Shown: piece by piece, positions 1-64,000 of the stretch
Layout of the letters: every line of letters starts with the position of its first letter
Position numbering within the stretch: the first letter of the stretch is position 1
Made by a program: the position numbers and the translations under genes
The notes under the pieces: generated by a model
What the model was told of the DNA's origin: nothing
The model's database searches: none
Seen by the model: only the letters and a program-made list of their open reading frames with translations
From: an uncultured Collinsella sp.
Lineage (GTDB): Bacteria > Actinomycetota > Coriobacteriia > Coriobacteriales > Coriobacteriaceae
Length of the DNA: 64,000 bases
Reading direction: 5' to 3'
Assembly: GCA_900541065.1 (NCBI GenBank)
Contig: UQIE01000006.1
Coordinates: 2,711-66,710 of the forward strand

Positions 1-355
1 TATCTTTTGCGATGACAGTGCGGTTATGGACAGCGCGTACGTGCTACAGCGCGAACTTGGTCAGCTCTTTACTTTTGCGCCTTCGGGCAACGCGTGGATC
101 GATGCCATGCAGCCTGGTGTGTCGAAGGCCTCGGGTATCGCGCAGCTCGCGGAGCATTACGGCATTGGTCGCGACGAGGTCATGGCGTTTGGCGACTCGA
201 TGAACGACTACGAGATTATTCGCTTTGTCGGCACGGGCTGCGCGATGGAAAACGCGCGCCCCGCGCTCAAGGCGGTGGCCAATCGCGTGGTGGGTTGTAA
301 CCGCGACCACGCCGTCCAGCAGGAGCTCCGCCACGTTTTGGAGAGCCTCGCCTGA
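1..355 (+). CDS. HAD-superfamily hydrolase, Cof-type (subfamily IIB); C-terminal fragment, 5' end lies outside the window
   Basis: ORF 26-355 translation has the Cof C-terminal core (GVSKASGI...FGDSMNDYEI...GTGCAMENA); the reading frame is open to the window edge. Confidence 0.75.
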   Translation, partial: IFCDDSAVMDSAYVLQRELGQLFTFAPSGNAWIDAMQPGVSKASGIAQLAEHYGIGRDEVMAFGDSMNDYEIIRFVGTGCAMENARPALKAVANRVVGCNRDHAVQQELRHVLESLA

Positions 356-474
356 TCCGGCAGTTGGGGACGTTCCTTTTCCGCCGGCAGTGGGGGACAG
401 CCCTTGCAACTTTTTCGCGAAGAGTGTCCCCAACGACCGGTCGTTTAAGAACGTCCCCGATGACTGGCCGATGA

Positions 475-1317
475 CTAGGCGAGGGCGGCCATGATGGTGC
501 GGGCGACGCCGTCGTGGTCGTTGTCGAACTCGGTGATGGCGTCGGCGGCCTCGCGGTCTTCGGGCTCGGCGTTGATCATGGCCATGCCGTGGCCCGCTGC
601 CTGCAGCATGGGGATGTCGTTGATGTTGTCGCCGAACGCCCAGGCGTCGGCGAGACGCTCGCCCAGGTGCTCGCATAGCCACGTGAGGGCCGTTCCCTTG
701 GTGGCTCCCTCGCCCATGACCTCGATATTCATGGCGTACGAACGCGTGACCTCAATGCCTCCGAGCGTGTCGAGCTCCGCCGCGATGGCGTCGCGATCGG
801 CTGGGTCGTGCCAGTACATGGCGATGCGTTCGAGTGTCTCGACCTCGTCGATCTTGCTGTCGATATCCATGTCGATCGGTGTTCGTGTGCGCTTGAGCGA
901 AGCCGCGATGTGGGGGTCGCCGCCGCAGAATTCGTCCAGGCGCGTGTAGAGCGAGCGGGGGAGGAAGCACTGGCCGTCGGCGAAGATATCGAAGGTGACG
1001 TCATGGCCGGCGGCAATGCTATGGACACGGTGGGCGATGGCGCGGTCGAGCGGTCGGCTCAAAATGCGCGTAGCGCGTGAGGTATCGGTGGGCACGTCGT
1101 CGTCGAGCTGCCAGACGCTGGCACCGTTGGCGCAGACGGCATAGTGCACGGCGGGGTGGGCGAGGATGGGCTCAAAGACGCCCGACAGCGGACGTCCCGT
1201 GCAGGGCACAAACTCAATACCGCGGCGCGCAAGCTCGTCGAGCATCGCCCAGGTGGCGTCGCTCATCTGCTTATCACTCGTCAGCAGTGTTCCATCCATA
1301 TCGGAAAACACAATCAT
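475..1317 (-). CDS. HAD-superfamily hydrolase, Cof-type phosphatase (subfamily IIB)
   Basis: 280 aa; N-terminal DMDGTL motif, C-terminal GDNINDIPML; convergent with the upstream Cof fragment. Confidence 0.85.
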   Translation of the reverse strand: MIVFSDMDGTLLTSDKQMSDATWAMLDELARRGIEFVPCTGRPLSGVFEPILAHPAVHYAVCANGASVWQLDDDVPTDTSRATRILSRPLDRAIAHRVHSIAAGHDVTFDIFADGQCFLPRSLYTRLDEFCGGDPHIAASLKRTRTPIDMDIDSKIDEVETLERIAMYWHDPADRDAIAAELDTLGGIEVTRSYAMNIEVMGEGATKGTALTWLCEHLGERLADAWAFGDNINDIPMLQAAGHGMAMINAEPEDREAADAITEFDNDHDGVARTIMAALA

Positions 1318-1342
1318 TCGTTGCGATCCTTTCTACTGGCAT

Positions 1343-1380
1343 AAAAAGCGTGGCCGAGGGCGGTGATGCCCTGGCCACGT
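1343..1380 (-). terminator. rho-independent terminator downstream of citrate synthase
   Basis: On the minus strand: GTGGCC...GGCCAC stem with an internal AGGGC/GCCCT pair, followed by CTTTTTAT; about 25 nt after the gltA stop. Confidence 0.6.
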
Positions 1381-1404
1381 TCGGGTTCTATAACGGTCCG
1401 CGTC

Positions 1405-2823
1405 TTAGCGATTGGCGAGCGGCTTGTACTCCAGCGGATCGATCACCGGACGGTATGCCGGGCGGATGATGCGATGCGCGCAGAAGAGCTCTTCCATGCG
1501 GTGCGCCGACCAGCCGGCCATGCGGGCGACGGCGAACAGCGGCGTAAAGAGCGTCTCGGGCACGCCGAGCATCTTATAGATAAAGCCCGTGTACAGGTCG
1601 ATGTTGGCGCAGATGGGCTTGGTCATGCCGTGATCGCGCATCACTTGCGGGGCCAGGCGCTCGATGCGCTCGATGAGTGCGAACTCTTCACCCAAGTCCT
1701 TCTTGGCTGCCAGCGAGCGCGCGTAACGGCGGCAGACCTCGGCGCGCGGGTCGCTGAGCGTATAGACGGCGTGGCCCATGCCGTAGATGAGGCCCGTGCC
1801 GTCGAAGGCCTGCTTGTCGAGGATCTTGCCCAGGTAGGCCGCGACCTCGTCCTCGTCCTCCCAGTTGGAGACATGCGCGCGGATGTCCTCGTGCATAGAC
1901 ACGACCTTGGCATTGGCACCGCCGTGGCGCGGGCCCTTGAGCGAGCCGATAGCCGCGGCGTAGGCGGAATACGGATCGGTGGCCGAAGACGACAGCACGC
2001 GGCAAGCGAAGGTAGAGTTGTTGCCGCCGCCGTGCTCGGCATGCAGCACGAGCATAACGTCGAGCAGCATGGCTTCGTCGCGGGTGAATGCCATGCCGCC
2101 GCGCAACACCTGCAGGATGGTCTCGGCGGTGGAGAGGCCGGGAGTGGGGTGCGGCACGTGAACCTCGGAGCCGCGAAGCTTGGCGACCGAGGCCATGTGT
2201 GCGAAGGCGGCAATGCGCGGGAGACGTGCGAGCATGGAAATGGCGACGTCGATTTCGTGCTCGGGCGTGATCACGTCTGGTTCGGCATCGAAGGCGTAGA
2301 GCAGCAGCACGGCGCGCTGGAGCACGTTCATGATGCTCGACGACACCGTGGTCATGGGGAACTCTTTGACGTACTCGTCGCTCAGATGTCTAAAGGCACC
2401 CAGGCGCTCGCAGAAGCCGTCGAGCTCTTCCTTGTTGGGCAGCGAACCCGTGATAAGCAGATAGGCGACTTCCTCGTAGCCGTAGCGATTCTCGGCCTGG
2501 GCATTGTTGACCAGATCCTCGATGCTGTAGCCGCGAAGCGTGAGCTTGCCCTGATCGGGCACGACCTTTCCGTCGACCTTGTTGTAGCCGTGCACATCCG
2601 AGATACGAGTGAGGCCCGCGACCACGCCCGAGCCGTCGGCATTGCGCAGGCCGCGCTTGACATTGTGCTCGACAAACAGGTCCTCGTCATAAGGGTCGGT
2701 CGGCAGGCCGTGGTAGAGGCTTTCGCTCTCAGACGAAATCTGGCGGCTTGCTTCGTAATCCAGAACCAGTCGGCTCAAGTGGTCATCGAAGCGGTAATAG
2801 ATTTTCTTGGCGTCGTAGGCCAT
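1405..2823 (-). CDS. gltA: citrate synthase
   Basis: 472 aa; HAEHGGGNNSTF active-site region and overall citrate synthase architecture. Confidence 0.9.
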   Translation of the reverse strand: MAYDAKKIYYRFDDHLSRLVLDYEASRQISSESESLYHGLPTDPYDEDLFVEHNVKRGLRNADGSGVVAGLTRISDVHGYNKVDGKVVPDQGKLTLRGYSIEDLVNNAQAENRYGYEEVAYLLITGSLPNKEELDGFCERLGAFRHLSDEYVKEFPMTTVSSSIMNVLQRAVLLLYAFDAEPDVITPEHEIDVAISMLARLPRIAAFAHMASVAKLRGSEVHVPHPTPGLSTAETILQVLRGGMAFTRDEAMLLDVMLVLHAEHGGGNNSTFACRVLSSSATDPYSAYAAAIGSLKGPRHGGANAKVVSMHEDIRAHVSNWEDEDEVAAYLGKILDKQAFDGTGLIYGMGHAVYTLSDPRAEVCRRYARSLAAKKDLGEEFALIERIERLAPQVMRDHGMTKPICANIDLYTGFIYKMLGVPETLFTPLFAVARMAGWSAHRMEELFCAHRIIRPAYRPVIDPLEYKPLANR

Positions 2824-2900
2824 GCGCGCTCCTCTCCGGGCCGCATCGGGGTGGCTTGCATGGGCATGCGCGCGTCAGGCTATCCCCAGCGGCTTGCTCG

Positions 2901-3188
2901 CTACAGGCGGTACATAAAGTTAAAGACGTCCTCGCGCTGGATGGACACGTTGACGCCCGAAAGCTCGCCGGCCTCGGCCAGGGCCTTCTGCAGCTCGGCG
3001 AAGTCGAGCTTGGACTCGGCGGTATCGGCCAGCATGGTCATGGTGAAGATGTCCTCGATAATGGACTGCGTGATGTCGCGGATGTCGACGTTGGCCTCGC
3101 CCAGGACACGGGTGACGCCGGCGACGATACCGGGGCGGTTCTTGCCAAGGACGGTGATGACGATGCGGGAGGACGAGATCTCGGCCAT
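2901..3188 (-). CDS. ACT domain-containing protein (UPF0237 family)
   Basis: 95 aa; VITVLGKNRPGIVAGVT is a typical ACT-fold N-terminus. Confidence 0.75.
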   Translation of the reverse strand: MAEISSSRIVITVLGKNRPGIVAGVTRVLGEANVDIRDITQSIIEDIFTMTMLADTAESKLDFAELQKALAEAGELSGVNVSIQREDVFNFMYRL

Positions 3189-3493
3189 GGGAAACCCTTT
3201 CGCGTGGTTGCGGCGCGCGGGTGCGCTCCGCTACGGTACAGTGTTCATCATTGTACCTGTCTGGCGCCAAAAGGGGTGTGCTTACTGCGGCGTTACACGT
3301 CTGCAACATGGATGAAGGTTCGATGGGGTGCGTGCTCGCTGCGATTGGGCATGTCGCATTGCACAAAGACCGTGAACCTTTTGTGGGACGCGCGGTGCCG
3401 TGGTACCATAGCCGAGTTTGTTGTCTTGGTCGGAAACCAAGACGCCTTATGCGCTGATCGGTAACCAGCGCCTGACTAATAAGGAGTCCTACC

Positions 3494-3919
3494 ATGAAGC
3501 AGGGTATCCATCCCCAGTATGTCGAGTGCACGGTGACGTGCTCCTGCGGCAACACCTTCAAGACGCACGCTACCGTGTCCGAGATGAAGGTCGAGCTTTG
3601 CAACGAGTGCCACCCGTTCTACACCGGCCAGCAGAAGTTCGTCGACACCGGTGGACGCGTCCAGCGCTTCGCCGACAAGTTCGGTGGCGCCGCTGCCGCC
3701 CAGCTCAAGAAGGCTGAGGAGGCCAAGGCTGCCAAGGCCGCCAAGGCTGCTGAGGCCGAGGCCGCTCGCAAGGCCGCCGCTGAGGCTAAGGCTGCCGAGA
3801 AGGCTAAGCGTGCCGCTAAGTTCGCCGAGGAGGCTGCCAAGCAGGCCGCCGAGGCTCCCGCAGAGGCTCCCGTCGAGGAGGCCGCTGCCGAGGCTGAGAC
3901 CACCGAGGCTGCTGAGTAA
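3494..3919 (+). CDS. rpmE: 50S ribosomal protein L31 (zinc-binding C+ type) with a roughly 70-aa Ala/Lys/Glu-rich C-terminal extension
   Basis: N-terminal 70 aa match L31 (CSCGNTF...[10 protein letters not shown]); the tail consists of [30 protein letters not shown] repeats; a plausible RBS lies upstream. Confidence 0.9.
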
Positions 3920-3955
3920 ATAGCTCGCCGCGGAATCGCTCGCATTCATGGCATA

Positions 3956-3995
3956 AGGGCCGTGCATCCGTTTGGGTGCGCGGCCCTTTTCCTTT
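3956..3995 (+). terminator. intrinsic terminator after rpmE
   Basis: GGGCCGtGCA...TGCGCGGCCC hairpin followed by TTTTCCTTT. Confidence 0.6.
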
Positions 3996-3997
3996 AT

Positions 3998-4028
3998 TGG
4001 TGCAAACGAACCTGTCTCCATGGCACCA
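3998..4028. repeat. Family B repeat, solo right-end-like unit (TGGTGCAAACGAACCTGTCTCCATGGCACCA)
   Basis: Matches the right terminal module of the family B elements at 35906-35971 and 45492-45635. Confidence 0.6.
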
Positions 4029-4088
4029 GATTGGTACGAAGGGGACGGATTGGTTTGCGCCAAATGGCAGAGAGACAGCGTTTTCCCA

Positions 4089-4140
4089 GATAAAACCTGC
4101 CAAAATAAACCTGTCCCTTTTTGGCAGGTTGGTCGTAGTT
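4089..4140. repeat. Family E repeat copy 1 (AGATAAAACCTGCCAAAATAAACCTGTCCCTTTTTGGCAGGTT), hairpin with 11-bp arms
   Basis: 43-bp near-identical copy at 17588-17639 (1 mismatch); internal inverted repeat ACCTGCCAAAA/TTTTGGCAGGT; related to family B end sequences. Confidence 0.7.
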
Positions 4141-4259
4141 ATTACGTGGCGGTCGAGGTCGACCGCATAGGGTGCGCCCTGTTTGGCTAAAGTACAATTA
4201 TCTGTGTTTAACTCGCCCAAGGCTGCATGGCATGGGCGATGGCCAAAAAGGAAAACCAC

Positions 4260-7066
<2,807 letters not shown>

Positions 7067-7067
<1 letters not shown>

Positions 7068-8215
7068 TGGTCGAGGCTTTAGAGGTAACGCCCGCCGAGC
7101 TGGACGCGTTTGCGGACCGGCTCGGCGAGGTCGAGTCGTATCTTCATTTGGACGAGAAGCGCACGCGCGTGACCGAGCTCGAGGCAAAAAGCGTGGCCCC
7201 CGGCTTTTGGGATGACGCCGACGCCGCTCGCGCCACCATGGAGGAGATCGCTCGAGCCAAGGAAGATATCGCTGCCGTGGATACCGCGCGCGGCGAGCTA
7301 TCTGACGCCCGTGCGGCGCTGGAGCTTGCCGAGGAGATGGGCGACGACCCCGATGCCGCCGCGCTGCGCGAGGAGGCTGCCGCTACGACAGAACGCCTGG
7401 CCCGCGCTATCGACGAGCTCGAGCTTTCGAGCTGGTTTACCGGTGAGTTCGATCACGGCGACGCGATTGTGACCATCAAGCCCGGACAGGGTGGCCTGGA
7501 GGCGCAGGACTGGACCTTCATGCTCTTTAAGATGTACATGAAGTACTGCCAGCGTCGCGGCTGGAAGGTTACCATCAACGACTGCCCCGCGGCCGAGGTC
7601 ATCGGCATCGACCGTGCGACCTTTACCGTAGAGGGCAAGGACGCGTTTGGCATGCTGCGTGCCGAGGCCGGTGTGCACCGCTTGGTGCGCATTAGCCCCA
7701 CCGACGACAAGAAGCGCCGCCAGACCACGTTTGCCGGCGTCGAGGTCATCCCCGTGCTGCCTGACGATATCGACATCGAGATCAGTCCCGACGATATCCG
7801 CGTGGACGTGTATCACGCGAGCGGCCCGGGCGGCCAGGGCGTCAACACCACCGACTCCGCCGTACGCGTGACGCATTTTCCCAGCGGCATCGTTGTCACT
7901 TGCCAAAACGAGCGCAGCCAGATTCAGAACAAGGCCGCGTGCATGCAGATTCTCAAGGCCCGTCTGTACGAGATCGAGCTTGAGAAGCGCGCCGAGGCGC
8001 TCGACGAGATTCGTGGACCCAAGACCACGATCGGGTTTGGTAACCAGATTCGCAGCTACGTGCTCTACCCGTACCAGATGGTCAAGGACCTGCGTACGGG
8101 CGTGGAGACCAGCAACGTCGAGGCCGTTCTCGACGATGGCGATCTGGATCCGTTTGTGATCGGCTACCATCGCTGGGCAACCGGCAACGCCGATGCGGAA
8201 GGCTCGGACGCCTAG
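7067..8215 (+). CDS. prfB: peptide chain release factor 2, continuous ORF with no programmed +1 frameshift
   Basis: Start ATG overlaps the secA stop (TAATG); GGQ motif present (SGPGGQGVNTTDSAVRVTH); codon-recognition motif reads SPT rather than the usual SPF. Confidence 0.9.
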
Positions 8216-8304
8216 GCACATGGTTGGCTCCGGGTCGATGCAAACACTTCGCAGGGGTGGTATTTGCTCGATGAATCGGTAGAATCGAATACAGCAAGAA
8301 GTTC

Positions 8305-8334
8305 AAAGCGCACTCGTTTGGGTGCGCTTTTTTG
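8305..8334 (+). terminator. intrinsic terminator after prfB
   Basis: AAGCGCAC-tcgtttgg-GTGCGCTT hairpin followed by TTTTTT. Confidence 0.75.
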
Positions 8335-8345
8335 AGGGAGGCAGC

Positions 8346-9236
8346 ATGGCATATCGTCTGGACATCAAGCGCATTCTTTCGCTGAACTTCTTTCACGATC
8401 TGCCCAAGATTATGCTGGGCTGCGCTCTGGCCGCTATCGCGACGGATCTATTTTTGATTCCCAACGGTCTTGCTGCCGGCGGCGTTACGGGTCTCGCCAC
8501 GATTATCCAGGCGGTCGGCGCCTCGCATGGCATCTCGCTGCCTGTCGGTATTCAAACCATCGTGATGAATGCCTTGCTGCTGCTGGTCGTTATGCGCGAG
8601 GGTGGCATGTTCTACGTGGTCCAGACGGCGACGGGCTTTGTGCTGCTGGGCTTCTTCACCGACCTGTTTGCTCCGTTTGTGGCGCCGCTGGCACATGCCG
8701 ACCTGATGCTGCCCGCTATGTGGGGCGGCATTATCACGGGCATCGGCTACGGCATGGTGCTGCGCGCCGGTGCCAACACTGGCGGCTCAGACACCATCGG
8801 TCAGATTATCTCGCGCAACACATCGCTGCCGGTTGGCTCGACCGTCATGGCGATCGACGTTGCCGTGTGCGCGCTGTCGGCCCCAGTCTTTTCGGTCGAA
8901 AACGCGCTGTATGCGGGCCTTTCGATGGTCGTTAGCGGCTACGTGATCGATGCCGTGGTCGACGGCGGCAACAGGCGCCGTATGGTGCTCATCATCTCGG
9001 ACAAGTTTCCCGATATCGCGGCCGACATCATGTATGGCTTGGGTCGCGGCTGCACCAAGTTTAAGGCGACCGGCATGTACTCGGGTGCCGAGAAGCCAGT
9101 GATCATGGTAATCGTGAGTCGTCGCGAACTCAACACACTCAAGACGATCGTGCGCGAGCGCGACCCGCGCGCCATCGTGACGGTGGCCGATGTCACGGAG
9201 ACCTTCGGTGAGGGCTTCAAGGACATTAACGCGTAG
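8346..9236 (+). CDS. yitT: YitT-family membrane protein (DUF161 N-terminal, DUF2179 C-terminal)
   Basis: Multi-TM N-terminus plus a C-terminal DUF2179-like segment (SGAEKPVIMVIVSRRELNTLKTIVRERDPRAIVTV); GGAGG RBS upstream of the MAYRL start. Confidence 0.8.
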   Translation: MAYRLDIKRILSLNFFHDLPKIMLGCALAAIATDLFLIPNGLAAGGVTGLATIIQAVGASHGISLPVGIQTIVMNALLLLVVMREGGMFYVVQTATGFVLLGFFTDLFAPFVAPLAHADLMLPAMWGGIITGIGYGMVLRAGANTGGSDTIGQIISRNTSLPVGSTVMAIDVAVCALSAPVFSVENALYAGLSMVVSGYVIDAVVDGGNRRRMVLIISDKFPDIAADIMYGLGRGCTKFKATGMYSGAEKPVIMVIVSRRELNTLKTIVRERDPRAIVTVADVTETFGEGFKDINA

Positions 9237-9443
9237 GGTCGACTGCGTTCCATCCAAAAGACGTTCACATTGATAAACCGTTTCATCAGCGGTTCTGCCT
9301 GCTAAATTGCTCAAATAATGATAAATACTCTGGTAAAGCTTCCGGTTTCCAGCATAATGAATGACGTACGTGCATCGCGGCTGGGTTGGGACGACCTTCT
9401 GTGCCGTGCGCATCTTGTCTAAAGAGGATGAAAGGAAGGCACA

Positions 9444-10274
9444 ATGAGCGACGAAGAGCTCAAAAAGGTTGCCAACGAGGTAAGGAAGGGCATCGTCACC
9501 GGCGTGCACGCTGCCAAGTCCGGCCATCCGGGCGGTTCGCTCGGCGCTGCCGACATCATGACCTATCTGTACTTTGAGGAAATGAACGTCGACCCGGCCG
9601 ACCCCCGCAAGGCCGACCGCGATCGCTTCGTGCTTTCCAAGGGCCACTGCGCGCCTGGTCTGTACGCCGTGCTCGCCGAGCGCGGGTTCTTCCCCAAGGA
9701 GGATCTCGAGACGCTGCGCCACATCGGCAGCCACCTGCAGGGTCACCCCAACATGAACGACACCCCGGGCGTCGACATGTCCACCGGTTCGCTCGGCCAG
9801 GGCATCTCCGCCGCCGTGGGCATGGCCGTTGCCGCCAAGCACTGGGGCGATGACTATCGCACCTACGCCCTGCTGGGCGACGGCGAGAGCGAGGAGGGCC
9901 AGGTCTGGGAGGCCGCCATGTTTGCCGGCAACCAGCAGCTCGATAACCTCTGCGTGATCGTCGACCACAACGGCCTGCAGATCGACGGCCCCGTCGAGGA
10001 GGTCAACGACCCCATGCCGCTCGCCGACAAGTTCCGCGCCTTCAAGTTCCATGTGGTGGAGCTCGCCGACGGCAACGACTTCGATCAGATTCGCGCCGCT
10101 TTTGCCGAGGCCCGCGCTACCAAGGGCCAGCCGACCGCCATTATCGCCGAGACCATGAAGGGCAAGGGCGTCTCCTTTATGGAGAACCAGGTGGGTTGGC
10201 ACGGTAAGGCCCCCAACGATGAACAGTTTGAGCAGGCCATGGCAGAGCTCACGGCCGCCGGAGAGGAGCTCTAG
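9444..10274 (+). CDS. transketolase, N-terminal (TPP-binding) subunit of a split transketolase
   Basis: 276 aa; GHPGGSLG... and GDGESEEGQVWEA motifs. Confidence 0.9.
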   Translation: MSDEELKKVANEVRKGIVTGVHAAKSGHPGGSLGAADIMTYLYFEEMNVDPADPRKADRDRFVLSKGHCAPGLYAVLAERGFFPKEDLETLRHIGSHLQGHPNMNDTPGVDMSTGSLGQGISAAVGMAVAAKHWGDDYRTYALLGDGESEEGQVWEAAMFAGNQQLDNLCVIVDHNGLQIDGPVEEVNDPMPLADKFRAFKFHVVELADGNDFDQIRAAFAEARATKGQPTAIIAETMKGKGVSFMENQVGWHGKAPNDEQFEQAMAELTAAGEEL

Positions 10275-10275
10275 G

Positions 10276-11217
10276 ATGGCAGACGTCAAGAAAATCGCCA
10301 CGCGCGTAAGCTACGGCGAGGCTCTCGTCGAGCTCGCCAACGAGCACGATGACTTTGTGGTCCTCGACGCCGACCTGGCCGCCGCCACGCAGACCGGCAA
10401 GTTCAAGGCCGCCTGCCCCGACCGCTTTTTCGATGTGGGCATCGCCGAGAGCAACCTGATGGGTGTCGCCGCCGGTATCGCAACCACCGGCCGCGTCGCC
10501 TTCGCGAGCAGCTTTGCCATGTTTGCCGCCGGCCGCGCCTTTGAGCAGGTCCGCAACTCCATCGGCTACCCGCATCTCAACGTTAAGATCGGTGCCACGC
10601 ACGCCGGTATCTCGGTGGGCGAGGACGGCGCCACGCACCAGTGCTGCGAGGATATCGCCCTGATGCGCGTCATCCCCGGCATGACCGTGATCGTTCCCGC
10701 CGACGACGTCGAGGCCCGCGCCGTGACGCGTGCCGCCTACGAGTGCGACGGCCCCGTGTACATGCGCTTTGCCCGTCTGGCCTCGCCGGTTATCAACGAC
10801 CCCGAGACCTACAAGTTCGAGGTAGGCAAGGGCATCGTCATGCGCGAGGGCGCCGACGTCACCATCATCGCCTGCGGCCTGATGGTCGGCGAGGCGCTCG
10901 AGGCCGCTGAGCAGCTTGCTGCCGAGGGCATCGATTCCGAGGTCATCAACATGCACACCATCAAGCCCATCGATGCCGACCTGATCGTCAAGAGCGCCAC
11001 CAAGACCGGCCATGTCGTGACCGTCGAGGAGCACTCCGTGATCGGTGGCCTGGGCAGCGCCGTCGCCGACGTCCTGTGCGAGCAGTGCCCGACGCCGCTT
11101 AAGAAGATTGGCGTCAACGATACCTTCGGCGAGTCCGGTCCGGGTGCCGAGCTCCTGCACAAGTACGGCCTGGACGCCGCCGACATCGTGGCGACCACCA
11201 AGGAGTTCTTGGCCTAA
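10276..11217 (+). CDS. transketolase, C-terminal (pyrimidine-binding) subunit
   Basis: Start MADVKK directly after the stop of the N-subunit gene with a GAGAGGAG RBS; conserved C-terminal transketolase domain. Confidence 0.9.
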   Translation: MADVKKIATRVSYGEALVELANEHDDFVVLDADLAAATQTGKFKAACPDRFFDVGIAESNLMGVAAGIATTGRVAFASSFAMFAAGRAFEQVRNSIGYPHLNVKIGATHAGISVGEDGATHQCCEDIALMRVIPGMTVIVPADDVEARAVTRAAYECDGPVYMRFARLASPVINDPETYKFEVGKGIVMREGADVTIIACGLMVGEALEAAEQLAAEGIDSEVINMHTIKPIDADLIVKSATKTGHVVTVEEHSVIGGLGSAVADVLCEQCPTPLKKIGVNDTFGESGPGAELLHKYGLDAADIVATTKEFLA

Positions 11218-11270
11218 GGCGTTTTGCGTTGTCTTACCTTGAGAGCCGTTCCCGTATTGGGCAATAAATA

Positions 11271-11313
11271 AGCCGGGGTGCCTTCCATGTGGGGGCACCC
11301 CGGCTTTGTGTTT
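11271..11313. terminator. bidirectional intrinsic terminator between tkt (+) and the convergent gene at 11333-12601 (-)
   Basis: AGCCGGGGTGCC...GGCACCCCGGCT 12-bp stem followed by TTTGTGTTT. Confidence 0.7.
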
Positions 11314-11332
11314 GGGGGAGGCAGAGAAGAAG

Positions 11333-12601
11333 TCAGAGGAGCTTCACGGTTGGGGCCAGGGCGCCGGCAAAGATGTCATCTGCCTTGAAGAGCGTTTTAG
11401 AATCCGGTGCGTTTGCGGCTTTCATTTCGGAGACGATGGTGTCGAATGAGATGGCTCCCAAGGACTGTAAATCGAGGGTCTCGCGAGCGGCATCATCCGA
11501 GCAGATGCTGGAGCTGGATGAGAATTTGGAAAGATGAGCCGTCGCGGCGTCGTAGGACCAGCGCGTAATCCATATTTCTACATAGCGACCGCCGCCAAGG
11601 TTAATGTCCTTTACACACCCGCCGCTGATATCGCCGCCGCCCCATACCTCATGGTCGTATCCGGAAAGACTGCCGATGTATTTGTCGGGATAGGCGGTCG
11701 AGTACAGCCCTATCGAATCCCCGTCGACCTTCGCCGTGACCCTGCCGTCCCAGTACTCGGGCAGGTCGACGCTGAAGGTCTGGGCCTCGATGTGGCGTGC
11801 GGCGGCTTTGCGCTGTTCCTCGGCCTGGCGCGCCGCTTCCTCTTCGGCGGCTTTCTTGGCCGCGACGGCGGTGTCGCGGCGGTTCGTTGCGGCGTGTTGC
11901 AGCGCATCGACGTTGGGCGCGTCCTTGCCCTTGTATGCCATGGCGAGTGTCACGGCGTTGTTGATCTCGTCGTCAGTCACGTCGACAGCATCGATGGGCG
12001 TAAAGTCCAAAACCGAATCCTGCTCGGCGAGTTCTGCCAAGTTGATCTTCTCGCCCTTGGCAAAAGCGTCGTCGAGCGTGAGCTCGGCCTTTGTGCAAGG
12101 CACCTGGTAGATAGTGCCCTCGGCGGCGATGGGGGAGCCTGCCGCCTTGAGCGTGTACTTGCCCTGGATAAGCTTGATGCCCGAGCCGTCAGAAGCGACA
12201 TATTCGACCTTGTCGACCTTCTTTCCGTCGACCGTCTTGCCCTTTACGCGCACCGGCACACGAGAAGCGCCGTTATCGGTGTCCCAGCCTTCAGCCTTTA
12301 CGCTCACCACGAGCGCATGCTTGGAATGAGCCGACTCATACTGCTCCTGCTCCTGAACATGCTGCTGATACAGGTGATACGCCAGCCCACCGCCCCCGCC
12401 AACAACAAGTATCGCCGCGCAGACGATAGCGATTACGACGCCTTTCTTGGGCTTCTTGCTGGGGGCGGGCGAACCCACAGGTGCCGGCACAACCGCGGAC
12501 TCGGCTACGGGCATAGCCTGTGTCCCGTCAAGCGCGGCCCCACATCCCACGCAAAACCGAGCCTCATCAGCAAGTTCAGCACCACAATACGGACAAACCA
12601 T
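11333..12601 (-). CDS. hypothetical membrane-anchored protein with an N-terminal zinc ribbon
   Basis: Start MVCPYCGAEL...CVGCGA (two CxxC pairs), a single TM helix, then an extracytoplasmic domain of about 300 aa with no recognisable family. Confidence 0.6.
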   Translation of the reverse strand: MVCPYCGAELADEARFCVGCGAALDGTQAMPVAESAVVPAPVGSPAPSKKPKKGVVIAIVCAAILVVGGGGGLAYHLYQQHVQEQEQYESAHSKHALVVSVKAEGWDTDNGASRVPVRVKGKTVDGKKVDKVEYVASDGSGIKLIQGKYTLKAAGSPIAAEGTIYQVPCTKAELTLDDAFAKGEKINLAELAEQDSVLDFTPIDAVDVTDDEINNAVTLAMAYKGKDAPNVDALQHAATNRRDTAVAAKKAAEEEAARQAEEQRKAAARHIEAQTFSVDLPEYWDGRVTAKVDGDSIGLYSTAYPDKYIGSLSGYDHEVWGGGDISGGCVKDINLGGGRYVEIWITRWSYDAATAHLSKFSSSSSICSDDAARETLDLQSLGAISFDTIVSEMKAANAPDSKTLFKADDIFAGALAPTVKLL

Positions 12602-12691
12602 ACCAACCTCCAGCAAGCCTAGAGCTACCCATCTAGCCCAACTGTAAAGCGAAAACCCCACCCCAAGTTGCGCAACAATGAGCCCCAATAT

Positions 12692-12760
12692 AAGTTGCGG
12701 TGAAATAGGGACTGATTAGGGCTTTTAACTGCTAAAACAGTCCCTATTTCACCGCAACTT
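12692..12760. repeat. Family A palindromic repeat (REP-like), copy A1
   Basis: AAGTTGCGGTGAAATAGGGACTG-N23-CAGTCCCTATTTCACCGCAACTT; 23-bp perfect inverted arms. Confidence 0.85.
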
Positions 12761-12792
12761 CTAAAGAGGCCCCTTAGTAGCCGCAGGCCAGG

Positions 12793-12901
12793 CACAGGGT
12801 TACCTCCCAAATCTTTCCGCAGGACGGAGGAGCCCCCGCAGCGCGAAGCGCGCAGCGGGGGCTCCGACATGTCCGAGGACGATTTGGGAGGTAACCCTGT
12901 G
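12793..12901. promoter_or_regulatory. 109-bp nested perfect hairpin in the divergent leader upstream of ftsE
   Basis: Outer arms CACAGGGTTACCTCCCAAATC / GATTTGGGAGGTAACCCTGTG (21 bp), inner arms GGAGCCCCCGC / GCGGGGGCTCC, with a GCGCGAAGCGCGC centre. Confidence 0.5.
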
Positions 12902-13012
12902 CCCGGCCGGACAGATCCCAAAGCCCGCCATGCTTCTTATGTGCAGCAAAGGCAATGCTGCTAAAATACAAAGCGCTCATGTAGTTTAAACGCACGACGA
13001 TAAGGAGCACCA

Positions 13013-14233
13013 GTGGGTAACCACTTCCGTACCTCCGGTGCGGGCGATGATGCCCCCAAGACGCAGGCAGGCGTCCAGGGCAGTCGTTTCGCCACTCCGG
13101 ATTCAGAGGGCCAGCCTGTTGCTCAGGCCCCCGCTCAGCCGGCAGATCAGGCACAGCCGGCATCCGATCCCTTTGCCTACAATCCAACCAGCGATGTCGC
13201 GCTTTCCGGCACGGCGGGTTTTGAGCCCGTTCAGGTCGTGACCGCTCGCGTGGAGCAGCCTCAGGCTGGTGCCGCCACGCCGCAGCCTACCATGGCCGGC
13301 ATTCCCGACCCCTTGGCCCCTGCGACGCCGGCTCCTCAGCCTGCGCAGTCCGGTCTCTTTGCCGCTATTCCCGACCCCACGCAGCCTGCTGCCCCGGTGG
13401 TCGAGAGCGATCAGGCAGCCGAGGTCGCAAGCCTCGATAACGCGCTCAACAACCCCGATTTTACGTCGGTGTTTGCGCCCATCGATCCGCAGGCCAGCCG
13501 CAAGAAGATGGCCAAGCAGGCCGGTGTCGAGCCCGTCATCCTTATGGAGCATGTCACCAAGATCTATCCGGCGCAGCCCAACAAGCCTGCACTCGACGAC
13601 ATCAACATCGAGATCTATCCGGGTGAGTTCGTCTTCTTGGTCGGTCACTCCGGCTCGGGTAAGACCACGCTGCTGTCGACGCTCAACCGCGACGTCAAGC
13701 CGACGAGCGGCCGCATCTTGGTTGCCGGTCAGGACCTCATGAAGATCAAGAACCGCAAGGTTCCGTTCCTGCGCCGCCAGATTGGCGCCGTGTTCCAGGA
13801 CTTTAAGCTTCTGCCGCAAAAAACCGCCTACGAAAACGTGGCGTTTGCCCTGCAGTGCATCGGCAAGCCCAAGGGCGTCATTCGCAGCCAGGTGCCCGAG
13901 GCGCTGCGTCTGGTCGGCCTGGCCGATCAGATGGACTCGCTGCCCGACCAGCTTTCCGGTGGCGAGCAGCAGCGCGTTGCCGTCGCCCGCGCTATGGTCA
14001 ACCGTCCGCCGCTGCTGATCTGCGACGAGCCCACGGGTAACCTCGACCCGGCGATCTCGCTGGGCATCATGAAGCTGCTCGAGCGTATTAACCGCACCGG
14101 CACCACCGTGATCGTCGCCACGCACGACCGCGAGATGGTCGATAGCATGCACCGTCGCGTGATCGCCCTCGAGGGCGGCCACGTTATCCGCGACCAGGAG
14201 AGGGGAGGTTACGGCAACTATGGCACCAACTAA
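13013..14233 (+). CDS. ftsE: cell-division ABC transporter ATP-binding protein FtsE with a roughly 175-aa Pro/Ala/Gln-rich N-terminal extension
   Basis: GTG start with an AAGGAG RBS; C-terminal 230 aa have Walker A GHSGSGKTT, signature LSGGEQQRV and Walker B LLICDEP. Confidence 0.88.
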   Translation: MGNHFRTSGAGDDAPKTQAGVQGSRFATPDSEGQPVAQAPAQPADQAQPASDPFAYNPTSDVALSGTAGFEPVQVVTARVEQPQAGAATPQPTMAGIPDPLAPATPAPQPAQSGLFAAIPDPTQPAAPVVESDQAAEVASLDNALNNPDFTSVFAPIDPQASRKKMAKQAGVEPVILMEHVTKIYPAQPNKPALDDINIEIYPGEFVFLVGHSGSGKTTLLSTLNRDVKPTSGRILVAGQDLMKIKNRKVPFLRRQIGAVFQDFKLLPQKTAYENVAFALQCIGKPKGVIRSQVPEALRLVGLADQMDSLPDQLSGGEQQRVAVARAMVNRPPLLICDEPTGNLDPAISLGIMKLLERINRTGTTVIVATHDREMVDSMHRRVIALEGGHVIRDQERGGYGNYGTN

Positions 14234-15140
14234 CGTGGGCTACTCCTTCAAAGAGGCAATCAGCCACTTCTTCCGTAACTGGACTACCTCGCTCGGCGCC
14301 GTCATCACGATCTTCCTTTCGCTGTTTATCATCGGCCTGTTCATCATGGGCTCCGCGATGCTGAACTCCGTGATCGGCACCGTCGAGGATCAGGTTGTCA
14401 TCAACGCGTTCATTAGTGATGACGCCGATCAGGCCGATGTTCAGGCTTTTGAGGCCGAGCTTAAGACGTGGAATAACGTCAAGTCCGTGACCTATAAGGA
14501 CAAGGACGACGCACTGGCCGAGTACACGAGCAAGATGTCGGGCAACGCCGACGCCACCATGAGCGCGCTCGATGGCCAGAACCCGCTGCCGGCTTCCTTC
14601 GCTATTGAGATGGACGATCCGTCCAAGGTCGAGAGCACGGCAGAGAAGCTCAAGAAGGATGCCGATTTCCAGAAGATCGCGGATGACGGCGACGTCAACG
14701 CGAGCGTGCTGTACGGCCAGGAGGAAGTGAGCCGCCTGTTCCAGGTGACCAACTACATCCGCATCGCCGCCGTGGTGCTCGTTGGCCTGCTGACTTTTAT
14801 CGCGTTCATCTTTATCAACAACACGATTCGCCTGTCCATTACGGCGCGTCGTCGTGAGATTGCGATTATGCGTCTGGTCGGCGCCAGCAACGGCTTCATT
14901 CGTGGCCCGTTTATCACCGAGGGCGTACTGCAGGCCATTTTGGGCTCGCTGCTTTCCATCGGCGTTCTGGAGCTGCTGCGCAATCTGATGATTCCGCGTT
15001 TGCAGGAGAGCATCGGCTGGATGTCGTTTGCCCTGCCGATGCAGTACTACCTGGTGACCTATGCTGCGCTGATTCTGGTCGGCGTGATTATCGGCCTCTT
15101 TGGTTCTGCCATCGCCATGCGTCGCTACCTGCGCGTGTAG
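14220..15140 (+). CDS. ftsX: cell-division permease FtsX
   Basis: 306 aa; 4-TM topology with a large periplasmic loop; overlaps ftsE by 14 nt. Confidence 0.88.
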   Translation: MAPTNVGYSFKEAISHFFRNWTTSLGAVITIFLSLFIIGLFIMGSAMLNSVIGTVEDQVVINAFISDDADQADVQAFEAELKTWNNVKSVTYKDKDDALAEYTSKMSGNADATMSALDGQNPLPASFAIEMDDPSKVESTAEKLKKDADFQKIADDGDVNASVLYGQEEVSRLFQVTNYIRIAAVVLVGLLTFIAFIFINNTIRLSITARRREIAIMRLVGASNGFIRGPFITEGVLQAILGSLLSIGVLELLRNLMIPRLQESIGWMSFALPMQYYLVTYAALILVGVIIGLFGSAIAMRRYLRV

Positions 15141-15163
15141 GCATGCCTGGAATTCATCCCTTC

Positions 15164-15201
15164 CAACGGGTCGTCTCTTTTGGGGGCGGCCCGTTTTTTT
15201 T
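15164..15201 (+). terminator. candidate intrinsic terminator after ftsX
   Basis: AACGGG...CCCGTT stem followed by a T8 run. Confidence 0.5.
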
Positions 15202-15285
15202 GATCCCTAGGGGACGGCAGGATTGCGGATCATCGTGGCGCTGGTCTATCTATGTGACCCGCAATCCTGCCGTCCCCTAGGGATC
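15202..15285. repeat. 27-bp perfect inverted repeat with a roughly 29-nt loop
   Basis: GATCCCTAGGGGACGGCAGGATTGCGG...CCGCAATCCTGCCGTCCCCTAGGGATC; lies between ftsX and rnr. Confidence 0.8.
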
Positions 15286-15336
15286 ATTTGGGTAGACTCT
15301 TGGGGTGTAAACGGCCATCGATAGTAAGGAGGCGCC

Positions 15337-17472
15337 ATGGGGCGCAATAACAAGCATAAGCGTGGAGCTCGCAATAAGCGCGGGCCGGTGCGCAGCGAGC
15401 GTCGCCCGAGTCTGACCGGACGCGTGCAGCTCCATGAGCATAGTGCCTACGTTGTAACCGAAAACGGCGACTACAAGGTCATGGGCCGCGGCAAGCGCGA
15501 GATTATGGACGGCGATACCGTTGCCGTGAGCATTAAGAACAGCCCGCATGGCGAGCGCCGCGCCGTAATCGAGGGCGTCGTCGAGCGTGCGGCCATTAGT
15601 GTGGTGGGCACGTACCAGACCGCCGGCCCGCTCGGGGTGATCGAGCCGCTTGATTCTCGCCTTAAGGCCGATTTCTTTATTCTGCCGGAGGACACCTCGG
15701 CGGAGCGCTTGGGCGTTCATCCGGGTGATGCGGTCGTCGCACGCATTCTGACATATCCGACGCGCCTGGAATCGGGCACCGTGACGATCGAGCGCCGTAT
15801 TGGCGGAGATGACGCGCCCGATTTGGGCGTTCAGTATGTGATGGCGCGCTATGGCTATACCGATACGTATCCCGAGGCCGCGCTAGCCGAGGCCGAGGCA
15901 CTTTCGCTCGATGTGGCCTCGGCACTCAAGGACCCACTCCGCCGAGACCTGCGCGACCGCTTTGTCATTACGATTGACCCGGTCGACGCGCGCGACTTTG
16001 ACGACGCCATCTCGCTGGAGCGCACGCCCGAGGGTGGCTACAAGCTGGGTGTCCATATTGCCGACGTTTCGCACTATGTTGCTTGGGACGGACATATCGA
16101 TCTGGAAGCCCGCCATCGCACGACGTCGGTGTATCTTGCCGATCGCGTGTTGCCCATGTTGCCCGAGCGCCTGTCGAACGATTTGTGCTCGCTGCGTCCC
16201 GACGAGGATCGCTTGGCGTTTACCGTCGACATCGAGCTCGACGCACAGGGTCGCGTGCGCCATTACGATCCCTATCCCAGCGTGATCCGCTCGCGCGTGC
16301 GCATGGACTACGACGGCGCCGAGGCGCTGCTGGTGCGCGCCGGTGCGGTGGAGTATTCGGTGCTGGAGGGTGCCGCCGAGGATGTTGCCGCGGTTGAAGC
16401 CTCGCGCGAGGAAGCGCTTGAGCGCGGTCTTGCGTGCGAGGAGACTGCCCGCGGCTACAACATCGACCTCGGCGATTTCCTTGTCGCCGCGAACGAACTC
16501 GCCGAACTTCGCCGTCGTATTCGTCGCGCCCGCGGCTCAGTCGATTTTGACACGGCCGAGATTCGCGCTCTATTGGATGAGGACGGAGTGCCCGTGCAGA
16601 TTGTGGCGCGTGAGCGTTCGTGTGCCACGTCGCTTATCGAGGAAGCCATGCTGCTCGCCAACGAGTGCGTTGCAGAGTGGCTGGCAGACCGTGATATCGA
16701 GGCCTGCTATCGCGTGCATGAGGATCCGAGCCCCGATAGCCTGCACGGTGCTGCCGTTGCGTTGGCGCAGCTAGGCATCATCGACGATCGCCGTGCTGCC
16801 GGTATTGCCCTGGGGAGCCCCGATGAGCTGCAGGCTGCAGTTGATGCTGCCGCCGGTTCGGCCAACGCACCGCTCGTTAACACGCTGCTTCTGCGCAGCA
16901 TGCAGCGCGCGCTGTACAAGCCGCGCAACGAGGGCCACTTTGCGCTCGCCGCGCCGTGCTACTGTCACTTTACGAGTCCCATCCGTCGCTACCCCGATCT
17001 GGTGGTGCACCGCGTGCTCAAACTGCAGTTGGCCTATGAGCAGCTCGGCGGCAAGGACGCCTTGGTCCGTACGCCGTGGCTGATCGGCAAGGGGCGCGAG
17101 TCGCTGCCGCGCATTCTGCCGCAGATCTGCCGCGCATGTAGCGATGCCGAGCGCGCGGCAGATGCCGCCAGCCATGCGACGCAAAAGATCAAGATTGCCC
17201 AGTACTATGAGGACCGTCTGGGCGAGCGCTATGCCGGAACCGTCTCGTGGGTTAGCAGCATGGGCCTCTTTGTGCGCTTGGACCTGACGCAGGTCGAAGG
17301 CTTGGTTTCGATTAAGAGCCTGGGCAACGAGTGGTTCGAGTTCGACGAGGACGCGCTTACTCTGACGGGCGCCGACACAGGCACCCGTTACGAGCTGGGG
17401 CAGCGCGTGATTATCGAGGTCTCACGTGTCAATACCACGCGTGGGCACTTGGACTTCAAGCTTATCCATTAG
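15337..17472 (+). CDS. rnr: ribonuclease R (RNase II/R family 3'-5' exoribonuclease)
   Basis: 711 aa; RNB catalytic domain plus a C-terminal S1 domain; basic N-terminus. Confidence 0.9.
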   Translation: MGRNNKHKRGARNKRGPVRSERRPSLTGRVQLHEHSAYVVTENGDYKVMGRGKREIMDGDTVAVSIKNSPHGERRAVIEGVVERAAISVVGTYQTAGPLGVIEPLDSRLKADFFILPEDTSAERLGVHPGDAVVARILTYPTRLESGTVTIERRIGGDDAPDLGVQYVMARYGYTDTYPEAALAEAEALSLDVASALKDPLRRDLRDRFVITIDPVDARDFDDAISLERTPEGGYKLGVHIADVSHYVAWDGHIDLEARHRTTSVYLADRVLPMLPERLSNDLCSLRPDEDRLAFTVDIELDAQGRVRHYDPYPSVIRSRVRMDYDGAEALLVRAGAVEYSVLEGAAEDVAAVEASREEALERGLACEETARGYNIDLGDFLVAANELAELRRRIRRARGSVDFDTAEIRALLDEDGVPVQIVARERSCATSLIEEAMLLANECVAEWLADRDIEACYRVHEDPSPDSLHGAAVALAQLGIIDDRRAAGIALGSPDELQAAVDAAAGSANAPLVNTLLLRSMQRALYKPRNEGHFALAAPCYCHFTSPIRRYPDLVVHRVLKLQLAYEQLGGKDALVRTPWLIGKGRESLPRILPQICRACSDAERAADAASHATQKIKIAQYYEDRLGERYAGTVSWVSSMGLFVRLDLTQVEGLVSIKSLGNEWFEFDEDALTLTGADTGTRYELGQRVIIEVSRVNTTRGHLDFKLIH

Positions 17473-17496
17473 CCAAATCCCGACTCATGGTGGAGG

Positions 17497-17535
17497 AGCG
17501 GAGGGCGGCCTTTCGGGACCGCCCTCCGCATTTGA
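17497..17535 (+). terminator. candidate terminator after rnr
   Basis: GCGGAGGGCGG...CCGCCCTCCGC 11-bp stem; weak T-tract. Confidence 0.5.
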
Positions 17536-17587
17536 ATTGTGGCCACCTTACCGTCTGCCTGGCTGCCCGCTTGCCTGCTATTTGGGA

Positions 17588-17639
17588 GGTAAAACCTACC
17601 AAAATAAACCTGTCCCTTTTTGGCAGGTTTACAAGAAAG
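17588..17639. repeat. Family E repeat copy 2, ending about 11 bp upstream of the recombinase start
   Basis: 43/44-bp match to 4089-4140. Confidence 0.7.
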
Positions 17640-17649
17640 CGGGGATGAG

Positions 17650-18255
17650 ATGGCGACGGTGTACGGTTATGCGCGGGTGAGTTCGCGCGATCAAAATCTT
17701 AATCGGCAGCTGGATGCGCTGGGCGCCTATGGTGTGGGCTCGGCGAATATTTATGCCGACCATGCGAGCGGCAAGGACTTCGATCGGCCGCATTATCGCG
17801 AGCTGCTACACGTCCTGGGAGACGGGGACGTGCTGGTGGTGCTTTCTATCGACCGACTTGGCCGTAATTACTCCGAGATTCTTGAGGAATGGCGACGCAT
17901 TACCAAGGAGCTCGGGGTTGCCATTGTGGTGTTGGACATGCCATTGCTTGACACGCGCGCCAGGGCCAGCGGCGCGCCGGATGTGACCAACGCCCTGATT
18001 GCCGATATTGTGCTGCAACTGCTGAGCTACGTGGCGCAGGTGGAGCGCGAGAATATCCATCGGCGCCAGGCGGAGGGAATTGCAGCGGCGCGGGCGCGAG
18101 GGGTCCGTTTCGGTCGACCTCGCAAGCCGTGCCCTCCTCAGTTTGAGCTGGTGCGCGATAGCTATGAGGCGGGCGATATTACCCGCAGCCAGGCAGCAAA
18201 GTGCCTGGGCGTGTGCGTGGGGACGTTCGATCGCTGGATGCGCGAGGCGGGGTAG
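17650..18255 (+). CDS. serine site-specific recombinase, resolvase/invertase family (Hin/Gin/Tn3-resolvase-like), about 200 aa
   Basis: N-terminal YGYARVSSRDQN catalytic-serine motif; C-terminal HTH (ITRSQAAKCLGVCVGTFDRWMRE). Confidence 0.88.
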   Translation: MATVYGYARVSSRDQNLNRQLDALGAYGVGSANIYADHASGKDFDRPHYRELLHVLGDGDVLVVLSIDRLGRNYSEILEEWRRITKELGVAIVVLDMPLLDTRARASGAPDVTNALIADIVLQLLSYVAQVERENIHRRQAEGIAAARARGVRFGRPRKPCPPQFELVRDSYEAGDITRSQAAKCLGVCVGTFDRWMREAG

Positions 18256-18361
18256 GGGTTTGCGTCGCTTTGTCGCTTCCTGTTGCGATTCAAATTTTGA
18301 TACGGTGACGATGTCATTTGGGGCTACACTCGCTCATATTTAAAAAGACGGAGGTTGGCCT

Positions 18362-18943
18362 TTGGCGCACATGAAGATAATAATCGGGTGGACCGCGATC
18401 GCTCTGTTCGCCGCAACGCTGGCGGGCATCTGGGTGCTGACGGAGCAAAACGCAGTGCAGACGTCGTTGCTGAGCGAGTCCACCGCGCGCGTGGTGGAGG
18501 GTCAGGCTGCGAGCGTTCAGGCTGTCGATGCCACGGGTGAAGCTCAGGCGGAGAACGGAATGACTGGGGGCACCGATTCGGCTGCCTCGAATGTCCGGTC
18601 TGGCCGACTTGCTTCCATTCGCATGTGGGTGGGCACAAACGTCCGTCGCGTTGCCCATACCGTAGAGTTTTTCTTCGTCGGATTATTCGCCTCGGTGGTC
18701 GTGGTTTGCTTTTCCAGGCGTCCGTGGAGCGTATGCTCCCGTTGCGTGCCCGTATTGCTCTTTTGCGCCGCCTGCTCCGTTGGCGATCAGGTACATAAGA
18801 TCTTTGTTCCCGGCAGGCATTTCGACGTTATCGATTTAGGATTCGATGCTGCGGGCTATGTCACCGCCATGCTGTTGGTATTGCTGGCAGCGGCGTTGGT
18901 GCGCCATGTGACTCGGCCGATCGGCGCCCATGCGAGGCGCTAG
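18362..18943 (+). CDS. VanZ-like family membrane protein
   Basis: GDQVHKIFVPGRHFDVIDLGFDAAGY matches the VanZ (PF04892) signature; several TM segments; TTG start at 18362 or ATG at 18371. Confidence 0.65.
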   Translation: MAHMKIIIGWTAIALFAATLAGIWVLTEQNAVQTSLLSESTARVVEGQAASVQAVDATGEAQAENGMTGGTDSAASNVRSGRLASIRMWVGTNVRRVAHTVEFFFVGLFASVVVVCFSRRPWSVCSRCVPVLLFCAACSVGDQVHKIFVPGRHFDVIDLGFDAAGYVTAMLLVLLAAALVRHVTRPIGAHARR

Positions 18944-19065
18944 CCTTAAGACGAGACATCGCGACTGCCTATGCTTCGACATTGACTACAATAACGGCTG
19001 CAATCGCGAGTGGTCGTCGATGTGCAGTTTTCCAGACACCTGTTTTCTCTAAGAAAGGAAATCCC

Positions 19066-19425
19066 ATGGCGGTATTGTTTGTTGAATATCCCAAGTGCTC
19101 GACCTGCAAGAAGGCCAAGGCATGGCTGGACGAACATGGGGTAGAGTATATCGATCGCGATATCGTTTTGGACAATCCCACGGCTGATGAGCTTGCGACC
19201 TGGATTGCTCGTTCGGGGCTGCCGGTGCGGCGCTTCTTTAATTCGTCGGGCATGAAATATCGAGAGCTGGGCCTGAAGGCGCGTCTGGATGCGGGCATGA
19301 CGGATCAGGAGTGCTACGAGCTGCTGGCGACCGACGGCATGCTGGTCAAGCGTCCGCTGCTGGTGGGCGACGACTTTGCGATTCCCGGCTTTAGGGAAGC
19401 GGCTTGGGCCGAGGCGTTGCTGTAG
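19066..19425 (+). CDS. ArsC/Spx-family thioredoxin-fold protein (YffB/Spx-like)
   Basis: Start MAVLFVEYPKCSTCKKAKAWLDEHGVEYIDRDI with an AAGGAAA RBS; CxxC near the N-terminus. Confidence 0.75.
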   Translation: MAVLFVEYPKCSTCKKAKAWLDEHGVEYIDRDIVLDNPTADELATWIARSGLPVRRFFNSSGMKYRELGLKARLDAGMTDQECYELLATDGMLVKRPLLVGDDFAIPGFREAAWAEALL

Positions 19426-19612
19426 CGGCTGCGGAAAGTGCGACCCGTTTTGAGCGTTGATTCCGGGATGTGCTTTCCGGTTGAGCGCTCTATCGGAAAT
19501 GACATCCCGTTTCGAGCGCTGATTCTGGGACACGGTTTCCGGTTGAGGGCTCTACGGGAAAGTGGGGACCAGTTTGAGCTTGAAATCTGGGACGCACTTT
19601 CCGCCGGCGGGC
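19426..19612. repeat. tandem repeat: about 31-bp unit x about 5.6 copies, two alternating subtypes (about 62-bp super-unit x 3)
   Basis: Units such as GGAAAGTGCGACCCGTTTTGAGCGTTGATTCC and GGGATGTGCTTTCCGGTTGAGCGCTCTATC; begins directly after the spx-like stop. Confidence 0.8.
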
Positions 19613-19621
19613 CTGCCCCAG

Positions 19622-20032
19622 TCAGTCCTCCAGCTGCGCCCATTCGTGTGGGTCGTAGATCTTTGTGTGCTTGTCGGGCGTGTCGCTCCAGTACTCTTCG
19701 TCCATAAAGGGCAGGTATGCCTGAATGCCGGGGCAGATAAACGGAATCCGCTGCCGCTGCAGGCGCTCGCGCTGCCGCCGCTCCAGGTTCGTCTCGGATA
19801 TGACGGTCGGCATGCCGGACAGCTCGACGAGGCTTGCCTGGATGCGCTTGAGGTCGGGGAGCGCCGCATGCCATGACGTCCGCATGATCAAAAATGAGGC
19901 GCGGCGGTAGTTTGCCCGCATCACCGTGATGGCGGGGCGCAGTGTGGGATGGATTTTGTCCCGTTCGGGCCAAAGGTCAGCGGTGATCTCGAGGCCCAGA
20001 GTCTCCCATAGGTAATCAAGCTCTTCGTCCAT
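19622..20032 (-). CDS. hypothetical protein (136 aa)
   Basis: ORF with no recognisable motifs; weak RBS. Confidence 0.4.
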   Translation of the reverse strand: MDEELDYLWETLGLEITADLWPERDKIHPTLRPAITVMRANYRRASFLIMRTSWHAALPDLKRIQASLVELSGMPTVISETNLERRQRERLQRQRIPFICPGIQAYLPFMDEEYWSDTPDKHTKIYDPHEWAQLED

Positions 20033-20308
20033 GGCGCCTCGATATCTACGCGATCATTGATACTTCGATTGTGTTGCCTGGTGCTATCGTTTTCGCGGTA
20101 GAATCTGCCAACGGTTGACGGCTACCGCTCGCGGCGTTTTGCCCTTCGTGTACAGCGGTCGGCTTCACAGGTCCTTCACGGGTTGGACGAAATTAGGCCA
20201 ATTTGACCGAATTTCAAAAAAGTCAAAATTGGGGCTTGCGTCATGGCGGGACTTCCCGTATATTTCTTTCTTGCGCAAAGGCACAGCCGAGCGCAGCGAT
20301 GCAGTCAT

Positions 20309-20382
20309 TGGGATGTCGTCTAATGGCAGGACAGCGGATTCTGGTTCCGTCAATGGGGGTTCGACTCCCTCCATCCCAGCCA
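20309..20382 (+). tRNA. tRNA-Gln (anticodon CTG)
   Basis: Cloverleaf: acceptor TGGGATG/CATCCCA, anticodon stem GCGGA/TCCGT with loop TTCTGGT, T-arm GGGGGTTCGACTCCCTC, discriminator G, encoded CCA. Confidence 0.85.
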
Positions 20383-20399
20383 TTGCATTTGCTACATAT

Positions 20400-20473
20400 G
20401 GCCCGTTCGTCTAGCGGTTTAGGACGCCGCCCTCTCAAGGCGGAGATCACCAGTTCGAATCTGGTACGGGCTA
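20400..20473 (+). tRNA. tRNA-Glu (anticodon CTC)
   Basis: Acceptor GGCCCGT/ACGGGCT, anticodon stem CCGCC/GGCGG with loop CTCTCAA, T-loop TTCGAAT; 17 nt downstream of tRNA-Gln. Confidence 0.85.
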
Positions 20474-20571
20474 CCCACAAATGAACGCCCGGGCCTCGCA
20501 AGAGACCCGGGTTTTGTGTATCGACCGTATATACGGCGCCTGCCGTGTTTCGCTCAGATCGAGGAGTAGCC

Positions 20572-21489
20572 ATGGATCTGCCCATCAGCTTGCAAGACAT
20601 CACGTATGCCGAGAACTATCTGGCGCAGGGCGACCTGGCTACGGCGACACCGCTGCTGGAGCGCCTGGTGGAGCTCGCCGAGGAGTATATCGACGCCGAG
20701 TGCAAGACGGAGGAGAAGCGCCAATACTTTAGCTTCGATAGCAAGTTTGAGCGCTTGGCCTATCGCCGCGTGGAGAAGGATCCGCGCGAGCTCGTGCAGG
20801 TCGAGGTGCCGTTTGACCGCCTGTACTCTGACATGGCGTTTGCCTACATTCGCCAGCAGGATTATGTGAGCGCTCGTAATGCCCTAATGCAGGCTGTGCG
20901 TTGGGACCCCATGAACTGCAACTATCGCTTGGATTTGGCCGAGCTGTTCCGCGCACTCGAGGACAAGCAAGAATGGGCATCGCTCTCGTTCTCGGTGCTG
21001 GAGCGTGCAAGCGATGGCAAGTGCGCCGCCCGCGCTTACGCCAACTTGGGCCAGTATTTCCTTGAGCCCGAGACCGAGAATGTCTCGGCCGCCGTGGGTT
21101 GTGCGCGCCTGGCGCTGCGCTTGGCCCCTGGCGATGCGCATACGACGCGCCTGCTCAACAAGATCCATACCACCTATCCGGATGCCGCCGATGAGAGCGA
21201 CGACCACGTGATGGGTGAACTGGCCCTGCAAGGCGTGCCGACCTCGCCTTCGGCCGAGATTGCCATCTGCCTGATTATGTGCGCGACCGATGCTGCAAGC
21301 GACGGCGACAAGCAGGAGGCGACGCGTCTGACGGTGCGTGCTCGCGACTTGGTGGGCGAGGAGGCCTGCGCGGCGATTATCAAACTGGTGCGCGAGAGCG
21401 ACGCTGAGCTCAATGCTGAGCGCAAGGCAAAGCGCGACGCTGCGGGCTCAAACGCCGATGGAGCCAAGGAGGCCGGCGATGCCCAGTAA
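20572..21489 (+). CDS. hypothetical protein, TPR-like helical repeats
   Basis: Start MDLPISL with a GAGGAG RBS; helical repeat character; overlaps the smpB start. Confidence 0.55.
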   Translation: MDLPISLQDITYAENYLAQGDLATATPLLERLVELAEEYIDAECKTEEKRQYFSFDSKFERLAYRRVEKDPRELVQVEVPFDRLYSDMAFAYIRQQDYVSARNALMQAVRWDPMNCNYRLDLAELFRALEDKQEWASLSFSVLERASDGKCAARAYANLGQYFLEPETENVSAAVGCARLALRLAPGDAHTTRLLNKIHTTYPDAADESDDHVMGELALQGVPTSPSAEIAICLIMCATDAASDGDKQEATRLTVRARDLVGEEACAAIIKLVRESDAELNAERKAKRDAAGSNADGAKEAGDAQ

Positions 21490-21949
21490 GCGCGAGCGCA
21501 AGCTTATCTCCAAGAATCGCTCGGCACACCACGAGTACTTTATCGATGAGACCTTTGAGTGCGGCATTGAGCTGAGTGGCACCGAGGTCAAGTCGATTCG
21601 CGAGCGCGCGTGCCAGATCACCGACACCTTTGCACTGATTCGTGGCGGCGAGTGCTGGCTCGTGGGCCTGCATATTCACCCTTATAGCCATGGTGGCGTG
21701 TGGAACCGCGACCCTGATCGCCGCCGTCGTCTGCTGCTGCACCGCAAGGAGATCGACTTTCTCGACGGCAAGCTGCGTAATCGCGGCTATGCCCTGGTGC
21801 CGCTGGAGCTCTACTTTAATACCGACGGCCGCGTAAAGCTGCTGCTGGGCCTGGGCCGCGGTAAGAAGCTTTACGACAAGCGCGAGGATATGGCCAAGCG
21901 CGACGTTCAGCGCGAGATTGACCGCGCGCTTAAGGAGCGCAACCGCTAG
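21479..21949 (+). CDS. smpB: SsrA-binding protein SmpB
   Basis: MPSKRERKLISKNRSAHHEYFIDETFECGIELSGTEVKSIR... is the canonical SmpB sequence. Confidence 0.92.
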   Translation: MPSKRERKLISKNRSAHHEYFIDETFECGIELSGTEVKSIRERACQITDTFALIRGGECWLVGLHIHPYSHGGVWNRDPDRRRRLLLHRKEIDFLDGKLRNRGYALVPLELYFNTDGRVKLLLGLGRGKKLYDKREDMAKRDVQREIDRALKERNR

Positions 21950-21960
21950 GCGCTCTGTAT

Positions 21961-22028
21961 AAGTTGCGGTGGAATAGTTCCTGTTTGAGGCCAAATAGCC
22001 GACAAGCAGGAACTATTTCACCGCAATT
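21961..22028. repeat. Family A palindromic repeat, copy A2 (arm variant GTTCCTG/CAGGAAC)
   Basis: AAGTTGCGGTGGAATAGTTCCTG...CAGGAACTATTTCACCGCAATTT. Confidence 0.85.
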
Positions 22029-22158
22029 TGGTGGAGGGACTTGGCTGACCTGCAATCTTGGCACATATGTGTATGGGGCGGCGTCCGTTATGGGCGCCGC
22101 CTTTTTTGTGGGTACATACATCCATGAGGTTCCAACCCAGGTTAGGGGAGTGATCGTT

Positions 22159-22662
22159 ATGGACAAAACTGCGTTCTTTACCATGCCGAGCGGTCTGTAC
22201 GTGGTGAGCGCCACGGCAGACGGGCTGCGCGCCGGCTGCGTCATCAACACGGCGGTGCAGGTGACGTCCGCACCGCCGCGCATTTCGGTTGCCGTGAACA
22301 AGGACAACGTCACCTCGGGCGTCATCGCATCGGCCAAAGCGTTCGCGCTAACCGTGATCGATCAGACCGCCGATATGCTCTACATCGGTAACTTTGGGTT
22401 CCGCACCAGCAGCGATTATGACAAGTTTGCTAAATACGAGACCCGCGAGACGGCTCTGGGCATGCCCTATGTGCCCGAGCACGCGGCAGCGCTGTTTAGC
22501 TGCCGTTTGATCGATACTGTGGATGTGGGCACGCATCTACTGTTTATCGGCGAGGTCGAGGATGCCGAGCGCCTGAGCGACGAGACGCCGCTGACGTACG
22601 ACTACTATCACAAGGTTCTGAAGGGCAAGACGCCTCCGAAGGCGTCCTCGTATCAAGGCTAG
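22159..22662 (+). CDS. flavin reductase-like protein (FMN-binding split-barrel, flavoredoxin-like)
   Basis: Start MDKTAFF with an AGGGGAG RBS; flavin reductase-like domain; lies upstream of rubredoxin. Confidence 0.7.
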   Translation: MDKTAFFTMPSGLYVVSATADGLRAGCVINTAVQVTSAPPRISVAVNKDNVTSGVIASAKAFALTVIDQTADMLYIGNFGFRTSSDYDKFAKYETRETALGMPYVPEHAAALFSCRLIDTVDVGTHLLFIGEVEDAERLSDETPLTYDYYHKVLKGKTPPKASSYQG

Positions 22663-22679
22663 AAATGTTTTAAAAACAC

Positions 22680-22707
22680 TTGCATTATATTATTGAGAAT
22701 ATATACT
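22680..22707 (+). promoter_or_regulatory. candidate sigma70-type promoter for rubredoxin
   Basis: -35 TTGCAT, 16-bp spacer, -10 TATACT, in an AT-rich intergenic region. Confidence 0.4.
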
Positions 22708-22751
22708 AATAAGCGAAGTACATCACCAGTCACGTTCGAGAGGAGAACATC

Positions 22752-22895
22752 ATGGCTGAGGAGAAGAAGACGTATAAGTTTGTGTGCGTCGTTTGCGGTT
22801 ACGAGGTTGAGGTCGACACGCCCGAGCTGCCCGAGGACTACGTGTGCCCGGTGTGCGGCGTCGGCCCCGATCAGTTTGAGCTTGTCGAGGAGTAG
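22752..22895 (+). CDS. rubredoxin (47 aa); absent from the 60-aa ORF track
   Basis: [47 protein letters not shown]; two CxxCG pairs; GAGAGGAG RBS. Confidence 0.85.
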
Positions 22896-22936
22896 CTCGC
22901 AGGCACACGGCGAAAGCCGAACATAGCTCTGTCCAA

Positions 22937-22983
22937 GGGCCCCGGTCGGTCATCCCGGCCGGGGCCCTTTTCTTCCGTCCCCA
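22937..22983 (+). terminator. intrinsic terminator after rubredoxin
   Basis: GGGCCCCGG...CCGGGGCCC stem followed by TTTTCTT. Confidence 0.7.
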
Positions 22984-23039
22984 AGGGATCACGGCTGCTG
23001 TTAGCCGATCCTGTCTGTCGTGAGTCCGGCCGACCGTTT

Positions 23040-23335
23040 GTCTCAATCTGTAACATCTGGCGGCTCAAAACGGGTCTATCTGTTACAGATCGAGACAAAA
23101 GGTTGGAGCTGAAGAAATGTCTCGATCTGTAACATCTAGAAGCGGAAATCGGGTCCACTTGTTACAGATCGAGACAAACCAAAACCATCATTCTCAAAAT
23201 CTCAATCTGTAACATCTGACGGTAAAAACGGGGTCTACGTGTTACAGATTGAGACAAACGGAGCTGTCCCTCGGAATGATCTCGATCTGTAACATCTAGA
23301 CATCAAAAGCGGGTCTAGATGTTACAGATCGAGAC
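23040..23335. repeat. Family D hairpin-repeat array D1: 4 units of 57 bp (16-bp perfect inverted arms GTCTCGATCTGTAACA / TGTTACAGATCGAGAC around a 25-bp core) with 22-24-bp spacers
   Basis: Units at 23040-23096, 23119-23175, 23199-23255 and 23279-23335; not CRISPR (no cas genes, cores and spacers are semi-conserved). Confidence 0.9.
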
Positions 23336-23362
23336 GTTTGCCTAGGTGGACCCCCCGTTCCA

Positions 23363-24619
23363 TTACATCCCGGTCAACAGCACGACGTCGAGCGCCGTTA
23401 CGACGACACCGATCCCTACGAGCAACGCGTTGAGCGGGCGCGAGTTGGCGTATTTGCCCATGACGCGGGGCGAACTGGTGAGTCGTATGAGCACAAAGAC
23501 CGTAATCGGCAACTGAAGCGACAGCAGCGCCTGACTCCAAATGAGACCCTCAAAAGGATTTGGGACGACCAGGCACGCCGCCACTGCGCCGGCGAAACAT
23601 GCCGCCACCCCAATCGAGGAATGTCGGTCGCGGATGTCGTATTCCTCGTCGAACATGCCCGCGGTGATGGTGCCTGCCGCCATGCCTGCCGTCACACTAC
23701 TCGAGAGGCCCGCAAACAGCAGCGCCACCGCAAAGATTGTCGAGCTTGCTGGGCCCAGAATGGGGGAGAGCGTGTCCGCTGCGACGGCGAGGTCGTCTAC
23801 GACAATGCCGTGCGCAAAGAAGGTCGTTGCGGCCAGGATGACCATGGCCGAGTTGATTGCCCAGCCCACGCCCATCGAAAAGAGCGTGTCGAAGAGCTCA
23901 TAGCGCAGGCGCTCTTCGATAACCTGCTCGCCTTGGCCTTCGAAGTGCATGGATTGGATGACCTCGGAGTGTAGAAAGAGGTTGTGGGGCATAACGACCG
24001 CACCCAGGACACTCACGATAATCGCGGCAGAGCCAGTGGGCATACTGGGCGTGATCCAGCTTGCGGCGGCTTGCGGCCAGTCGACCTTGACTAGTGCAAG
24101 CTCGGCCAAAAACGAGAGTCCTACCACGCCTACGAAGGCGATGATCCAGCGTTCGGCACGCTTGTAGGAGTTCGTCATGAGCATCGCCATCGATACTGCC
24201 GCCACGATGGCGCAGCCCGCACGCACGGGCAGCCCAAAGAGCATTTGAAGGGCAATCGCGCCACCCAGGACTTCGGCCATGGCGGTGGCGATGGTCGCGA
24301 GATAGGCACTGGCGAGCACCGTGCGTCCAACGAAGCGGGGGAGGTAACGTGTCGTGGCCTCGGCAAGACAGGCGCCCGTGGCGATACCCAGGTGCGCCGC
24401 ATTGTGCTGCAGCACAATGAGCATAATCGTGGACAGTGTGACGATCCACAGCAGCGCGTAGCCAAACTGCGAGCCCGCGGCCATATTGGAGGCCCAGTTG
24501 CCCGGGTCGATAAAGCCGACGGTCACGAGCAGCCCGGGGCCGATGTGCCGCGCAATGTCTAGGCCTCCGTGACCACCGGTGCGTCGGCAGCCAAAGTGTT
24601 GTTTGAGATGGTTGAGCAT
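23363..24619 (-). CDS. mntH: NRAMP-family divalent metal (Mn2+/Fe2+) transporter
   Basis: About 418 aa, 11-12 TM; DPGN motif (GFIDPGNWASN); AGGAGC RBS at the MLNHLKQ start. Confidence 0.9.
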   Translation of the reverse strand: MLNHLKQHFGCRRTGGHGGLDIARHIGPGLLVTVGFIDPGNWASNMAAGSQFGYALLWIVTLSTIMLIVLQHNAAHLGIATGACLAEATTRYLPRFVGRTVLASAYLATIATAMAEVLGGAIALQMLFGLPVRAGCAIVAAVSMAMLMTNSYKRAERWIIAFVGVVGLSFLAELALVKVDWPQAAASWITPSMPTGSAAIIVSVLGAVVMPHNLFLHSEVIQSMHFEGQGEQVIEERLRYELFDTLFSMGVGWAINSAMVILAATTFFAHGIVVDDLAVAADTLSPILGPASSTIFAVALLFAGLSSSVTAGMAAGTITAGMFDEEYDIRDRHSSIGVAACFAGAVAACLVVPNPFEGLIWSQALLSLQLPITVFVLIRLTSSPRVMGKYANSRPLNALLVGIGVVVTALDVVLLTGM

Positions 24620-24741
24620 GGTGAGCTCCTGCGTGCCGTTTGTTTGACGCCGCAAAGGATACCCGTTTTAGGCTCAAAAGTTAACCAAGACTAACAAAAT
24701 TGTTGTATTTGAATAGGATGGTGAAAGGGGATTGCTGAAAT

Positions 24742-24798
24742 GTCTTGATCTGTAACAACTAGGGATGGAAATTGGATCTTACTGTTACAGATTGAGAT
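24742..24798. repeat. Family D hairpin unit D2 (single, slightly degenerate) in the mntH/gltB divergent region
   Basis: TGTCTTGATCTGTAACA-N25-TGTTACAGATTGAGAT. Confidence 0.8.
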
Positions 24799-24982
24799 GT
24801 TTGAAGTGGTGAGTTTACAGGTCGAACTTGGGGCCCTTGTTGTCGCCCTTGAGGTCGGCGGCACCCACTCGTAGGGCGTGCGTTACGCGATTGTTTCGAA
24901 ACGGGCGGGAAACACAACGGGCCGGCGATGCTCCTAGTATGCCTGTTCAACTGACTGTCTAAATATCTAGGGGAGGATCGCG

Positions 24983-27900
24983 ATGCAGGCAGATTCCGCT
25001 CAGCAGCAGGGCCTTTATCGTCCCGAATTCGACCACGATGCATGTGGCATCGGCGCGCTTGCCGATATCAACGGTGAGCGTCATCACCAGATTCTGGACG
25101 ATGCGCTATCCATTCTGGTCAACTTGGAGCACCGCGGTGGCACGGGACTCGAGAAGAACACCGGCGACGGCGCCGGCATCCTGTTCCAGGTTCCGCATCA
25201 CTTTTTCCGTAAAGAGGCCCAAAAGTGCGGCCAGATTCTGCCGGCAGAGGGCGACTATGGCGTGGCCATGCTGTTCTTCCCGCAGGACGACAAGGGCGTA
25301 GAGGATGCCCGTCGCGTGTTTGAGGAGGGCTGCGCCGAGGCCGGCGTACCGCTGCTCTTTTGGCGCGAGGTACCCGTCGATCCGCACGACCTGGGCGAGA
25401 CGGCCCGCGCCTGCATGCCCACCATCTTACAGGCTTTCCTGGGCCGCCCCGACGACACGCCGGCAGGTGACGCCTTCGAGCGCCGCCTGTACGTGTGCCG
25501 CCGCACCATCGAGAAGAAGGCTGACGCCGAGTTCGCCCTGCGCGACAAGATCTTCTACGTGTGCTCCATGAGCTCGCGCACTATCGTGTACAAGGGCATG
25601 CTCGTCGCCACACAGATGCGCCGCTTCTTCATCGACCTCAACGACGCGGCCGTTAAGACGGCCGTAGCGCTCGTTCACTCGCGCTACTCCACCAACACCA
25701 CGCCCAGCTGGGAGCGCGCACCCCAACCGCTTTATCATCCACAACGGCGAGATCAACACCCTCAAGGGTAATGTCAACTGGATTCGCGCCCGCGAGCCCA
25801 ACCTGTACAGCCCCGTGCTGCAGCACGATCTTGAGCGTGTGATGCCCATCATCAACCGCGAGGGCTCCGATTCCGCGATTCTGGACAACGTGCTCGAGTT
25901 CCTGGTCATGAACGGTCGCCCGCTCACGCGTGCCGCGTCCATGTTGCTGCCCGAGCCGTGGGACCACAACGACAGCCTGAGTGAGGAGCGCCGCGCCTAC
26001 GACGCCTACCAGTCCATGCTCATGGAGCCGTGGGATGGCCCGGCGGCCATCGCCTTTACCGACGGTCGCACGCTGGGCGCTGCCCTCGACCGTAACGGCC
26101 TGCGCCCGGCTCGCTACTACGTGACGCGCGACGGCCGCTTTATGCTGGCAAGCGAGGTGGGCACCATCGAGGTGAGCCCCGAGAACATCCTGACGAGCGG
26201 CTGTCTGGGGCCGGGCCAGATGCTCGAGGTCGACTTTGCCCGCGGCCGCGTGATCTACAACGACGAGCTGCGCGCCCGTTACGCCAAGGAAAAGCCCTAC
26301 CGTGATTGGATTGCCGAGGAGACACTGACCGTCGACGCGCTCGATAGGCCTGCCGCGGCAACGCCCGCCGAGGACGCCGAGGTGCCCGCCGCCGTGCGCA
26401 TGGCCAAGCTCGGGTATCACTGGGATGACGTCGACGAGGTCGTGCGTCCCATGGCCCAGCAGGGCAAGGCGCCGCTCGCCTCGATGGGCATCGATGCGCC
26501 GCTGGCCTGTCTGTCCAAGAAGACGCGCTCCTTCTACGACTATTTCTATCAGCTGTTCGCCCAGGTCACGAACCCGCCCATCGATGCCCTTCGCGAGCAT
26601 ATGGTCACCTCGACCACGCTCTACCTGGGCAACCACGGCAACCTGCTCGAGGACTCCCGTACGGCCTGCCAGCTGGTTCGCCTGGAGCGCCCGTTGCTCA
26701 ACGAGGAGGAGTTTGACCGCATCTGCGCCATCGACCGTGTGGGCTTTAAGACCCGCCGTTTCCGTGCCGTGTACCGCCGTGATGCCGGCGAGGGCGCGCT
26801 GCAGGCTGCGCTCAAGCAGCTTGCAGAGGATGTTGAGGCCGCGGTCCGCGACGGCGTGAACATCGTGGTGTTGAGCGATCGTGCCGCTGCGGGCGAGGTG
26901 CCCGTGCCGTCGCTGCTCGCCGTGGGCTGTGTGCACAACCACCTGATCCGCGCCGGCGTGCGTACCTTTGCCGACATCGTGGTGGAGTGCGGCGACGCCG
27001 TGTCCCCGCACGACTTTGCGGCACTGGTGGGCTACTCCGCGAGCGGCATCTATCCGTACAACGCACACGCGTGCATCCGCGATCTGGCGGCACGCGGCGA
27101 CCTGGATGTGACGGCCGAGCAGGGCATCGCCAACTACAACAAGGCTGCGACCGCCGGCATCGTCTCCATCATGTCCAAGATGGGCATCTCTACGGTGCAG
27201 AGCTACCATTCGGCGCAGATCTTCGAGGCCGTGGGCTTTACGCCGGAGTTCGTTAACGCGTACTTCGCCGGCACGGTGAGCCGTGTGGGCGGTATGGGTG
27301 TCGAGGACGTCGAGCGCGAGCAAAACGAGCGCTATGACGCCGCGCTCGCTATCCTTAAGAGCCCGGCTCCCGATCAGCTGCCCACGCTGGGTCTGACCAA
27401 GTGGCGCCCGCTCGGCGGCGAGGATCACCTCATCGATCCGCAGACTGTCTACCTGTTGCAAACCGCCTGCCGTGAGGACAGCTACGACACCTTTAAGGAG
27501 TACAGCGCCCGCCTGCATCGCACCGGCCGTGCCGTGCGCCTGCGCGACTTGCTCGACTTTGATGCCAGCGGCCGCACTCCGGTGGCACTCGACGAGGTCG
27601 AGTCCGCACTCAACATCGTCCGCCGCTTTAACACCGGCGCCATGTCGTATGGCTCCATCAGCAAAGAGGCACACGAGTGCATGGCCATCGCCATGAACCG
27701 CCTGCATGGCCGTTCCAACTCGGGCGAGGGCGGCGAGGATCCGCGTCGCGAGACCCCGCTGGCTAATGGAGACTCCAAGAACTCCGCCATCAAGCAGGTA
27801 GCAAGTGCGCGCTTTGGCGTGACGAGCCGCTATCTGTGCAGCGCCTTCGAGATTCAGATCAAGATGGCCCAGGGCGCCAAGCCCGGCGAGGGTGGCCACC

Positions 27901-29678
27901 TGCCCGGCAAGAAGGTCTACCCCTGGATCGCCGAGGTCCGTCAGTCCACGCCCGGCATCGGCCTGATCTCGCCTCCGCCGCACCACGATATTTACTCCAT
28001 TGAGGACCTGGCAGAGCTTATCTTCGATCTTAAGAACGCCAACCCCGGTGCGCGCGTGTCGGTCAAGCTGGTCAGCGAGGCCGGCGTCGGCACCATCGCT
28101 ACCGGTGTGGCCAAGGGTGCTGCCGACAAGATCTTGATCAGCGGCCACAATGGCGGCTCGGGTGCCGCTGCGCGCGACTCTATCTGGCATGTGGGTCTGC
28201 CGTTGGAGCTTGGCCTCGCCGAGGCTCAGCAGACGCTGCTGCAAAACGGCCTGCGCTCACGCGTGGTGCTCGAGGCCGACGGCAAGCTCATGGACGGCAC
28301 CGATGTTGCCGTCGCCTGCTTGCTGGGCGCCGAGGAGTTTGGCTTTGCGACCATGCCGCTCATCTCCATGGGCTGCCTCATGCAGCGCGACTGCCAGCAG
28401 GACACCTGCCCGGCCGGCATCGCCACGCAGAACTGCCGCCTGCGTCGCGGCTTCCGCGGCAAGCCCGAGCACGTTGAGCACTTTATGCTCTTTGTTGCCG
28501 AGCAGCTGCGCGAGGTCATGGCGAGCCTGGGCTTCCGCACCGTCGACGAGATGGTCGGCCATCCCGAGTGCTTGCGCCAGATCGAGGTCCCGGGCAACCG
28601 CAAGGCCAACCTGCTCGATCTGTCGCCCGTGCTGGCAAGCGCGACCTGCGAGTTCGGTGCCCATATTCCGGGCGCCGACGGTCGCCACTTCCTGCCGCAG
28701 ATGGCCGCGGACAGCGAGCTCGACAAGACGCTCGACTCCACGTTGTTTGTGCCCTATACGGCCGACGCCCGTGCGCATCTGCGTCCGATTCGCTTCCGCG
28801 CCGATATCGCCAACGTCAACCGCTGCGTGGGCACCATCTTGGGCAACGCGGTGACCAAGGCGCATCCCGAGGGCCTGCCCGCCGGCTCCATCACCATCGA
28901 TTGCGATGGTTCGGCCGGCCAGAGCTTTGGCGCCTTCCTGCCGCGCGGCATTACGCTCAACGTGTGCGGCGACGCCAACGACTACTTTGGCAAGGGACTT
29001 TCGGGCGGCGAGGTGTCGGTGCGCCCCAACCCGCATGCGACCTACAAGTTCGACGAGAACATCATCGTGGGCAACGTTGCGTTCTTTGGTGCCACGAGCG
29101 GCCGCGGCTTCATTAACGGCCTGGCGGGCCAGCGTTTTGCCGTACGCAACTCCGGTGCCACCGTGGTGGTCGAGGGCTGCGGCAACCATGGCTGCGAGTA
29201 CATGACGGGCGGTCTGGCACTCATCCTGGGCGAGGTCGGGCAGAATTTTGCCGCCGGCATGACAGGCGGCGTGGCCTACGTCTTTGACCAGTACGGCACG
29301 CTCGACGCCCGCGTGAACCACGAGAGCGTGGAGCTCAAGGCCCCGACGGCCGGTGAGCTGGCGCAGATTCGCGAGCTCATCCAGGAGCACGTGGACGCGA
29401 CGCAGAGTCCGCGCGGAATTAAGCTGCTCTACAGCTTCGACTCGATGAGCAAGCACTTTGTGAAGGTCATTCCGACCGAGTACGAGCGCGTGCTGGCGAT
29501 TGTCGCCGCGGGTGAGGCTGCCGGCAAGACGCATGCGCAGGCCGAGGAGCTGGCGTTTGACATCGTGACCGGTCGCGCGAGCGCCGCGGATGTCGCTCGC
29601 TTTGATGTTGCGGGCAGTGCTGCGGGCGCTGCGTCCGTGGCTGCCAGCTCTGTTGCTTCGACCAAGAAGGAGGCGTAA
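24983..29678 (+). pseudogene. gltB: glutamate synthase large subunit gltB interrupted by a frameshift (two ORFs, 24983-25771 and 25815-29678)
   Basis: N-terminal amidotransferase domain (MQADSAQQQGLYRPEFDHDACGIGA...) ends out of frame at ...SWERA; the conserved HPNRFIIHNGEINTLKGN continues in the +1 frame from about 25718; the rest (FMN, Fe-S and GXGXXG domains) is intact. Confidence 0.85.
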
Positions 29679-29683
29679 GTGCC

Positions 29684-31165
<1,482 letters not shown>

Positions 31166-31176
31166 GGTAGTCATTC

Positions 31177-31214
31177 AAGAACGTCCCCAATGACTAGTCA
31201 TTGGGGACGTTCTT
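31177..31214. repeat. Family C: perfect 38-bp palindrome AAGAACGTCCCCAATGACTAGTCATTGGGGACGTTCTT followed by a T-run; likely bidirectional terminator for gltD
   Basis: Related GTCCCC-containing units at 360-480, 31215-31250, 45640-45690 and 57095-57150. Confidence 0.8.
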
Positions 31215-31532
31215 TTTTTGTCTAGTCGTTGGGGGACACTCTTCGCGGGGCGCCTGTTCGTTTGTCGACGTATGGGTGTTCGTTTGTCGACTTCTTGGGC
31301 TGTGGTCACCTGCTCTTTTTGTGGTGGTAGCGGGCATCTGGCTCAAAAGGGCGGGTTGGCTGTCTATGTCTACCTGCGGTTTCTTTGCGGTGTGCTCATT
31401 CGGTCAAGTGTCCCGTCAAGTGTTTGGTTAGCATCTGGTTTGCAGTCGAAGGCCTATTTTGCCCGCGCTTGCCTCGGTTGCCCGCCCTCCTCGTAAGCTC
31501 AAATTGAGGCCCATCAGTTTGAGGAGGATGCC

Positions 31533-32240
31533 ATGACTGACCAAGTTTTTAACCGAGCAGAGCTGGCCGAAGCCGTTGGCAACGATATTGCCGACATGGC
31601 CCACTTTTGGATGCTGCGGAAGTTTCAATTCCTGGAGCCGGCGCGCGAGCAGTTCGAGATTATCGTCGATCCGTGGCTCAGCTATTGCGAGGAACCTTCT
31701 CAAAACGAAATCATGGCCTACAACATGGCGTTTACCGATTGGCTGCTGTTTGAGCGCCCCTATTACCACGGCAAGACGCTGTTGGAACTGTATGTGGACG
31801 AGCCGCCAGCGTCAATTTCTCCTGCTTCGCTCGGGCGTCTTAAGCAGGTGCGTGACACGCAGTATTTCTCGCGCTTTGGCATTTTGGACAAGGATCCCGC
31901 GACTGGCATTGTCGTGCTGAAGGACACGCGCACCGACCGTCGCTTTGACGTCTACGACCCACATATCGTGCAAAAGGAGCACTGGAACGATGGCGCGATT
32001 GCGGTACGACTCGCGTGCGTCGACGATGTCTGGCTGACGGCGGGGCAGCTCTACTTGTATGACATCGCGCGCCTGAGCGACACGGCGGTCGACGGGCCGG
32101 GCGCGGTGCATCCCGAGGACCTAGAGGACGGTTTCGATACCTCGTGCATCAGCTTCTTTTTGCGCCTGGTCCGCGACATCATGGGTGCTCAGGGACGCTA
32201 CGTGAAGTCGCTCAATATTTACGAGCAGGAATGGGAGTAG
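31533..32240 (+). CDS. hypothetical protein (235 aa)
   Basis: AGGAGGA RBS; no recognisable motif. Confidence 0.55.
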   Translation: MTDQVFNRAELAEAVGNDIADMAHFWMLRKFQFLEPAREQFEIIVDPWLSYCEEPSQNEIMAYNMAFTDWLLFERPYYHGKTLLELYVDEPPASISPASLGRLKQVRDTQYFSRFGILDKDPATGIVVLKDTRTDRRFDVYDPHIVQKEHWNDGAIAVRLACVDDVWLTAGQLYLYDIARLSDTAVDGPGAVHPEDLEDGFDTSCISFFLRLVRDIMGAQGRYVKSLNIYEQEWE

Positions 32241-32280
32241 GGGACGGGCGGTTGTCGCCTGCCTTGCCTTCCGCCTTTAT

Positions 32281-32418
32281 GTCTCGATCTGTAACGTTTA
32301 GAGGCCGTTTGGGGCCGTAACTGTTACAGATTGAGACAAAGAGGTGCAATGCTGCACGAATGTCTCGATTTGTAACGTTTGGCGGTCAAAAATCGGTCTT
32401 CCTGTTACAGATCAAGAC
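32281..32418. repeat. Family D hairpin-repeat array D3 (2 units, cores in opposite orientation)
   Basis: Units at 32281-32337 and 32362-32418; arms GTCTCGATCTGTAACG / TGTTACAGATTGAGAC. Confidence 0.9.
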
Positions 32419-32444
32419 GTTTGCCGACGGCGGCAACGGTGACA

Positions 32445-33515
32445 ATGGCCCATTTCTCCGATGTGGTGGTGATGGAAGTGTCTAATACCGTTCTTAAACA
32501 CAAGTATGCAACACGTAACACCTTGGCGCGAAATAGGATGCTAGCCAGGCTCACGGAGGCGGCTGAACAAGGCGTGCTGCTTGTGACACACGACAATGCC
32601 GAGCTCATGTGGCTGCGGCGTCATGTGGGAACCGATGATATTGCGGAGCCCGAGCCGTATTTGTTCTGTTTTCAACATGATTGGGATGCGTTGACGCCGG
32701 CGGAGCGAGCGCTGCGTACCATCAAAGGGCTTGCGGAGTTTCATCCCGATTGGGCGTTTTGGGGTTATGACGCGGCACTTTTGTGGGGTTTGGAGGTGCC
32801 GAATGATCTGCTTGGGCCGCGATTTCTTGTTAAGACAGGTTACTCGGTGCCGCTGAGTGCAGGATGTCGGCTGTTGCGTCCGCAGGCGGCGGGTGCGCTT
32901 GAACAAGTCGACGGCGTGCGGGCGACGCCGTTTTGGCGCACGGTAGAGGATTGCCTGCTGCGCGCGCCGTTTTCGTATGGCTTGGCGATTGCCGATTCTG
33001 CGTTGCGAGCAAAGGGCGTATCGCGCGATGACTTTTGTGAGCGGCTTCGTATGGATTGTGAAGGCAAGCGCGGGCATCGCAGAGCGCAGGTGATTGCGTC
33101 GTATGCGGACGGGCTGTCCGAAAACGGCGGCGAGTCTCGATTTCGGGCGTTCTTTATTGCGTACGGTTTTCCGGTGCCAGAGTTGCAGGTGGAGTTCCGT
33201 GATCCGCTCAATCCGACCAGCGTGTTTCGAGTCGACTATTTTTGGCGGCTCGAGGACGGGACATGTGTCATCGGCGAGCTCGATGGAAAGGGAAAGTATG
33301 CCTTACAGAACGACGAGGGCCGGGAGTCGGTCGACCCATTCGTGGCAGAACGTCAACGGGAGTCCCATCTGACGATGCTCGGACATAAGGTACTGAGGTT
33401 TACGTTTGATGAGCTCAAGAACCCGGGGAAGCTGGCTGAAAAGATGAGACTGGCGGGCATTCCGCGACGGGCCGATTTGGCTGAGGAATGGAGACGCCAG
33501 TGGTATGGGTGCTAA
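32445..33515 (+). CDS. hypothetical protein with a C-terminal DUF559/PDDEXK-like endonuclease-fold segment (resembles AbiEi_4 plus DUF559 proteins)
   Basis: C-terminus ...ESHLTMLGHKVLRFTFDELKNPG resembles the Vsr/DUF559 fold tail; flanked on both sides by family D arrays. Confidence 0.45.
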   Translation: MAHFSDVVVMEVSNTVLKHKYATRNTLARNRMLARLTEAAEQGVLLVTHDNAELMWLRRHVGTDDIAEPEPYLFCFQHDWDALTPAERALRTIKGLAEFHPDWAFWGYDAALLWGLEVPNDLLGPRFLVKTGYSVPLSAGCRLLRPQAAGALEQVDGVRATPFWRTVEDCLLRAPFSYGLAIADSALRAKGVSRDDFCERLRMDCEGKRGHRRAQVIASYADGLSENGGESRFRAFFIAYGFPVPELQVEFRDPLNPTSVFRVDYFWRLEDGTCVIGELDGKGKYALQNDEGRESVDPFVAERQRESHLTMLGHKVLRFTFDELKNPGKLAEKMRLAGIPRRADLAEEWRRQWYGC

Positions 33516-33557
33516 GGGGTGCGGCTGACGCGGGTGTGGTTGTTCCTACCGAGTTTG

Positions 33558-33774
33558 TCTCGATCTGTAACAACAAGGGGCCGTTTGGCCTCGTAACTGT
33601 TACAGATCGAGACAGAAGGTTGGCTGCCGCTAAAAGATCTCAATCTGTAACATCTAGAGGCCGAAAACCTGTCTAACTGTTACAGATCGAGACAAAGGTT
33701 GGACGAGGTGCCGAAAGATCTTGTTCTGTAACATTTGGCTGCTAAAACCCGGTCCACCTGTTACAGATTGAGAC
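33558..33774. repeat. Family D hairpin-repeat array D4 (3 units)
   Basis: Units at 33558-33614, 33638-33694 and 33718-33774; spacers contain AAGGTTGG as in D1. Confidence 0.9.
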
Positions 33775-33923
33775 ATTTCCCGGACGTCGCTGGGGTGGGA
33801 CTGCAACGCGTTCCGTTCTCCGTATCTCCTCCTTTCTCCGTTAACCGATATGTCCGCAGCAATCCCGCTGCACTGGGTAATAATGGACAAATGTTCAAGT
33901 TAATCGTGAGGGAGGAGCTCGAT

Positions 33924-35294
33924 ATGGCGACTGCCGATCGTCCCACGTTGTTTATCAATGCGACCGTCCTGGATGGCTCGGAGCATATGGAGCCGCAGCC
34001 CGATATGGCCGTGGCCGTTGAGCGCGGTGTCATCACCTGGATTGGTCCGAGCGCCGTGGCGCAAGCACCTGCAGGTGCCGAGGTTATCGACCTGGCCGGC
34101 GCGTACCTCATGCCGGGCCTCATCAATATGCATGTGCATCTGTGCGGTTCGGGCAAGCCGGTTTCGGCGGGAGATGCCGGCGCGCTGATGAAGAAGCTCG
34201 ACAATCCCGTGGGCCGCGCCATCGTGCGCCATATCCTCAAGGGCAGCGCTCAGCAGCAGCTGGCAAGTGGCGTGACTACGGTGCGCGGTGCGGGCGACCC
34301 GCTGTTTGCCGACATCGCCGTGCGCAACGCCATCGACGCCGGCAAGTATCAGGGTCCGCGTCTGGTGGCGCCGGGAACGGGCGTCACGGTGCCGGGCGGC
34401 CATGGCGCGGGCTTGTTCGCCCAGGTGGCCAACAGTCCCTTCGAGGCGGCCGAACAGGTGCGCGACTTGTACGCGCGTGGTGCCGACGTCATTAAGCTGT
34501 TCGTGACGGGCGGCGTGTTCGACGCGACTGAAGTGGGCGAGCCGGGCGTGCTGCGCATGCCGGTCGATGTCGCCGCGGCGGCGTGCAAGGCGGCGCACGA
34601 GGTTGGCCTTCCGGTCATGGCCCATGTCGAGAGCACCGAAGGTGTGAAGGCCGCGCTTCAGGCCGGCGTCGACACAATCGAGCACGGCGCTCCGATGACC
34701 CCCGAGATCATGGAGCTGTATCACGGTGCCGCAGGTACGCAACTCGAGGGACGCGCGCCGAGTGTGACCTGCACCATCAGCCCGGCGCTGCCGTTTGTGT
34801 TGCTCGATCCGGAAAAGACTCATTCGACTGACACGCAAAAGAAGAACGGCGACATCGTGTGCTCGGGCATTATCGAGAGTGCTCGTGCGGCGCTAGAAGC
34901 CGGTATCAAGGTAGGCCTGGGCACGGACTCGAGCTGCCCGTTCGTGACGCAGTACGACATGTGGCGCGAGGTGGCCTACTTTGCCAAGTACGCGGGCGTG
35001 AGCAATGCGTTTGCGCTGCATACGGCCACGCAGGTCAATGCTGAGCTACTGGGCCTGGGTGACGAGACCGGTACGATCGAGTGCGGCAAGGCGGCCGACA
35101 TTTTGACGACGCGCGAGAACCCGCTCGATGACCTGTGCGCTCTGCGTGAGCCGATGCATGTGATGTGCCGCGGTGACTTGGTGCGCAAGCTCAAGGTCAA
35201 GCGTATCCCTGAGGTTGACGCGGAGCTCGACGCGATTATGGCCATGCCGGCAAAAGCCCTGGCAGAGGAGCTCTCTCGCGACGGCGTGGCATAG
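33924..35294 (+). CDS. amidohydrolase-family metal-dependent hydrolase
   Basis: GGGAGGAG RBS; metal-binding HVH (LINMHVHL), later HxH-type and D motifs; TIM-barrel amidohydrolase (PF01979-like). Confidence 0.8.
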   Translation: MATADRPTLFINATVLDGSEHMEPQPDMAVAVERGVITWIGPSAVAQAPAGAEVIDLAGAYLMPGLINMHVHLCGSGKPVSAGDAGALMKKLDNPVGRAIVRHILKGSAQQQLASGVTTVRGAGDPLFADIAVRNAIDAGKYQGPRLVAPGTGVTVPGGHGAGLFAQVANSPFEAAEQVRDLYARGADVIKLFVTGGVFDATEVGEPGVLRMPVDVAAAACKAAHEVGLPVMAHVESTEGVKAALQAGVDTIEHGAPMTPEIMELYHGAAGTQLEGRAPSVTCTISPALPFVLLDPEKTHSTDTQKKNGDIVCSGIIESARAALEAGIKVGLGTDSSCPFVTQYDMWREVAYFAKYAGVSNAFALHTATQVNAELLGLGDETGTIECGKAADILTTRENPLDDLCALREPMHVMCRGDLVRKLKVKRIPEVDAELDAIMAMPAKALAEELSRDGVA

Positions 35295-35385
35295 ACGGGA
35301 CAAAGGGATAGCTCCGTTGCCGCATACAAAAAGCCGAGGTCTCAACACGAGGCCTCGGCTTTTATTTTGTCCTATGGTGTAGCGG

Positions 35386-35859
35386 CTAGGAGCGCGTTTC
35401 CATCTTGGCATGGCACTTGGGGCAGGTGACGCGGATCTTGCCCTTGCCCTTGGGGACGGACAGCATCTGACCGCAGTTAGGGCACTTAAGGTACGCTGTG
35501 GTCTTGCGGCCCTTCCACATCTTCTTGGCCGTGCGCTTGGCACGTTCAAAGTCTTCCTTGCTGGTGCCGGCCGTGCGCGAGGCGTTGGCAGCTGCAGTCC
35601 CGCCGCCCAAGCTGGCGACGAACTTGCCGAGGCCGGGGACGTTCGCGGTCGCCGTGACAAAGGCATCGTTCTCCTTGCGGCGCGCGTCGATGTTTTTGGA
35701 CAGGCCGCGCAGCACGCCAATCACGATAACGGCGATGGCGATCCAGCTGAGCCACTGGTGGTGGGCCATCGATCCGACCATCGCGAAAATAATTCCTATG
35801 AAGCCCAACACGACGGTGAGTTCGTCGGCGCCGTTGCGACCCTTCATAAAGTCATTCAT
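35386..35859 (-). CDS. hypothetical membrane protein with a C-terminal zinc ribbon
   Basis: Two TM helices then CPNCGQ...CPKCH; preferred start MNDFMKG, since the longer ORF would run into repeat B2. Confidence 0.55.
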   Translation of the reverse strand: MNDFMKGRNGADELTVVLGFIGIIFAMVGSMAHHQWLSWIAIAVIVIGVLRGLSKNIDARRKENDAFVTATANVPGLGKFVASLGGGTAAANASRTAGTSKEDFERAKRTAKKMWKGRKTTAYLKCPNCGQMLSVPKGKGKIRVTCPKCHAKMETRS

Positions 35860-35905
35860 GCGAATTGCCTTTCGTTCGATATGCTGCACGCCTTTATACC
35901 CCTTT

Positions 35906-35971
35906 TGGTGCATTGGGGACAGGTTAATCTGCACCAAGGTGGTGCAAACGTACCTGTCCCCCCCTGCACCA
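35906..35971. repeat. Family B MITE-like element, complete minimal copy (left end directly abuts right end)
   Basis: TGGTGCATTGGGGACAGGTTAATCTGCACCA-agg-TGGTGCAAACGTACCTGTCCCCCCCTGCACCA; the ends are inverted repeats of each other. Confidence 0.75.
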
Positions 35972-35972
35972 A

Positions 35973-36245
35973 TTACTTGGCGAGCTTGTCGACGACGCGT
36001 TCGATCTCGGCGAGCTTGGCGGCTTTGAGCTCCTCGTCGCCCGATTCGATGGCCGAGGCGACGCAGCCCTCGATGTGTGCCTTCAACACATCGGCGTTGA
36101 TGCGGGCGATGAGCGCCTGCGTGGCCATGAGCTGCGTGGAGACGTCGATGCAGTAACGGTCCTCCTCCACCATCCGCAGGATGCCGTCGATTTGCCCGCG
36201 TGCCGTCTTGAGCATGCGGGTCACCGATTTATGGTCTGCCATCAT
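35973..36245 (-). CDS. csoR: CsoR/RcnR-family metal-sensing transcriptional repressor
   Basis: 90 aa; conserved Cys and His in the C-x-H-x-C-type arrangement (RYCIDV...HIEGC). Confidence 0.8.
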   Translation of the reverse strand: MMADHKSVTRMLKTARGQIDGILRMVEEDRYCIDVSTQLMATQALIARINADVLKAHIEGCVASAIESGDEELKAAKLAEIERVVDKLAK

Positions 36246-36290
36246 GGCGAGTCCTCGTTTCTGGTCAATCCTTCAAATGCCTCACCCTCA

Positions 36291-36358
36291 GTTGCGGTGA
36301 AATAGTTCCTGATTGAAGGCTTAAAGCGTTTAAACCGGAACTATTTCACCGCAACTTC
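36291..36358. repeat. Family A palindromic repeat, copy A3, inside the cop operon between copZ and csoR
   Basis: AGTTGCGGTGAAATAGTTCCTG...CCGGAACTATTTCACCGCAACTT. Confidence 0.85.
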
Positions 36359-36400
36359 TGAGGGGCTGGTTGGGCAGCGGTGTCTGTTGGTGCGCAGCTG

Positions 36401-36622
36401 CTACGCGGCGGTCACGGACAGGGCGTGGAACTTCTCGCCGGCGCCCTCGACGGCGGCGGCGAGCTGCTCGGCGGTCACGGTGTCGGCGCACTCTACCTGG
36501 ACGGTCTGGGTCTCGTGATCGGCGTCGGCATCGGTCACGCCTGCCACGTTGAGCAGCGCCGTCTCGACAGTGGCGTCGCAGTGGCCGCACATAAGGCCGG
36601 AAGTCTTGATTGTGTAACGCAT
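36401..36622 (-). CDS. copZ: copper chaperone CopZ (heavy-metal-associated domain)
   Basis: 73 aa; GLMCGHC metal-binding motif. Confidence 0.85.
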   Translation of the reverse strand: MRYTIKTSGLMCGHCDATVETALLNVAGVTDADADHETQTVQVECADTVTAEQLAAAVEGAGEKFHALSVTAA

Positions 36623-36774
36623 GGGTGTACTCCTTATCGATTGAGATTATCTGACAGTTTAGTCGTGAACAGCGTCATCTTAAAGGCGCGCTGAGGTGCC
36701 CGAGATTGCCCCGAAAGAGGAGCGAAGCGTACTTGGGTACGCGAGCGACGGTTTGAGGGGCAAGGTCGGGTGCT

Positions 36775-39117
36775 TCAGCGCGCCGTCTTAGGCTTAAAGG
36801 TTCGCAGGCGCAGGGCATTGCTTACGACGCACACGCTCGACAGGCTCATTGCCGCCGCGCCGAACATCGGCGAGAGCTGCCATCCGGTGAGCGGGAAGAA
36901 CACGCCCGCCGCCAGCGGAATGCCGATGCCGTTGTAGAACAGTGCCCAGAACAGGTCCTGCTTGATGTTGCGGATCGTGGCGCGCGAAAGCTCGATGGCG
37001 CGGGCGACGTCCATGAGGTCGCTGCGCATGAGTACCACGTCGGCGCCCTCCTTGGCGATGTCGGCGCCGGTGCCGATAGCGAGGCCCACGTCGGAGCGCG
37101 CCAGGGCGGGGGAGTCGTTGATGCCGTCGCCCACCATGGCGACCTTGCCGCCCGCATCCTGCAGTTCGCGCACGTGACGTTCCTTGTCGGCGGGCAGGAC
37201 GTCGGCGATAACCTGTTCGCTGGTGAGTCCCACGCGGCGAGCGATGGCCTCGGCCGTCACGCGGTTGTCGCCGGTGAGCATGCGCACGTCGACGCCGAGC
37301 TTGCGGAGCGCGGCGATTGCCTCGGCGCTCGTCTCTTTGACCTCGTCAGCCACGGCGATGGTACCAACGAGTTCGCCGTTCTTGGCAAAGAACAGCGGCG
37401 TTTTGCCCTCGGTAGCAAATTGCTCGGCAAGACCGGCGGGCACCCCTGCGCCCAGCTCGTTCATCAGACGAACGTTGCCGGCTGCGATGACATTCTGCCC
37501 CTCGCGCGCCGTGACGCCGCGACCGGGCACGGCGGCAAAGTCCTCGACCATGCGTGCGACGATTCCGCGCGTCTCGCACTCGGCCATAATCGCCTCGGCC
37601 AGTGGGTGCTCACTCTGGCGCTCTAGTGCGGCGGCAAGCTTGAGCAGCGCCTTTTCACTCATGGTGGGCGAACCGTCGGCACGCACGGCTGCTACGATGT
37701 CGGTCACAGCCGGTTTGCCGCGGGTGACGGTGCCGGTCTTATCGAGCACCACAGTGCCCACGTTGCGCAGATTCTCCAGCGCCTCGGCGCTCTTAAACAG
37801 GATGCCCATCTCGGCGCCCTTGCCGGTGCCCACCATAATGGCGACGGGCGTGGCCAGGCCCAGCGCGCACGGGCAGCTGATCACCAACACGGCCACGGCG
37901 GAGGTGAGCGCCTCGTTCACGCTGCCGGTCAGCGCCATCCACACCGCAAAGGTCACGGCCGAGATCGCAAACACCACGGGCACAAACACGCCGGCGACTT
38001 TATCGGCCATGCGGGCGATGGGCGCCTTGGTGGCGTTGGCGTCCTCGACAAGCTGGATGATTTTGGCGAGCGACGTGTCGGTGCCCACGCGCGTGGCGCG
38101 GAAGGTAAACGATCCGGTGCGGTTGACCGTGGCGGCGTTGACGGTGTCGCCGGCGGTCTTTTCCACGGGGATGGACTCGCCGGTGAGCGCGCTCTCGTCC
38201 ACGGCCGAGCTACCCTCGAGCACCACGCCGTCGACAGGGATGGACTCTCCGGGGCGCACGCGCAGCACTTGGCCGGGAAGGATGCTGTCGACGTCGACGG
38301 TGGTTTCGGTACCGTTGTCGGCCACGATGGTCGCGGTCTTGGGCGCCAGGTCGATCAGCGCCTCGATAGCGCCGCCGGTCTTGGACTTGCTGCGCGTCTC
38401 GAGGTATTTGCCCACGGTGACGAGCGACAGAATCGTGCCGGCGCTCTCAAAGTACAGGTTGTCCATGCCCGTCATCATAGCCTCGTGGACCTGCCCGGCG
38501 GCCAGCTGGTCGGCCATGATGAACATAGCGTAGAGCGACCAGGCGATCGACGCGGTGGCGCCGACGGCGATGAGGGCGTCCATGGTGGGCGCGCCGTGCA
38601 CGAGTGATTTGAAGCCGTTGATAAAGTACGCGTCGTTGACGTAGACGATGGGGATGAGCAGGACGAGCTCGGTGAGCGCCAGCGTCATGCTGTGGGTGTG
38701 GTCGGTGAAGACGCTGGGCAGCGGCCAGCCGAGCATGTGTCCCATGCCTATGTAGAACAGCGGAATGAGAAAGATGATTGAGATGATGAGTCGGGTGCGC
38801 ATAGCGGAGGCAGTGGCCTCTAGCTTTTTGGTGGGCGACTCCATATGGGTGGCTCCGGATCTGGCTTGCGCGTTGCCGCTTGAGTTGGCGGCATCGGTGC
38901 CCGTGCTGACGGGCGAGGCCGAATAGCCCGCGCGGTCGACGGCGGTGCAGATATCGTCGGGGGAGACCTGCGCGGGGTCATAGTCGACCATCATGGAACC
39001 GGCGAGCAGGTTGACCGCGACGCTTTGGACGCCGTCGAGCTTGCTCACGGCGCGGTCCACGTGCGCCTGGCAAGCGGCGCATGTCATGCCGCCCACGTCG
39101 AACTTATCTTGAGCCAT
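36775..39117 (-). CDS. copA: copper-translocating P1B-type ATPase
   Basis: 780 aa; N-terminal [14 protein letters not shown] ([12 protein letters not shown]), DKTGT phosphorylation site, [10 protein letters not shown]. Confidence 0.92.
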
Positions 39118-39270
39118 GGCTTCTCCTTTCTGTGGCGTAGTGTTGGAATTGTTAACCTGCCGATACTATACACCCATACCCCCTGGGGGTGTCCAGTGGA
39201 GATTGAAATGTATGACATTCTGGTATTGGTCGAGGTGATAGCCAGGTCGGCGGACCGTAGCCGGTCTAAT

Positions 39271-39488
39271 GTCTCAATCTGTAACAACTAGACCCGTTTT
39301 TGTCGAGTAACTGTTACAGATCGAGACATTACATCGAGCCACAACTTAACGTCTCAACCTGTAACGCCTAAGGACCGTTTTTCCTGCTAGATGTTACAGA
39401 TCGAGACAAACCGTCCGCGGTCAACTCAAATGTCTTGATTTGTAACATCTAGAGAGGTTTTTGACCCCTTACTGTTACAGATCGAGAC
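39271..39488. repeat. Family D hairpin-repeat array D5 (3 units)
   Basis: Units at 39271-39327, 39351-39407 and 39432-39488. Confidence 0.9.
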
Positions 39489-39530
39489 AATTGCCGGGGA
39501 GGGGTCCCGTCACGGCAAGACGCCCGCCGC

Positions 39531-41615
39531 CTAGATACAGAACCCGGGGATCACACAGGTTAGCTTGCTTGGCTTTTCCGCAGGCGTTGCGTACGTAAAG
39601 ACGTCGCCGTCGTGCCCCACGCGGTTCATATAGAGCGTGCCTTCGCTCTCCGATGTGTCGGGGCTCACCGTGCGCTCCCACCAACAGGTGTCCTTGCCCT
39701 TCCACTGGCGGACCATCGTCTCGTTCGTGGAATACGGGCTCACCTTGAGCTCGCGGAAGAGCTGATACTCCCTGCCCTCGCCGTTGTAGATGTCTGCCAG
39801 GTAGTGATAGCCCTCGGTAAACGAATCGGGCGGTTGCGTACCGCACAGCTCGACCATGGCGGGCAGCCAAAGGGTTGCGGGCAACTCGCTCAGGCACGAT
39901 GCGCTGTTGGCGGCGCCCACATTGTTCGAGACCTTCTTGACCCCTTTAATGAGTGCGCGCAACTCGTTGGGCAGCAGCTTAAGGCCGTCGCCGTTGAGCC
40001 ATTCCCGCAGCTCGCAATCTGCCCAGCCGGCGCTCGGCGGTTCAGCCGCAGCGTTGCGCTCGGCAATACCCGCGTCGAACATAAACGTTAGTCCGGCCTT
40101 GCCCGTCCCGTCCAGAAGCTCATCGTGGCGGATGCCCACAAGCTGCGCGCCAACCTGCAGCCCGTTGGTGAGCGTGACACGCTTGGTACACGGATAGGGG
40201 ATATGCCCATCGGCATCGAGCAGATGATAGCGCCTGGCAATCTCGCGTGCCTCGCTACGGGTCTCGGTGGCCTTAATCTTGAGCGAAATCTCCTGCAGCT
40301 GATCCCAAGTGTAGTCGTCAAGTGAACTGCGGATGCCGTCCAGGTAGTCGGGGATGCCAAAGCCATGGGTTGCCGCCCCGATAACGCCTAGCCCCGCAAC
40401 GGCTGCGACAACGCCACCGATAATAAAGCGGCGGCGGGTCATGGCATCGTGCCGGGCCTGCTCCAGGATCTCTCTCGCGCGCTCGCCGGCGACGTCGACC
40501 TTAAGGTGCGTACCGGAGTCGATGTCAATTGCGGTGTCACTGCCCGCGCCCTCGCGGCCCTCGGATTCGGCATCGGTGAGGTATGCCGAGAGCACCTCGA
40601 GCATCTGCTGTTCGGTGGGACGATCACGCTGCTCGACTGAGATGCCTTTCATGATGATTTGGACGAGCGCCTCGTCGTCACTGCATCGCGGCTCGAGCGG
40701 CGCCGGCTTGGTCTTGGTCTTTATGAGGTAGAACGAACCGGTTGCCGCGGCACCCGTCGACTCCACATCGAACGGTTTGCGACCGCTGTAGAGCTGGTAC
40801 AGAATGCTCGAAAGCGCGTAGACATCGATTGCCGGCGAGCGGCGAAGGGCCGCGATGCCTTCGATATCCTGCGTGAGCATCTCGGGCGCGGCGTATGCGG
40901 GCGTGGCAAAGCGCCAGATGTCGGCGCGCCGGGTGATCGTGTCATCGCCGAGGGCCATGGTCGCGGAGCCCATGTCGATGAGGCAGGGGTCAAAGGAGCA
41001 ATCGACGATCTGCTGCTCGAGCGTTCGACTGGTGGTACGGAACATGATATTGGCGGGCGACAGGTCGCGATGGACGACCGGATTTACGAGTCCCTGGGTC
41101 ACCAGGAGTGCGCGAAGCACGGCGTTTCCAACGGCGGCCACCATCTGGGTGGTTAGCCCGCCCGAGGCATCGTGCGGAAGCAAGGGCAGCGCCTGCTTGA
41201 GCGAGGTGCCCTCGACCCACTCCATGAGGATGAGCGGGTCGTCCTCGCACGATCCATAGCCATAGACGCGCGGAAATCCGCGCAGGTGCGAGACAGTGCA
41301 CAGATGACGGTACTCCTCGAACAGCGCGGCGGTATTGGCCAGGTGCGCAGCCGCTTGCTCGGCGGAGCGGTCGGGGGCTTGGCCGGAAAGGATGGCATTG
41401 TCCTTGAGTAGCTTGACGGCAAAGACCTCGCCGCTCGTGTTGGTCGCGCGCAGCACGTGCCCGATGTTGCCGTTGTTGCGGTGGGCCGTCTGGAGAATAA
41501 GCGTCATAAACCGACGCTTGGCGTCGTCCTCGGCGCTGGGGTCGACCGCCACGGCGGTATCGAACGTATCGAGACGGACGAGTTTGTCGCCATAGGCGCT
41601 ATCGGTAGTATCCAT
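39531..41615 (-). CDS. membrane Ser/Thr protein kinase-like protein with an atypical catalytic loop and a roughly 300-aa extracytoplasmic C-terminal domain of unknown type
   Basis: Hanks-type motifs VAIK-like FAVKLL, HRDLSPANIM (Ser where the catalytic-loop Lys is expected), DMG for DFG, APE (YAAPE); one TM helix (FIIGGVVAAVAGLGVIGAA); AAGGAA RBS at MDTTDS. Confidence 0.75.
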   Translation of the reverse strand: MDTTDSAYGDKLVRLDTFDTAVAVDPSAEDDAKRRFMTLILQTAHRNNGNIGHVLRATNTSGEVFAVKLLKDNAILSGQAPDRSAEQAAAHLANTAALFEEYRHLCTVSHLRGFPRVYGYGSCEDDPLILMEWVEGTSLKQALPLLPHDASGGLTTQMVAAVGNAVLRALLVTQGLVNPVVHRDLSPANIMFRTTSRTLEQQIVDCSFDPCLIDMGSATMALGDDTITRRADIWRFATPAYAAPEMLTQDIEGIAALRRSPAIDVYALSSILYQLYSGRKPFDVESTGAAATGSFYLIKTKTKPAPLEPRCSDDEALVQIIMKGISVEQRDRPTEQQMLEVLSAYLTDAESEGREGAGSDTAIDIDSGTHLKVDVAGERAREILEQARHDAMTRRRFIIGGVVAAVAGLGVIGAATHGFGIPDYLDGIRSSLDDYTWDQLQEISLKIKATETRSEAREIARRYHLLDADGHIPYPCTKRVTLTNGLQVGAQLVGIRHDELLDGTGKAGLTFMFDAGIAERNAAAEPPSAGWADCELREWLNGDGLKLLPNELRALIKGVKKVSNNVGAANSASCLSELPATLWLPAMVELCGTQPPDSFTEGYHYLADIYNGEGREYQLFRELKVSPYSTNETMVRQWKGKDTCWWERTVSPDTSESEGTLYMNRVGHDGDVFTYATPAEKPSKLTCVIPGFCI

Positions 41616-41786
41616 GGCGTTCCTTTGTCTGGCATGGGTTGCCGCACGTTTACGCGAGCAGTGCGGATATCGGTAAAGTACCATGATAGCCGCACTGCCC
41701 ACGTATACCGCTGAGCATTGTCGTTTACGACACAGAAGGTAGAAGACGAAAGACGGACGGCGACCGTCTTCCGATCGCTGTCCGTG

Positions 41787-42779
41787 CTAGTCCACAATGA
41801 CAAGGAATGTCGTGTAGAGACCCAGATGGAGCCTGTCGCTGTTGGCGATTTCCACGGGGGGATAGACTTTGCCGGGTTCGCGTTGGTCGCGCGGCGGCTC
41901 AATCACAATATCGCCGTCGCCCGCGCCCGATTCGAGCACTGTGCCGTTGGTCGATCCAAGGCCCTGGGCGTACCAGTGCTCACCCTCGAGCCAAATGCGA
42001 AGATGCTCGCGCGAGGCGTCGGCGCCTACATCGGTGATGCTGGGCGAGGTTTTGGGCAAAGAACCAATCACGGTGCCGCGCGGATCGCGTGTGAGGGGAT
42101 GGATTTGCATGTCGGCGCAGTTGTCGGCATGGGTTCTGAGCAGACCGAGGTTGGGAGCGACGGTGTGCGGCTGCTCCAGGCTGCTCATAAAGCCGCGTCC
42201 GACGGTAGTTTCGGTGGTGCCAAAGTGCCCGCCCGTCTTGCTGGCGCAAAAGCGCTCGACGGTGGTCACGCCCTGAACGGGATCGGCGAGCGCCCCCGTT
42301 GCCACAAAGAGCATAAGGTAAAGCGTGCTTTTCTCGCGCACGGCATTGCCGTCAAAGTTGTCGATGCGATTGAGGGCATTTGCATATAGGCGGCTGTCCA
42401 GCTTGTAGCTGGCGAGAGCCGACATCATTTCGTTGGCGGCCGGACCGCGATAGTGCTCGGCGATTGCCCGATAGGCGGACTCGCCGCCGCCGAGCTTGCT
42501 GCAGATTGCCGAGGAAAGGTTGAGCGTGGTGACGGTAAAGTCGCTGTAGATGGAGGGCGCGCACTGGTCAGGCTTGCGATGGACGATGTAACGGGTGAGA
42601 TACGAGCGGTTGGAAGAGCATTTCTCGAGCAGGGTACTGCCGAGATAAGAGTTTCCATTGATGAGCATTCGGGCGATCTCGAGATGTTTAAGACCGCCGA
42701 ACGAGCGAATATCGTTATAGAGGACCGAGCAAGGCGTCTCTGCTGCCACGGATACCTCCTTTGATTGCTTCCTAGCCAA
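41787..42779 (-). CDS. FHA domain-containing protein with an N-terminal domain of about 220 aa of unknown function
   Basis: C-terminal FHA signature (...REHLRIWLEGEHWYAQGLGSTNGTVLESGAGDGDIVIE...LHLGLYTTFLV); directly downstream of the kinase gene. Confidence 0.7.
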   Translation of the reverse strand: MARKQSKEVSVAAETPCSVLYNDIRSFGGLKHLEIARMLINGNSYLGSTLLEKCSSNRSYLTRYIVHRKPDQCAPSIYSDFTVTTLNLSSAICSKLGGGESAYRAIAEHYRGPAANEMMSALASYKLDSRLYANALNRIDNFDGNAVREKSTLYLMLFVATGALADPVQGVTTVERFCASKTGGHFGTTETTVGRGFMSSLEQPHTVAPNLGLLRTHADNCADMQIHPLTRDPRGTVIGSLPKTSPSITDVGADASREHLRIWLEGEHWYAQGLGSTNGTVLESGAGDGDIVIEPPRDQREPGKVYPPVEIANSDRLHLGLYTTFLVIVD

Positions 42780-42928
42780 TATGGCGATAGGAATTAATGG
42801 CCCCCGGTGGGCGACGTATTAAATGGCTGCGCAATATATAGCGTAACCAAAGCAACATTATAGGCCACATGTTCGAAATTGCAGGAAGACCGAGAGATTT
42901 TGGTTGGACTGAACGGAAATCCCCCTCT

Positions 42929-42985
42929 GTCTTGTTCTATAACATTTGGACCCGGTTTTGCCCTGCATCTGTTACAGATTGACAC
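42929..42985. repeat. Family D hairpin unit D6 (single, degenerate)
   Basis: TGTCTTGTTCTATAACA-N-TGTTACAGATTGACAC. Confidence 0.65.
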
Positions 42986-43256
42986 AATCGGCCAGGCCCA
43001 CCTCGTCCGCCTCGTCATCTGTGGTTTACGTGGGGGCATGCGAAGCGCGGGTATACTAACCGGCGGCGAATCTGCTCCATCGCTTAGAGCTGCTGCGTCT
43101 GGACGGCGCGTGATAGGGCTGCCAAAGCGATCGCCAGCGTGCTGAGCAACGTCCTCTCTGTGCGCACCTGTTTTTGTATGTATTAGCGCACTACCAAGCA
43201 CGCTCGCGCGGCCGCATGCCGTGCCCATAACGCGTGCAGATAAGGAACAACAACAT

Positions 43257-45425
<2,169 letters not shown>

Positions 45426-45491
45426 CATACGCATCGCACGCTAGAGCGAGGCGAACTAAGGGCCCCGAGCAACTACGCTCGGGGCCCTTTT

Positions 45492-45635
45492 TGGTGCAAT
45501 GGGGCCAGGTTAATCTGCATCAACGTCTTGAAGTTGCGGTGGAATACGGACTGTTTTGGCCTTTTGAGCGGCTTTGCAGTCCCTATTTCACCGCAACTCA
45601 TGATTGGTGCAAACAAACCTGACCCCATTGCACCA
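45492..45635. repeat. Family B MITE-like element carrying a nested family A repeat (A4 at 45531-45598)
   Basis: Left end TGGTGCAATGGGGCCAGGTTAATCTGCATCA, right end TGGTGCAAACAAACCTGACCCCATTGCACCA; the family A copy has one arm mismatch. Confidence 0.8.
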
Positions 45636-45881
45636 GAGCAAGGAGTGTCCCCGGGTGCCGGCAGAAAAGGAACGTCCCTAAGTGCCGCCTAAATACCGTT
45701 CATCGGTCATAATGGTTGCTCCGGCTTTGGACTTGGTCTACAATAGCTCCCGTCAAAAGAAATGCGGAAGGTTACCGAGTCCCTCGGACGTGGGCCTAAC
45801 CAAAGTCTTTGAACGGGTGTGTCTCTATGGATGCATTCGCTTGATTTTGGTTGGGCTATATTTATGAAGGGACATGCCACC

Positions 45882-46394
45882 ATGGGTTTCTTTTCTCGCC
45901 TGATGGGCGGTTCGGATGAGCAGAAGACTGCAACTTCCGAGTTCGAAATCCTCGCTCCCGTTTCTGGCGAGCTTGTTCATCTAGAAAATACCAATGACCC
46001 CGCTTTTAGCAGCCGTGCCGTGGGCGATGGCGTTGCCGTGGTTCCCCAAGAGGGAACGGTGTGCGCTCCTGTTTCCGGCACCGTCGCGGCGCTGTTTCCG
46101 ACTGAGCACGCGCTGGGCATCATGTCCGACGACAGCTCTGCTCAGGTGATGCTGCATATCGGAATCGACACTGTTAAGCTTGAGGGCAAGGGCTTCCATG
46201 CGCTTGTTGCTCAGGGTGACCATGTCGACGCGGGCCAGCCCCTCGTCGAGGTCGATTTCGACGCGGTCCGCGCCGCCGGCTTCGATCCCACGGTCTTCGT
46301 TATCGTGTGCGAGCGCTCGGAGAACTCGACTCTTCGTGAGCATGCTTCCGGCCCTGTTGCTGTTAAAGAGCCTGTCGTCTGGCTTTCCGAGTAA
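45882..46394 (+). CDS. crr: PTS glucose-family EIIA component
   Basis: EIIA-Glc fold with active-site His region (GKGFHALVAQGDHVDAGQPL, MLHIGIDTVKLEG). Confidence 0.85.
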   Translation: MGFFSRLMGGSDEQKTATSEFEILAPVSGELVHLENTNDPAFSSRAVGDGVAVVPQEGTVCAPVSGTVAALFPTEHALGIMSDDSSAQVMLHIGIDTVKLEGKGFHALVAQGDHVDAGQPLVEVDFDAVRAAGFDPTVFVIVCERSENSTLREHASGPVAVKEPVVWLSE

Positions 46395-46400
46395 ATTCTT

Positions 46401-47267
46401 GTGGTGGGTACCGTGGTTATCAAGCGAGTTTTTAACAACAACGTCGCAATGGTCACTTCGGACGATGGCTCCGAGCTCATCGTCATCGGTCGAGGCCTCT
46501 GCTTTGGCCGTCATGCCGGCGATGCCATCGACGAGGCGTCGATCGAAAAGACCTACGCGTTGCAGGAGGGAACTTCTCAGGATTCGCGTACGATTGACCG
46601 CTTGGCACATCTTTTGGAGTCCATCCCCACCGTCAACCTCGTGATTGCCGAGGACATTGTTCAGATGCTCCGTCGAGAGCTCAATGTTGATATCAACGAC
46701 AAGATTCTCATTGCTCTCGCAGACCATATCAGCCTTGCTTTGGAGCGCGAGCGCAAGGGCGTCTCCTGTGAGAATCCGTTGCTGCTCGAGATCCAGCAGT
46801 TCTATCGCAAGGAGTATGCACTTGCGGGCCGTGCGCTGCAGATTATCAAGGAGTATATGGGCATCCAGATGAGCGAAGAAGAGCAGGGTTTTATTACGCT
46901 GCATATCGTCAACGCCACCATGCCGCAGCGCTCCGACCGTTTGATTGTTTCGGTCCAGCTTGTTCGCGACGTGCTCGCGATTGTTTCCAAGCGCTATGCT
47001 ACGACCCTCGATGACACCTCGCTGCCTTACGAACGTTTCGTTCGTCACCTGCAGTTTTTCGCACAGCGAGCGCTCGATCCTACGGCAGGGCAAATCAACG
47101 GAGACGCGCTGTTCCGAATCGATGAAACGGCGTATCCCTGTGCATTCTCGTGCGCGGACGCCATAGCCGCCCACTTGTCGTCTACCTATAACGTTGTCGT
47201 TACCGATGCTGAGAAGAGTTATCTCGCATATCACATTGTTAACCTGCTTGGAGAACCTGGTCTCTAG
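46401..47267 (+). CDS. licT: BglG/LicT-family transcriptional antiterminator (CAT RNA-binding domain plus two PRDs)
   Basis: N-terminal VIKRVFNNNVAMV (CAT domain); conserved PRD histidines (FITLHIVNA, AYHIVNL); GTG start. Confidence 0.85.
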   Translation: MVGTVVIKRVFNNNVAMVTSDDGSELIVIGRGLCFGRHAGDAIDEASIEKTYALQEGTSQDSRTIDRLAHLLESIPTVNLVIAEDIVQMLRRELNVDINDKILIALADHISLALERERKGVSCENPLLLEIQQFYRKEYALAGRALQIIKEYMGIQMSEEEQGFITLHIVNATMPQRSDRLIVSVQLVRDVLAIVSKRYATTLDDTSLPYERFVRHLQFFAQRALDPTAGQINGDALFRIDETAYPCAFSCADAIAAHLSSTYNVVVTDAEKSYLAYHIVNLLGEPGL

Positions 47268-47366
47268 GCATAACGTGCCCACACATCGATTGATATAAGG
47301 CAAGGCTCACGGTCTTGTCCAGGGCACATCTGTCTTAATTTGCGGAAAAGGAAGGGGAGTACCGCT

Positions 47367-48983
47367 ATGACCGCAAAAAAGAAGTTCAATTTCAAAGCGC
47401 CGTTGGAGGTGTTCGCGAAGTCGATCGTTCAGCCGATGATGTATCTTTCGGTTGCCGGCATCCTGCTCATCGTGGGCATCATTCTGACCAACAAGACCAT
47501 TTGCGCTTTGGTCCCCGTACTGGGCTCCGGTCCGTTCCAGCTTGTGGGCGCCGTTGTCTATCAGTCGCTGATGTTTATCATCAACAACCTCTCGATTCTG
47601 TTCTGCGTGGGCATCGCCGGCGCCATGGCAAAGAAGAACAAGGGCCATGCTTCGCTGATTGCCCTGATGTCGTTCTTCCTGTTCCTGCAGGCTAACAACA
47701 TCGTGCTCAACGCCACCGGCTCTCTTGCCGATGCGAGCGGCATGCTCGGTCTTACCGGAACCGGCCAGGCCACCGTTATGGGCATTCAGGTGCTCGATAC
47801 CGGCGTGTTCGGCGGCATTATTCTCGGTTGCATCACCGGTGCCGTGTTTAACAAGTACTCGAACAAGCAGTTCCCCATTGCCCTTTCGATGTTCTCGGGC
47901 GTTCGCTTCCCGTTCCTGATCATGATCATCATTTCCTGGATCATGGGCGCTGGCTTCTGCATCGTTTGGCCTCCGGTTCAGGGCGCCATCTCCTCCGTTG
48001 CCGGCATCATTAAGGAGTCGGGCAACATCGGTCTGTTTATCTACGGTATGCTCAACAAGCTGCTCGTTCCCACCGGTCTGCACCACCTCATCTACACCCC
48101 GTTCCAGTTCTCCGATGTGGGTGGCACCCTGACGCTGGGCGATCAGGTTATCGCCGGCGCCTACCCCATCCGTGTCGCCGAGATGGCAATGACGGGCCAG
48201 CCCTTCTCCGATAGCACCTACTTCAACAGCTACACCTTCAACAACCTGTGGCCCTACATCGGTATCGGTCTCGCCTTTATCGTCACCGCTTACAAGGGGA
48301 ACAAGGATAAGACCAAGGCCGTTATCATCCCGCTGATCATCACCGCCGTGCTCTCCTGTGTCACCGAGCCCATGGACTTCCTCTTTGTCTTTGCCGCTCC
48401 CGTGCTCTTTGTCGTTCACTCGGTTCTTTCCGGCATCTTCCTGGTCCTGCTCAAGGTCCTCTCCGTGCCCGCTTCGACTGCAGGCGGCATCATCAACATC
48501 GTGGTTTCCAACCTGGTCCTCGGTGTCGACAAGACCAACTGGCCGGTTATGCTGGTGCTTGGAGTCGTCAACGCCGCTCTGTACTTCTTCCTCTTCACCT
48601 TCCTCATCAAGAAGCTCAACCTCCACACGCCTGGTCGCGAGGAGGAGTCCGAGCTCGCCGAGTCCGTTGCCGAGGGCGAGGCCGCCGCGTCTGTCGCGGT
48701 GAAGCAGGGCGCTGTTGCCGCGGCTCCCGCAGAGGGCGTCGATGCAGGTATTGCCGACCTGGTCGCAGGTCTTGGTGGCAAGGACAACATCGAGGAGCTC
48801 GAGAACTGCTTTACGCGTCTCCGCGTGAACGTTAAGAACCCGGACCTCATCAATGAGGACCTCATCAACCACGTGCCCAACAGCGGCATCAACCGCAACG
48901 GCAATAATACCCAGATCATCTTTGGCATGAAGGTCGCCGAGATGCGCGACAAGGTCGAAAACGCAATTGAGAAGGAGCAGTAA
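47367..48983 (+). CDS. PTS glucose/alpha-glucoside-family EIICB component
   Basis: EIIC membrane domain plus C-terminal EIIB with the phospho-cysteine motif ENCFTRLRVNV; GGAAGGGGAG RBS. Confidence 0.88.
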   Translation: MTAKKKFNFKAPLEVFAKSIVQPMMYLSVAGILLIVGIILTNKTICALVPVLGSGPFQLVGAVVYQSLMFIINNLSILFCVGIAGAMAKKNKGHASLIALMSFFLFLQANNIVLNATGSLADASGMLGLTGTGQATVMGIQVLDTGVFGGIILGCITGAVFNKYSNKQFPIALSMFSGVRFPFLIMIIISWIMGAGFCIVWPPVQGAISSVAGIIKESGNIGLFIYGMLNKLLVPTGLHHLIYTPFQFSDVGGTLTLGDQVIAGAYPIRVAEMAMTGQPFSDSTYFNSYTFNNLWPYIGIGLAFIVTAYKGNKDKTKAVIIPLIITAVLSCVTEPMDFLFVFAAPVLFVVHSVLSGIFLVLLKVLSVPASTAGGIINIVVSNLVLGVDKTNWPVMLVLGVVNAALYFFLFTFLIKKLNLHTPGREEESELAESVAEGEAAASVAVKQGAVAAAPAEGVDAGIADLVAGLGGKDNIEELENCFTRLRVNVKNPDLINEDLINHVPNSGINRNGNNTQIIFGMKVAEMRDKVENAIEKEQ

Positions 48984-48986
48984 ACA

Positions 48987-50369
48987 ATGATCATTACTCT
49001 GTGTGGTGGCGGATCCACCTTTACCCCCGGCATCGTCAAGTCCATCGCCCTGCGCAAGGACGAGCTCGACGTTGACGAGATTCGTCTGTACGACATCAAC
49101 GAGGAGCGCCAGCGCAAGATCGGCGTGCTCGTGGACTGGATTTTGCACGAGGACCTCGGCCTGGACATCAAGCTCACGGTGACCACCGACAAGGAGACGG
49201 CTTTTACCGACGCGAGCTTCGTGTTTGCCCAGATGCGCGTGGGCGGCTACGCCATGCGCGAGCAGGACGAGAAGATTCCGCTGCGTCACGGCTGCGTGGG
49301 TCAGGAGACTTGCGGTTGCGGCGGCCTTGCCTACGGCATGCGCACCATCTTCCCCATGGTCGAGCTGATCGATGACGTTGAGAAGTACGCCAAGAAGGAC
49401 TACTGGATTCTCAACTACTCCAACCCCGCCGCCATCGTCTCCGAGGGCTGCCGTGTGCTGCGCCCGAACGCTCGCATCATCAACATCTGCGACATGCCGA
49501 TTGCGATCATCGACGTGGTTTGCGCCGCGCTCGATATCGACAAGAAGGATGTTGAGTACGATTACTTTGGCCTCAACCACTTTGGTTGGTTCACCTCGAT
49601 CCGCCACAAGGGCGAGGAGGTGCTCCCGCAGCTGCGCGAGTACATCAAGGAGCATGAGATTCTGCTGCCCGATTCGTACCTCAAGGGCATGGGCTCGCTC
49701 ATGGCAAAGAAGCCCGAGGAGGCCACCGACGAGCACCCCGAGCAGAACCGCCACACCAAGGGCAGCTGGTACTACGTCTGGAAGGGCGAGTACGAGATCA
49801 TGGAGTGCTTCCCGGAGTACCTGCCCAACACGTATCTGAACTACTACCTGCAGCAGAAGGAGTTCGTCGAGCACTCCAACCCCGAGCGCACCCGTGCTAA
49901 CGAGGTTGAGGAGACGCGTGAGAAGAACCTCTTCGACGGTATCGATCACTACGAGAAGACGGGCGAGATCGACGAGAGCACGTTCTATGCGGGCAGCCAC
50001 GGCGACTGGATTGCCGATCTGGCTATCGCTCTGAAGAACGACACCAAGCAGCGCTTCCTGGTCATTTGCGAGAACAAGGGCGCCATCCCCAACATGCCCT
50101 ACGACGCTATGGTCGAGCTGCCTGCCTACATTGGCAAGAACGGCCCCGAGGTCATCAGCCGCGACAACATTCCGCTGTTCCAGCAGGGCCTCATGATGCA
50201 GCAGCTGAACTCCGAGAAGCTCATTGTCGAGGCTACGATCGAGGGTTCGTACGAGAAGGCGCTTAAGGCCTTTACGCTCAACAAGACTGTGCCGTCGATG
50301 AAGGTCGCCAAGGAGGTTCTCGACGACATGATCGAGGCCAACAAGGGTTACTGGCCCGAGCTTAAGTAA
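48987..50369 (+). CDS. 6-phospho-alpha(beta)-glucosidase, glycoside hydrolase family 4 (GlvA/MalH-like)
   Basis: MIITLCGGGSTFTPG N-terminal NAD-binding motif; GH4 Mn/Cys region (NHFGW, CDMPIAI). Confidence 0.88.
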   Translation: MIITLCGGGSTFTPGIVKSIALRKDELDVDEIRLYDINEERQRKIGVLVDWILHEDLGLDIKLTVTTDKETAFTDASFVFAQMRVGGYAMREQDEKIPLRHGCVGQETCGCGGLAYGMRTIFPMVELIDDVEKYAKKDYWILNYSNPAAIVSEGCRVLRPNARIINICDMPIAIIDVVCAALDIDKKDVEYDYFGLNHFGWFTSIRHKGEEVLPQLREYIKEHEILLPDSYLKGMGSLMAKKPEEATDEHPEQNRHTKGSWYYVWKGEYEIMECFPEYLPNTYLNYYLQQKEFVEHSNPERTRANEVEETREKNLFDGIDHYEKTGEIDESTFYAGSHGDWIADLAIALKNDTKQRFLVICENKGAIPNMPYDAMVELPAYIGKNGPEVISRDNIPLFQQGLMMQQLNSEKLIVEATIEGSYEKALKAFTLNKTVPSMKVAKEVLDDMIEANKGYWPELK

Positions 50370-50400
50370 AAGCAACAGGGTCGCTGGCCGCATGCCTGAA

Positions 50401-50450
50401 GCAATGCCCCGCCCACGTGATTGCGTGGGCGGGGCATTGTCGTTTGGTAA
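50401..50450 (+). terminator. intrinsic terminator after the PTS operon
   Basis: 16-bp stem CAATGCCCCGCCCACG / CGTGGGCGGGGCATTG followed by TCGTTTGGT. Confidence 0.65.
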
Positions 50451-50625
50451 CGCGTTTTATCAAATATGGCATTTATCTGCGGTAATGTTCTATTTCACCG
50501 CCGAGGGTGACATTTCATACCGCCTGCCGAACTGCGTGGAGGCCTAACAACTTTATAGGTCAGTGTTGTGCGTGTAGCAACTTCGCCCGGCCTCGCCTCC
50601 GGGCTGCCGCATGAGAGGGGATCTT

Positions 50626-52458
50626 ATGGCACGACTGCACGTAATGGAACGCAGCCACGCTCAGGCTGTCATGGACGACCTGCACGATGCGCTCGGACGT
50701 CGTCTGGCGGTGAGTTCGCTCGCCCCGTGTCCCGTTGAGTTTACGGCAGCGCTCGTCAACCTGTGCTCCACCCAGAGCTGCGGCAAGTGCACGCCCTGCC
50801 GTGTGGGCCTGAGCGCGCTGAGCGACCTGCTCGCCGATGTGCTCGAAGGCCGCGCCGACGAGTCCACGCTCAATCTGATTGAGCGCACCGCCCGCACCAT
50901 CTATCTTTCGAGCGACTGCGCCATCGGTTACGAGGCCGGCGCCATGGCGCTTACGGCTATCCGCGGTTTCCGCGACGACTTTGAGCACCACATCCGCGAG
51001 CACTCCTGTGGCTTTGACCGCGAGGCCCGCGTCCCGTGCGTCTCGGGCTGCCCGGCGCACGTCGACATTCCCGGTTACATTTCGCTCGTCGAGGCCGGCC
51101 GCTATGCCGATGCCGTCAAGGTCATCCGCAAGAACAACCCGCTGCCGCTCGTCTGCGGTTTGGTGTGCGAGCATCCCTGCGAGATGCACTGCCGTCGCGG
51201 CATGGTCGACGATCCCATGAACATCCTCGCCCTCAAGCGTTTTGCCGTTGAGCACAGCGACCTCAACGATTACAAGCCCAGCGTGGCCGACAACACCGGC
51301 AAGCGCATCGCCGTGATCGGCGGCGGCCCGGCCGGCCTTTCCTGTGCCTACTACCTGGCCGTGATGGGCCATAAGGTGACCATCTTTGAGCAGCGCCACC
51401 ACCTGGGCGGCATGCTGCGCTATGGCATTCCCAGCTACCGTCTGCCGCGCGAGCGCCTGCAGGCCGAGATCGACTGGATCTTGAGCGCCGGCATCAACGT
51501 TGAGCTCGATCACTCCGTGAACGGCGAGGAGCTCGCTCGCCTGCGCGACGAGTTCGATGCCGTCTACCTGGCCATCGGTGCCCATAGCGACAAGAAGCTC
51601 GGCCTTCCGGGTGAAGAGGCGCCCGGCGTGGAGTCGGCCGTCAAGATGCTGCGCGCCATCGGCGACGACGAGCTGCCCGACCTGAGCGGTCAGCGCGTGT
51701 GCGTCATCGGCGGCGGCAACGTGGCCATGGACGTGGCGCGCTCTGCCGTGCGCTGCGGTGCCGAAAAGGTGAGCATCGTCTACCGCCGTCGCATCTGCGA
51801 CATGACGGCCCAGGATGCCGAGATTGCCGGCGCCCAGGCCGAGGGCTGCGAGGTTCTTGAGCTCACCGCACCGCTCGCTATTGAGACGGGCGAAGATGGT
51901 CGCGTGAGTGGTCTGCGCGTGCAGCCGCAGATTATCGGCGAGCCCCGTCGTGGGCGCCCGGCCCCGCGTGCCGCCGCGACGCCCGAGCGCGTCATTCCCT
52001 GCGAGCGCGTGTTTGTTGCCATTGGTCAGGACATCGATTCCAAGCCGTTTGAGGAGATGGGCATCGCCTGCAAGTGGGGCTGCGTCGTCACCGATTCGGA
52101 CGGCGCCGTGCCTAACTTCGACGGCCTCTTTAGCGGCGGTGACTGCCAGACCGGTCCCGCCACCGTCATCCGGGCCATCAACGCCGGCCGCGTTGCTTCG
52201 GCAAATATCGACCGCTACCTGGGCTTTGACCACAAGATCAAGCTCGACGTTGAGCTGCCGACCGTGCAGTTTAAGGGCAAGCACGAGTGCGGCCGCTGCG
52301 AGCTGGGCGAGCGCGAGGCCGGCGAGCGCATCCACGATTGGAATCTGGTCGAGCAGGGCCTTACCGAGGAGGAGGCACGCCAGGAGGCAAGCCGCTGCCT
52401 GCGTTGCGACCACTTTGGCTTTGGCGCGTTCCGCGGAGGGAGGAACCTGGAATGGTAG
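50626..52458 (+). CDS. NAD(P)H-dependent oxidoreductase: NuoF-like soluble-ligand-binding/4Fe-4S module fused to a GltD-like FAD/NAD(P) domain (hydrogenase partner)
   Basis: CGKCTPCR cluster motif of the NuoF C-terminal domain, then GltD-like N-terminal Fe-S cysteines and two GXGXXG motifs (VIGGGPAGL, VIGGGNVAMD); GAGAGGGG RBS. Confidence 0.8.
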   Translation: MARLHVMERSHAQAVMDDLHDALGRRLAVSSLAPCPVEFTAALVNLCSTQSCGKCTPCRVGLSALSDLLADVLEGRADESTLNLIERTARTIYLSSDCAIGYEAGAMALTAIRGFRDDFEHHIREHSCGFDREARVPCVSGCPAHVDIPGYISLVEAGRYADAVKVIRKNNPLPLVCGLVCEHPCEMHCRRGMVDDPMNILALKRFAVEHSDLNDYKPSVADNTGKRIAVIGGGPAGLSCAYYLAVMGHKVTIFEQRHHLGGMLRYGIPSYRLPRERLQAEIDWILSAGINVELDHSVNGEELARLRDEFDAVYLAIGAHSDKKLGLPGEEAPGVESAVKMLRAIGDDELPDLSGQRVCVIGGGNVAMDVARSAVRCGAEKVSIVYRRRICDMTAQDAEIAGAQAEGCEVLELTAPLAIETGEDGRVSGLRVQPQIIGEPRRGRPAPRAAATPERVIPCERVFVAIGQDIDSKPFEEMGIACKWGCVVTDSDGAVPNFDGLFSGGDCQTGPATVIRAINAGRVASANIDRYLGFDHKIKLDVELPTVQFKGKHECGRCELGEREAGERIHDWNLVEQGLTEEEARQEASRCLRCDHFGFGAFRGGRNLEW

Positions 52459-54263
52459 AGCCCAACAACCCCACTGTCAGCGACAACACCGAAAGCGGAG
52501 CACTCAATATGGTCAAGCTCACTATCGATAATTGCGAGGTCATGGTACCCGAGCACACCACGATCCTGGACGCGGCCAAGTCCGCCGGCATCCAGATTCC
52601 CACCCTGTGCTACCTGCGCGATCTAAACGAGATCGGCGGTTGCCGCGTGTGCGTGGTCGAGGTTGAGGGCTGCGACCAGCTGGTTGCCGCCTGCAACAAC
52701 TACGTGCTCGACGGCATGGTGGTCCACACTAACAGCCCCAAGGCCCGCGAGGCGCGTCGCACCAACGTGCAGCTGCTGCTGTCCCAGCACGACTCGCGCT
52801 GTACGAGCTGCGTGCGCAGTGGTAACTGCAACCTGCAGACCATCGCCAACGACCTGGGCATCTTCTATCTGCCGTACGAGCAGCACCTGGCGCGCGAGGG
52901 CTGGGATTTCGATTTCCCCATCATCCGCGATAACGACAAGTGCATCAAATGCATGCGCTGCATCAAGGTGTGCGAGAGCGTGCAGGGCTTAGGGATTTGG
53001 GATCTGACCAACCGCGCCACGCATACCGCCGTGGGCACCCGCGGGCGTGCGCCGATCGGCAAGACCGATTGCGTCGCGTGCGGCCAGTGCATCACGCATT
53101 GCCCGACGGGCGCCCTGCGCGAGCGTGACGATACCGAGACCGTGTTCGATGCCATCGCCGATCCCGACAAGATCGTGCTGGTGCAGATTGCGCCGGCCGT
53201 GCGTAGCGCCTGGGGCGAGGAGCTCGGCATTCCGCGCGAGGAGGCTACTGTCGAGCGCCTGGCTTGTGCGCTGCGCCGCGTGGGCTTTGAGTACGTGTTC
53301 GATACCGATTTCTCGGCCGACCTCACCATTATGGAGGAGGGCTCCGAGCTGCTCGAGCGCCTGGGTAAGGCCGCCAAGGGCGAGGGCGACAGCCGCAGCT
53401 GGCCCATGTTCACGAGCTGCTGCCCGGGCTGGGTACGCTTTGTGAAGGCGCGCTACCCGGAGTTTGTCGACAGCCTGTCCACGTCCAAGTCGCCGCAGCA
53501 GATGTTTGGCGCCATCGCCAAGACCTACTACGCCAAGGTGCTGGGCGTGGAGCCCGAGCGTCTGTTTGTGGTGTCCGTGATGCCGTGCACGGCCAAGAAG
53601 GCCGAGTGCGCGCTGCCGAGCATGGTGGGCGAGGACGGCACGCCCGATGTGGACGTTGCGCTGACGGTGCGCGAGACGGTGCGCATGATCCGCGCGAGCC
53701 ACGTGAGCGTCGACACGCTGGTTGAGGAGCCGCTCGACACGCCGCTGGGCTTTGGCACGGGCGCGGGTGTGATCTTTGGCGCCACGGGCGGCGTGATGGA
53801 GGCTGCCGTGCGTTCGGCCTATTACCTGGTGACGGGCAAGAACCCCGACGCCGACTTCTTTACCGATGTGCGCGGCCTGGACGGCTGGAAGGAGGCCGTG
53901 GCCGGTATCGATGGCACCAAGGTGCGCGTCGCCGTGGCGCACGGGCTAGGCAACGCCGCCCGTCTGCTCGACGCGATTCGCGACGGCCGCGTGAGCTATG
54001 ACTTCGTTGAGGTCATGGCATGCCCGGGCGGCTGCGTCGGTGGCGGCGGTCAGCCCATCCACGACGGCTGCGAGCTGGCAGCCGAGCGCGGTCAGGTGCT
54101 GTGGGGTCTGGATGCCGCTGCGGACATTCGCTTCTCGCACGAGAATCCCGATGTCCAGGCGTGCTACCGCGAGTTCTTGGGCGAGCCGCTCTCGCCGCTG
54201 GCCGAGGAGCTGCTGCATACCGACCATCACGCATGGACGATGCCTAACGAGGGGACGTGCTAG
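52452..54263 (+). CDS. hydA: [FeFe]-hydrogenase catalytic subunit with N-terminal 2Fe-2S and 4Fe-4S ferredoxin-like domains
   Basis: H-cluster motifs L1 TSCCPGW, L2 MPCTAKKAE, L3 EVMACPGGCVGGGGQP; overlaps the upstream oxidoreductase gene by 7 nt. Confidence 0.92.
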   Translation: MVEPNNPTVSDNTESGALNMVKLTIDNCEVMVPEHTTILDAAKSAGIQIPTLCYLRDLNEIGGCRVCVVEVEGCDQLVAACNNYVLDGMVVHTNSPKAREARRTNVQLLLSQHDSRCTSCVRSGNCNLQTIANDLGIFYLPYEQHLAREGWDFDFPIIRDNDKCIKCMRCIKVCESVQGLGIWDLTNRATHTAVGTRGRAPIGKTDCVACGQCITHCPTGALRERDDTETVFDAIADPDKIVLVQIAPAVRSAWGEELGIPREEATVERLACALRRVGFEYVFDTDFSADLTIMEEGSELLERLGKAAKGEGDSRSWPMFTSCCPGWVRFVKARYPEFVDSLSTSKSPQQMFGAIAKTYYAKVLGVEPERLFVVSVMPCTAKKAECALPSMVGEDGTPDVDVALTVRETVRMIRASHVSVDTLVEEPLDTPLGFGTGAGVIFGATGGVMEAAVRSAYYLVTGKNPDADFFTDVRGLDGWKEAVAGIDGTKVRVAVAHGLGNAARLLDAIRDGRVSYDFVEVMACPGGCVGGGGQPIHDGCELAAERGQVLWGLDAAADIRFSHENPDVQACYREFLGEPLSPLAEELLHTDHHAWTMPNEGTC

Positions 54264-54265
54264 CG

Positions 54266-55321
54266 ATGCGCGCGTTTGATTTTGAGATGTCGCGCCGGGG
54301 GTTTGCCTCGGCGCTCGCCGCGGGCGCCCTGTCGCTTGCGCTCGCGGGCTGTGGCGGCGGGGCTGCCGGTACCGGGTCCGCCGCGGGCTCGGCTGCCACG
54401 GACGGCGCCGGTGCTGCTGCAGAGCCGGTCGAGGTGCACGTCGCCTCGCTCAAGGGGCCGACCTCGATTGGTCTGGTGCAGTTTATGGACCGGGCGGCCG
54501 ATGGTGCCACGGACAACGAGTTCGACTTTGCGATCAACACCGCCGCCGACGAGATTGTGCCCAAGGTCATTCAGGGCGATATCGACATTGCCCTGGTGCC
54601 GGCCAACGTGGCGAGCGTGCTCTACAACAAGACCGAGGGCGCGGTGCAGGTCATCGACATCAACACGCTGGGCGTGCTGAACGTGGTGACGGGCGACGCG
54701 AGTGTGACCTCGTTTGGCGATCTGGCGGGTCGCACCGTCTACATGACGGGCAAGGGCACCACGCCAGAGTACGTCATGAACTACCTGCTGGAGCGCGCGG
54801 GCCTGACCGGCCAGGTGGCGCTCGAGTTTAAGAGCGAGCCCACCGAGGTGCTGTCGGCCCTGCTTGCCGACCCGTCCGCCGTGGGCGTGCTGCCGGAGCC
54901 GTTCAAGACCGCTGCCATCGCCAAGAGCGAGGGCAAGCTGTCGGCACCGGTGAGCCTGACTGATGTGTGGGACGAACTGGCGGGTGACACGGGCTCCCGT
55001 TTGCTGACGGGCGTGACCGTGGTGCGCCGTGCCTTTGCCGAGGAGCATCCCGAGGCCGTGACGGAATTCTTGAGCTGCCATGCGGCGAGCGTGAAGGCCG
55101 TGAACGCGGCGCCGGCGGACTGGGCGCAGGCCGTGGTCGATGCAGGCATCGTGGATAACGCCACGATTGCCGAAAAGGCGATTCCCGGGTGCATGCTCGT
55201 GCGCCAGACGGGGAAGGATATGAAGGCGGCGCTCGGTGGGTACCTGCAGGTGCTGGCCGATGCGGACGCGAGCGCCGTGGGTGGCAAGCTCCCGGCTGAC
55301 GATTTCTACTACATGGAGTAG
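54266..55321 (+). CDS. ABC transporter substrate-binding lipoprotein, NitT/TauT (NMT1/SsuA/ThiY-like) family
   Basis: Lipobox LALAGCGG; periplasmic-binding fold similar to SsuA/TauA; starts 3 nt after the hydA stop. Confidence 0.7.
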   Translation: MRAFDFEMSRRGFASALAAGALSLALAGCGGGAAGTGSAAGSAATDGAGAAAEPVEVHVASLKGPTSIGLVQFMDRAADGATDNEFDFAINTAADEIVPKVIQGDIDIALVPANVASVLYNKTEGAVQVIDINTLGVLNVVTGDASVTSFGDLAGRTVYMTGKGTTPEYVMNYLLERAGLTGQVALEFKSEPTEVLSALLADPSAVGVLPEPFKTAAIAKSEGKLSAPVSLTDVWDELAGDTGSRLLTGVTVVRRAFAEEHPEAVTEFLSCHAASVKAVNAAPADWAQAVVDAGIVDNATIAEKAIPGCMLVRQTGKDMKAALGGYLQVLADADASAVGGKLPADDFYYME

Positions 55322-55324
55322 CCC

Positions 55325-56701
55325 GTGCGTGCGTTTGCTCGACAAATGACGGAGCGTATGAAGGCGGTGGCGGCAGCAGGTGCCGTCGCCGCCTTTTGGC
55401 TTGCCGCGTGGATGCTGGTGGCGGCGCTGGTGGCGCAGCCGTTGATCTTGCCTGGGCCGGGTGTTGTTGCCCTGGCGCTGCTGCGCCTGGTGCGCGATGG
55501 CGGTACCTGGGCGATTTTGGCGGGCTCGGGCGCGCGAATACTGGGCGGGCTGGCGCTTGCCGCGGCGTGTGGTGGCGTGCTTGCCGGGATTTCGTCACGT
55601 TCGCGGGCGTTTGCGCACCTGGTGGCTCCGGCACTGTCGTTTGTAAAGGCGACGCCGGTCGCCTGCGTGGTGGTCCTGCTGCTCATTTGGCTGGGGTCGG
55701 CGCGCGTGAGCATCGCGGCGGTCTTTTTGATGGCGCTGCCGGGCGTGTATTTTTCGCTGGCCGAGGGCTTGGCACAAGTGGATAAACCGCTGGAGCAGAT
55801 GTTCCGTCTGCATGGCGTGCGCGGCTGGCGCCTGTTTTGCGTCCATACCTGGCGCGAGGTGCTGCCGTTTGTGCTTTCGTGCGCCCGCGCCGTGATCGGC
55901 ATGAGCTGGAAGGCCGGCGTGGCAGCCGAGCTGATCGGCATGGCGGTGGGCACCGTGGGTGAGCGCATCTATCAGGCAAAGCTTTTGATTGAGACGGCTG
56001 ATCTGCTGGCGTGGACCGTGTTGGTCGTAGCCGCCTCGTGGGCGTGTGAGCGCGTGCTGGTGTGGCTTCTGCGGGTTTCGGGGCCCGTGGCGTGGCGCGC
56101 GGCCGTGCGGGCGCATGGGCATGGACTGCGCGGGCGTGCGGGGGCTGCGAGCGATGGCGCTGCGGCGGAGCTTGCGCTTGCCGTGGGCGATCGCGCGCCG
56201 TGGGCTCCGGCACTGGACGGTCTGGCGCTCAACGTGCCCGCGGGCGGGCGTATCTGTGTGATGGGTGCTTCGGGTGCGGGCAAGTCGACGCTGCTTGCGC
56301 TAGCGGCGGGGGAGTCCGCGCCGTGCTCGATGGTGTTTCAGGATGCACGCTTGGTCGAATCCGCCTCGGCGCTGGATAACGTGTTGGTGTGCGCCGATGC
56401 GCGCGTGGATGCTTCGAGCGCCGCGGCATTGCTGTGCCTGCTGGTGCCAGGGATCGACGTGCATGCTCGCGTGGCCGAGCTTTCGGGCGGGCAGCGCCGT
56501 CGCGTCGAGATCGCTCGAGTCCTGCTGTGCCCGGGCGGCGCCGTTATTCTGGACGAGCCCTTTACCGGTCTAGATACCGCCGCACGCGACGCATGCGCCG
56601 AGGCTGTGCTCGACCTGCTCGACGGCCGTATGCTGTTGCTTGCCACGCACGATGTCGCCGACGCTCAGGCCCTCGATATCTCGGACATCACCACGCTCTA
56701 A
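55325..56701 (+). CDS. fused ABC transporter permease (N-terminal) and ATP-binding (C-terminal) protein, NitT/TauT family
   Basis: N-terminal 6-TM permease; C-terminal Walker A GASGAGKST, signature LSGGQRRRV, Walker B ILDEPFTGLD, H-loop ATHD. Confidence 0.7.
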   Translation: MRAFARQMTERMKAVAAAGAVAAFWLAAWMLVAALVAQPLILPGPGVVALALLRLVRDGGTWAILAGSGARILGGLALAAACGGVLAGISSRSRAFAHLVAPALSFVKATPVACVVVLLLIWLGSARVSIAAVFLMALPGVYFSLAEGLAQVDKPLEQMFRLHGVRGWRLFCVHTWREVLPFVLSCARAVIGMSWKAGVAAELIGMAVGTVGERIYQAKLLIETADLLAWTVLVVAASWACERVLVWLLRVSGPVAWRAAVRAHGHGLRGRAGAASDGAAAELALAVGDRAPWAPALDGLALNVPAGGRICVMGASGAGKSTLLALAAGESAPCSMVFQDARLVESASALDNVLVCADARVDASSAAALLCLLVPGIDVHARVAELSGGQRRRVEIARVLLCPGGAVILDEPFTGLDTAARDACAEAVLDLLDGRMLLLATHDVADAQALDISDITTL

Positions 56702-56916
56702 AAACTAACTCAGCAACAAAATGATCCATTTTCCTCCGTCCCCATGGGGTCGGGTGTGGTATTCTATCTGCGGGGTAATACTTAGGAATACCAAGTAATA
56801 CCAACGCTGCAGAAACAAACTCCGGATGCGGGCCAATCGGGTTGCCTTCACAGCCCGTCGCCCAGCCGCGTGGCCCGCATCTATCCGCACTACCGTCGTT
56901 TCAAAAAGGAAGCGCC

Positions 56917-57138
56917 ATGGCAGAACACATGACCCCCATAGTCGCGAAGGTCTTGCCCGAGGAGAAGGCGGCCTTCGCGGCGGCAACCCAGCTCGTGGGC
57001 ACCACGCCGTCCAACGCCATCCGCATGTTTATCGCCGCGTTCAATCGCTGCGGCACCTTCCCGTTTGACATCTCGCCCAACGGGGCCTTTGGCAAAGAGT
57101 GTCCCCAACAGCTAGTCGTTGAAGAACGTCCCCAATGA
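56917..57138 (+). CDS. RelB/DinJ-family antitoxin-like small protein (no cognate toxin adjacent); 3' end runs into family C repeats
   Basis: MAEHMTPIVAKVLPEEKAAFAAATQLVGTTPSNAIRMFIAAFNRCGTFPFD resembles a DinJ ribbon-helix-helix antitoxin. Confidence 0.55.
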   Translation: MAEHMTPIVAKVLPEEKAAFAAATQLVGTTPSNAIRMFIAAFNRCGTFPFDISPNGAFGKECPQQLVVEERPQ

Positions 57139-57161
57139 CTAGTCGTCGGGAGGAGGTTGGC

Positions 57162-58073
57162 ATGCTCAATGCGATGATTTGGGCGCTTGCCTGTTTTGGC
57201 GTCGTCGCTGCCGATATTGCCCTGAGCGTCGTTTTGTTCTCCGCCCTTGGCGTCGCATCGGTGTTCATGGGTTTTTCGATCGATGGCCTCGACATTCAAT
57301 TGCTTCAGGCCGTCGCGCAGGCGGCATCTTTTTTGATGGCGCTACTGTGGTGGCGTTATCTGTGGCCGCGTTCGTTTATGGCACGCCGGCAAAGCGAGCG
57401 TCCGCTTGGTGGGGGAGCGCGTGGGGCGTGGAAACGCATCGCCTGCGTTATCGTGATTGGCCTGGCCCTGCAGGTGGTCGTTGGCTACGTGACCGACGCC
57501 GTGCTGTCGCTGTTGCCCGAGGCCGCGGCCGACTACAGCGAGCTTGTCGAGGAAACAGGCATGGGCGACACCAGCTATCTCGCCGTCCTGACTACGGTGC
57601 TCGGCGCCCCATTTTGTGAAGAGCTGCTGGTGCGCGGCATTATTTTTGAGTTTTCGCTTCGAGCGTTTAATCCGCAGTGCCGCCCACTTTGGAAGCGCCG
57701 GCGTCGTGCGAGCGCGCAGGACGGAGCCATGGTGCCCTGGGCGGCCCCAAGCACGTGGGGTATCGCCGCGGCAATTGTGCTGCAGGCGGCAATCTTCGGT
57801 TTTATGCACATGAATTGGGTGCAGGGTTGCTACGCGGGTGCCGCCGGCCTCATCTTTGGTTGGGTGCTCGCGACGACCGGAAAGCTCCGCTACACGATTC
57901 TGTTGCACTTTGCCTTTAATGCCGGGTCGTATCTCATGGGGCTGCTGTGGTTTGTGGACACGCCGTTCGGCGTGGTGGTCACGGTTGCCATCGCCGGCGT
58001 CATCCTCGTTGAGGCAATGCGCTCGCTGCGCCACGCGTGTGGGACGGACGCAGCGAGCGCACCGCTGCCCTAG
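57162..58073 (+). CDS. CPBP-family intramembrane metalloprotease (CAAX protease / bacteriocin-immunity-like, PF02517)
   Basis: Motifs EELLVRG, FGFMH and HFAFN; multi-TM; GGGAGGAGG RBS. Confidence 0.8.
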   Translation: MLNAMIWALACFGVVAADIALSVVLFSALGVASVFMGFSIDGLDIQLLQAVAQAASFLMALLWWRYLWPRSFMARRQSERPLGGGARGAWKRIACVIVIGLALQVVVGYVTDAVLSLLPEAAADYSELVEETGMGDTSYLAVLTTVLGAPFCEELLVRGIIFEFSLRAFNPQCRPLWKRRRRASAQDGAMVPWAAPSTWGIAAAIVLQAAIFGFMHMNWVQGCYAGAAGLIFGWVLATTGKLRYTILLHFAFNAGSYLMGLLWFVDTPFGVVVTVAIAGVILVEAMRSLRHACGTDAASAPLP

Positions 58074-60208
58074 TTGCGGCGTCCGCCTCCGTTGGCGCCC
58101 TGACGCCCCTGGGCCGCGCGATTGCGACCGGCAGTGTTCTGTGCGCGCGACATGCCGCTGTGCCCCTTGCTACCCTTGGGCCCCTTGCCGGCGCCACCGT
58201 GGGCCTTACCGCCCTTCTTGCCGGTTCCATGCCCGCCGTTGGCAGATGTCTCGCCCGGGCGCGGCGGCACGGGACGAATCAGGCAATGCTTGGTGTAGCC
58301 AATCAGATCGCGGCGGCCGGCTTTTTCCAGCGCCTCGCGCACGAGCTTGTAGTTCTCGGGCTTGCGATACTGGATGAGCGCACGTTGCATGGCCTTCTCG
58401 TGCGGGTCGCGCGCCACGTAGATCGGCTCCATGGTGCGCGGATCCACGCCGGTGTAGTACATGCAGGTCGACATGGTGGATGGGGTGGGGTAGAAGTCCT
58501 GCACCTGCTCGGGCATGTAGCCCATGTCGCGCACGGCTTCGGCAAGGTCCACGGCTTCCTTCATCGTTGAACCGGGGTGGCTCGATATCAGATACGGCAC
58601 CACGTACTGCTTGAGTCCGTATTCGCGGTTCAAGCGCTCAAATTTACGGCAGAACGCGTCGTAGACGGCGCGGCTCGGCTTGCCCATCACGGACAGCACC
58701 GCATCGCTCACGTGCTCGGGTGCTACGCGTAGCTGGCCCGAGACATGGTGCTCCAGCAGCTCGCGCAAAAACTCGTCCGAGGCGTCGGCCATGGTGTAGT
58801 CAAAGCGGATGCCGCTGCGGACGAAGACCTTTTTGACGCCCGGCAGCTGACGCAGGTCGCGCAGCAGCTGCGTGTAGCCGCTCTCGTCGACCACCATGTT
58901 CTTGCACACGCTCGGCCACAGGCAGCGCTTGTTCTTGCACACGCCGTGCTTGAGCTGTTTGTCGCAGGCGGGACGGCTAAAGTTGGCCGTCGGTCCTCCC
59001 ACGTCGTTGATGTAGCCCTTAAACTCGGGATCGCGCGTGAGCAGCTCGGCCTCGCGCATGATCGAATCGTGGCTGCGCATCTGCAGCACGCGACCCTGGT
59101 GGAAGGTGAGGGCGCAAAACGAGCACTCACCAAAGCACCCGCGGTTGGAGCTAATGGAAAACTTGATCTCGGCAAAGGCCGGCACGCCGCCCGCCGCGTC
59201 GTAATCGGGATGCCAATCGCGTGCGTAGGGGAGTTCGGCAACCTCGTCCATCTCGTCGGTGGTGAGCGTCGCCGATGGCGGGTTCTGCACTACATAGACG
59301 CTGTTGGGGTAGGGCTCTACCAGGCGGTGTCCGGTGATGGGGTCCATATTCTGCTGCTGCACATTGAAGCTGCGCGCGTAGTTGAGCTTGTCGGCGGCAA
59401 GGTCGTCCCAGCTGGGCAGCAGGTCGTAGTCGTAGACCTCGTCGAGCGAACCCGTGCGGTAGACGGTGCCGTTGATATAGGTGATCTGATCGACGGGCAG
59501 CCCCGCGTCGAGCGCGTCGGCAATCTCGACAATCGCGTGCTCGCCCATGCCGTAGATGAGGATGTCGGCGCCCGAGTCGAGCAGTACCGAGCGCTTGAGC
59601 TTGTCCTGCCAGTAGTCGTAGTGGGCCAGACGGCGCAGGCTCGCCTCGATACCGCCGATGATGATGGGGGCATCCTTAAACGTCTGGCGAATGAGGTTGC
59701 CGTAGACCGTAACGGCTCGGTTGGGGCGGCGCCCCTCCTCGCCACCGGGGGTATAGGCGTCGGTGTGGCGGCGGTGCTTGGTCACCGAATAATGATTGAC
59801 CATAGAGTCCATGTTGCCGGCACTGACGAGAAAGCCTAGGCGCGGCTCGCCGAGCACGGTGATGCTGGCGGGGTCGGTCCAGTCGGGTTGGCAGATGATG
59901 CCCACTTTGTAGCCGTGCGCGTCGAGGACGCGGCTGATGATGGCCATGCCAAAGCTGGGATGGTCCACGTAGGCGTCGCCGCAGATGTAGACAAAGTCGC
60001 ACTGGTCCCAGCCGCGTGCATCCATGTCGGCTCGACTGACGGGGAGGAATTTATCGCGGCTCGGACGCCAGGGGCGGACGGGCGTCGCTTGGGAATGCTT
60101 GGTGCGGGCGACCGTGGCCTGCGCCTTGCCGCCGCGCTTTTGCTGCTGGCCCTGTTTGCCCTGCTGACTGCGCTGGTTGTTCTGAGCGTGCTGAGGCTTT
60201 TTTGCCAC
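58070..60208 (-). CDS. ygiQ: YgiQ-family radical SAM protein (UPF0313) with basic Lys/Gly/Gln-rich N- and C-terminal extensions
   Basis: Core FLPVSRADMDARGWDQCDFVYICGDAYVDHPSFGMAII; radical SAM CFGECSFC; GTG start preceded by GGAGGGA; both tails are K/G/Q-rich. Confidence 0.85.
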   Translation of the reverse strand: MAKKPQHAQNNQRSQQGKQGQQQKRGGKAQATVARTKHSQATPVRPWRPSRDKFLPVSRADMDARGWDQCDFVYICGDAYVDHPSFGMAIISRVLDAHGYKVGIICQPDWTDPASITVLGEPRLGFLVSAGNMDSMVNHYSVTKHRRHTDAYTPGGEEGRRPNRAVTVYGNLIRQTFKDAPIIIGGIEASLRRLAHYDYWQDKLKRSVLLDSGADILIYGMGEHAIVEIADALDAGLPVDQITYINGTVYRTGSLDEVYDYDLLPSWDDLAADKLNYARSFNVQQQNMDPITGHRLVEPYPNSVYVVQNPPSATLTTDEMDEVAELPYARDWHPDYDAAGGVPAFAEIKFSISSNRGCFGECSFCALTFHQGRVLQMRSHDSIMREAELLTRDPEFKGYINDVGGPTANFSRPACDKQLKHGVCKNKRCLWPSVCKNMVVDESGYTQLLRDLRQLPGVKKVFVRSGIRFDYTMADASDEFLRELLEHHVSGQLRVAPEHVSDAVLSVMGKPSRAVYDAFCRKFERLNREYGLKQYVVPYLISSHPGSTMKEAVDLAEAVRDMGYMPEQVQDFYPTPSTMSTCMYYTGVDPRTMEPIYVARDPHEKAMQRALIQYRKPENYKLVREALEKAGRRDLIGYTKHCLIRPVPPRPGETSANGGHGTGKKGGKAHGGAGKGPKGSKGHSGMSRAQNTAGRNRAAQGRQGANGGGRRN

Positions 60209-60470
60209 GATCCCTCCCGGTGTTTGTATGCTGCACGTAATTGTAACCAGTCTTTTTGGGACGGGGCTAAAAAGACTGGTGGAGTACATGGGCTGGCGGA
60301 CCGGCGTGTCGATGCGGGTGCTGTACCCGCCGTTTGTTTCCAGGCTGTGTATCTGCACGTTGGAGAACCCGTCTCGCGCGCACGCCATGTTGTCAATGGG
60401 TTACAGTATGAACGGCGGCTATGTTTCCGCCAACGCACGAGAGAGTCGTCAACAAGGAGGATGCACGACG

Positions 60471-61187
60471 ATGCAGCGTGCTAAACAGATGTCGGAGTCT
60501 ATTGAGCTGGGCATCATCTTGGCGCTCGCCGGTGGCTTTATGGACGTGTATTCGTACATTGGGCGCGACCATGTTTTCGCAAACGCGCAGACGGGCAACA
60601 TCCTGCTTGTGGGCGTGAGCATCTCGGAGGGCAATTGGACACTTGCGGGGCGCTACTTCTTCCCTGTGGTGTCGTTTGCCGTGGGCATTATGCTTGCCGA
60701 CCTGGTACACGAACGGTTTGGCAGTGTGATTCACTGGCGCCAGGTGACGGTGTTCTTTGAAGCCGTCATCTTGCTGGGCGTGAGCTTTATCCCCGGTGGC
60801 GGTTACAACCTGCTCGCCAACTGCCTCACTTCGTTTGCCTGCGGCATGCAGGTCGAGAGCTTCCGCAAGATTCACGGTCATGGCATCGCTACGACCATGT
60901 GCATCGGCAACTTGCGCAACGCGCTGCAAAACGTGGACGATTACATCATCACCCACAGGCGCGGCTTTTTGGAAAACGGCCTGCTGTACTTTGGCGTGAT
61001 CTTTACCTTTGTGTTTGGCGCCGTGTTGGGCAACTGGTGTATTGAGCGCATGGGCCTGCACGCCATCGTCGTGGCGAGCTTGCTGCTGTTTGTCGCGTTT
61101 GCCATCATGTTCATCGACCGCGAGCGCGACTTGCGCTTACGCTGGAAGGTTGCGGCCGAGGCTTGGAAAGAGGGCTGTCGAAAGTAA
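60471..61187 (+). CDS. DUF1275 (YoaK-like) family membrane protein
   Basis: AAGGAGG RBS; ...LALAGGFMDVYSYIGRDHVFANAQTGN... is the typical DUF1275 N-terminus. Confidence 0.75.
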   Translation: MQRAKQMSESIELGIILALAGGFMDVYSYIGRDHVFANAQTGNILLVGVSISEGNWTLAGRYFFPVVSFAVGIMLADLVHERFGSVIHWRQVTVFFEAVILLGVSFIPGGGYNLLANCLTSFACGMQVESFRKIHGHGIATTMCIGNLRNALQNVDDYIITHRRGFLENGLLYFGVIFTFVFGAVLGNWCIERMGLHAIVVASLLLFVAFAIMFIDRERDLRLRWKVAAEAWKEGCRK

Positions 61188-61352
61188 CCGAATGCGGCAA
61201 AGGGGCTGTCCCTTTGCCGCAATATTTTTCATCACCTGTTGAAACGCTTTAACAAATTTGACGTTCTCACGCGTTTTTTGTTTCAAAAGCGTTAGGATGG
61301 GACTCATAGCGTGGGGCGTAATGGGTGCCCCGCACACGATGGGAGGCTATCA

Positions 61353-62519
61353 ATGGCTAATCGTTTCGTTCTCAACACCATTTCTTATCATGGTTCCGGC
61401 GCCATCAAGGAGATCCCCGGCGAGCTCCAGCGTCGCGGCTACAAGAAGATCTTCGTCTGCTCCGACCCCGATCTGGTCAAGTTCGGCGTTACCGCTAAGG
61501 TGACCGACGAGCTCGACGCTGCCGGCATCGCTTGGAGCCTCTACTCCGAGATCAAGCCCAACCCCACTATCCAGAACGTCAAGGACGGCGTCGAGGCCTT
61601 CAAGGCCGCCGAGGCTGACGCTATCGTGACCATCGGTGGCGGCTCCTCCATGGACACCGCTAAGGCCATTGGCATCATCATCAACAACCCCGAGTTCGCC
61701 GATGTCCGCAGCCTCGAGGGCGTTGCTCCCACTAAGAACCACGCCGTGTTCACCATCGCTGTGCCGACGACCGCTGGTACCGCCGCCGAGGTGACCATCA
61801 ACTACGTCATCACCGACCCCGAGAAGGTCCGCAAGTTCGTGTGCGTCGACACCAACGACGCCCCCGAGGTCGCCGTCGTCGATCCTGACATGATGGCTTC
61901 CATGCCCGCCGGCCTGACCGCTTCCACTGGTATGGACGCTCTGACCCACGCCATCGAGGGCTACACCACCAAGGGTGCTTGGGAGCTCTCTGACATGTTC
62001 CACTTTGAGGCTATTAAGCTGATCAGCGAGAACCTGCGTGACTCCGTCGCCGAGGCCAAGTCCGGCCAGCCCGGCTCCGGCCGCGAGGGCATGGCCCTTG
62101 GCCAGTATGTCGCCGGCATGGGCTTCTCCAACGTTGGCCTGGGCATCGACCACGCAATGGCTCACACCCTGTCTGCTCACTACGACACCCCGCACGGCGT
62201 CGCTTGCGCCATGCTGCTGCCGATCGCCATGGAGTTCAACAAGCCGGTTTGCGCTGAGCGCCTGGCCAAGGTTGCCCTTGCCATGGGTGTTGACACCACG
62301 GGCATGAGCACCGACGAGGCTGCCGACGCCGCTATCGCCGCCGTCAAGCAGCTTTCCGCCGACGTGAATATCCCGCACGTCTGCGAGGCTATGAAGGCCG
62401 ACGAGATCGAGGTTCTGGCCAAGGACGCCATGGCCGACGCCTGCTTCCCGGGTAACCCGCGCGAGGCAACGCTCGACGACGTCATCGAGCTCTTCAAGAA
62501 GATCTGCCCGGCTGCTTAA
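61353..62519 (+). CDS. iron-containing alcohol dehydrogenase (lactaldehyde/1,2-propanediol oxidoreductase FucO-like)
   Basis: GGGSSMDTAKA motif; metal-binding His residues (GIDHAMAHTLSAHY...PHG). Confidence 0.88.
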   Translation: MANRFVLNTISYHGSGAIKEIPGELQRRGYKKIFVCSDPDLVKFGVTAKVTDELDAAGIAWSLYSEIKPNPTIQNVKDGVEAFKAAEADAIVTIGGGSSMDTAKAIGIIINNPEFADVRSLEGVAPTKNHAVFTIAVPTTAGTAAEVTINYVITDPEKVRKFVCVDTNDAPEVAVVDPDMMASMPAGLTASTGMDALTHAIEGYTTKGAWELSDMFHFEAIKLISENLRDSVAEAKSGQPGSGREGMALGQYVAGMGFSNVGLGIDHAMAHTLSAHYDTPHGVACAMLLPIAMEFNKPVCAERLAKVALAMGVDTTGMSTDEAADAAIAAVKQLSADVNIPHVCEAMKADEIEVLAKDAMADACFPGNPREATLDDVIELFKKICPAA

Positions 62520-62642
62520 CCTGGTTCGGCGGGCACTGTTCAGAAGAGCTCGATGGGTCATCTCGCTGGGTAAATATTTGTGCGTGATGGTATCGTTGTT
62601 GGGGCTTTTACTGATTACGGGATGTTGACTTTGGAGTTGTGG

Positions 62643-63674
62643 ATGGTGTCCCAAATGGATTCTACGCTTGGTTTCATTACTGACCAGCTTAAGACGCTGA
62701 CTTCTATTGCCTCGCCTACGGGCTATACCCGTGCGGCGACTGATTATCTAATGGAAACGTTGCGCGATATGGGCTTTGGCCCTGAGCGTTCCAATAAGGG
62801 CAACGTGCTGGTTGAGCTTGGCGGCGAGGGCGAGCCGCTTGTGTTGGCGAGCCATGTCGACACCCTGGGCGCCATGGTGCGCTCCATTAAGGACAATGGC
62901 CGCCTGCGTCCCACGACGCTTGGTGGGCACCAGTGGTCTACGGCCGATGGCGAGAACTGCACCGTCTACACGCGTGACGGCAATGCGTACACGGGTGTGG
63001 TTCTCAACACCGAGCCTTCGGCGCACGTGGCCGACGAGCCGGTCAAGACCATCGAGAAGAACATGGAAATCCTGCTCGATGAGAATGTCGACAGCAAGGA
63101 CGATGTGCTTGAGCTGGGCATTCAGACCGGCGACATCATCGCTATGGATCCGCGTACCACGGTGACGGAGAGCGGCTACATCAAGAGCCGCTTCTTGGAT
63201 GATAAGCTGTCGGCGTCGATTCTGCTGGGTCTGGCCCGCGCCGTTGCTGACGGCGAGGTGTCGCTTTCGCGCAAGGTGTCCCTGCTCTTTACCGTGTACG
63301 AGGAGGTCGGCCACGGCGGCGCCTTCGTGCCGGCCGACACGCGCGAGATGATCAGCGTTGACATGGGCTGCGTGGGGGACGACCTGGGTTGCACCGAGCG
63401 CATGGTGTCGATTTGCGCCAAGGATTCGGGCGGTCCGTACAACTACGACCTGGTAACCACACTGTCCAACATCGCGCGCGAGCTTGAGCTCGATTACGCC
63501 ATCGACGTGTACCCGCATTACGGCTCGGACGTCGAGGCCACGCTCTCTGCCGGCTACGACATCCGCCACGGCCTGATCGGCCCCGGCGTGTACGCGAGCC
63601 ACAACTACGAGCGCAGCCACATGGACGGCGTGCGCAACACCTACGAGCTGGTTCGCGCCTACGTTCAGCGCTAA
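62643..63674 (+). CDS. M42-family peptidase (glutamyl aminopeptidase / FrvX-like)
   Basis: M42 fold with metal ligands (LASHVDTLG, DDK, EEVGHGGA); GGAG RBS. Confidence 0.8.
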   Translation: MVSQMDSTLGFITDQLKTLTSIASPTGYTRAATDYLMETLRDMGFGPERSNKGNVLVELGGEGEPLVLASHVDTLGAMVRSIKDNGRLRPTTLGGHQWSTADGENCTVYTRDGNAYTGVVLNTEPSAHVADEPVKTIEKNMEILLDENVDSKDDVLELGIQTGDIIAMDPRTTVTESGYIKSRFLDDKLSASILLGLARAVADGEVSLSRKVSLLFTVYEEVGHGGAFVPADTREMISVDMGCVGDDLGCTERMVSICAKDSGGPYNYDLVTTLSNIARELELDYAIDVYPHYGSDVEATLSAGYDIRHGLIGPGVYASHNYERSHMDGVRNTYELVRAYVQR

Positions 63675-63726
63675 CGATGCAGCGGCCTCGGCTGATACAG
63701 TAGTACCGACTGAGGCCGTCCTCTCT

Positions 63727-63795
63727 AAGTTGCGGTGAAATAGGGACTGTTTGGCGGTTTTAAACGCTCAAACAGTCCCTATTTCACCGCAATTT
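63727..63795. repeat. Family A palindromic repeat, copy A5, between convergent genes
   Basis: AAGTTGCGGTGAAATAGGGACTG...CAGTCCCTATTTCACCGCAATTT. Confidence 0.85.
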
Positions 63796-63810
63796 ATGAA
63801 GGGGATGGGG

Positions 63811-64000
63811 CTACTTAAGTGCGCCGGTCACCGTGCCGCCGCCGAGGACGATGTCGCCGTGGTAGACTACAACGGCCTGGCCGGGGGCGATGGCTCGCTG
63901 CGGCTCGTCAAAAGTCAGCAGCATTTGCCCGTCTTCGCCGCGCGTAAGGGTCGCTGCTTGGTCTTTCTGACGGTAACGGTACTTGGCGCCCACGCGAATG
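63811..64000 (-). CDS. mnmA: tRNA-specific 2-thiouridylase MnmA, C-terminal fragment (continues beyond the window)
   Basis: C-terminal ...GQAVVVYHGDIVLGGGTVTGALK resembles the MnmA C-terminal barrel; ORF open at the window edge. Confidence 0.6.
   Translation of the reverse strand, partial: IRVGAKYRYRQKDQAATLTRGEDGQMLLTFDEPQRAIAPGQAVVVYHGDIVLGGGTVTGALK

Follow-up and report, generated by a model that had tools for sequence, protein, structure and literature searches.

The REP sequences of Escherichia coli and Salmonella bind gyrase, IHF, and Pol I and promote rearrangements, and, as a side effect, they influence mRNA stability. Together with the BIMEs, they are short, imperfect intergenic palindromes that are overrepresented at the 3′ ends of genes and in convergent gaps, are conserved in sequence and not in structure alone, and fall into few sequence subtypes. 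In the REPIN-RAYT systems of Pseudomonas and other Proteobacteria, a pair of inverted arms folds into a single hairpin of about 60 to 110 nt, with compensated changes in the stem and long vertical persistence. The Correia/NEMIS elements of Neisseria and the ERIC/IRU elements of enterobacteria are also small palindromes that give rise to long RNA hairpins, vary in presence between strains, and bear the marks of rearrangement; they are often cotranscribed with the neighboring genes. Integron attC sites, such as the Vibrio cholerae repeats, combine conserved ends with a variable center, lie past stop codons, and bracket accessory genes. The repeat described here, denoted family A, resembles each of these systems in a number of these features but differs from all of them in other respects, beginning with its host, an actinobacterium (Coriobacteriia), that is, a member of a phylum in which, to our knowledge, no REP-RAYT system has been described. 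Family A very probably belongs to the REP-like class of repeats, and it adds one more member to a known kind of bacterial repeat without constituting a new kind of system.

The window, that is, the whole 64-kb stretch of DNA that was analyzed, is Collinsella aerofaciens chromosome. The sequence-only reading of this stretch had recognized a REP-like family of dispersed intergenic palindromes with five copies, and both the family and the positions of the copies were borne out (Table 1). A search of the window with the 23-nt arm, allowing up to 3 mismatches, yielded 6 matches versus 0.00 expected, and a search with a 14-nt arm and up to 2 mismatches yielded 10 matches versus 0.24 expected, the 10 being both arms of each of the five copies. 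A covariance model built from 125 family members and run against the whole window with the filters off identified exactly five sites, with scores of 68 to 85 bits that were equally good on both strands; the next-best match, at 21 bits, is an unrelated palindrome. A degenerate remnant had also been proposed near positions 50455 to 50490. Slightly downstream of that position, there is indeed a segment that resembles a V1 copy (see below for the states) with its apex deleted. It joins ATCTGCGGTAATGTTC without a gap to TATTTCACCGC, continues into a right flank similar to that of A3, and contains the exact 12-mer CTATTTCACCGC; the resemblance is weak, and the segment was missed by the covariance model.

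Table 1 Family A copies and neighboring features in the 64-kb window
Feature	Position	Strand	Inner-stem state	Remark
Zinc-ribbon protein gene	11333-12688	minus		borders A1
Extended palindrome of A1	12677-12775
Copy A1	12692-12760		V2 (GGGAC/GTCCC)	covariance model, 84-85 bits
ftsE	13013-14233	plus		borders A1
smpB stop codon	21949			upstream of A2
Copy A2	21961-22029		V1 (GTTCC/GGAAC)	covariance model
Canonical terminator, hairpin + T-tract	22075-22110	plus		downstream of A2, separate from family A
csoR	35973-36245	minus		borders A3
Copy A3	36289-36357		V1	covariance model
copZ	36401-36622	minus		borders A3
Canonical terminator of the helicase gene, hairpin + T-tract	45459-45495	plus		conserved in six strains; upstream of A4, separate from family A
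Copy A4	45531-45599		V3/V2 hybrid (CGGAC/GTCCC)	covariance model
Possible collapsed remnant	50475-50511			degenerate left arm against right arm, apex deleted; weak
M42 peptidase gene stop codon	63674			borders A5
Near-perfect palindrome of A5, 35-nt arms	63726-63796
Copy A5	63727-63795		V2	covariance model

The wider sample comprised 147 copies from 120 loci in more than 120 Collinsella genomes, and family A is beyond reasonable doubt a real dispersed palindromic repeat family. The estimated copy number is roughly 60 to 160 per genome, and the family has the form of REP sequences in the sense of dispersed, extragenic, imperfect palindromes present in tens to hundreds of copies. Collinsella is the only genus in which the analysis found family A: a search of 72,556 plasmid records gave a single matching record, also from Collinsella (C. 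aerofaciens), with 24 places in 900 kb, and a scan of viral contigs gave only 3 stretches on 2 contigs. Many of the contigs that hold family A are short or end at a copy. When the window was compared with Rfam at the gathering score, only two tRNAs and an L31 leader were identified, with no match to family A, and permissive thresholds added only generic microRNA-hairpin matches to copy A1, far below threshold. No description of family A was found in the literature on REP, inverted-repeat, or intergenic elements of Collinsella. The supplement of a human-microbiome catalogue of structured RNAs includes Collinsella motifs, and the arm sequence is absent from the 200 of its 408 files that were searched.

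The architecture of the element is uniform at its ends and variable in the middle. The core is exactly 65 nt long in 141 of the 147 copies (96%), with a gathering pattern that allowed core lengths of 53 to 83 nt, and the loop, for which 22 to 26 nt had been given, is 23 nt in all five copies of the window. The outer arms, TTGCGGTG-R-AATA, with 13 fixed bases each, show about 99% conservation from one unrelated locus to another, in contrast to the 37-nt interior, in which non-orthologous copies share only about 54% identity; the interiors of the five window copies all differ. Among 21 copies free of search bias, being either reached through proteins or located in the window itself, 6 of the 546 arm positions depart from the consensus. 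The palindrome runs past the ends originally assigned to it, into weakly conserved C-rich and G-rich flanks, so that the unit spans about 87 nt, and at the level of the consensus, the palindromy extends through the flanks and into the center. The stem is 89% paired, without conserved bulges, and each of the window copies folds into a long hairpin (-47 to -65 kcal/mol as RNA, with z scores of -8 to -15, and -21 to -35 kcal/mol as DNA).

This organization separates family A from its closest relatives in kind. REP sequences are 35-nt units assembled in mosaics, whereas family A is one long hairpin with a fixed 65-nt core; moreover, family A has no sequence similarity to REP sequences and lacks their GTAG head, the consensus foot of the hairpin being ...ATAAGTTGCGG, with GTAG absent from both the foot and the flank profile. 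REPINs form near-identical clusters around a master sequence, and such clusters within a genome are not what is seen among the strongly diverged interiors of family A. The Correia elements span 100 to 155 bp and have 26-bp terminal inverted repeats (TIRs), a TA duplication, IHF sites, and promoters, none of which was seen in family A. Finally, attC sites form arrays beside intI, vary in length, carry extrahelical bases, and are bounded by AAC...GTT boxes, whereas family A is of fixed length, almost perfectly paired, and dispersed among core genes, with ends that read GTTGCGG...CCGCAAC. Boxes of the R′′(RYYYAAC)...R′(GTTRRRY) form and intI arrays were not found, the copies being scattered among smpB, mnmA, copZ, and helicase genes. 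Readings of family A as attC, parS, or dif-like sites were rejected on motif order and architecture.

The two arms of the hairpin covary, but this covariation, although real, is narrow. In A2 and A3, the left-arm GTTCC(T/G)G has its counterpart, C(A/C)GGAAC, on the right side, as the sequence-only reading had it, and across the family the arm covariation score is 0.197 versus 0.107 in shuffled data, with none of 500 shuffles reaching the observed value. The signal comes from the inner stem, where pairs 18 to 20 show 52 to 56 double-sided changes each and pairs 17-20/50-53 occur in three complementary states, V1 (GTTCC/GGAAC), V2 (GGGAC/GTCCC), and V3 (CGGAC/GTCCG). Mixed V1 × V2 hybrids are rare (2 of 141), copy A4 carries a C-C mismatch at pair 17/53, and there are minor compensated variants, namely, CGGTC/GACCG and a T-A pair at 13/57 in L101. 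Pair 12/58 is uncorrelated between the arms (AT 45, GT 37, AC 22, and GC 21), retaining only the purine/pyrimidine class with no pairing constraint, which is a kind of result that the sequence-only reading had named as evidence against its view. Copy-specific compensatory pairing was rejected for the 23-nt center and for the flanks, given that folding energies with a copy's own partner and with a swapped partner were nearly the same (-14.3 versus -14.2 and -14.0 versus -13.8 kcal/mol); pairing in these regions is a property of the consensus only.

Much of the apparent compensation has another origin. In 28 of 119 orthologous pairs, from 6 loci, the flanks are 85 to 97% identical, whereas the interiors are less than 70% identical, indicative of block replacement. 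For example, the interior at site 2 in L056 and L110 is that of the copy 1.1 kb away, from which it was demonstrably converted, whereas L035, L072, and L063 have a different interior at this site. Because the whole interior swaps as one block at orthologous sites, many “compensatory” differences are block inheritance, and conversion of the 37-nt block by itself keeps the two arms matched. The original interpretation of the covariation as selection on structure or hairpin copying therefore stands only insofar as the arms do covary; the three discrete, linked states are inherited or transferred as one block and do not document numerous independent compensatory events. More generally, arm covariation in palindromes can arise from block inheritance or conversion and, taken alone, is not evidence of selection for RNA structure.

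Family A is concentrated at gene ends. Gaps that hold a copy are convergent in 40%, tandem in 57%, and divergent in 3% of the cases, versus 15%, 72%, and 13%, respectively, for all intergenic gaps; of the copies that could be classified, 97% are not in divergent gaps, and hardly any are within genes. The median distance from the start of the copy to the nearer stop codon is 16 nt for convergent and 38 nt for tandem loci. The earlier placement of every copy immediately past a stop codon is correct for four of the copies in the window. A2 starts 12 nt past the smpB stop codon, with a flavin reductase gene downstream; A3 lies between copZ and csoR, as had been noted, within the copA-copZ-csoR gene string, downstream of copA; A4 is found 106 nt past the stop of a DEAD-box helicase gene, nested within a repeat of another family (B); and A5 separates the convergent genes for an M42 peptidase and MnmA (minus strand). 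It is not correct for A1, which is located 5′ of both the zinc-ribbon protein gene and ftsE and thus in a divergent gap; one other locus (L052) is also in a divergent gap. A plus-strand open reading frame that ends at position 12622, near A1, has no Pfam match, was passed over by codon scoring, and is a shadow ORF.

The elements share with intrinsic terminators a stable, GC-containing hairpin soon after the stop codon, sometimes common to two convergent genes, but the stem is three to four times longer and conserved in sequence, and the T/U-tract that should follow it is missing: no run of T occurs in the consensus of the 3′ flank, TTATGAGGGG. Canonical T-tract terminators are separate structures beside A2, A4, L101:1305, and E1. 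Copies with intact arms are found beyond such terminators (A4, L101:1305, and the E1 copy that follows transketolase genes) and are therefore probably poorly transcribed. In 43 of 51 views, there is no canonical terminator within 120 nt of the copy, which, therefore, could be the sole 3′ hairpin at most loci. The notion that family A replaces canonical terminators was examined and dropped: T-tract terminators occur at 11% of copy-bearing 3′ ends versus 29%, a comparison confounded by the space that the copy occupies and by orthologous replication, and with a fairer window, the difference (16% versus 29%) is unconvincing. On the sense strand of 53 copies in tandem context, there is no preference for G-U over A-C (47 versus 38), in a test of low power because most mismatches fall at one tolerant pair. 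Polarity of the element relative to transcription was likewise rejected, with none detected in the end bases, the model scores, or the G-U/A-C counts.

Family A has long been established in intergenic DNA, and in many Collinsella species its copies occupy orthologous sites, mostly through vertical descent, with occasional gain and loss. Presence/absence polymorphism between strains was observed at at least five loci. For example, the site orthologous to A1 is empty in L068; the A2 site is filled in 10 further strains, with two allele classes among them; the A3 site is empty in L001 and L005 and holds V1 or V3 interiors in L002 to L004 and L006; and L001 lacks a 124-nt block that consists of A4 and the inner part of the family B repeat. 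Within one orthologous allele class free of search bias, the arms and the interior are equally conserved (97.6% versus 97.0%), so that selection on the arms has to be argued from the comparison of paralogues; a larger orthologous estimate (98.5% for the arms and 88.8% for the flanks) is inflated because the gathering pattern demanded exact arms, and it was replaced by the bias-free sample.

Family A also serves as a recombination substrate: the copies recombine with each other, deleting or bracketing strain-specific genes. At four loci, a copy-gene-copy arrangement in one genome corresponds to a single copy in others, and the genes involved encode a TOTE conflict-system primase-helicase, a HipA-like kinase, an AAA_14/DUF4143 ATPase, and a zinc-ribbon protein; at the A5 site of L114, for instance, two copies flank the HipA-like gene. 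The single copy of L061 is an exact hybrid that joins the left arm of E1 to the center and right arm of E2, both from L058, and a second recombinant, L048, crossed over at another point. The extra copy in L065 belongs to a different subfamily than the resident copy. In L078, both copies carry the resident allele, and this pair looks more like duplication than exchange. Among non-orthologous copies, shared interiors were found in only two neighboring pairs and are explained by conversion.

Dedicated mobility partners were sought without success. A RAYT gene, for which the sequence-only reading had recommended a search, was not detected by tblastn in 1.13 Mb of Collinsella DNA with a single E. 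coli RayT query of limited reach, and no Collinsella appears among the organisms listed for the 32 RayT matches in the plasmid collection, which includes the 900-kb Collinsella record; REPINs, in contrast, flank a single-copy RAYT gene. No transposase or integrase was found between or beside paired copies, where the genes are housekeeping or accessory, and about 2 Mb of Collinsella DNA revealed no parent IS with family A arms; in this DNA, isolated arms are truncated or decayed copies and not IS ends. Comparison of empty and filled sites at five loci revealed no clear target-site duplication; the junctions are blurred by divergence, and one shows CCAG microhomology. IS3, IS21, IS110, and IS200 elements occur in the species, and the only Y1 transposase seen is that of an ordinary IS200 near the A2 locus in strain L140, where it occupies a site of yet another repeat family (C). 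This IS200 was rejected as the mobilizer of family A, its subterminal hairpins (CCACCC...GGGTGG) being unrelated to the arms.

Several explanations of family A have to be weighed against one another. An RNA-level element, that is, a transcribed hairpin that terminates or shields the mRNA 3′ end or serves as a processing (for example, by RNase III) or attenuation site within operons, would account for the pronounced gene-3′-end bias with its short median distances, for the high stability of the RNA hairpins, for the many loci with no nearby terminator, for the location of A2 between the smpB stop codon and the terminator and hence in the 3′ UTR, and for the intercistronic position of A3. Nevertheless, we consider this explanation unlikely, as the stem is not followed by a T-tract, several copies lie downstream of canonical terminators, A1 and the L052 copy occupy divergent gaps, G-U is not enriched over A-C, and the model scores equally on both strands; furthermore, the 99% conservation of the arm sequence at unrelated loci and the fixed loop length would be left unexplained. 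The same observations disfavor the terminator or mRNA-stabilizer role that the sequence-only reading had envisaged. Taken together, the gene-3′-end bias with A1 in a divergent gap, the copies past terminators, and the lack of G-U bias favor a role at the DNA level. A plain selfish MITE, a nonautonomous IS derivative moved in trans, with the arms as transposase TIRs and no function for the host, is improbable. The whole unit is an inverted repeat, as in MITEs, presence/absence polymorphism is evident, the same site can hold different variants in different strains, A4 is nested in another repeat, and IS elements of four families are available in the species; but interiors unshared at non-orthologous loci, other than the two converted pairs, give no sign of a recent burst, many species clusters retain copies at orthologous sites, no target-site duplication is visible at the junctions of empty and filled sites, none of the genes between or beside paired copies is a transposase gene, the ends of the one IS200 examined are unlike the arms, and under neutral decay, arms conserved at 99% would not go together with interiors at 54%.

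Two further explanations invoke a protein partner, and both appear to be very unlikely. In one, family A is a double-stranded operator, the arms of which are read at a fixed spacing on the duplex by a dimeric or tetrameric protein without any hairpin ever forming; the arms would then match solely because one protein has to fit both half-sites. The spacing that remains fixed despite the variable center, the sequence-specific conservation of the arms, pair 12/58 with its class retained but its pairing unconstrained, and the lack of copy-specific complementarity in the center and flanks are all in line with an operator. However, the inner stem takes at least four sequences with arms that are almost always complementary, a behavior that fits a stem but not a half-site read by a protein (although block transfer could mimic this), and the palindromy spans the flanks and the center, far beyond any plausible protein footprint. 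In the other, family A is a cassette recombination site at which a trans-acting recombinase inserts or excises single accessory genes, a dispersed, array-less analogue of attC. The four loci with alternative copy-gene-copy and single-copy arrangements, the foreign subfamily of the extra copy in L065, and the attC-like combination of conserved ends, variable center, and position just after stop codons point in this direction, but ordinary homologous or short-homology recombination between nearby copies suffices to explain the single-copy hybrids, the crossover lies at a different point in each of the two recombinants and not at one fixed site, and no integrase is found nearby. Besides, the copies are dispersed among housekeeping genes without arrays, the end motifs are the reverse of those of attC, the stem has no extrahelical bases, and the two L078 copies of the resident allele are more suggestive of duplication. 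A bolder variant, in which family A is the site of a dedicated, putative Collinsella protein that acts on the extruded hairpin, so that single accessory or conflict-system genes (TOTE primase-helicase, HipA-like kinase, DUF4143 ATPase) enter, leave, and are exchanged at many gene 3′ ends around the chromosome in a dispersed, array-less, integron-like manner, with the three stem states as specificity classes, is a long shot.

The overall best explanation, which we favor by a modest degree, is that family A consists of REP-like DNA palindromes that act at the DNA level. The element would work in the manner of the protein-binding, rearrangement-provoking REP/BIME sequences of E. coli, with a putative sequence-specific factor recognizing the arms on the DNA; such recognition by a specific factor seems about evenly balanced between right and wrong. 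The arm spacing is fixed, the arms are nearly invariant between unrelated loci with interiors diverged almost to saturation, and the innermost 4 to 5 bp of the stem can adopt any of three or four sequences, provided that the arms match. In this explanation, the extruded hairpin or cruciform form would matter. Effects on transcripts, through a 26- to 35-bp RNA hairpin located in a 3′ UTR or in an intercistronic gap such as that of copZ-csoR, would be secondary and dependent on the locus. Biased gene conversion, instead of selection, could also be the cause of the arm conservation.

Collinsella aerofaciens is among the most prevalent actinobacteria of the human gut, and this “species” is split into hundreds of genome clusters. 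In these genomes, family A is an easily recognized, conserved mark of sites of gene gain and loss, including those of conflict-system genes, and displays block gene conversion between its copies. It also breaks metagenome assemblies, and it is useful for strain typing and for understanding the plasticity of Collinsella genomes. The near-invariant arms, together with the free interior and the fixed length, argue for a putative sequence-specific partner, and its identification would reveal whether REP-like systems had an independent origin outside Proteobacteria.

The five family A palindromes that a sequence-only reading had placed in the window were confirmed by arm searches, alignment, a covariance model and folding. 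The arm sequence given in that reading has six matches with ≤3 mismatches in the window, compared with 0.00 expected, and the 14-nt arm core has 10 (both arms of all five copies), compared with 0.24 expected; the copies can be aligned across 69 nt. An inverted-repeat search showed that in some copies the palindrome reaches almost to the center, with 33-nt arms in A3 and 35-nt arms separated by 1 nt in A5. A covariance model built from 125 members, searched against the entire window without filters, recovered exactly five sites, at 68 to 85 bits and with equal scores on both strands; the next-best match, an unrelated palindrome, scored 21 bits. Single-stranded folding energies of the window copies are −47 to −65 kcal/mol for RNA (z of −8 to −15) and −21 to −35 kcal/mol for DNA. 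Gene contexts come from Pfam scans together with a basic gene caller that relies on codon usage. The claim that all copies lie 3′ of stop codons holds for A2 to A5 but not for A1, which lies in a divergent gap given the orientation of its two neighbors. The stop codon seen near A1 is presumably that of a plus-strand open reading frame (11534-12622), which was rejected as a gene because it has no Pfam match and a worse codon score than the zinc-ribbon gene. Two further palindromes, one of them beside A1, have no copies in the other Collinsella loci examined.

Family A copies, loci with bracketed genes and other features (window positions unless prefixed with L, which denotes stretches from other strains)
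Feature	Position	Context
A1	12692-12760	Divergent gap; left, zinc-ribbon gene 11333-12688 (minus strand, 5′ end facing A1); right, ftsE (plus strand)
A2	21961-22029	Starts 12 nt past smpB stop codon
A3	36289-36357	Between copZ and csoR, minus strand; copA upstream
A4	45531-45599	106 nt past stop codon of DEAD-box helicase gene
A5	63727-63795	Between convergent M42 peptidase and mnmA genes
Canonical terminator (hairpin and T-tract)	22075-22110	Downstream of A2
Canonical terminator (hairpin and T-tract)	45459-45495	Upstream of A4
TOTE-type primase-helicase (994 aa)	L078:3185-6169	Bracketed by two family A copies; single copy in five genomes
HipA-like kinase with HTH domain	L114:1408-2793	Copy-gene-copy at A5 site; single copy in window and L096
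AAA_14/DUF4143 ATPase	L065:468-1781	Copy-gene-copy; single copy in five genomes
Zinc-ribbon gene		Copy-gene-copy in L058 and strain TSDC17.2-1.1; single copy in L061 and L048
Palindrome	12786-12908	Beside A1; 28-nt arms, 96% complementary, 67 nt apart
Palindrome	15201-15286	Between ftsX and RNB-domain ribonuclease gene; 32-nt arms, 97% complementary, 22 nt apart
L31-Coriobacteria ribosomal-protein leader	3451-3486	Upstream of rpmE; 36 bits (gathering score, 33)
Small serine recombinase (Resolvase domain and HTH)	17620-18255	Adjoins RNB-domain ribonuclease and VanZ genes
Two tRNA genes	20309-20473	
TGTTACAGATCGAGACA clusters	23030-23340, 32266-32420, 33554-33779, 39262-39490	Single matches at 24741 and 42970
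GGTGCAnnGGGGnCAGGTTAATCTGCACCA...TGGTGCAAACnnACCTGnCCCCnnTGCACC	35905-35972; 45488-45530 and 45600-45650	Second copy split by A4
AAGAACGTCCCC(A)	365-459, 18218, 31177-31214, 45668, 57095-57134	Perfect 38-nt palindrome at 31177-31214
IS200-type Y1 transposase (152 aa, PF01797)	L140:4531-5234	Between rubredoxin and Nramp genes; own subterminal hairpins

When one genome from each prokaryotic species was scanned for a two-arm pattern with exact arms, at least 120 stretches of DNA matched. Among the matches listed, the sources are Collinsella or unclassified Coriobacteriaceae, except for a few "uncultured bacterium" records and one contig labeled Alloprevotella sp. (L083, CAVGCW010000044.1), which is probably mis-binned because two Collinsella contigs (L082 and L064) have a nearly identical family A copy with nearly identical flanks. 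Three copies lie on two IMG/VR contigs classed as viral (L127 to L129). In a plasmid collection of 72,556 records, the only matching record is from Collinsella, with 24 places in 900 kb; from that density and the five copies in 64 kb of window, a 2.4-Mb genome would hold roughly 60 to 160 copies. That record, NZ_OY725717.1, bears the name "plasmid 6" of C. aerofaciens TSDC17.2-1.1 but is evidently a piece of chromosome: it has rpmE, secA, prfB, ftsEX and smpB ordered as in the window. The window is syntenic with it (these genes, the transketolase genes and the RNB-domain ribonuclease gene), and the window CopZ protein is identical to one in GCA_010509075.1 (CP048433.1, 2.43 Mb) and many gut assemblies. 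These two matches identify the window as chromosomal DNA of C. aerofaciens; its G+C content is 56 to 67%. The serine recombinase gene keeps its location in strain TSDC17.2-1.1, whose 900-kb record also contains IS21 and IS110 insertions.

Scanning the collected loci with ≤2 mismatches per arm yielded 147 complete copies. Measured from GTTGC to GCAAC, the core has a length of exactly 65 nt in 141 of these, even though the seeding pattern accepted 53 to 83 nt; it is flanked by a weaker palindrome (consensus CCCCtcATAA/core/TTATgaGGGG). Given these flanks and a net size difference of 87 nt between filled and empty copZ-csoR alleles, the full unit is about 87 nt; other insertion/deletion differences involving family A are 105 to 130 nt. 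Core columns 5 to 11 and 13 to 16, like the columns they pair with, show little or no variation. Because the genome scan had demanded exact arms, arm conservation was remeasured on 21 independently reached copies, from the window and loci fetched via CopZ, SmpB or a BLAST hit. Only 6 of 546 arm positions are off consensus, and the interiors of nonorthologous copies have a mean identity of 54%; this contrast among paralogues is the solid evidence for maintenance of the arm sequence. An earlier figure of 98.5%, from orthologues, was biased by the exact-arm search; inside a single orthologous allele class, the arms (97.6%) are conserved to the same degree as the interior (97.0%).

The inner stem (pairs 17-20/50-53) occurs in discrete states, namely, V1 (GTTCC/GGAAC), V2 (GGGAC/GTCCC) and V3 (CGGAC/GTCCG), with a further compensated variant, CGGTC/GACCG. 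V2/V3 intermediates with C-C or G-G at pair 17/53 are present, and 2 of 141 copies are V1 × V2 hybrids. Across 125 distinct sequences, 88.9% of pair cells are paired, and the covariation score is 0.197, compared with 0.107 for shuffled alignments (0 of 500 reach 0.197) and ≤0.126 for slid partners; double-sided changes fall mostly in pairs 17 to 20. Pair 12/58 combines a left purine with a right pyrimidine as independence predicts (AT, 45; GT, 37; AC, 22; GC, 21). The 23-nt center varies between copies and shows no copy-specific pairing (own right half, −14.34 kcal/mol; another copy's, −14.24 kcal/mol; P = 0.32), nor do the flanks (own partner, −14.0 kcal/mol; swapped, −13.8 kcal/mol), so that pairing there is a property of the family consensus, not of individual compensation.

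The arms thus do match, as the sequence-only reading had it, but their covariation, taken there as compensatory, is mostly block inheritance. In 119 orthologous pairs with adjacent flanks ≥75% identical, interior identity is bimodal: 73 pairs have ≥90%, and 28 pairs, drawn from six loci, have <70%, as low as copies that are unrelated; in these 28 the flanks are 85 to 97% identical and the inner-stem state is usually switched. At the smpB site, two interior/right-flank classes and two left-flank classes occur in all four combinations among 12 strains. At one locus, the donor is identifiable as a copy 1.1 kb from the converted site: L035, L072 and L063 keep a CGGTC-type interior at the site itself and a V1 interior in the decaying neighbor, whereas L056 and L110 carry the neighbor's interior within unchanged flanks. 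Joint change of the two arms thus comes largely from whole interiors inherited or converted as one unit, with the conserved outer arms providing the homology. The origin of three or four complementary states nonetheless calls for a real pairing requirement, which also fits an isolated compensated T-A pair at 13/57 in L101.

The other part of that reading, a role as mRNA stabilizer or terminator, is not the best-supported one. Copies do favor gene ends: 44 of 109 classifiable copies are in convergent gaps, 62 in tandem gaps and 3 in divergent gaps, compared with 121, 570 and 104 of all intergenic gaps, and the median distance to a stop codon is 16 nt in convergent gaps (nearer gene) and 38 nt in tandem gaps, compared with 140 nt to the next open reading frame. 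A terminator-like role may apply at many loci, given that 43 of 51 views contain no canonical terminator within 120 nt of the copy; however, the flank consensus has no T-tract after the stem, and separate canonical terminators adjoin several copies, including, besides A2 and A4, those upstream of the copy at L101:1305 and of E1, a copy after the transketolase genes. An apparent depletion of canonical terminators at copy-bearing gene ends is confounded. Sense-strand mismatches in 53 distinct tandem-context copies lack an RNA-type asymmetry (G-U, 47; A-C, 38). Constraint at the DNA level is indicated instead by the intact arms of copies that lie past a terminator or within a divergent gap, by the equal scores of both strands and by the fixed spacing and sequence.

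Filled and empty alleles were found at five sites (copZ-csoR, A4, L101:1305, A1 and L052:7641), with no evident target-site duplication. The copZ-csoR site is empty in L001 and L005 and the A1 site in L068; at the A4 site, L001 lacks 124 nt, comprising A4 and the inner part of the palindromic GGTGCAnnGGGGnCAGGTTAATCTGCACCA...TGGTGCAAACnnACCTGnCCCCnnTGCACC repeat around it. Truncated, decayed and collapsed copies are also present. At four loci, a gene lies between two copies in one genome where others have a single copy. One of these genes, the TOTE conflict-system AEP primase-helicase gene, has foreign codon usage and a stop codon supplied by the element's AATAG. At the zinc-ribbon locus, where E1 and E2 bracket the gene, the single copy of L061 exactly combines the left flank and left arm of E1 with the center, right arm and right flank of E2, and L048 carries another hybrid that crosses over elsewhere. 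These hybrids and the bracketed loci indicate that family A copies recombine with one another, removing or bracketing genes; since the crossover point varies, ordinary recombination is a better fit than site-specific exchange at a fixed position.

Other repeats were noted as well. Commoner than family A is the 17-mer TGTTACAGATCGAGACA, which forms clustered inverted pairs ∼25 nt apart and has 22 matches in the window and 134 in other Collinsella loci examined; the short repeat AAGAACGTCCCC(A) occurs 11 times in the window and 80 times in other loci. In another C. aerofaciens strain (L140), an IS200-type element lies farther downstream, two genes past the A2 site. The gap it occupies corresponds to window ∼22930-23360, where the largest TGTTACAGATCGAGACA cluster is found; in L140, a copy of that 17-mer still adjoins the insertion. 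The element was rejected as a mobilizer of family A, since its hairpin ends are unrelated. A REP-associated tyrosine transposase, which that reading had suggested looking for, was not found: E. coli RayT has no match in 1.13 Mb of Collinsella DNA, Collinsella does not appear among the organism names listed for its matches in the plasmid collection, and no transposase lies between paired copies. No Rfam family matches family A, no published description was found, and by the specific membership tests applied it falls outside REPIN-RAYT, attC and intrinsic terminators and probably outside MITEs.

The anatomy and distribution of family A, the limited extent of its covariation, the conversion of blocks, the recombination between copies and their gain and loss are direct observations. 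These REP-like palindromes form a real, dispersed family in Collinsella, and the element is of a known kind, which bears out the REP-like nature proposed from sequence. We infer that a sequence-specific factor reads the arms at the DNA level and that formation of a hairpin or cruciform by the element matters.

Follow-up and report, generated by a model that had tools for sequence, protein, structure and literature searches.

Four dyad-symmetric units in tandem, each of which can be drawn as a long hairpin and which are spaced as regularly as the repeats of a CRISPR locus, raise the question of whether such an array is built of acquired sequences, acts as RNA or as duplex DNA, or belongs to a mobile element. 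The window, i.e. the whole 64-kb stretch of Collinsella DNA analysed here, contains 25 occurrences of the motif GTCTCGATCTGTAACA with at most 2 mismatches, against 0.01 expected from shuffles, which confirms the proposal of the initial annotation that a dispersed, dyad-symmetric repeat family (family D) is present. At up to 3 mismatches, 28 arms are found, which pair into exactly 14 units (arm, 25 bp and reverse-complement arm) spread over six intergenic places with a period of 79–81 bp (Table 1), and a profile HMM (nhmmer) derived from 93 non-redundant units recovers the same 14 units and none besides; the total of 14 units and the five further places named in that annotation are thus exactly correct. 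TRF likewise reports an 80-bp period at 23041–23335. The four consecutive units had been described as spaced about 81 bp apart and separated by 22–24-bp spacers, where the number of units and the spacer lengths hold, while the period is 79, 80 and 80 bp in this array and 80–81 bp elsewhere. Perfect 16-bp arms, as originally claimed, are found in only two of the 14 units (23119 and 33557), the others having 1–4 mismatches. Two core orientations do occur, as noted at the outset, with an A-run centre in 8 units and a T-run centre in 6, mixed within arrays D3 and D4.

The family D module is a 57-bp dyad comprising the arm RTCTCRATCTGTAACA, a 25-bp core of the form nnTAG-N6-(AAA or TTT)-N6-CTAnn and the reverse-complement arm, where the arms (16 bp, or up to 21 bp with TAG counted) are nearly invariant. 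The unit begins with RTCTCR and is bordered by 3–4 A/T bases (GTTT or AAAC). Units are found singly or in head-to-tail arrays with 22–24-bp linkers of the form AAAC..N..GAAA, and dyad units joined by fixed linkers make the arms recur about every 40.5 bp in alternating orientation.

Table 1. Arrays and units of family D in the window.
Feature	Position	Strand	Description	Match or context
Array D1	23040..23335	.	4 units; spacers 22, 23, 23 bp	
Unit D1.1	23040..23096	.	A-run core (TCTGGCGGCTCAAAACGGGTCTATC); one A:C arm mismatch	nhmmer 57.2 bits
Unit D1.2	23119..23175	.	A-run core; arms equal to the consensus and perfectly complementary	nhmmer 58.3 bits
Unit D1.3	23199..23255	.	A-run core; arm variants ATCTCAATC / GATTGAGAC	nhmmer 51.6 bits
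Unit D1.4	23279..23335	.	A-run core; palindrome reaches 22 bp into core (TCTAGAC/GTCTAGA)	nhmmer 57.9 bits
Array D2	24742..24798	.	Single unit; A-type core	nhmmer match
Array D3	32281..32418	.	2 units; spacer 24 bp	Co-directional genes either side
Unit D3.1	32281..32337	.	T-run core	nhmmer 49.8 bits
Unit D3.2	32362..32418	.	A-run core (TTTGGCGGTCAAAAATCGGTCTTCC)	nhmmer 45.5 bits
Array D4	33557..33774	.	3 units (cores T, A, A); spacers 23 and 24 bp	
Unit D4.1	33557..33613	.	T-run core; arms perfect	nhmmer match
Unit D4.2	33637..33693	.	A-run core	nhmmer 58.0 bits
Unit D4.3	33718..33774	.	A-run core; 3 mismatches in left arm	nhmmer match
Array D5	39271..39488	.	3 units, all T-run on + strand; spacers 23 and 24 bp	
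Unit D5.1	39271..39327	.	T-run core	nhmmer match
Unit D5.2	39351..39407	.	T-run core; 3 mismatches in left arm	nhmmer match
Unit D5.3	39432..39488	.	T-run core	nhmmer match
Array D6	42929..42985	.	Single, more degenerate unit; T-run core	nhmmer 31.8 bits

Array D1 lies between a convergent rubredoxin/flavin-reductase operon, which has its own terminator hairpin at about 22939–22975, and an Nramp gene (stop codon at 23363), and its orthologs contain 4, 4, 3, 3, 2, 2, 2, 2 and 2 units. D2 is located in the divergent region from the Nramp start to the glutamate synthase start (orthologs with 1–4 units), while D3 ends 27 bp upstream of a probable ATG at 32446 and is therefore probably part of a 5' UTR (orthologs with 2–3 units). 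D4 lies between co-directional genes, upstream of an amidohydrolase gene, D5 between two minus-strand genes (P-type ATPase start and Ser/Thr kinase stop), and D6 in the divergent region between an FHA-domain gene and a DEAD-box helicase gene (orthologs with 1–2 units). A Pfam scan of 24 ORFs at 15–46 kb identifies only housekeeping families and one small serine recombinase, and no cas, transposase or integrase gene is present among these ORFs.

A search of other genomes, as the initial annotation had suggested, finds family D across Collinsella, relatives of the present genome included. At least 120 genomic stretches match, and among the matches listed all are from Collinsella or unnamed bins, so that the family is, as far as sampled, restricted to the genus Collinsella (Coriobacteriia). 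The 0.9 Mb of sampled sequence contains 379 units, where the core is 25 bp long in 377 of the 379 and the period is 79–81 bp in 227 of 228 neighbour pairs (79, 80 and 81 bp in 8, 131 and 88 cases, respectively). Arrays range from 1 to 8 units in this sample, and the chromosome has one about every 10 kb; every unit is intergenic, none lying within a called gene. The 27 locus families classified by context comprise 12 convergent, 7 divergent and 8 tandem ones, as judged from crude, GC3-based ORF picking, and no orientation bias is seen relative to transcription (17 A-type and 12 T-type). Arms almost never stand alone, with 23 apparent orphans among 776 arms, mostly artefacts. Extrapolation from the 64-kb window suggests that family D may be present in perhaps one intergenic region of ten. 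Contig ends are mildly enriched in units (9 of 73 ends within 200 bp of one), and 11 matches are to viral contigs. No published description of family D was found in the literature searched, which includes the text of the candidate-RNA catalogue of Fremin and Bhatt (PMC8040213), where Collinsella motifs are listed without sequences.

At orthologous loci, divergence in place amounts to 1.9% for arms, 6.3% for cores, 8.0% for spacers and 10.2% for flanks, figures that are partly ascertainment-biased, as the loci were retrieved via exact matches to arm positions 7–16; in a bias-reduced subset (24 directed pairs), arms, cores and flanks have diverged by 2.3%, 4.7% and 8.7%, respectively. Among 230 orthologous unit pairs, arms differ by 3.6% and cores by 7.6% (Fisher p = 4e-24), many of the ortholog pairs in these estimates being non-independent, while positions 2–4 and 54–56, which lie outside the search pattern, show about 1% divergence and the central W3 tract (A/T) is nearly invariant (0.7%). 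Compared at the same sites, arms have diverged 2–4 times more slowly than cores and flanks, and constraint acts in place on the sequence of the arms, on the central A/T tract and on every length. Arm variants (e.g. ATCTCG and GTCTCA) are inherited locus by locus, so frequent gene conversion does not account for the conservation of the arms.

Arrays are present at the same four loci in relatives of 89–93% nucleotide identity. The differences in length between orthologous arrays are quantised, namely 0 (78 cases), ±1 (8 cases), ±79–81 (73 cases) and ±159–161 bp (43 cases), and the number of whole units of about 80 bp is the near-exclusive difference between them; the comparison of strains proposed in the initial annotation thus reveals expansion and contraction in multiples of 79–81 bp. 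Orthologous D1 arrays have chimeric cores and common spacers, one of the sampled sequences (L012) carries identical cores two units apart, and the neighbouring arrays D1/D2 and D3/D4 have spacers in common. The arrays grow and shrink by whole units of about 80 bp, and the whole-unit differences and chimeric cores point to unequal or ectopic homologous recombination between arms as the route. Comparison of the orthologous sequences also demonstrates that the arrays are old and their positions fixed. No empty orthologous site is found among about 40 locus families (chosen for carrying units), the minimum being one unit, and all orthologs are collinear across the stretches from one array to the next. 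In three relatives without family D (L133, L134 and L136), there is too little synteny at the junctions to define the element boundaries. Cases suggestive of recent transposition (near-identical cores with unrelated flanks) turned out on inspection to be shifted orthologs or within-array rearrangements, and an insertion of about 870 bp adjoining D2 in L007 and L028, considered as a possible IS, encodes a phosphoglycerate mutase-type protein.

Judging from sequence, the reading we favour, with confidence somewhat short of even, is that family D may be a BIME/REP-like interspersed repeat kept as duplex-DNA protein-binding sites with strict spacing. Among the options offered by the initial annotation, a BIME/REP-like element and an uncharacterised protein-binding array fit best. 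The element would act as duplex DNA, in which a sequence-specific protein, probably a dimer or multimer, would recognise each arm as a half-site. Given the fixed spacing and the flexibility of the CTAG and A-tract steps, binding could be cooperative and phased along an array, or the array could be wrapped. By analogy, this mode would resemble that of E. coli BIMEs as IHF and gyrase platforms, and the candidate roles of the arrays lie in organising the nucleoid, in managing supercoils at 3' ends or in regulating genes locally. However, 16 invariant bases look long for an ordinary transcription-factor half-site and nearer to a transposase end, which counts against the reading of the arms as protein half-sites; a binder of domesticated transposase or recombinase type is possible. 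In its origins, family D was probably a small palindromic element that spread by moving, and it has probably since lost most of its mobility.

The dispersal over many unrelated intergenic sites means that family D must once have been mobile, and it would also suit a selfish element with continuing activity, whether a REPIN-like doublet moved by a RAYT (Y1 transposase) or a minimal two-TIR MITE moved by a DDE transposase, in which the arms would be conserved through the requirement of the transposase. Such an element would be consistent with the long invariant arms, which with TAG resemble transposase ends, and with the near absence of solitary arms. However, all sampled Collinsella lineages have identical loci in which only the unit number varies, with no empty/filled polymorphism, and at each site the arms have changed less than the cores and flanks beside them, as is unexpected for a neutral resident copy. 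In addition, neither a REP-type GTAG nor a hairpin within each arm is present, no transposase is encoded by the 24 neighbouring ORFs, and no consistent target-site duplication is found, as the A/T-rich flanks (GTTT or AAAC) are usually reverse complements and not direct repeats. A tblastn search for a Y1 transposase in the 0.9 Mb around units, with IS200, IS608 and E. coli RAYT sequences as queries, yields nothing below E = 0.4, which is weak evidence. The small serine recombinase (17620–18255) was considered as a partner and rejected, as the inter-array segments are collinear in all orthologs and as the 41 bp between half-site centres is a distance that resolvase/invertase sites do not accommodate. 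We regard continued activity as unlikely.

Equally unlikely in our view is a function at the RNA level, in which the units would be co-transcribed and their long hairpins would serve as REP-like 3'-end stabilisers, RNase III processing sites or attenuators between genes of one transcript. The predicted single-strand fold is very stable (z = −14.6 for the array; −20 to −38 kcal/mol per unit), which makes a role as ssDNA or RNA possible, and many arrays are located at 3' ends or between co-directional genes, while D3, so close to a start codon, is probably transcribed as a leader. Selection on pairing would be expected to leave compensatory changes, but only 76.0% of cells are paired compared with 78.6% in shuffles, 500 of 500 shuffles being at least as high; where arm positions are polymorphic (1/57, 5/53 and 6/52), Watson-Crick pairs are as common as the shuffles predict, and G:T and A:C have about the same frequency. 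Arm-arm base pairing is hence not maintained by compensatory change, and mismatches occur at the rate of independent arms, although a stem of 16 bp can absorb single mismatches, so that the lack of covariation carries less weight. Pairs of positions 1–7 with 17–23, as in an arm-local mini-hairpin, occur at chance frequency, and no clean case of offset pairing inside the core is seen. The orientation of units is unbiased with respect to transcription, divergent promoter regions (D2 and D6) hold units as well, and a stem requires neither 16 invariant positions nor a loop and linker of fixed length. Rfam gives no match at the units at the gathering threshold and, at an E-value threshold, only generic miRNA-hairpin models far below their cut-offs. 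The suggestion of the initial annotation that the units are RNA hairpins acting as terminators finds no support, given these pairing data and the lack of a U-tract 3' of the units, where array ends are mostly followed by AAAC; an intrinsic-terminator scan returns 2 sites against 2.3 expected, neither being a unit stem, and a promoter scan shows no excess. Family D is a case in which a stable predicted hairpin is not evidence for structured RNA.

Far less probable is the proposal that each core is a very small segment that can be inverted, through recombination between the inverted arms or through template switching between them. It draws on the occurrence of both orientations between indistinguishable arms, sometimes in one array, and on adjacent units having the same orientation in 107 cases and the opposite one in 91. 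However, none of 247 orthologous unit pairs with conserved flanks is inverted, no core fitting better in the inverted form, so that the invertible cores and hairpin-mediated template-switch inversion envisaged at first are not borne out, and inversion by a recombinase requires a segment longer than 25 bp. As the arms are mutual reverse complements, two core orientations only mean that a slightly asymmetric unit lies either way round. Internal units tend to be oriented like the spacer edges next to them (A-A-A 24 and T-T-T 21 of about 95), which implies that oriented 80-bp blocks were duplicated in tandem and mixed by inter-unit recombination, not flipped in place.

The least credible alternative, a CRISPR-like or other ruler-built array with cores or spacers as acquired sequences, accounts for the regular interspacing of conserved repeats and for intervening segments that vary in sequence and are constant in length, but is refuted as far as the sequence allows, as no cas genes are found nearby (24 ORFs, 15–46 kb), arms alternate in orientation, cores (TAG..AAA..CTA) and spacers (AAAC..GAAA) have a consensus of their own, and the many small arrays are dispersed through the sequence, unlike CRISPR arrays with their one locus or few loci. 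CRISPR arrays have direct repeats of about 23–50 bp, between which the spacers are unique and foreign, whereas those of family D are short, semi-conserved, inherited, common to several species and recurrent between arrays; the initial annotation had rightly set CRISPR aside.

The duplex-DNA binding sites that we favour may be compared with several known systems. BIMEs are platforms for IHF, DNA gyrase and Pol I. Like REP/BIME elements, family D consists of multi-copy, palindromic units that are only intergenic, form clusters of alternating orientation with linkers of fixed length, are enriched at 3' ends and vary in copy number between strains. It differs in lacking the GT[A/G]G head at the stem foot, in having 16-bp invariant arms instead of imperfect stems and a core that is variable in sequence and fixed at 25 bp, in linkers that are fixed in length only, while those of BIMEs are defined motifs, and in its presence in divergent promoter regions; neither sequence similarity nor a RAYT was found for it, the latter on weak evidence from the 0.9-Mb sample. 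The REPIN-RAYT systems of Pseudomonas and E. coli share the doublet of inverted copies, the possible single long hairpin and the dispersal in hundreds of copies, but each REP is a small hairpin recognised as ssDNA, with a stem kept by compensatory change, and the repeats flank a cognate single-copy RAYT gene, whereas family D has no arm-internal hairpin or compensation, its loci are fixed across species, and the tblastn search of the 0.9-Mb sample detects no RAYT. The MIRU-VNTR loci of mycobacteria are also dispersed intergenic tandem arrays of 40–100-bp units in operon-spacing regions of an actinobacterium, with a unit number that varies between lineages and would lend itself to typing; MIRUs, however, are non-palindromic and organised as small ORFs that overlap the flanking genes, whereas the family D unit is a dyad and its period of 80 or 81 bp allows no consistent reading frame.

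Terminal inverted repeats and a short, non-coding, intergenic nature are shared with Correia/NEMIS (Neisseria), BOX and RUP (Streptococcus pneumoniae) and ERIC, among which BOX is also modular, its internal boxB units varying in number. These elements are 100–150 bp or longer with conserved interiors, compared with 57 bp and a variable interior in family D, and Correia and RUP have TA target duplications and recognisable parent IS families, whereas family D shows no target-site duplication and is not known to have a parent. Centromere-like and iteron-type protein-binding arrays, such as sopC of the F plasmid, where SopB binds an inverted repeat in each of 12 tandem 43-bp units, are similar in the strict periodicity of tandem units, in the inverted-repeat site per unit and in conservation at the sequence level with no evidence of selection on pairing; such arrays, however, occur once per replicon beside the genes of their binding proteins, whereas family D has about one array per 10 kb and no associated gene. 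Integron attC sites differ in that CTGTAAC and GTTACAG of family D deviate from RYYYAAC and GTTRRRY and lie inside the arms, not at site ends, in that the 23-bp spacers leave no cassettes between, and in that no integrase is found among the scanned ORFs. The modular link to another repeat family, A, suggested in the initial annotation, is partly supported, by common architecture rather than by demonstrated homology, both having invariant arms, a variable core of fixed length and an A/T-run centre, with TTTGGCGG shared by some cores.

Few actinobacterial genera of the human gut are as prevalent or as rich in species as Collinsella, and to our knowledge almost nothing is known of its non-coding genome. 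The regular repeat-spacer layout of family D is likely to mislead CRISPR finders, and the repeats may break short-read assemblies, as the proximity of units to contig ends suggests. The arrays are natural VNTR markers, with 1–4 units per locus by lineage, which could aid the typing of Collinsella strains in metagenomes. As arm sequence and spacing are constrained and pairing is not, the repeats look less like neutral junk DNA than like a DNA-protein system that has so far escaped notice. A bolder proposal, to which we assign a lower probability than to any function at the RNA level, is a dedicated Collinsella-specific DNA-binding system in which several hundred chromosomal arrays of alternating 16-bp half-sites, at a pitch of about 40.5 bp, would form a nucleoid-organising or supercoil-managing scaffold. 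If so, a transposase or recombinase that has been domesticated would possibly underlie the scaffold, a sister system of different specificity would be represented by family A, and the strain-variable length of the arrays (1–8 units) would tune local chromosome structure or the expression of flanking genes.

The dyad units of family D, in which a 16-bp arm, a 25-bp core and the reverse-complement arm follow one another, occur at six places in the window (D1 to D6). The D1 sequence at 23040–23335 agrees with the initial annotation, and the four-unit regular array described there is present, although its periods are 79, 80 and 80 bp rather than about 81 bp; the inverted arms, described as perfect, are fully complementary in only 2 of the 14 window units. 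With up to two mismatches, the arm GTCTCGATCTGTAACA has 25 occurrences in the window, where dinucleotide shuffles predict 0.01, while up to three mismatches give 28 arms, which form exactly 14 units with 25 bp between the two opposed arms. A profile HMM trained on 93 non-redundant units recovered the identical 14 units in the window and no extra ones, and the ~80-bp period was also picked up by TRF.

Positions of the hairpin-repeat units of families D and A in the window
Feature	Unit starts	Unit spans	Unit length
D1	23040, 23119, 23199, 23279		57 bp
D2	24742		57 bp
D3	32281, 32362		57 bp
D4	33557, 33637, 33718		57 bp
D5	39271, 39351, 39432		57 bp
D6	42929		57 bp
Family A		12693–12759, 21962–22028, 36290–36356, 45532–45598, 63728–63794	67 bp

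Among 379 units from 0.9 Mb, 377 have a core of 25 bp, and arrays of 1–8 units have periods of 79, 80 and 81 bp in 8, 131 and 88 cases, respectively. The arm profile (RTCTCRATCTGTAACA) is close to 2 bits at 12 of 16 positions, the consensus of cores from units oriented by their centre is tcTAG..Gcc.AAAa.cgGgTCTAgc, the spacer consensus is AAACgg..N..cCGAAAy, and the units are flanked by three A/T bases, most commonly as GTTT or AAAC. The arms, which almost never occur alone, alternate in orientation at a pitch of ~40.5 bp, separated by intervals of 25 bp and 23–24 bp in which the length is kept and the sequence is largely free.

With each GTDB species represented by one genome, at least 120 matches to the pattern ATCTGTAACR-N24-26-YGTTACAGAT were obtained; among those listed, all the named ones are Collinsella (C. 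aerofaciens or many uncultured species), and the others are MAGs without a name or evidently mis-binned. Among relatives' contigs fetched via Nramp homologues, loci D1 to D4 are occupied by arrays in L132, L135 and L137 too (89–93% nucleotide identity to the window); no family D was found in 21 kb of L133 (~85% identity), 21 kb of the Olsenella-like L134 (78%) or 12 kb of the Atopobiaceae contig L136 (76.5%). As this outgroup sample is small, the confinement of family D to Collinsella is a working statement. The window has a G+C content of 61.6% and contains, as a taxonomic pointer, an L31-Coriobacteria ribosomal protein leader at 3451–3486 (+) (Rfam RF03128, 36 bits; gathering score 33).

Family D is genus-wide, old and fixed in position, and its unit number has been altered by recombination. 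The 151 arrays group into about 40 families of orthologous loci, where length differences are quantised, namely 0 (78 cases), ±1 (8), ±79–81 (73), ±159–161 (43) and a few larger multiples of the period; no empty orthologous site was seen among these families, which were chosen by the exact arm pattern. D1 comprises 4, 4, 3, 3, 2, 2, 2, 2 and 2 units in different lineages, with the same spacers in common and with chimeric cores which look like recombination products between arms of different units, while L012, one of the retrieved loci, has an internal two-unit duplication. The spacer AAACCAAAACCGTCC.GCAGAA. is common to D1 and D2, either side of Nramp, and AAAGGTTGGACG.GGTGCCGAAAG is common to the window D4 and the L132 D3. 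The loci concerned are D1/D2 and D3/D4 of the window and 1851–2068 and 9501–9716 of L132. Such sharing between arrays flanking one gene suggests that arrays were exchanged ectopically or seeded locally. Of 73 contig ends in the retrieved Collinsella assemblies, 9 (L011, L019, L035, L061, L073, L076, L077, L084 and L119) have a family D unit within 200 bp, a few-fold excess over the unit-density prediction which suggests that arrays break short-read assemblies.

The arm sequence, the central A/T tract and the spacing are under constraint. In 230 orthologous unit pairs, which are phylogenetically non-independent and come from loci ascertained by the exact arm pattern, the arms are 3.6% and the cores 7.6% diverged (p = 4e-24). 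For arms, cores, spacers and 40-bp flanks, the in-place divergence is 1.9%, 6.3%, 8.0% and 10.2%, and loci retrievable anyway via another array give 2.3% for arms, 4.7% for cores and 8.7% for flanks. Arm changes cluster at the CpG (positions 5–6) and position 1, positions 2–4 and 54–56, which are outside the search pattern, are ~1% diverged, and the central A/T tract 0.7%. Frequent gene-conversion homogenisation was rejected as the cause of arm conservation, because arm variants are passed on locus by locus; the simplest reading of these comparisons is purifying selection on arm sequence, central tract and lengths.

No constraint on pairing is detectable. Single-stranded units are predicted to fold very stably because each contains a conserved 16-mer twice, in opposite orientations, and compensation was therefore tested. 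At the polymorphic positions 1/57, 5/53 and 6/52, Watson-Crick pairs occur as often as shuffling predicts and G:T and A:C are similarly frequent, and over 93 non-redundant units 76.0% of cells are paired versus 78.6% in shuffles (500/500 at least as high). Symmetric within-core pairing is below expectation; the apparent mirror symmetry of the unoriented core profile arises from pooling slightly asymmetric cores of both orientations. Neither core offset pairings nor an arm-local 7-bp stem gave a clean signal. An RNA-hairpin role, to which the predicted folding would point, is unlikely: the units have no orientation bias versus transcription (heuristic gene calls), no excess of U-tracts or terminators and no Rfam match, and a stem needs no strict loop or linker length, whereas phased duplex-DNA binding does. 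A centre of 25 nt makes extrusion of a cruciform kinetically unfavourable.

According to heuristic and crude gene calls, every family D unit is intergenic, and the classified locus families are convergent (12), divergent (7) or tandem (8). The neighbours are housekeeping genes, including flavin reductase/rubredoxin, Nramp, glutamate synthase, amidohydrolase, CopA/CopZ/CsoR, Ser/Thr kinase, FHA protein, DEAD helicase and RNase R. D1 is ruled out as terminator of the rubredoxin-like gene, since this ORF is followed, upstream of D1, by its own GC-rich hairpin and T-run (22939–22975). A ~870-bp segment between Nramp and D2, with the gene for a phosphoglycerate mutase-type protein (His_Phos_1), is polymorphic, being present in L007, L028, L133 and L137 and missing from the window (site ~24630, upstream of the Nramp start). 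The glutamate synthase large subunit is encoded by two ORFs in the window (24983–25771 and 25815–29678 (+); 262 + 1287 aa), is split into 831 + 714 aa in L135 and is a single gene of 1556–1566 aa in L132, L133 and L137; possible causes of the split are a frameshift or stop, pseudogene formation and misassembly. Directly after the small subunit is a perfect, loopless 19-bp palindrome (31177–31214).

The dispersal of family D points to an originally mobile palindromic element, and a still active selfish element of REPIN or MITE type would account for it; this is improbable. Family D differs from REP and REPIN in lacking the GTAG head, arm hairpin and compensation, and from MITEs in having no target-site duplication and no known parent IS. 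No cas gene, transposase or integrase was found at 15–46 kb of the window, nor a Y1 transposase in 0.9 Mb around units by tblastn, a weak test. The gene at 17620–18255 (+), flanked by RNase R and a VanZ-like gene, encodes a small serine recombinase with a Resolvase N-terminal domain (Pfam, E = 9e-30) and a C-terminal HTH. Its synteny in L132 and L137 suggests a conserved gene of the chromosome and not part of an obvious mobile element, and no connection to the repeats was found.

Both core orientations (A-run or T-run at the centre, + strand) occur, even in one array, as initially annotated; the inversion proposed from them was not borne out: in none of 247 orthologous unit pairs whose flanks are conserved does inverting a core improve the match. 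Internal units are often oriented like the adjacent spacer edges (A-A-A 24, T-T-T 21), as would be expected if oriented 80-bp blocks were duplicated in tandem and then mixed by recombination; in-place core flipping, conceivable only over very long times, has no support. Inversion and CRISPR-like readings are very improbable, the latter also for want of cas genes and unique spacers.

Family A, the second hairpin-repeat family, has the same architecture of invariant arms around a fixed-length variable core: an arm AGTTGCGGTGAAATAG, 35 bp and the reverse-complement arm, with two subtypes of the inner 6 bp, matching on both sides (GGACTG...CAGTCC or TTCCTG...CAGGAA), and a 23-bp variable core with an A/T-run in the middle. 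Its copies are single, never in arrays, and 25 of 27 in 0.9 Mb have an arm separation of 35 bp. Another inverted repeat (TGATCCCTAGGGGACGGCAGGATTGCGGATCA...; 15201–15286), with 32-nt arms 97% complementary and 22 nt apart, precedes the RNase R ORF (called at 15337) by ~50 bp and may belong to another repeat family. A tandem repeat at 19444–19603 (62-bp period, about 2 copies, 74–82% identity), unrelated in sequence to family D, is located between an ArsC/glutaredoxin-like gene and a tRNA-Gln/tRNA-Glu pair.

Family D is rated among interspersed intergenic palindromic repeats, and its behaviour is closest to REP/BIME and MIRU-type VNTRs, although unlike MIRU it is palindromic and keeps no coding frame, and unlike attC sites it has neither R boxes nor an integrase. 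BIMEs are platforms for IHF and gyrase. By analogy, family D may act as duplex DNA, offering alternating 16-bp half-sites at constant pitch, together with flexible CTAG and A-tract steps, to a putative sequence-specific, probably multimeric protein. The full reading, a constrained, stable, recombining genus-wide duplex element which serves as platform for such a protein and was once mobile, is held tentatively, a little short of probable. No published account was found in full-text searches, among them one for the arm sequence; a candidate structured-RNA catalogue (PMC8040213) includes Collinsella motifs, with which family D may overlap. What makes family D interesting is the evidence that its sequence and spacing, but not its pairing, are constrained.

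Follow-up and report, generated by a model that had tools for sequence, protein, structure and literature searches.

In the 64-kb stretch of Collinsella DNA analyzed here (the window), the manganese transporter gene mntH is bracketed by arrays of a short palindromic repeat, referred to as family D. This arrangement raises the question of whether the gene is set apart by the repeats, either as an insulated module or as an acquired one, and whether its leader carries a metalloregulator box, as the initial annotation had suggested. The verdict of the present analysis is that family D is an undescribed REPIN/BIME-like repeat family and that its adjacency to mntH is incidental.

The mntH locus and the family D arrays

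Genes were called with a codon log-odds caller and checked against Pfam. The mntH gene (23363-24619, minus strand; ATG at 24619, ribosome-binding site GGAG) encodes an NRAMP Mn2+ transporter of 418 aa. Its product matches the Pfam family Nramp (PF01566) above the curated threshold and the NCBIfam model NF037982 with 131.8 bits (cutoff 50); the subfamily model NF001923 gives 324.5 bits, which is under its cutoff of 430. The rubredoxin gene (22752-22895, plus strand, 47 aa) is convergent with mntH and is followed by a canonical intrinsic terminator (22935-22976, plus strand), a GC-rich hairpin and then TTTTCTT, located between rubredoxin and the array. On the other side, gltB, coding for the large subunit of glutamate synthase (24983-29678, plus strand), is divergent from mntH and is split here into two ORFs (24983-25771 and 25815-29678). 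The earlier assignment of all three genes is correct. None of 12 viral-contig matches overlaps the window.

The family D unit measures 59 nt and consists of two inverted boxes of 15-17 nt, TCTC[G/A]ATCTGTAACA, placed 25 nt apart. By inspection, the box consensus TRTCTCRATCTGTAACA contains no internal dyad except for the 4-mers TCGA and GATC, and a GTAG or GTGG head is lacking. At 13 of the 15 positions of the box, conservation exceeds 96%, and the loop is exactly 25 nt long in 373 of 376 units. Units have a GC content of 37-44% and a predicted hairpin folding energy of -12 to -38 kcal/mol. Arrays with at least two units are the rule (133 of 156), and their period is 80 bp in 139 cases and 81 bp in 86.

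With a profile trained on 345 units from outside the window, exactly 14 units were found in the whole 64 kb, at six intergenic sites and each with E <= 5e-10. The array downstream of mntH (23039-23336) contains four of these. Unit 1 (23039-23097) reads TGTCTCAATCTGTAACA - 25 nt - TGTTACAGATCGAGACA and is followed by unit 2 (23118-23176), unit 3 (23198-23256) and unit 4 (23278-23336), the last with a perfect stem of 22 bp; the start-to-start spacings are 79, 80 and 80 bp. A single unit (24741-24799) is located between the divergent mntH and gltB genes, about 45 bp upstream of a conserved promoter element that is discussed below. The hairpin units reported earlier on both sides of mntH, four downstream and one upstream, are thereby confirmed. 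The other sites are an array of two units (32279-32420) and one of three (33555-33776), both between co-directional genes, a further array of three (39269-39490) between the genes for a copper-type P-type ATPase and a Ser/Thr kinase, and a single degenerate unit (42928-42987) between the divergent genes for an FHA-domain protein and a DEAD-box helicase. For the 11-mer GATCTGTAACA, with at most one mismatch, 25 occurrences were counted in the window, compared to a mean of 0.43 in shuffled sequence. Bracketing is not a special feature of mntH, since units likewise lie on both sides of the kinase-FHA gene pair and of the ORF at 32445-33515.

In a scan of public genomes, at least 120 loci carrying family D were retrieved, nearly all from Collinsella records. 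Most of these loci were sampled for their content of the repeat, and many represent orthologous copies of the same few sites, corresponding to about 37 independent groups. An overlap of more than 30 nt with a predicted gene is seen in 9 of 156 arrays. The genes around the site groups are divergent in 14 cases, convergent in 11 and co-directional in 10, and the orientation of the loop is mixed relative to gene direction, also within arrays. If the density of 14 units per 64 kb is extrapolated, a genome should contain hundreds of extragenic copies. No prior description of the repeat in Collinsella was found in the literature searched. As family D occupies many intergenic gaps in this genus, its arrays do not mark mntH as special or imported.

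Evolution and possible mobility of the units

The boxes change far less than the sequence around them. Over 139 pairs of orthologous arrays, substitutions amount to 3.0% in the boxes, 12.8% in the loops, 14.5% in the linkers and 8.0% in the flanks, with the boxes diverging 4-5 times more slowly than loops and linkers. Indels per site reach 0.0001 in the boxes, 0.0045 in the loops and 0.0155 in the flanks of the same pairs, and the loop is indel-resistant. The two arms of the hairpin do not compensate for each other's changes. The position pair -2/44 is found as GC, GT, AT and AC in 78, 74, 70 and 65 cases, respectively, and the arms are independent at pair -7/49 too. No covariation between the arms was detected, either after de-replication (Fisher p 0.07-0.88) or before, and on either strand A-C mismatches occur as often as G-U, at the frequency expected by chance. 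Because the boxes are conserved without such compensation, a recognizing protein becomes a candidate. We infer that each box is conserved as a recognized sequence, most probably by a protein acting on DNA, and not as an RNA stem.

Part of the box conservation could stem from concerted evolution instead of selection. Recombination from box to box has left chimeric units and one exact 80-bp duplication, and the lengths of orthologous gaps differ by about 80, 160 or 240 bp. Copy number thus shifts in steps of 80 bp, via recombination or slippage between boxes. Homogenization of neighboring boxes was not observed. An apparent anti-correlation between neighboring boxes disappeared when orthologous copies were collapsed and was therefore a sampling artefact.

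Signs of transposition were searched for in several ways. No empty orthologous site was found among the 113 arrays with orthologues, in a sample that is biased to occupied sites. Among 168 de-replicated units, flanking direct repeats showed no excess at boundary offsets of 6 to 12 and lengths of 2 to 8, and target-site duplications were thus not found. Of 805 boxes, 25 fall outside the called units; most of these belong to degenerate units and only about five are truly solo (truncated units). No long or autonomous element bounded by boxes is present in the sampled DNA. With E. coli RayT and IS200 TnpA as queries, tblastn returned no RAYT/IS200 homologue below E = 0.5 in about 1.05 Mb (the window plus 147 loci). 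Neither an empty site nor a target-site duplication nor a solo long element was observed, and past mobility is suggested by the dispersed distribution. The sites, including both mntH flanks, would have been fixed since before the divergence of these species.

Family D is thus probably a non-coding palindromic repeat that occurs throughout the genus Collinsella and belongs with the REP/BIME/REPIN elements; its conserved boxes would be a sequence that something recognizes, and mntH is native to its locus. A more specific proposal can be put forward tentatively, although in its full form it is rather unlikely: the boxes may be the binding sites of a dedicated Collinsella DNA-binding protein, which could be a domesticated non-RAYT transposase or an architectural protein, and the phased 80-bp arrays may be selected chromosomal elements between transcription units.

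The gpmA-mntH operon, its promoter and its surroundings

In Collinsella relatives, which were retrieved by protein and thus independently of the repeats, the order gltB-[gpmA]-mntH-rubredoxin-flavin reductase-smpB is kept, and arrays are located on both mntH flanks in relatives at 90, 86 and 83% MntH identity. The gene in brackets was identified as gpmA by NF010713 (389 bits, cutoff 305). The linkage of gpmA and mntH is also present in Olsenella and in one relative without family D at the fetched locus. Judged from these comparisons, the ancestral unit is a gpmA-mntH operon from which the source lineage deleted gpmA at a 5-bp microhomology (ACGCA, 24630-24634, minus strand), with the gpmA leader being fused to the mntH ribosome-binding site. 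The single-gene unit described earlier does hold for this genome, where mntH stands alone owing to the loss of gpmA. The gene would be driven by the promoter of the ancestral operon. The operon itself brings together a phosphoglycerate mutase that is independent of Mn and an importer of this metal, a pairing suited to manganese limitation; in Staphylococcus aureus, Mn starvation induces the metal-independent GpmA (PMC6684088).

The four downstream units are probably situated in the predicted mntH 3' UTR, since no other terminator precedes them. There they would form very stable hairpins and could block 3' exonucleases or read-through. On this basis, the arrays might be regarded as insulators or terminators whose specific selected role is to set mntH apart as a transcription module. 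The array begins 26 nt past the mntH stop codon with no earlier hairpin, its RNA in the mntH sense has a predicted fold of -152 kcal/mol (z = -12) to which four very stable hairpins belong, and the arrays on both flanks are retained in all Collinsella relatives examined. However, no unit is followed by a T-run, mixed sequence being found instead, and no unit hairpin was called in a terminator scan, whose single call inside the array was a stem of 5 bp in the unit 1 loop; the rubredoxin gene next door possesses a canonical terminator. The upstream unit precedes the predicted promoter and consequently lies outside the mntH transcript, and in relatives it precedes gpmA instead of mntH. Moreover, family D is present at four other sites in the window, and divergent genes flank about a third of the site groups; loops are oriented without regard to gene direction, and pairing covariation between the arms is lacking. 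The claim of terminators on both flanks thus does not hold, and selection for the isolation of mntH is unlikely. Any effects of the units on mntH would rather be by-products.

A further reading concerns the proposed metalloregulator box. The leader string quoted in the initial annotation is present (complement of 24666-24694). Its core is a conserved promoter-proximal element, TTGTTAGTCTTGGTTAACTTT (24677-24697, minus strand), in which TKGTTAR occurs twice as a direct repeat with a spacing of 10 bp. The predicted -35 hexamer TTAACT (24679-24684) is overlapped by the second copy, and at a distance of 17 nt from this hexamer follows TATCCT (24656-24661) as part of the conserved AACGGGTATCCT (24656-24667, minus strand), a predicted extended -10. 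A consensus promoter scan called nothing in the region, as the two hexamers agree with the consensus in no more than 8 of 12 positions. The footprint TKGTTAG-N3-TGGTTAA (TKGTTAG-N3-TGGTTAACTTT) at the -35 is kept in five lineages, distributed over Collinsella, another relative and Olsenella. The conservation of the box stretch across genera makes a regulatory site plausible at this position.

A separate matter is whether a manganese repressor of the DtxR family (MntR/IdeR-like) would bind this element as its operator. The best leader match to the IdeR consensus TTAGGTTAGGCTAACCTAA amounts to 12 of 19 positions, as claimed, and several properties of the element agree with such an operator: it is AT-rich, it overlaps the -35 of a Mn transporter operon, which is a typical repressor position, it is conserved upstream of gpmA-mntH in the five lineages, GTTAG and GGTTAA within it look like half-sites, similar to GGTTAG in the DtxR box, and the operon content fits a manganese-limitation regulon. 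Yet a score of at least 12 against TTAGGTTAGGCTAACCTAA is reached at 16 of about 128,000 positions of the window and at 10 of about 20,500 intergenic positions, a background frequency by which about 0.1 match is expected in a leader of this size; in AT-rich intergenic DNA such a match is at chance level. The half-sites of the proposed box are self-complementary at only 2 of 9 positions, and the repeats are direct ones, unlike the inverted repeat that defines the operators of DtxR, IdeR and MntR. A distance of 27 nt separates the outer TTAG...CTAA ends that were paired in the initial annotation, and conservation is lacking at the right-hand one. The motif has no further copy in the window, and tblastn detected no DtxR or MntR homologue in the window or the fetched loci, which are a partial sample. 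A manganese riboswitch was not found in the mntH leader either, with Rfam at gathering or permissive thresholds. A DtxR-family operator is accordingly considered improbable. What remains of the earlier box is its reproduced score and its overlap with an element conserved across genera; it has no dyad. The conserved direct-repeat promoter element is likely a candidate site for a regulator, and not a DtxR-type palindrome.

It is very unlikely that structured small RNAs or a processed cluster of hairpin RNAs are encoded by the arrays. The predicted folding is strong, and weak generic hairpin matches to miRNA-precursor models were obtained from Rfam under permissive settings, but no Rfam family reaches threshold for the units (gathering or permissive). 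Compensatory changes are lacking, with A-C and G-U mismatches equally frequent on either strand, the orientation varies within arrays, and many sites lie between divergent promoters.

The least credible reading is that of mntH as a mobile cassette ended by arrays, of the integron cassette, composite or MITE-flanked element type. A single gene is indeed flanked by inverted-repeat units, and as every array has boxes in both orientations, excision or inversion of the segment through recombination between boxes is conceivable in principle. Against this, the composition of mntH (GC 0.616, GC3 0.754) is genome-typical, MntH is 80-96% identical across Collinsella and Olsenella, gpmA and mntH are linked even where family D is absent at the fetched locus, gene order and orientation are identical at every recovered locus, rubredoxin adjoining gltB without mntH was seen at none of these, target-site duplications were not found and, by inspection, the boxes CTGTAAC / GTTACAG do not fit the attC core sites RYYYAAC/GTTRRRY. 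Cassette content is variable in integrons, whereas the gene content between family D arrays is conserved across species. The suggested acquisition of mntH is therefore contradicted by its native composition, its identity among relatives and its conserved synteny.

Relation to known repeat systems and implications

Among known repeats, family D most closely recalls the REP/BIME/REPIN elements. It shares with these the two inverted conserved boxes around a less conserved spacer of kept length, the extragenic, dispersed, high-copy occurrence in ordered tandem clusters and the long-term vertical persistence. As in BIME-2, the boxes alternate in orientation with two alternating classes of spacer. 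There are also differences. The boxes are not small palindromes themselves and lack the GT[AG]G head, compensatory arm changes (reported to be common in REPINs) are absent, and no RAYT is found in the roughly 1.05 Mb sampled. In addition, arrays are the rule in family D, about a third of the sites lie between divergent genes, and the host is an actinobacterium (Coriobacteriia).

Other systems can also be compared. The MITEs (Correia of Neisseria, ERIC, RUP and BOX) are likewise short non-coding units with terminal inverted repeats that are dispersed intergenically, and BOX elements contain a variable number of tandem internal modules. Family D differs from them in its much shorter unit and strictly phased arrays, and in the absence, within the sample, of target-site duplications, of insertion polymorphism at orthologous sites and of an autonomous element with the same ends. 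The mycobacterial MIRU/VNTR minisatellites are also actinobacterial and consist of tandem intergenic units of 40-100 bp, with copy number changing by whole units between strains or species. Unlike these, family D units are strong palindromes dispersed to many loci, and only their boxes are conserved, loops and linkers being divergent.

Collinsella is among the most prevalent actinobacteria of the human gut. In its genomes, family D arrays break short-read assemblies, and they can mislead annotation through overlapping spurious ORFs and wrongly placed start codons. Since their copy number varies between species in clean 80-bp steps, a use as typing markers is conceivable. If a dedicated protein does bind the boxes, family D and this protein would correspond, in an actinobacterium, to the REPIN-RAYT partnership, operating via sequence-specific recognition of the duplex instead of hairpin structure. 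The comparison of the mntH locus furthermore reveals a conserved gpmA-mntH operon in Coriobacteriia that would serve under manganese limitation, together with a candidate cis-element through which its regulation is directly testable.

The mntH locus and its flanking repeats

The mntH gene (23363-24619, minus strand, 418 aa) matches the Nramp family in Pfam and NCBIfam NF037982 (131.8 bits against a cutoff of 50). It lies between the rubredoxin gene (22752-22895, plus strand) and the divergent gltB, which starts at 24983 (plus strand). Hairpin units had been claimed by the initial annotation on both flanks of mntH, and this was borne out. Four 59-nt family D units (23039-23097, 23118-23176, 23198-23256 and 23278-23336) are located between the canonical rubredoxin terminator (22935-22976) and the mntH stop codon, and a single unit (24741-24799) separates mntH from gltB. 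These repeats are far beyond chance; the 11-mer of the box is present in 25 copies in the window, compared to 0.43 in shuffles. With a profile HMM built from copies outside the window, exactly 14 family D units were found at six intergenic sites of the 64-kb window. The bracketing is not specific to mntH: family D units likewise flank the kinase-FHA pair (39531-42779) and the ORF at 32445-33515.

Two readings of the bracketing had been proposed. The first, in which terminators insulate mntH on both sides, did not hold: the family D units have no T-run at the 3' side and a terminator scan calls none of them. The second, acquisition of mntH as a cassette, fared no better in view of its native composition, high identity and conserved gene order. 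The GC and GC3 contents of mntH (0.616 and 0.754) are typical of the window genes (averages 0.621 and 0.777), and MntH identity is 80-96% across Collinsella and Olsenella. The order gltB / array / [gpmA] mntH / array / rubredoxin - flavin reductase - smpB is kept in relatives with 90%, 86% and 83% MntH identity and two to four family D units on each side; these three were found through the MntH protein, independently of the repeat. In Olsenella uli and one relative with other neighbours, gpmA-mntH is present and family D is absent from the 11 kb fetched. Judged by the refuting criterion of the initial annotation itself, the arrays occupy pre-existing intergenic DNA, where they have been in place from the ancestor of this Collinsella clade onwards. 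The flanks of mntH are an ordinary pair of family D sites; the observation of the initial annotation was correct, its interpretation largely not.

Neighbouring genes show features of their own. In the window, gltB is split into two ORFs (24983-25771 and 25815-29678), which match the large-subunit family model over positions 2-234 and 267-1468. The split recurs in L001-L003 (three independent assemblies with identical MntH), gltB is intact in the related loci L125, L127 and L129 (1556-1566 aa), and it is split elsewhere in L128 (831 + 714 aa). The split could reflect a genuine frameshift or pseudogene; recoding, or an assembly error shared at a homopolymer, could also account for it. Upstream of gltB, the region 24893-24913 contains the perfect palindrome GTTTCGAAAC as well as a direct repeat (GAAAC-N6-GAAAC, 11-nt period) and is conserved in L125, L127 and L128. 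This candidate nitrogen-regulator site resembles the GlnR-type boxes of actinobacteria. The ORF at 32445-33515 (356 aa), which lies between family D arrays at 32279-32420 and 33555-33776 as mntH does, has a low codon-usage score and no Pfam or NCBIfam match; its C-terminus (ELDGKGKY...LRFTFDEL) looks similar to nucleases of the DUF559/PD-(D/E)XK type. Upstream, an ORF of 235 aa (31533-32240) is likewise unannotated.

Spread, copy number and placement of family D

A pattern scan in which each species was represented by one genome and spacers of 22-28 nt were permitted returned at least 120 loci, nearly all in Collinsella-named records among the matches listed. Like the L31-Coriobacteria leader of the window, this distribution points to Collinsella. 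The fetched loci yield 392 units in 156 arrays of one to eight units, and 133 of these arrays hold at least two. The consensus is (W W T R) TCTC[G/A]ATCTGTAACA - 25 nt - TGTTACAGAT[C/T]GAGA (Y A W W), with a spacer of 25 nt in 373 of 376 units and a start-to-start period of 80 bp (n=139) or 81 bp (n=86). Conservation of the loop is weak and asymmetric (TAG...AAA...TCTA), and the linkers have none. Loops occur in both orientations within an array (same in 111 neighbouring pairs, different in 64), without association with the direction of flanking genes.

Other Collinsella species carry orthologous arrays at each of the six window sites, with length differences of about 80, 160 or 240 bp. The gap between rubredoxin and mntH holds half a unit or two, three or four units in other species, and its linkers are orthologous between species. 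In shorter arrays chimeric units are found, the left and right parts of which match different window units; the copy-number changes are thus due to box-to-box recombination or slippage. In the gltB-gpmA array of L125 (3800-3960) two adjacent units with their linker are exact 80-bp copies of one another, a tandem duplication of very recent date. Traces of recent mobility were not seen: no empty site was found among the orthologous loci compared, no target-site duplication at the units and no long element bounded by family D boxes. The arrays collapse to about 37 site groups, of which 14 are in divergent, 11 in convergent and 10 in co-directional gene gaps, against a background of 20%, 17% and 64% of all gaps. 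The pattern also occurs in 12 IMG/VR contigs (L133-L144; one to three units each, none overlapping the window region), which may be Collinsella prophages or chromosomal fragments misfiled as viral.

Distinct repeat families are unusually abundant in the intergenic DNA of this genome. A second hairpin family with 23-nt arms (AAGTTGCGGTGAAATAGGGACTG ... CAGTCCCTATTTCACCGCAACTT) has five single copies (12691-12769, 21960-22038, 36288-36366, 45530-45608 and 63726-63804). The flavin-reductase ORF probably starts further downstream than its mechanical TTG start, which overlaps with the copy at 21960-22038. A 62-nt tandem repeat is present in three copies (19432-19617), and short intergenic repeats occur in pairs (4088-4130/17587-17629, 35899-35940/45485-45526, 3996-4030/45603-45637 and 413-470/57088-57145). 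A CsoR-like operator palindrome ATACCCCCTGGGGGTGT (39176-39192) upstream of an HMA-domain P-type ATPase gene (36775-39117, minus strand) adjoins a family D array; in L065 the orthologous array ends with a truncated unit. At the gathering threshold, the only Rfam matches in the window are two tRNA genes and the L31-Coriobacteria ribosomal leader (20309-20473 and 3451-3486).

Constraint on the boxes

Polymorphism of about 50% is seen at two box positions, with G/A in the left arm and C/T in the right arm. Were pairing important, most combinations should be G-C, A-T and one type of wobble. For the opposite positions -2/44 the counts are as independence predicts (GC 78, GT 74, AT 70, AC 65), and the four combinations at -7/49 are likewise independent. 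This persists after orthologous copies are collapsed (121-211 clusters, Fisher p 0.07-0.88), and rarer variable pairs show no surplus of double changes. Adjacent boxes, too, are uncorrelated after de-replication, and hence there is no sign of local homogenisation. Between size-matched orthologous arrays (139 pairs), substitutions per site amount to 3.0% in boxes, 12.8% in loops, 14.5% in linkers and 8.0% in non-repeat flanks, with 0.0001, 0.0045, 0.029 and 0.0155 indels per site, respectively. The low divergence of the boxes, the few loop indels and the independent arms argue that boxes and loop length are constrained, and arm-to-arm complementarity as such is not. Each box would be recognised as sequence, most simply by a protein on the DNA. 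Concerted evolution as the source of box conservation is a weaker alternative.

REPINs and BIMEs are the closest described entities, sharing inverted conserved boxes, a length-sensitive spacer, tandem clusters and long vertical persistence (PMC3116915). Unlike these, family D does not have small palindromic boxes headed by GTAG, lacks compensatory changes, favours arrays and is frequently located between divergent genes. No RAYT was found in the approximately 1.05 Mb searched. A MITE was rejected for want of target-site duplication, insertion polymorphism and an autonomous partner. No Rfam family matches the units and no description of such repeats in Collinsella was found in the literature; family D, spread across the genus, is a hitherto undescribed family of REPIN/BIME-like repeats.

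The gpmA-mntH operon and its promoter

In relatives, mntH is directly preceded by a gene on the same strand that encodes a 2,3-bisphosphoglycerate-dependent phosphoglycerate mutase (NF010713, 389 bits, cutoff 305). What was taken for the mntH leader is the promoter and leader of this gpmA-mntH operon. The window is collinear with relatives up to ...AAACGGCACGCA and then jumps to GGAGCTCACCATG. The motif ACGCA, which flanks the missing 0.9 kb at both ends in relatives, indicates that gpmA was lost by microhomology deletion, leaving mntH alone in the window. Among Collinsella species gpmA is polymorphic: it is absent from 10 loci, kept in six and reduced to decayed fragments in L127. The larger mntH-gltB spacers (1567 bp in L031, 1227 bp in L011) reflect retained gpmA (about 0.9 kb) and extra units, not foreign insertions. 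A metal-independent mutase together with a Mn importer makes sense as a manganese-limitation unit. Starvation for Mn induces the metal-independent GpmA of S. aureus about 40-fold, and the enzyme protects glycolysis (PMC6684088).

A DtxR/IdeR box had been proposed in the leader. Its 12 of 19 matches to the IdeR consensus stand, at chance level and with no dyad. No DtxR/MntR homologue was found in the sampled DNA, a partial sample. Upstream of gpmA/mntH, five lineages share T(T/G)GTTAG-NNN-TGGTTAACTTT, 8-9 nt, AACGGGTA-NN-CT, a footprint that is sharp amid otherwise diverged DNA (alignment of the window, L125, L129, Olsenella L131/L146 and L147) and occurs once in the window. The second block can be read as a predicted extended -10 (TATCCT, 24656-24661), with TTAACT (24679-24684) as the predicted -35 and 17 nt between the two. 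Two TKGTTAR words form direct repeats 10 bp apart that extend over the predicted -35, which suggests a candidate regulator site other than a DtxR-type palindrome.

Of some value are the evidence for constraint on the boxes at the sequence level without structural compensation, the reconstruction of the gpmA-mntH operon and its deletion, and the conserved putative promoter element.

Follow-up and report, generated by a model that had tools for sequence, protein, structure and literature searches.

The arrangement at 45492-45635 raises the question of how one small intergenic repeat came to lie within another, and whether the nesting records a recent movement of either. The window, by which we mean the whole 64-kb stretch of DNA that was analysed, comes from an uncultured Collinsella sp. 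Reading of the sequence confirmed the nested repeat described in the initial annotation: the composite consists of two 31-nt family B units in inverted orientation flanking a family A hairpin, in the order TGGTGCAATGGGGCCAGGTTAATCTGCATCA, a 10-nt stretch ACGTCTTGAA, a palindrome of 65 nt GTTGCGGTGGAATACGGACTG...CAGTCCCTATTTCACCGCAAC, a 7-nt stretch TCATGAT, and TGGTGCAAACAAACCTGACCCCATTGCACCA. It is located between the terminator of a DEAD-box helicase gene, identified by its Pfam DEAD and Helicase_C domains, and a PTS EIIA / BglG-type antiterminator operon. The features of the composite and its borders are as follows.

45460-45492, plus strand: intrinsic terminator that ends the DEAD-box helicase gene, with the structure GGGCCCCGAGC-loop-GCTCGGGGCCC and a T5 run, read from the sequence
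45492-45522, plus strand: left family B unit TGGTGCAATGGGGCCAGGTTAATCTGCATCA, TGGTGCA-ATGGGGCCAGGTTAATC-TGCATCA, from sequence and core matches; orthologous to the left unit of the empty doublets
45525-45603, plus strand: inserted segment of 79 nt (boundary +/-1 nt), comprising GTCTTGAA, the 65-nt family A core and TCATGA, from the alignment of filled with empty sites
45533-45597, plus strand: family A core GTTGCGGTGGAATACGG...CTATTTCACCGCAAC, a 65-nt hairpin whose palindrome reaches about 45530-45600
45605-45635, minus strand: right family B unit TGGTGCAAACAAACCTGACCCCATTGCACCA, TGGTGCA-AACAAACCTGACCCCAT-TGCACCA, inverted, from sequence and core matches
45636-45690, plus strand: family F repeat (GAGTGTCCCC... 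GAACGTCCC...) adjoining the composite, present in all orthologs at the site and also elsewhere in the window

The two B units of the composite are reverse complements of each other save for 4 nt beside CAGGTT, and the first base of the left unit is also the last T of the helicase terminator, which was not among the predictions of a consensus terminator scan of the window. In the nested A core, each arm measures about 21-24 nt and the central loop about 17-23 nt. As single-stranded DNA the composite was predicted to fold into one continuous hairpin with A at its tip (dG -46.9 kcal/mol, z -9.0). At the gathering threshold, Rfam matched only two tRNAs and the L31-Coriobacteria leader in the window, and a permissive threshold applied to 45440-45830 returned only sub-threshold matches at chance level. 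The arginine/glycine-rich C-terminal tail of the helicase also contains an internal repeat, at 45036-45092 and 45363-45419.

Family B has the consensus TTGGTGCA-WWGGGGNCAGGTTNNTY-TGCACCAA, or TGGTGCA-N17-TGCACCA in its palindromic 31-nt form, with a stem of 7-8 bp, a loop of 15-17 nt, and a 17-nt interior that contains GGGGNCAGGTT. Within the window, the 20-nt core was matched four times at up to three mismatches, compared to 0.03 matches expected from shuffles, and five intact units and one decayed unit occupy three sites in 64 kb, all of them intergenic. The two sites other than the composite are these.

35906-35971, plus strand: empty B doublet with units at 35906-35936 and 35940-35971 and the spacer AGG, from sequence and core matches
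3998-4062, plus strand: tail-to-tail B doublet with an intact unit at 3998-4028, the spacer GAT and a decayed unit at 4032-4062 (TGGTACGAAGGGGACGGATTGGTTTGCGCCA), from ortholog comparison

The doublet at 35906-35971, correctly recognized in the initial annotation as the empty form, has minus-strand genes on both sides, one encoding a CsoR-like repressor and the other located downstream of that gene, and was predicted to form a simple hairpin of 65-66 nt (-25.1 kcal/mol, z -6.6). The other lies downstream of the rpmE terminator. Its intact unit had been taken for a solo right-end module, but because a decayed partner follows at 4032-4062 after a 3-nt spacer, it is better described as half of an old doublet. 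The unit orthologous to the decayed one is intact in four genomes with tail-to-tail doublets (L004, L010, L091 and L094), and at this same site one genome lacks exactly one unit plus spacer (34 nt) and another has the second unit flipped.

A scan with the B core, taking one genome per species, returned at least 120 loci. Those listed belong almost exclusively to Collinsella and other Coriobacteriaceae genomes, nearly all of human-gut origin, with several bearing the label C. aerofaciens. The window itself is placed in the Collinsella aerofaciens complex, and its L31-Coriobacteria leader fits a source of this kind. Our literature searches for REP or MITE repeats in Collinsella or Coriobacteriaceae found no description of these repeats. 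The 120 listed loci and the window together hold at least 189 units at 141 or more places. Because Collinsella is divided into very many species-level genomes, the 120 loci represent only 16 orthologous site clusters, and a figure of many copies per genome is an extrapolation rather than a count. In a strict census of the matches listed, we found at least 89 single units, at least 33 doublets in head-to-head arrangement separated by 3 nt (all of them without A, and spread over nine of the 16 site clusters), and at least five tail-to-tail doublets with spacers of 2-3 nt, as well as tandem pairs, one triplet and three doublets with a 13-nt spacer. Three further doublets with an 82-nt spacer all represent the composite site of the window. 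Unit number and orientation varied between orthologous sites within clusters, and at one other site, where two genomes have a single unit, a third genome has a perfect inverted duplicate of it. Many units adjoin terminator T-runs. The repeated entity of family B is the 31-nt unit rather than the doublet. The initial view of B as a MITE-like element with terminal modules was therefore abandoned, since its supposed ends are independent units that also occur singly, tail-to-tail, in tandem and as a triplet.

Comparison of orthologous sites established the order of events. Among the matches listed, an empty 65-nt doublet occupies the site in 19 genomes (14 loci of the genome collection and five further assemblies). 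Filled orthologs differ from empty ones solely by 79 additional bases, placed at the 3-nt spacer that forms the apex of the doublet hairpin. Alignment of four filled contigs (L201, L191, L178 and L197) with seven empty loci (L068, L098, L034, L075, L003, L101 and L070) demonstrated that the insert replaces the last base of the spacer, so that ...TGCACCAAC/C/TGGTGCA... in the empty state corresponds to ...TGCATCAAC/GTCTTGAA-core-TCATGAT/TGGTGCA... in the filled state, with no duplication. Since related genomes carry the empty doublet at the same site, B was there first and A came later; the nesting thus gives a relative order of insertion, as had been proposed. All filled copies among the matches listed are joined to B through ACGTCTTGAA and TCATGAT, or through sequences one base different from these, and because this is one junction pair, the insertion of A was a single event. 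The flanks of these copies diverge by as much as about 15%. It was also an old event on the scale of the Collinsella aerofaciens complex, given that the flanks of filled lineages are 83-92% identical to the window and that the nested A cores have a mean identity of 93% to each other. The suggestion that these elements were recently mobile was not sustained by the one shared junction pair, by the age of the flanks, or by the loops of A copies at different sites, which are described below.

Among the genome-collection loci listed, A was present at this site only in the window, L085 and L106, and all three also lack a gene for a 253-aa protein with a 4Fe-4S ferredoxin domain. In most relatives this gene is part of a 1.33-kb segment (L003 1007-2340; compare window 45488-45492) between the helicase terminator and the B doublet. 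The deletion in the lineage of the window ends exactly at the left B unit, where there is TTG microhomology with the sequence that follows the terminator. A scan of metagenomes for any end of a B unit followed within 15 nt by an A arm returned at least 120 contigs. Many of those listed were filled, and four of these (L201, L191, L178 and L197) had kept the ferredoxin-like gene. When only those listed loci were counted whose upstream sequence was long enough to judge both features, 14 were empty with the gene, four were filled with the gene, 15 were filled without it, and none was empty without it. Insertion and loss of the gene therefore took place separately, the insertion being the earlier. 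Filled and empty states interleave when loci are ranked by flank identity, and ten contigs that encode an identical EIIA protein comprise five empty sites with the gene, four filled sites without it, and one deletion remnant; given this interleaving, recombination between lineages, or repeated loss, may have occurred at the site.

Further changes have affected both the composite and the plain doublet. In the NCBI genome assembly GCA_028209535.1 (L248, about 2652-2760), nearly all of the B-A-B structure has been deleted between two CCAG tetranucleotides, leaving TGGTGCAAAGGGGCCAG/AGCAAGG straight after the helicase terminator. At 176-1706 of a contig labelled Ruminococcus (L007), whose sequence matches Collinsella loci, an IS3-family element has inserted into the right unit of an otherwise standard B doublet with a 3-bp AAA duplication, indicating that B serves as a target for other mobile DNA. 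This element encodes OrfA with an HTH_Tnp_1 domain and OrfB with an rve domain. The left B units of filled copies have patchwork interiors, with the tails AATC, CATA or GGTT, which are variants known from other B copies. The B doublet is 95.8% identical among empty loci, close to the 93-94% of its surroundings, and we rejected the idea that it is under extra constraint. Filled and empty sites differed only slightly in the decay of the B arms, an unconvincing basis for proposing that an internal A speeds up the decay of the arms.

Family A is a distinct repeat, an imperfect palindrome of about 65-80 nt with a hairpin of about 67-79 nt. Its core was 65 nt long in 52 of the 55 distinct sequences among the matches listed. 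In most cases the palindrome continues for another one to three bases beyond the core (TAA-core-TTA), so that the stem reaches up to 27 bp around a loop of 17 nt. In the window the A arm gave 10 matches, equivalent to five copies, compared to 0.05 expected. The four copies outside the composite, all identified by arm matches, are as follows.

12694-12758, no strand assigned: family A copy without B association
21963-22027, no strand assigned: family A copy of the GTTCCTG inner-stem subtype
36291-36355, no strand assigned: family A copy of the GTTCCTG inner-stem subtype
63729-63793, no strand assigned: family A copy

Across 17 independent sites, the outer stems of A are nearly invariant, but the loops are only 39-65% identical, indicating that the family is old. 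The inner stem occurs in subtypes that are changed on both sides (GGGACTG/CAGTCCC, CGGAC/GTCCG, GTTCCTG/CAGGAAC and GATATAG/CTATATC). In the stem, 86.9% of alignment cells pair and seven pairs are altered on both sides, with a covariation score of 0.208 compared to 0.110 in shuffles (0 of 500 shuffles scored as high). Family A is thus an old family whose hairpin stem is maintained, either by selection or by the copying mechanism. Loops that have diverged so far between paralogs suggest that the copies are old, or that the stem is under selection, rather than that transposition continues. The numbers of G.T and A.C mismatches were too small, and the orientation too ambiguous, for a strand bias to be assessed. 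Fifteen other A sites have no B nearby, so family A must also spread without B. Presence and absence were confirmed for two other A copies (L096 compared to L078, and L105 compared to L115), with flanks too diverged to place exact ends. A scan of viral contigs found A in two contigs and B in none, and gave no evidence that phages carry either family. In one nested variant (L181, about 2084-2210), TCATGA is present at both A junctions, which makes the two ends symmetrical and may reflect a 'correction' of the hairpin to perfect palindromy.

Among the matches listed, the copy most similar to the nested A was found at a second, non-orthologous place, here called site 2, where a single B unit adjoins A in at least 59 metagenome contigs (for example L122, reverse strand, about 10944-11046). 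Among the metagenome contigs listed, L132 is a further place with A beside a single B unit. The site 2 A is the closest paralog of the nested A among the matches listed, being 88% identical and in the same orientation relative to B. The two have identical arms, including the irregularities of one G.T pair and one C/C mismatch, and share the junction A-TCAT(GA)T-TGGTGCAAA, which was present in no other A copy among the matches listed. These three observations indicate that the nested and site 2 copies are directly related. Copy densities in the window roughly suggest that a few A-B adjacencies per genome would arise by chance, and we therefore make no claim that A targets B. Any target preference of A, or a targeting of the hairpin apex, would be based on this one nested site.

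Two further repeat families share sequence with B. Family E, represented in the window at 4089-4140 and 17588-17639, forms a hairpin with a stem of 12 bp (AACCTGCCAAAA/TTTTGGCAGGTT). Its loop (TAAACCTGTCCCT) is strongly conserved, and the left flank of the hairpin (CCCAGATAA) is conserved too. Its proposed similarity to the B core held up, in that AACCTGTCCC is located in the loop of E's own 12-bp hairpin. We found E at 12 or more unrelated sites in the loci, always just upstream of genes, which include secA, a serine recombinase gene and a gene in L022. One such gene, at 17620-18255 of the window, encodes a small serine recombinase (Pfam Resolvase, about 200 aa) among housekeeping genes and directly after an E copy. 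The idea that the E copies at 4089 and 17588 are recombination sites of this enzyme was dropped, as E is present at so many unrelated sites. Family F is built of two modules, each consisting of (G/C)GTCCCC and a short palindrome after it, and is found at 45636-45690, 413-470, 31165-31205 and 57088-57145. It shares GTCCCCAATG with the right B unit, suggesting, on sequence resemblance, that families B, E and F have a recognition motif in common.

Target-site duplications beyond chance were found neither for family A nor for family B. The longest direct repeat at B junctions averaged 1.6 nt compared to 1.5 nt at random, and that at A junctions averaged 1.5 nt compared to 1.75 nt, with none greater than 1 nt at the nested copy. 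Searches for enzymes covered about 1.8 Mb of Collinsella DNA, a biased sample. In this sample we found no RAYT or Y1 gene flanked by A or B (tblastn with IS608 TnpA and E. coli RAYT sequences as queries), and no autonomous element in which A arms form distant terminal repeats around a gene. The sole IS200-like gene in the sample (L210 8264-8662, Pfam Y1_Tnp), which lies beside a tRNA gene, was rejected as a mobiliser of A or B, having hairpins of its own (CCACCCCTAAAAGGGGTGG and CCCACCCGCATAGCGGGTGG) and no flanking A or B. Also rejected as mobilising enzymes were an Mbeg1-like gene between two B units in direct orientation, and the IS3-family element of L007, which was inserted into the doublet and has unrelated ends (TGAACTGCATCCC).

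The reading that we favour, and consider probable, is that B consists of Collinsella-specific REP-like 31-nt units and that A is a separate hairpin, which was inserted once into an older doublet and was followed by deletions. By this account, a B doublet downstream of the DEAD-box helicase gene and the ferredoxin-like gene existed first. One 79-nt copy of A then entered the 3-nt spacer of the doublet a single time, at the apex of a hairpin or cruciform, to give a single 144-nt hairpin. Part of the filled lineage, including that of the window, later lost 1.33 kb with the ferredoxin-like gene, joining the helicase terminator to the left B unit, and at least one strain deleted the long palindrome almost completely. 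By analogy with known systems, A may have arrived as a non-autonomous hairpin mobilised in trans, through a duplication-free attack on the exposed apex of the palindrome, which would resemble the targeting of REP sequences by IS elements or single-strand transposition of the HUH type.

For the mechanism by which A arrived, the main rival is homologous recombination or gene conversion from a paralogous B-A site, in which A and a neighbouring B unit were copied between B-containing loci. We judge this to be improbable, though still to be reckoned with. In its favour, the site 2 copy has 88% identity, identical irregular arms, and a position directly beside B in the same relative orientation and with the otherwise unique junction; the absence of target-site duplications around A and B, and the resemblance of the patchwork B interiors at the filled site to conversion from other B copies, are likewise consistent with such an exchange. 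However, the left junction ACGTCTTGAA and the left flank have no similarity to site 2, the homology on one side is only about 31 nt long and imperfect, and 15 other A sites have no adjacent B; the transfer could have run in either direction. It is very unlikely that the 144-nt composite is ancestral and that the 65-nt doublets arose by precise loss of A. Long palindromes are unstable, as the L248 deletion between CCAG microhomologies at this same site demonstrates, and the interleaving of filled and empty loci, together with the finding that the empty state never accompanies loss of the ferredoxin-like gene, would fit repeated loss. Every such loss would nevertheless have to restore the 3-nt spacer exactly, whereas the sole observed deletion, that in L248, is imprecise. 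The empty doublets are built like the 33 or more doublets of other site clusters, in none of which A or a footprint of it was found among the matches listed. The doublets of empty loci are as similar to each other as their surroundings are, which fits simple vertical inheritance. The idea that the A-like sequence is an integral part of a longer B element was also put to the test and failed, given that the 33 doublets of the same architecture in other site clusters contain neither A nor a footprint of it (among the matches listed) and that A occurs at 15 sites free of B.

A different possibility is that A and B are mainly functional elements of the host, such as transcribed hairpins (stabilisers of mRNA 3' ends, terminators or insulators) or protein-binding sites, and that they became nested incidentally, since intergenic positions of one and the same kind are the only ones where either is tolerated. 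We regard this as unlikely, though by no means implausible, and it is compatible with A having been an insertion. Conservation of the A stems through compensatory changes while the loops diverge, the nearly fixed length of the core, and the retention of copies at orthologous sites across many species-level genomes all point in this direction, as do the frequent abutment of B on terminator T-runs and the presence of GTCCCC(AATG) or AACCTGTCCC beside or inside the different hairpins of B, E and F. Weighing against it, the B doublet is conserved no better than neighbouring non-coding DNA, the number and orientation of B units vary freely between orthologs, the B arms took many substitutions after A was inserted, one strain lost the whole element, and Rfam gave no match. 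That the nested arrangement is an artefact of assembling palindromic repeats is extremely improbable: although the comparison sequences are mostly metagenome assemblies or MAGs, in which palindromes can be misassembled, the 144-nt arrangement with the same junctions was present in dozens of independent assemblies, and the empty doublet was found in cultured-isolate assemblies labelled Collinsella aerofaciens (L036 and L098).

Returning to the favoured reading of B as REP-like units and A as an inserted hairpin, both families can be compared with repeat systems that are already known. REP, BIME and REPIN repeats of Proteobacteria are associated with RAYT Y1 transposases (PMC2817692, PMC3333891, PMC3337134, PMC3116915); REP sequences carry a conserved head, GT(A/G)G, on the 5' side of the palindrome, and the cognate RAYT gene lies between two inverted units (PMC2817692). 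Like these, B is a palindromic unit about 30 nt long that is intergenic, often lies at the 3' ends of genes, and occurs singly or in clusters of alternating orientation with short linkers; its inverted doublet forms a long 65-nt hairpin, as in a REPIN, it has no target-site duplication, and it is used as a target by an IS. Unlike REP, B resides in an actinobacterial host (Coriobacteriia), its spacers are uniform at 2-3 nt, and its stem is only 7-8 bp around a conserved, non-palindromic interior of 15-17 nt. B works like the REP/BIME family; it is not classed as a member, since its consensus has no GT(A/G)G head, containing neither GTAG nor GTGG, and no B-flanked RAYT gene was found in the sample of about 1.8 Mb.

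REPs are known targets of IS elements (PMC1525189): IS1397 and ISKpn1 insert into palindromic units, and ISPpu9 and ISPpu10 likewise into REP sequences (PMC1525189, PMC12288879). The IS3-family element inside B in L007 parallels these insertions. The nested A resembles them in being a foreign element within a palindromic repeat, at the apex of the B hairpin, and differs in being non-coding, only 79 nt long, without a target duplication, and known from one nested site. Long imperfect-palindrome repeats include ERIC/IRU, Correia elements (CREE), RUP and bacterial MITEs (PMC3184786, PMC10969869), and A is similar to them as an imperfect palindrome with many intergenic copies and sequence subfamilies. 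Its arms, like those of a MITE, are inverted repeats that bound the element. In contrast to Correia elements, which duplicate TA, A has no target-site duplication, and no parent IS with the same terminal repeats was found in the sample of about 1.8 Mb. A young MITE burst would also differ from A, in which the stem is conserved and the loop sequence is not. Nested and composite arrangements of small repeats are known for elements of the MITE/ERIC type.

We conclude that A and B, which had not been described before, are Collinsella representatives of a well-known class of repeats, the small palindromes found between genes, and that the nesting of such repeats and the insertion of IS elements into them are familiar phenomena, of which the nesting seen here is an old and ordinary case. 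The value of the locus is mainly descriptive, in that Collinsella is an abundant genus of the human gut whose genomes are full of small families of palindromic repeats. The series of states at the site, from doublet to nested hairpin, loss of the neighbouring gene and collapse of the palindrome, is datable and might be used as a marker of strains or lineages, and it illustrates how palindromic repeats promote local rearrangement. For those who assemble or annotate genomes, it demonstrates that palindromes create real structural polymorphism between near-identical loci. No new mechanism is revealed, and the mobilisation of REP-like repeats outside Proteobacteria becomes only slightly easier to test.

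On a more speculative note, the motifs common to several families would be compatible with a putative REPIN-like system that operates without RAYT. In such a system, B, E, F and perhaps A and D1 would share the GTCCCC(AATG)/AACCTGTCCC signal for a protein derived from the host or from a transposon, and a single-strand mechanism, templated by hairpins and leaving no target duplication, would copy, invert and disperse the units. We hold this to be doubtful; to our knowledge, a RAYT-free system of this kind has not been described in Actinobacteria.

The window also contains repeats other than those discussed above. A third hairpin family, TGTCTCGATCTGTAACA-N25-TGTTACAGATCGAGACA, is 59 nt long and has 14 copies in the window, within 23027-23336, 24729-24799, 32268-32419, 33556-33775, 39258-39489 and 42916-42986. 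These copies mostly form tandem arrays of two to four with a period of 79-81 nt, and their stems are conserved and their loops diverged, as in family A. At 19432-19617, three tandem units of 62 nt lie in a gene-free stretch of 678 nt upstream of the tRNA-Gln and tRNA-Glu genes.
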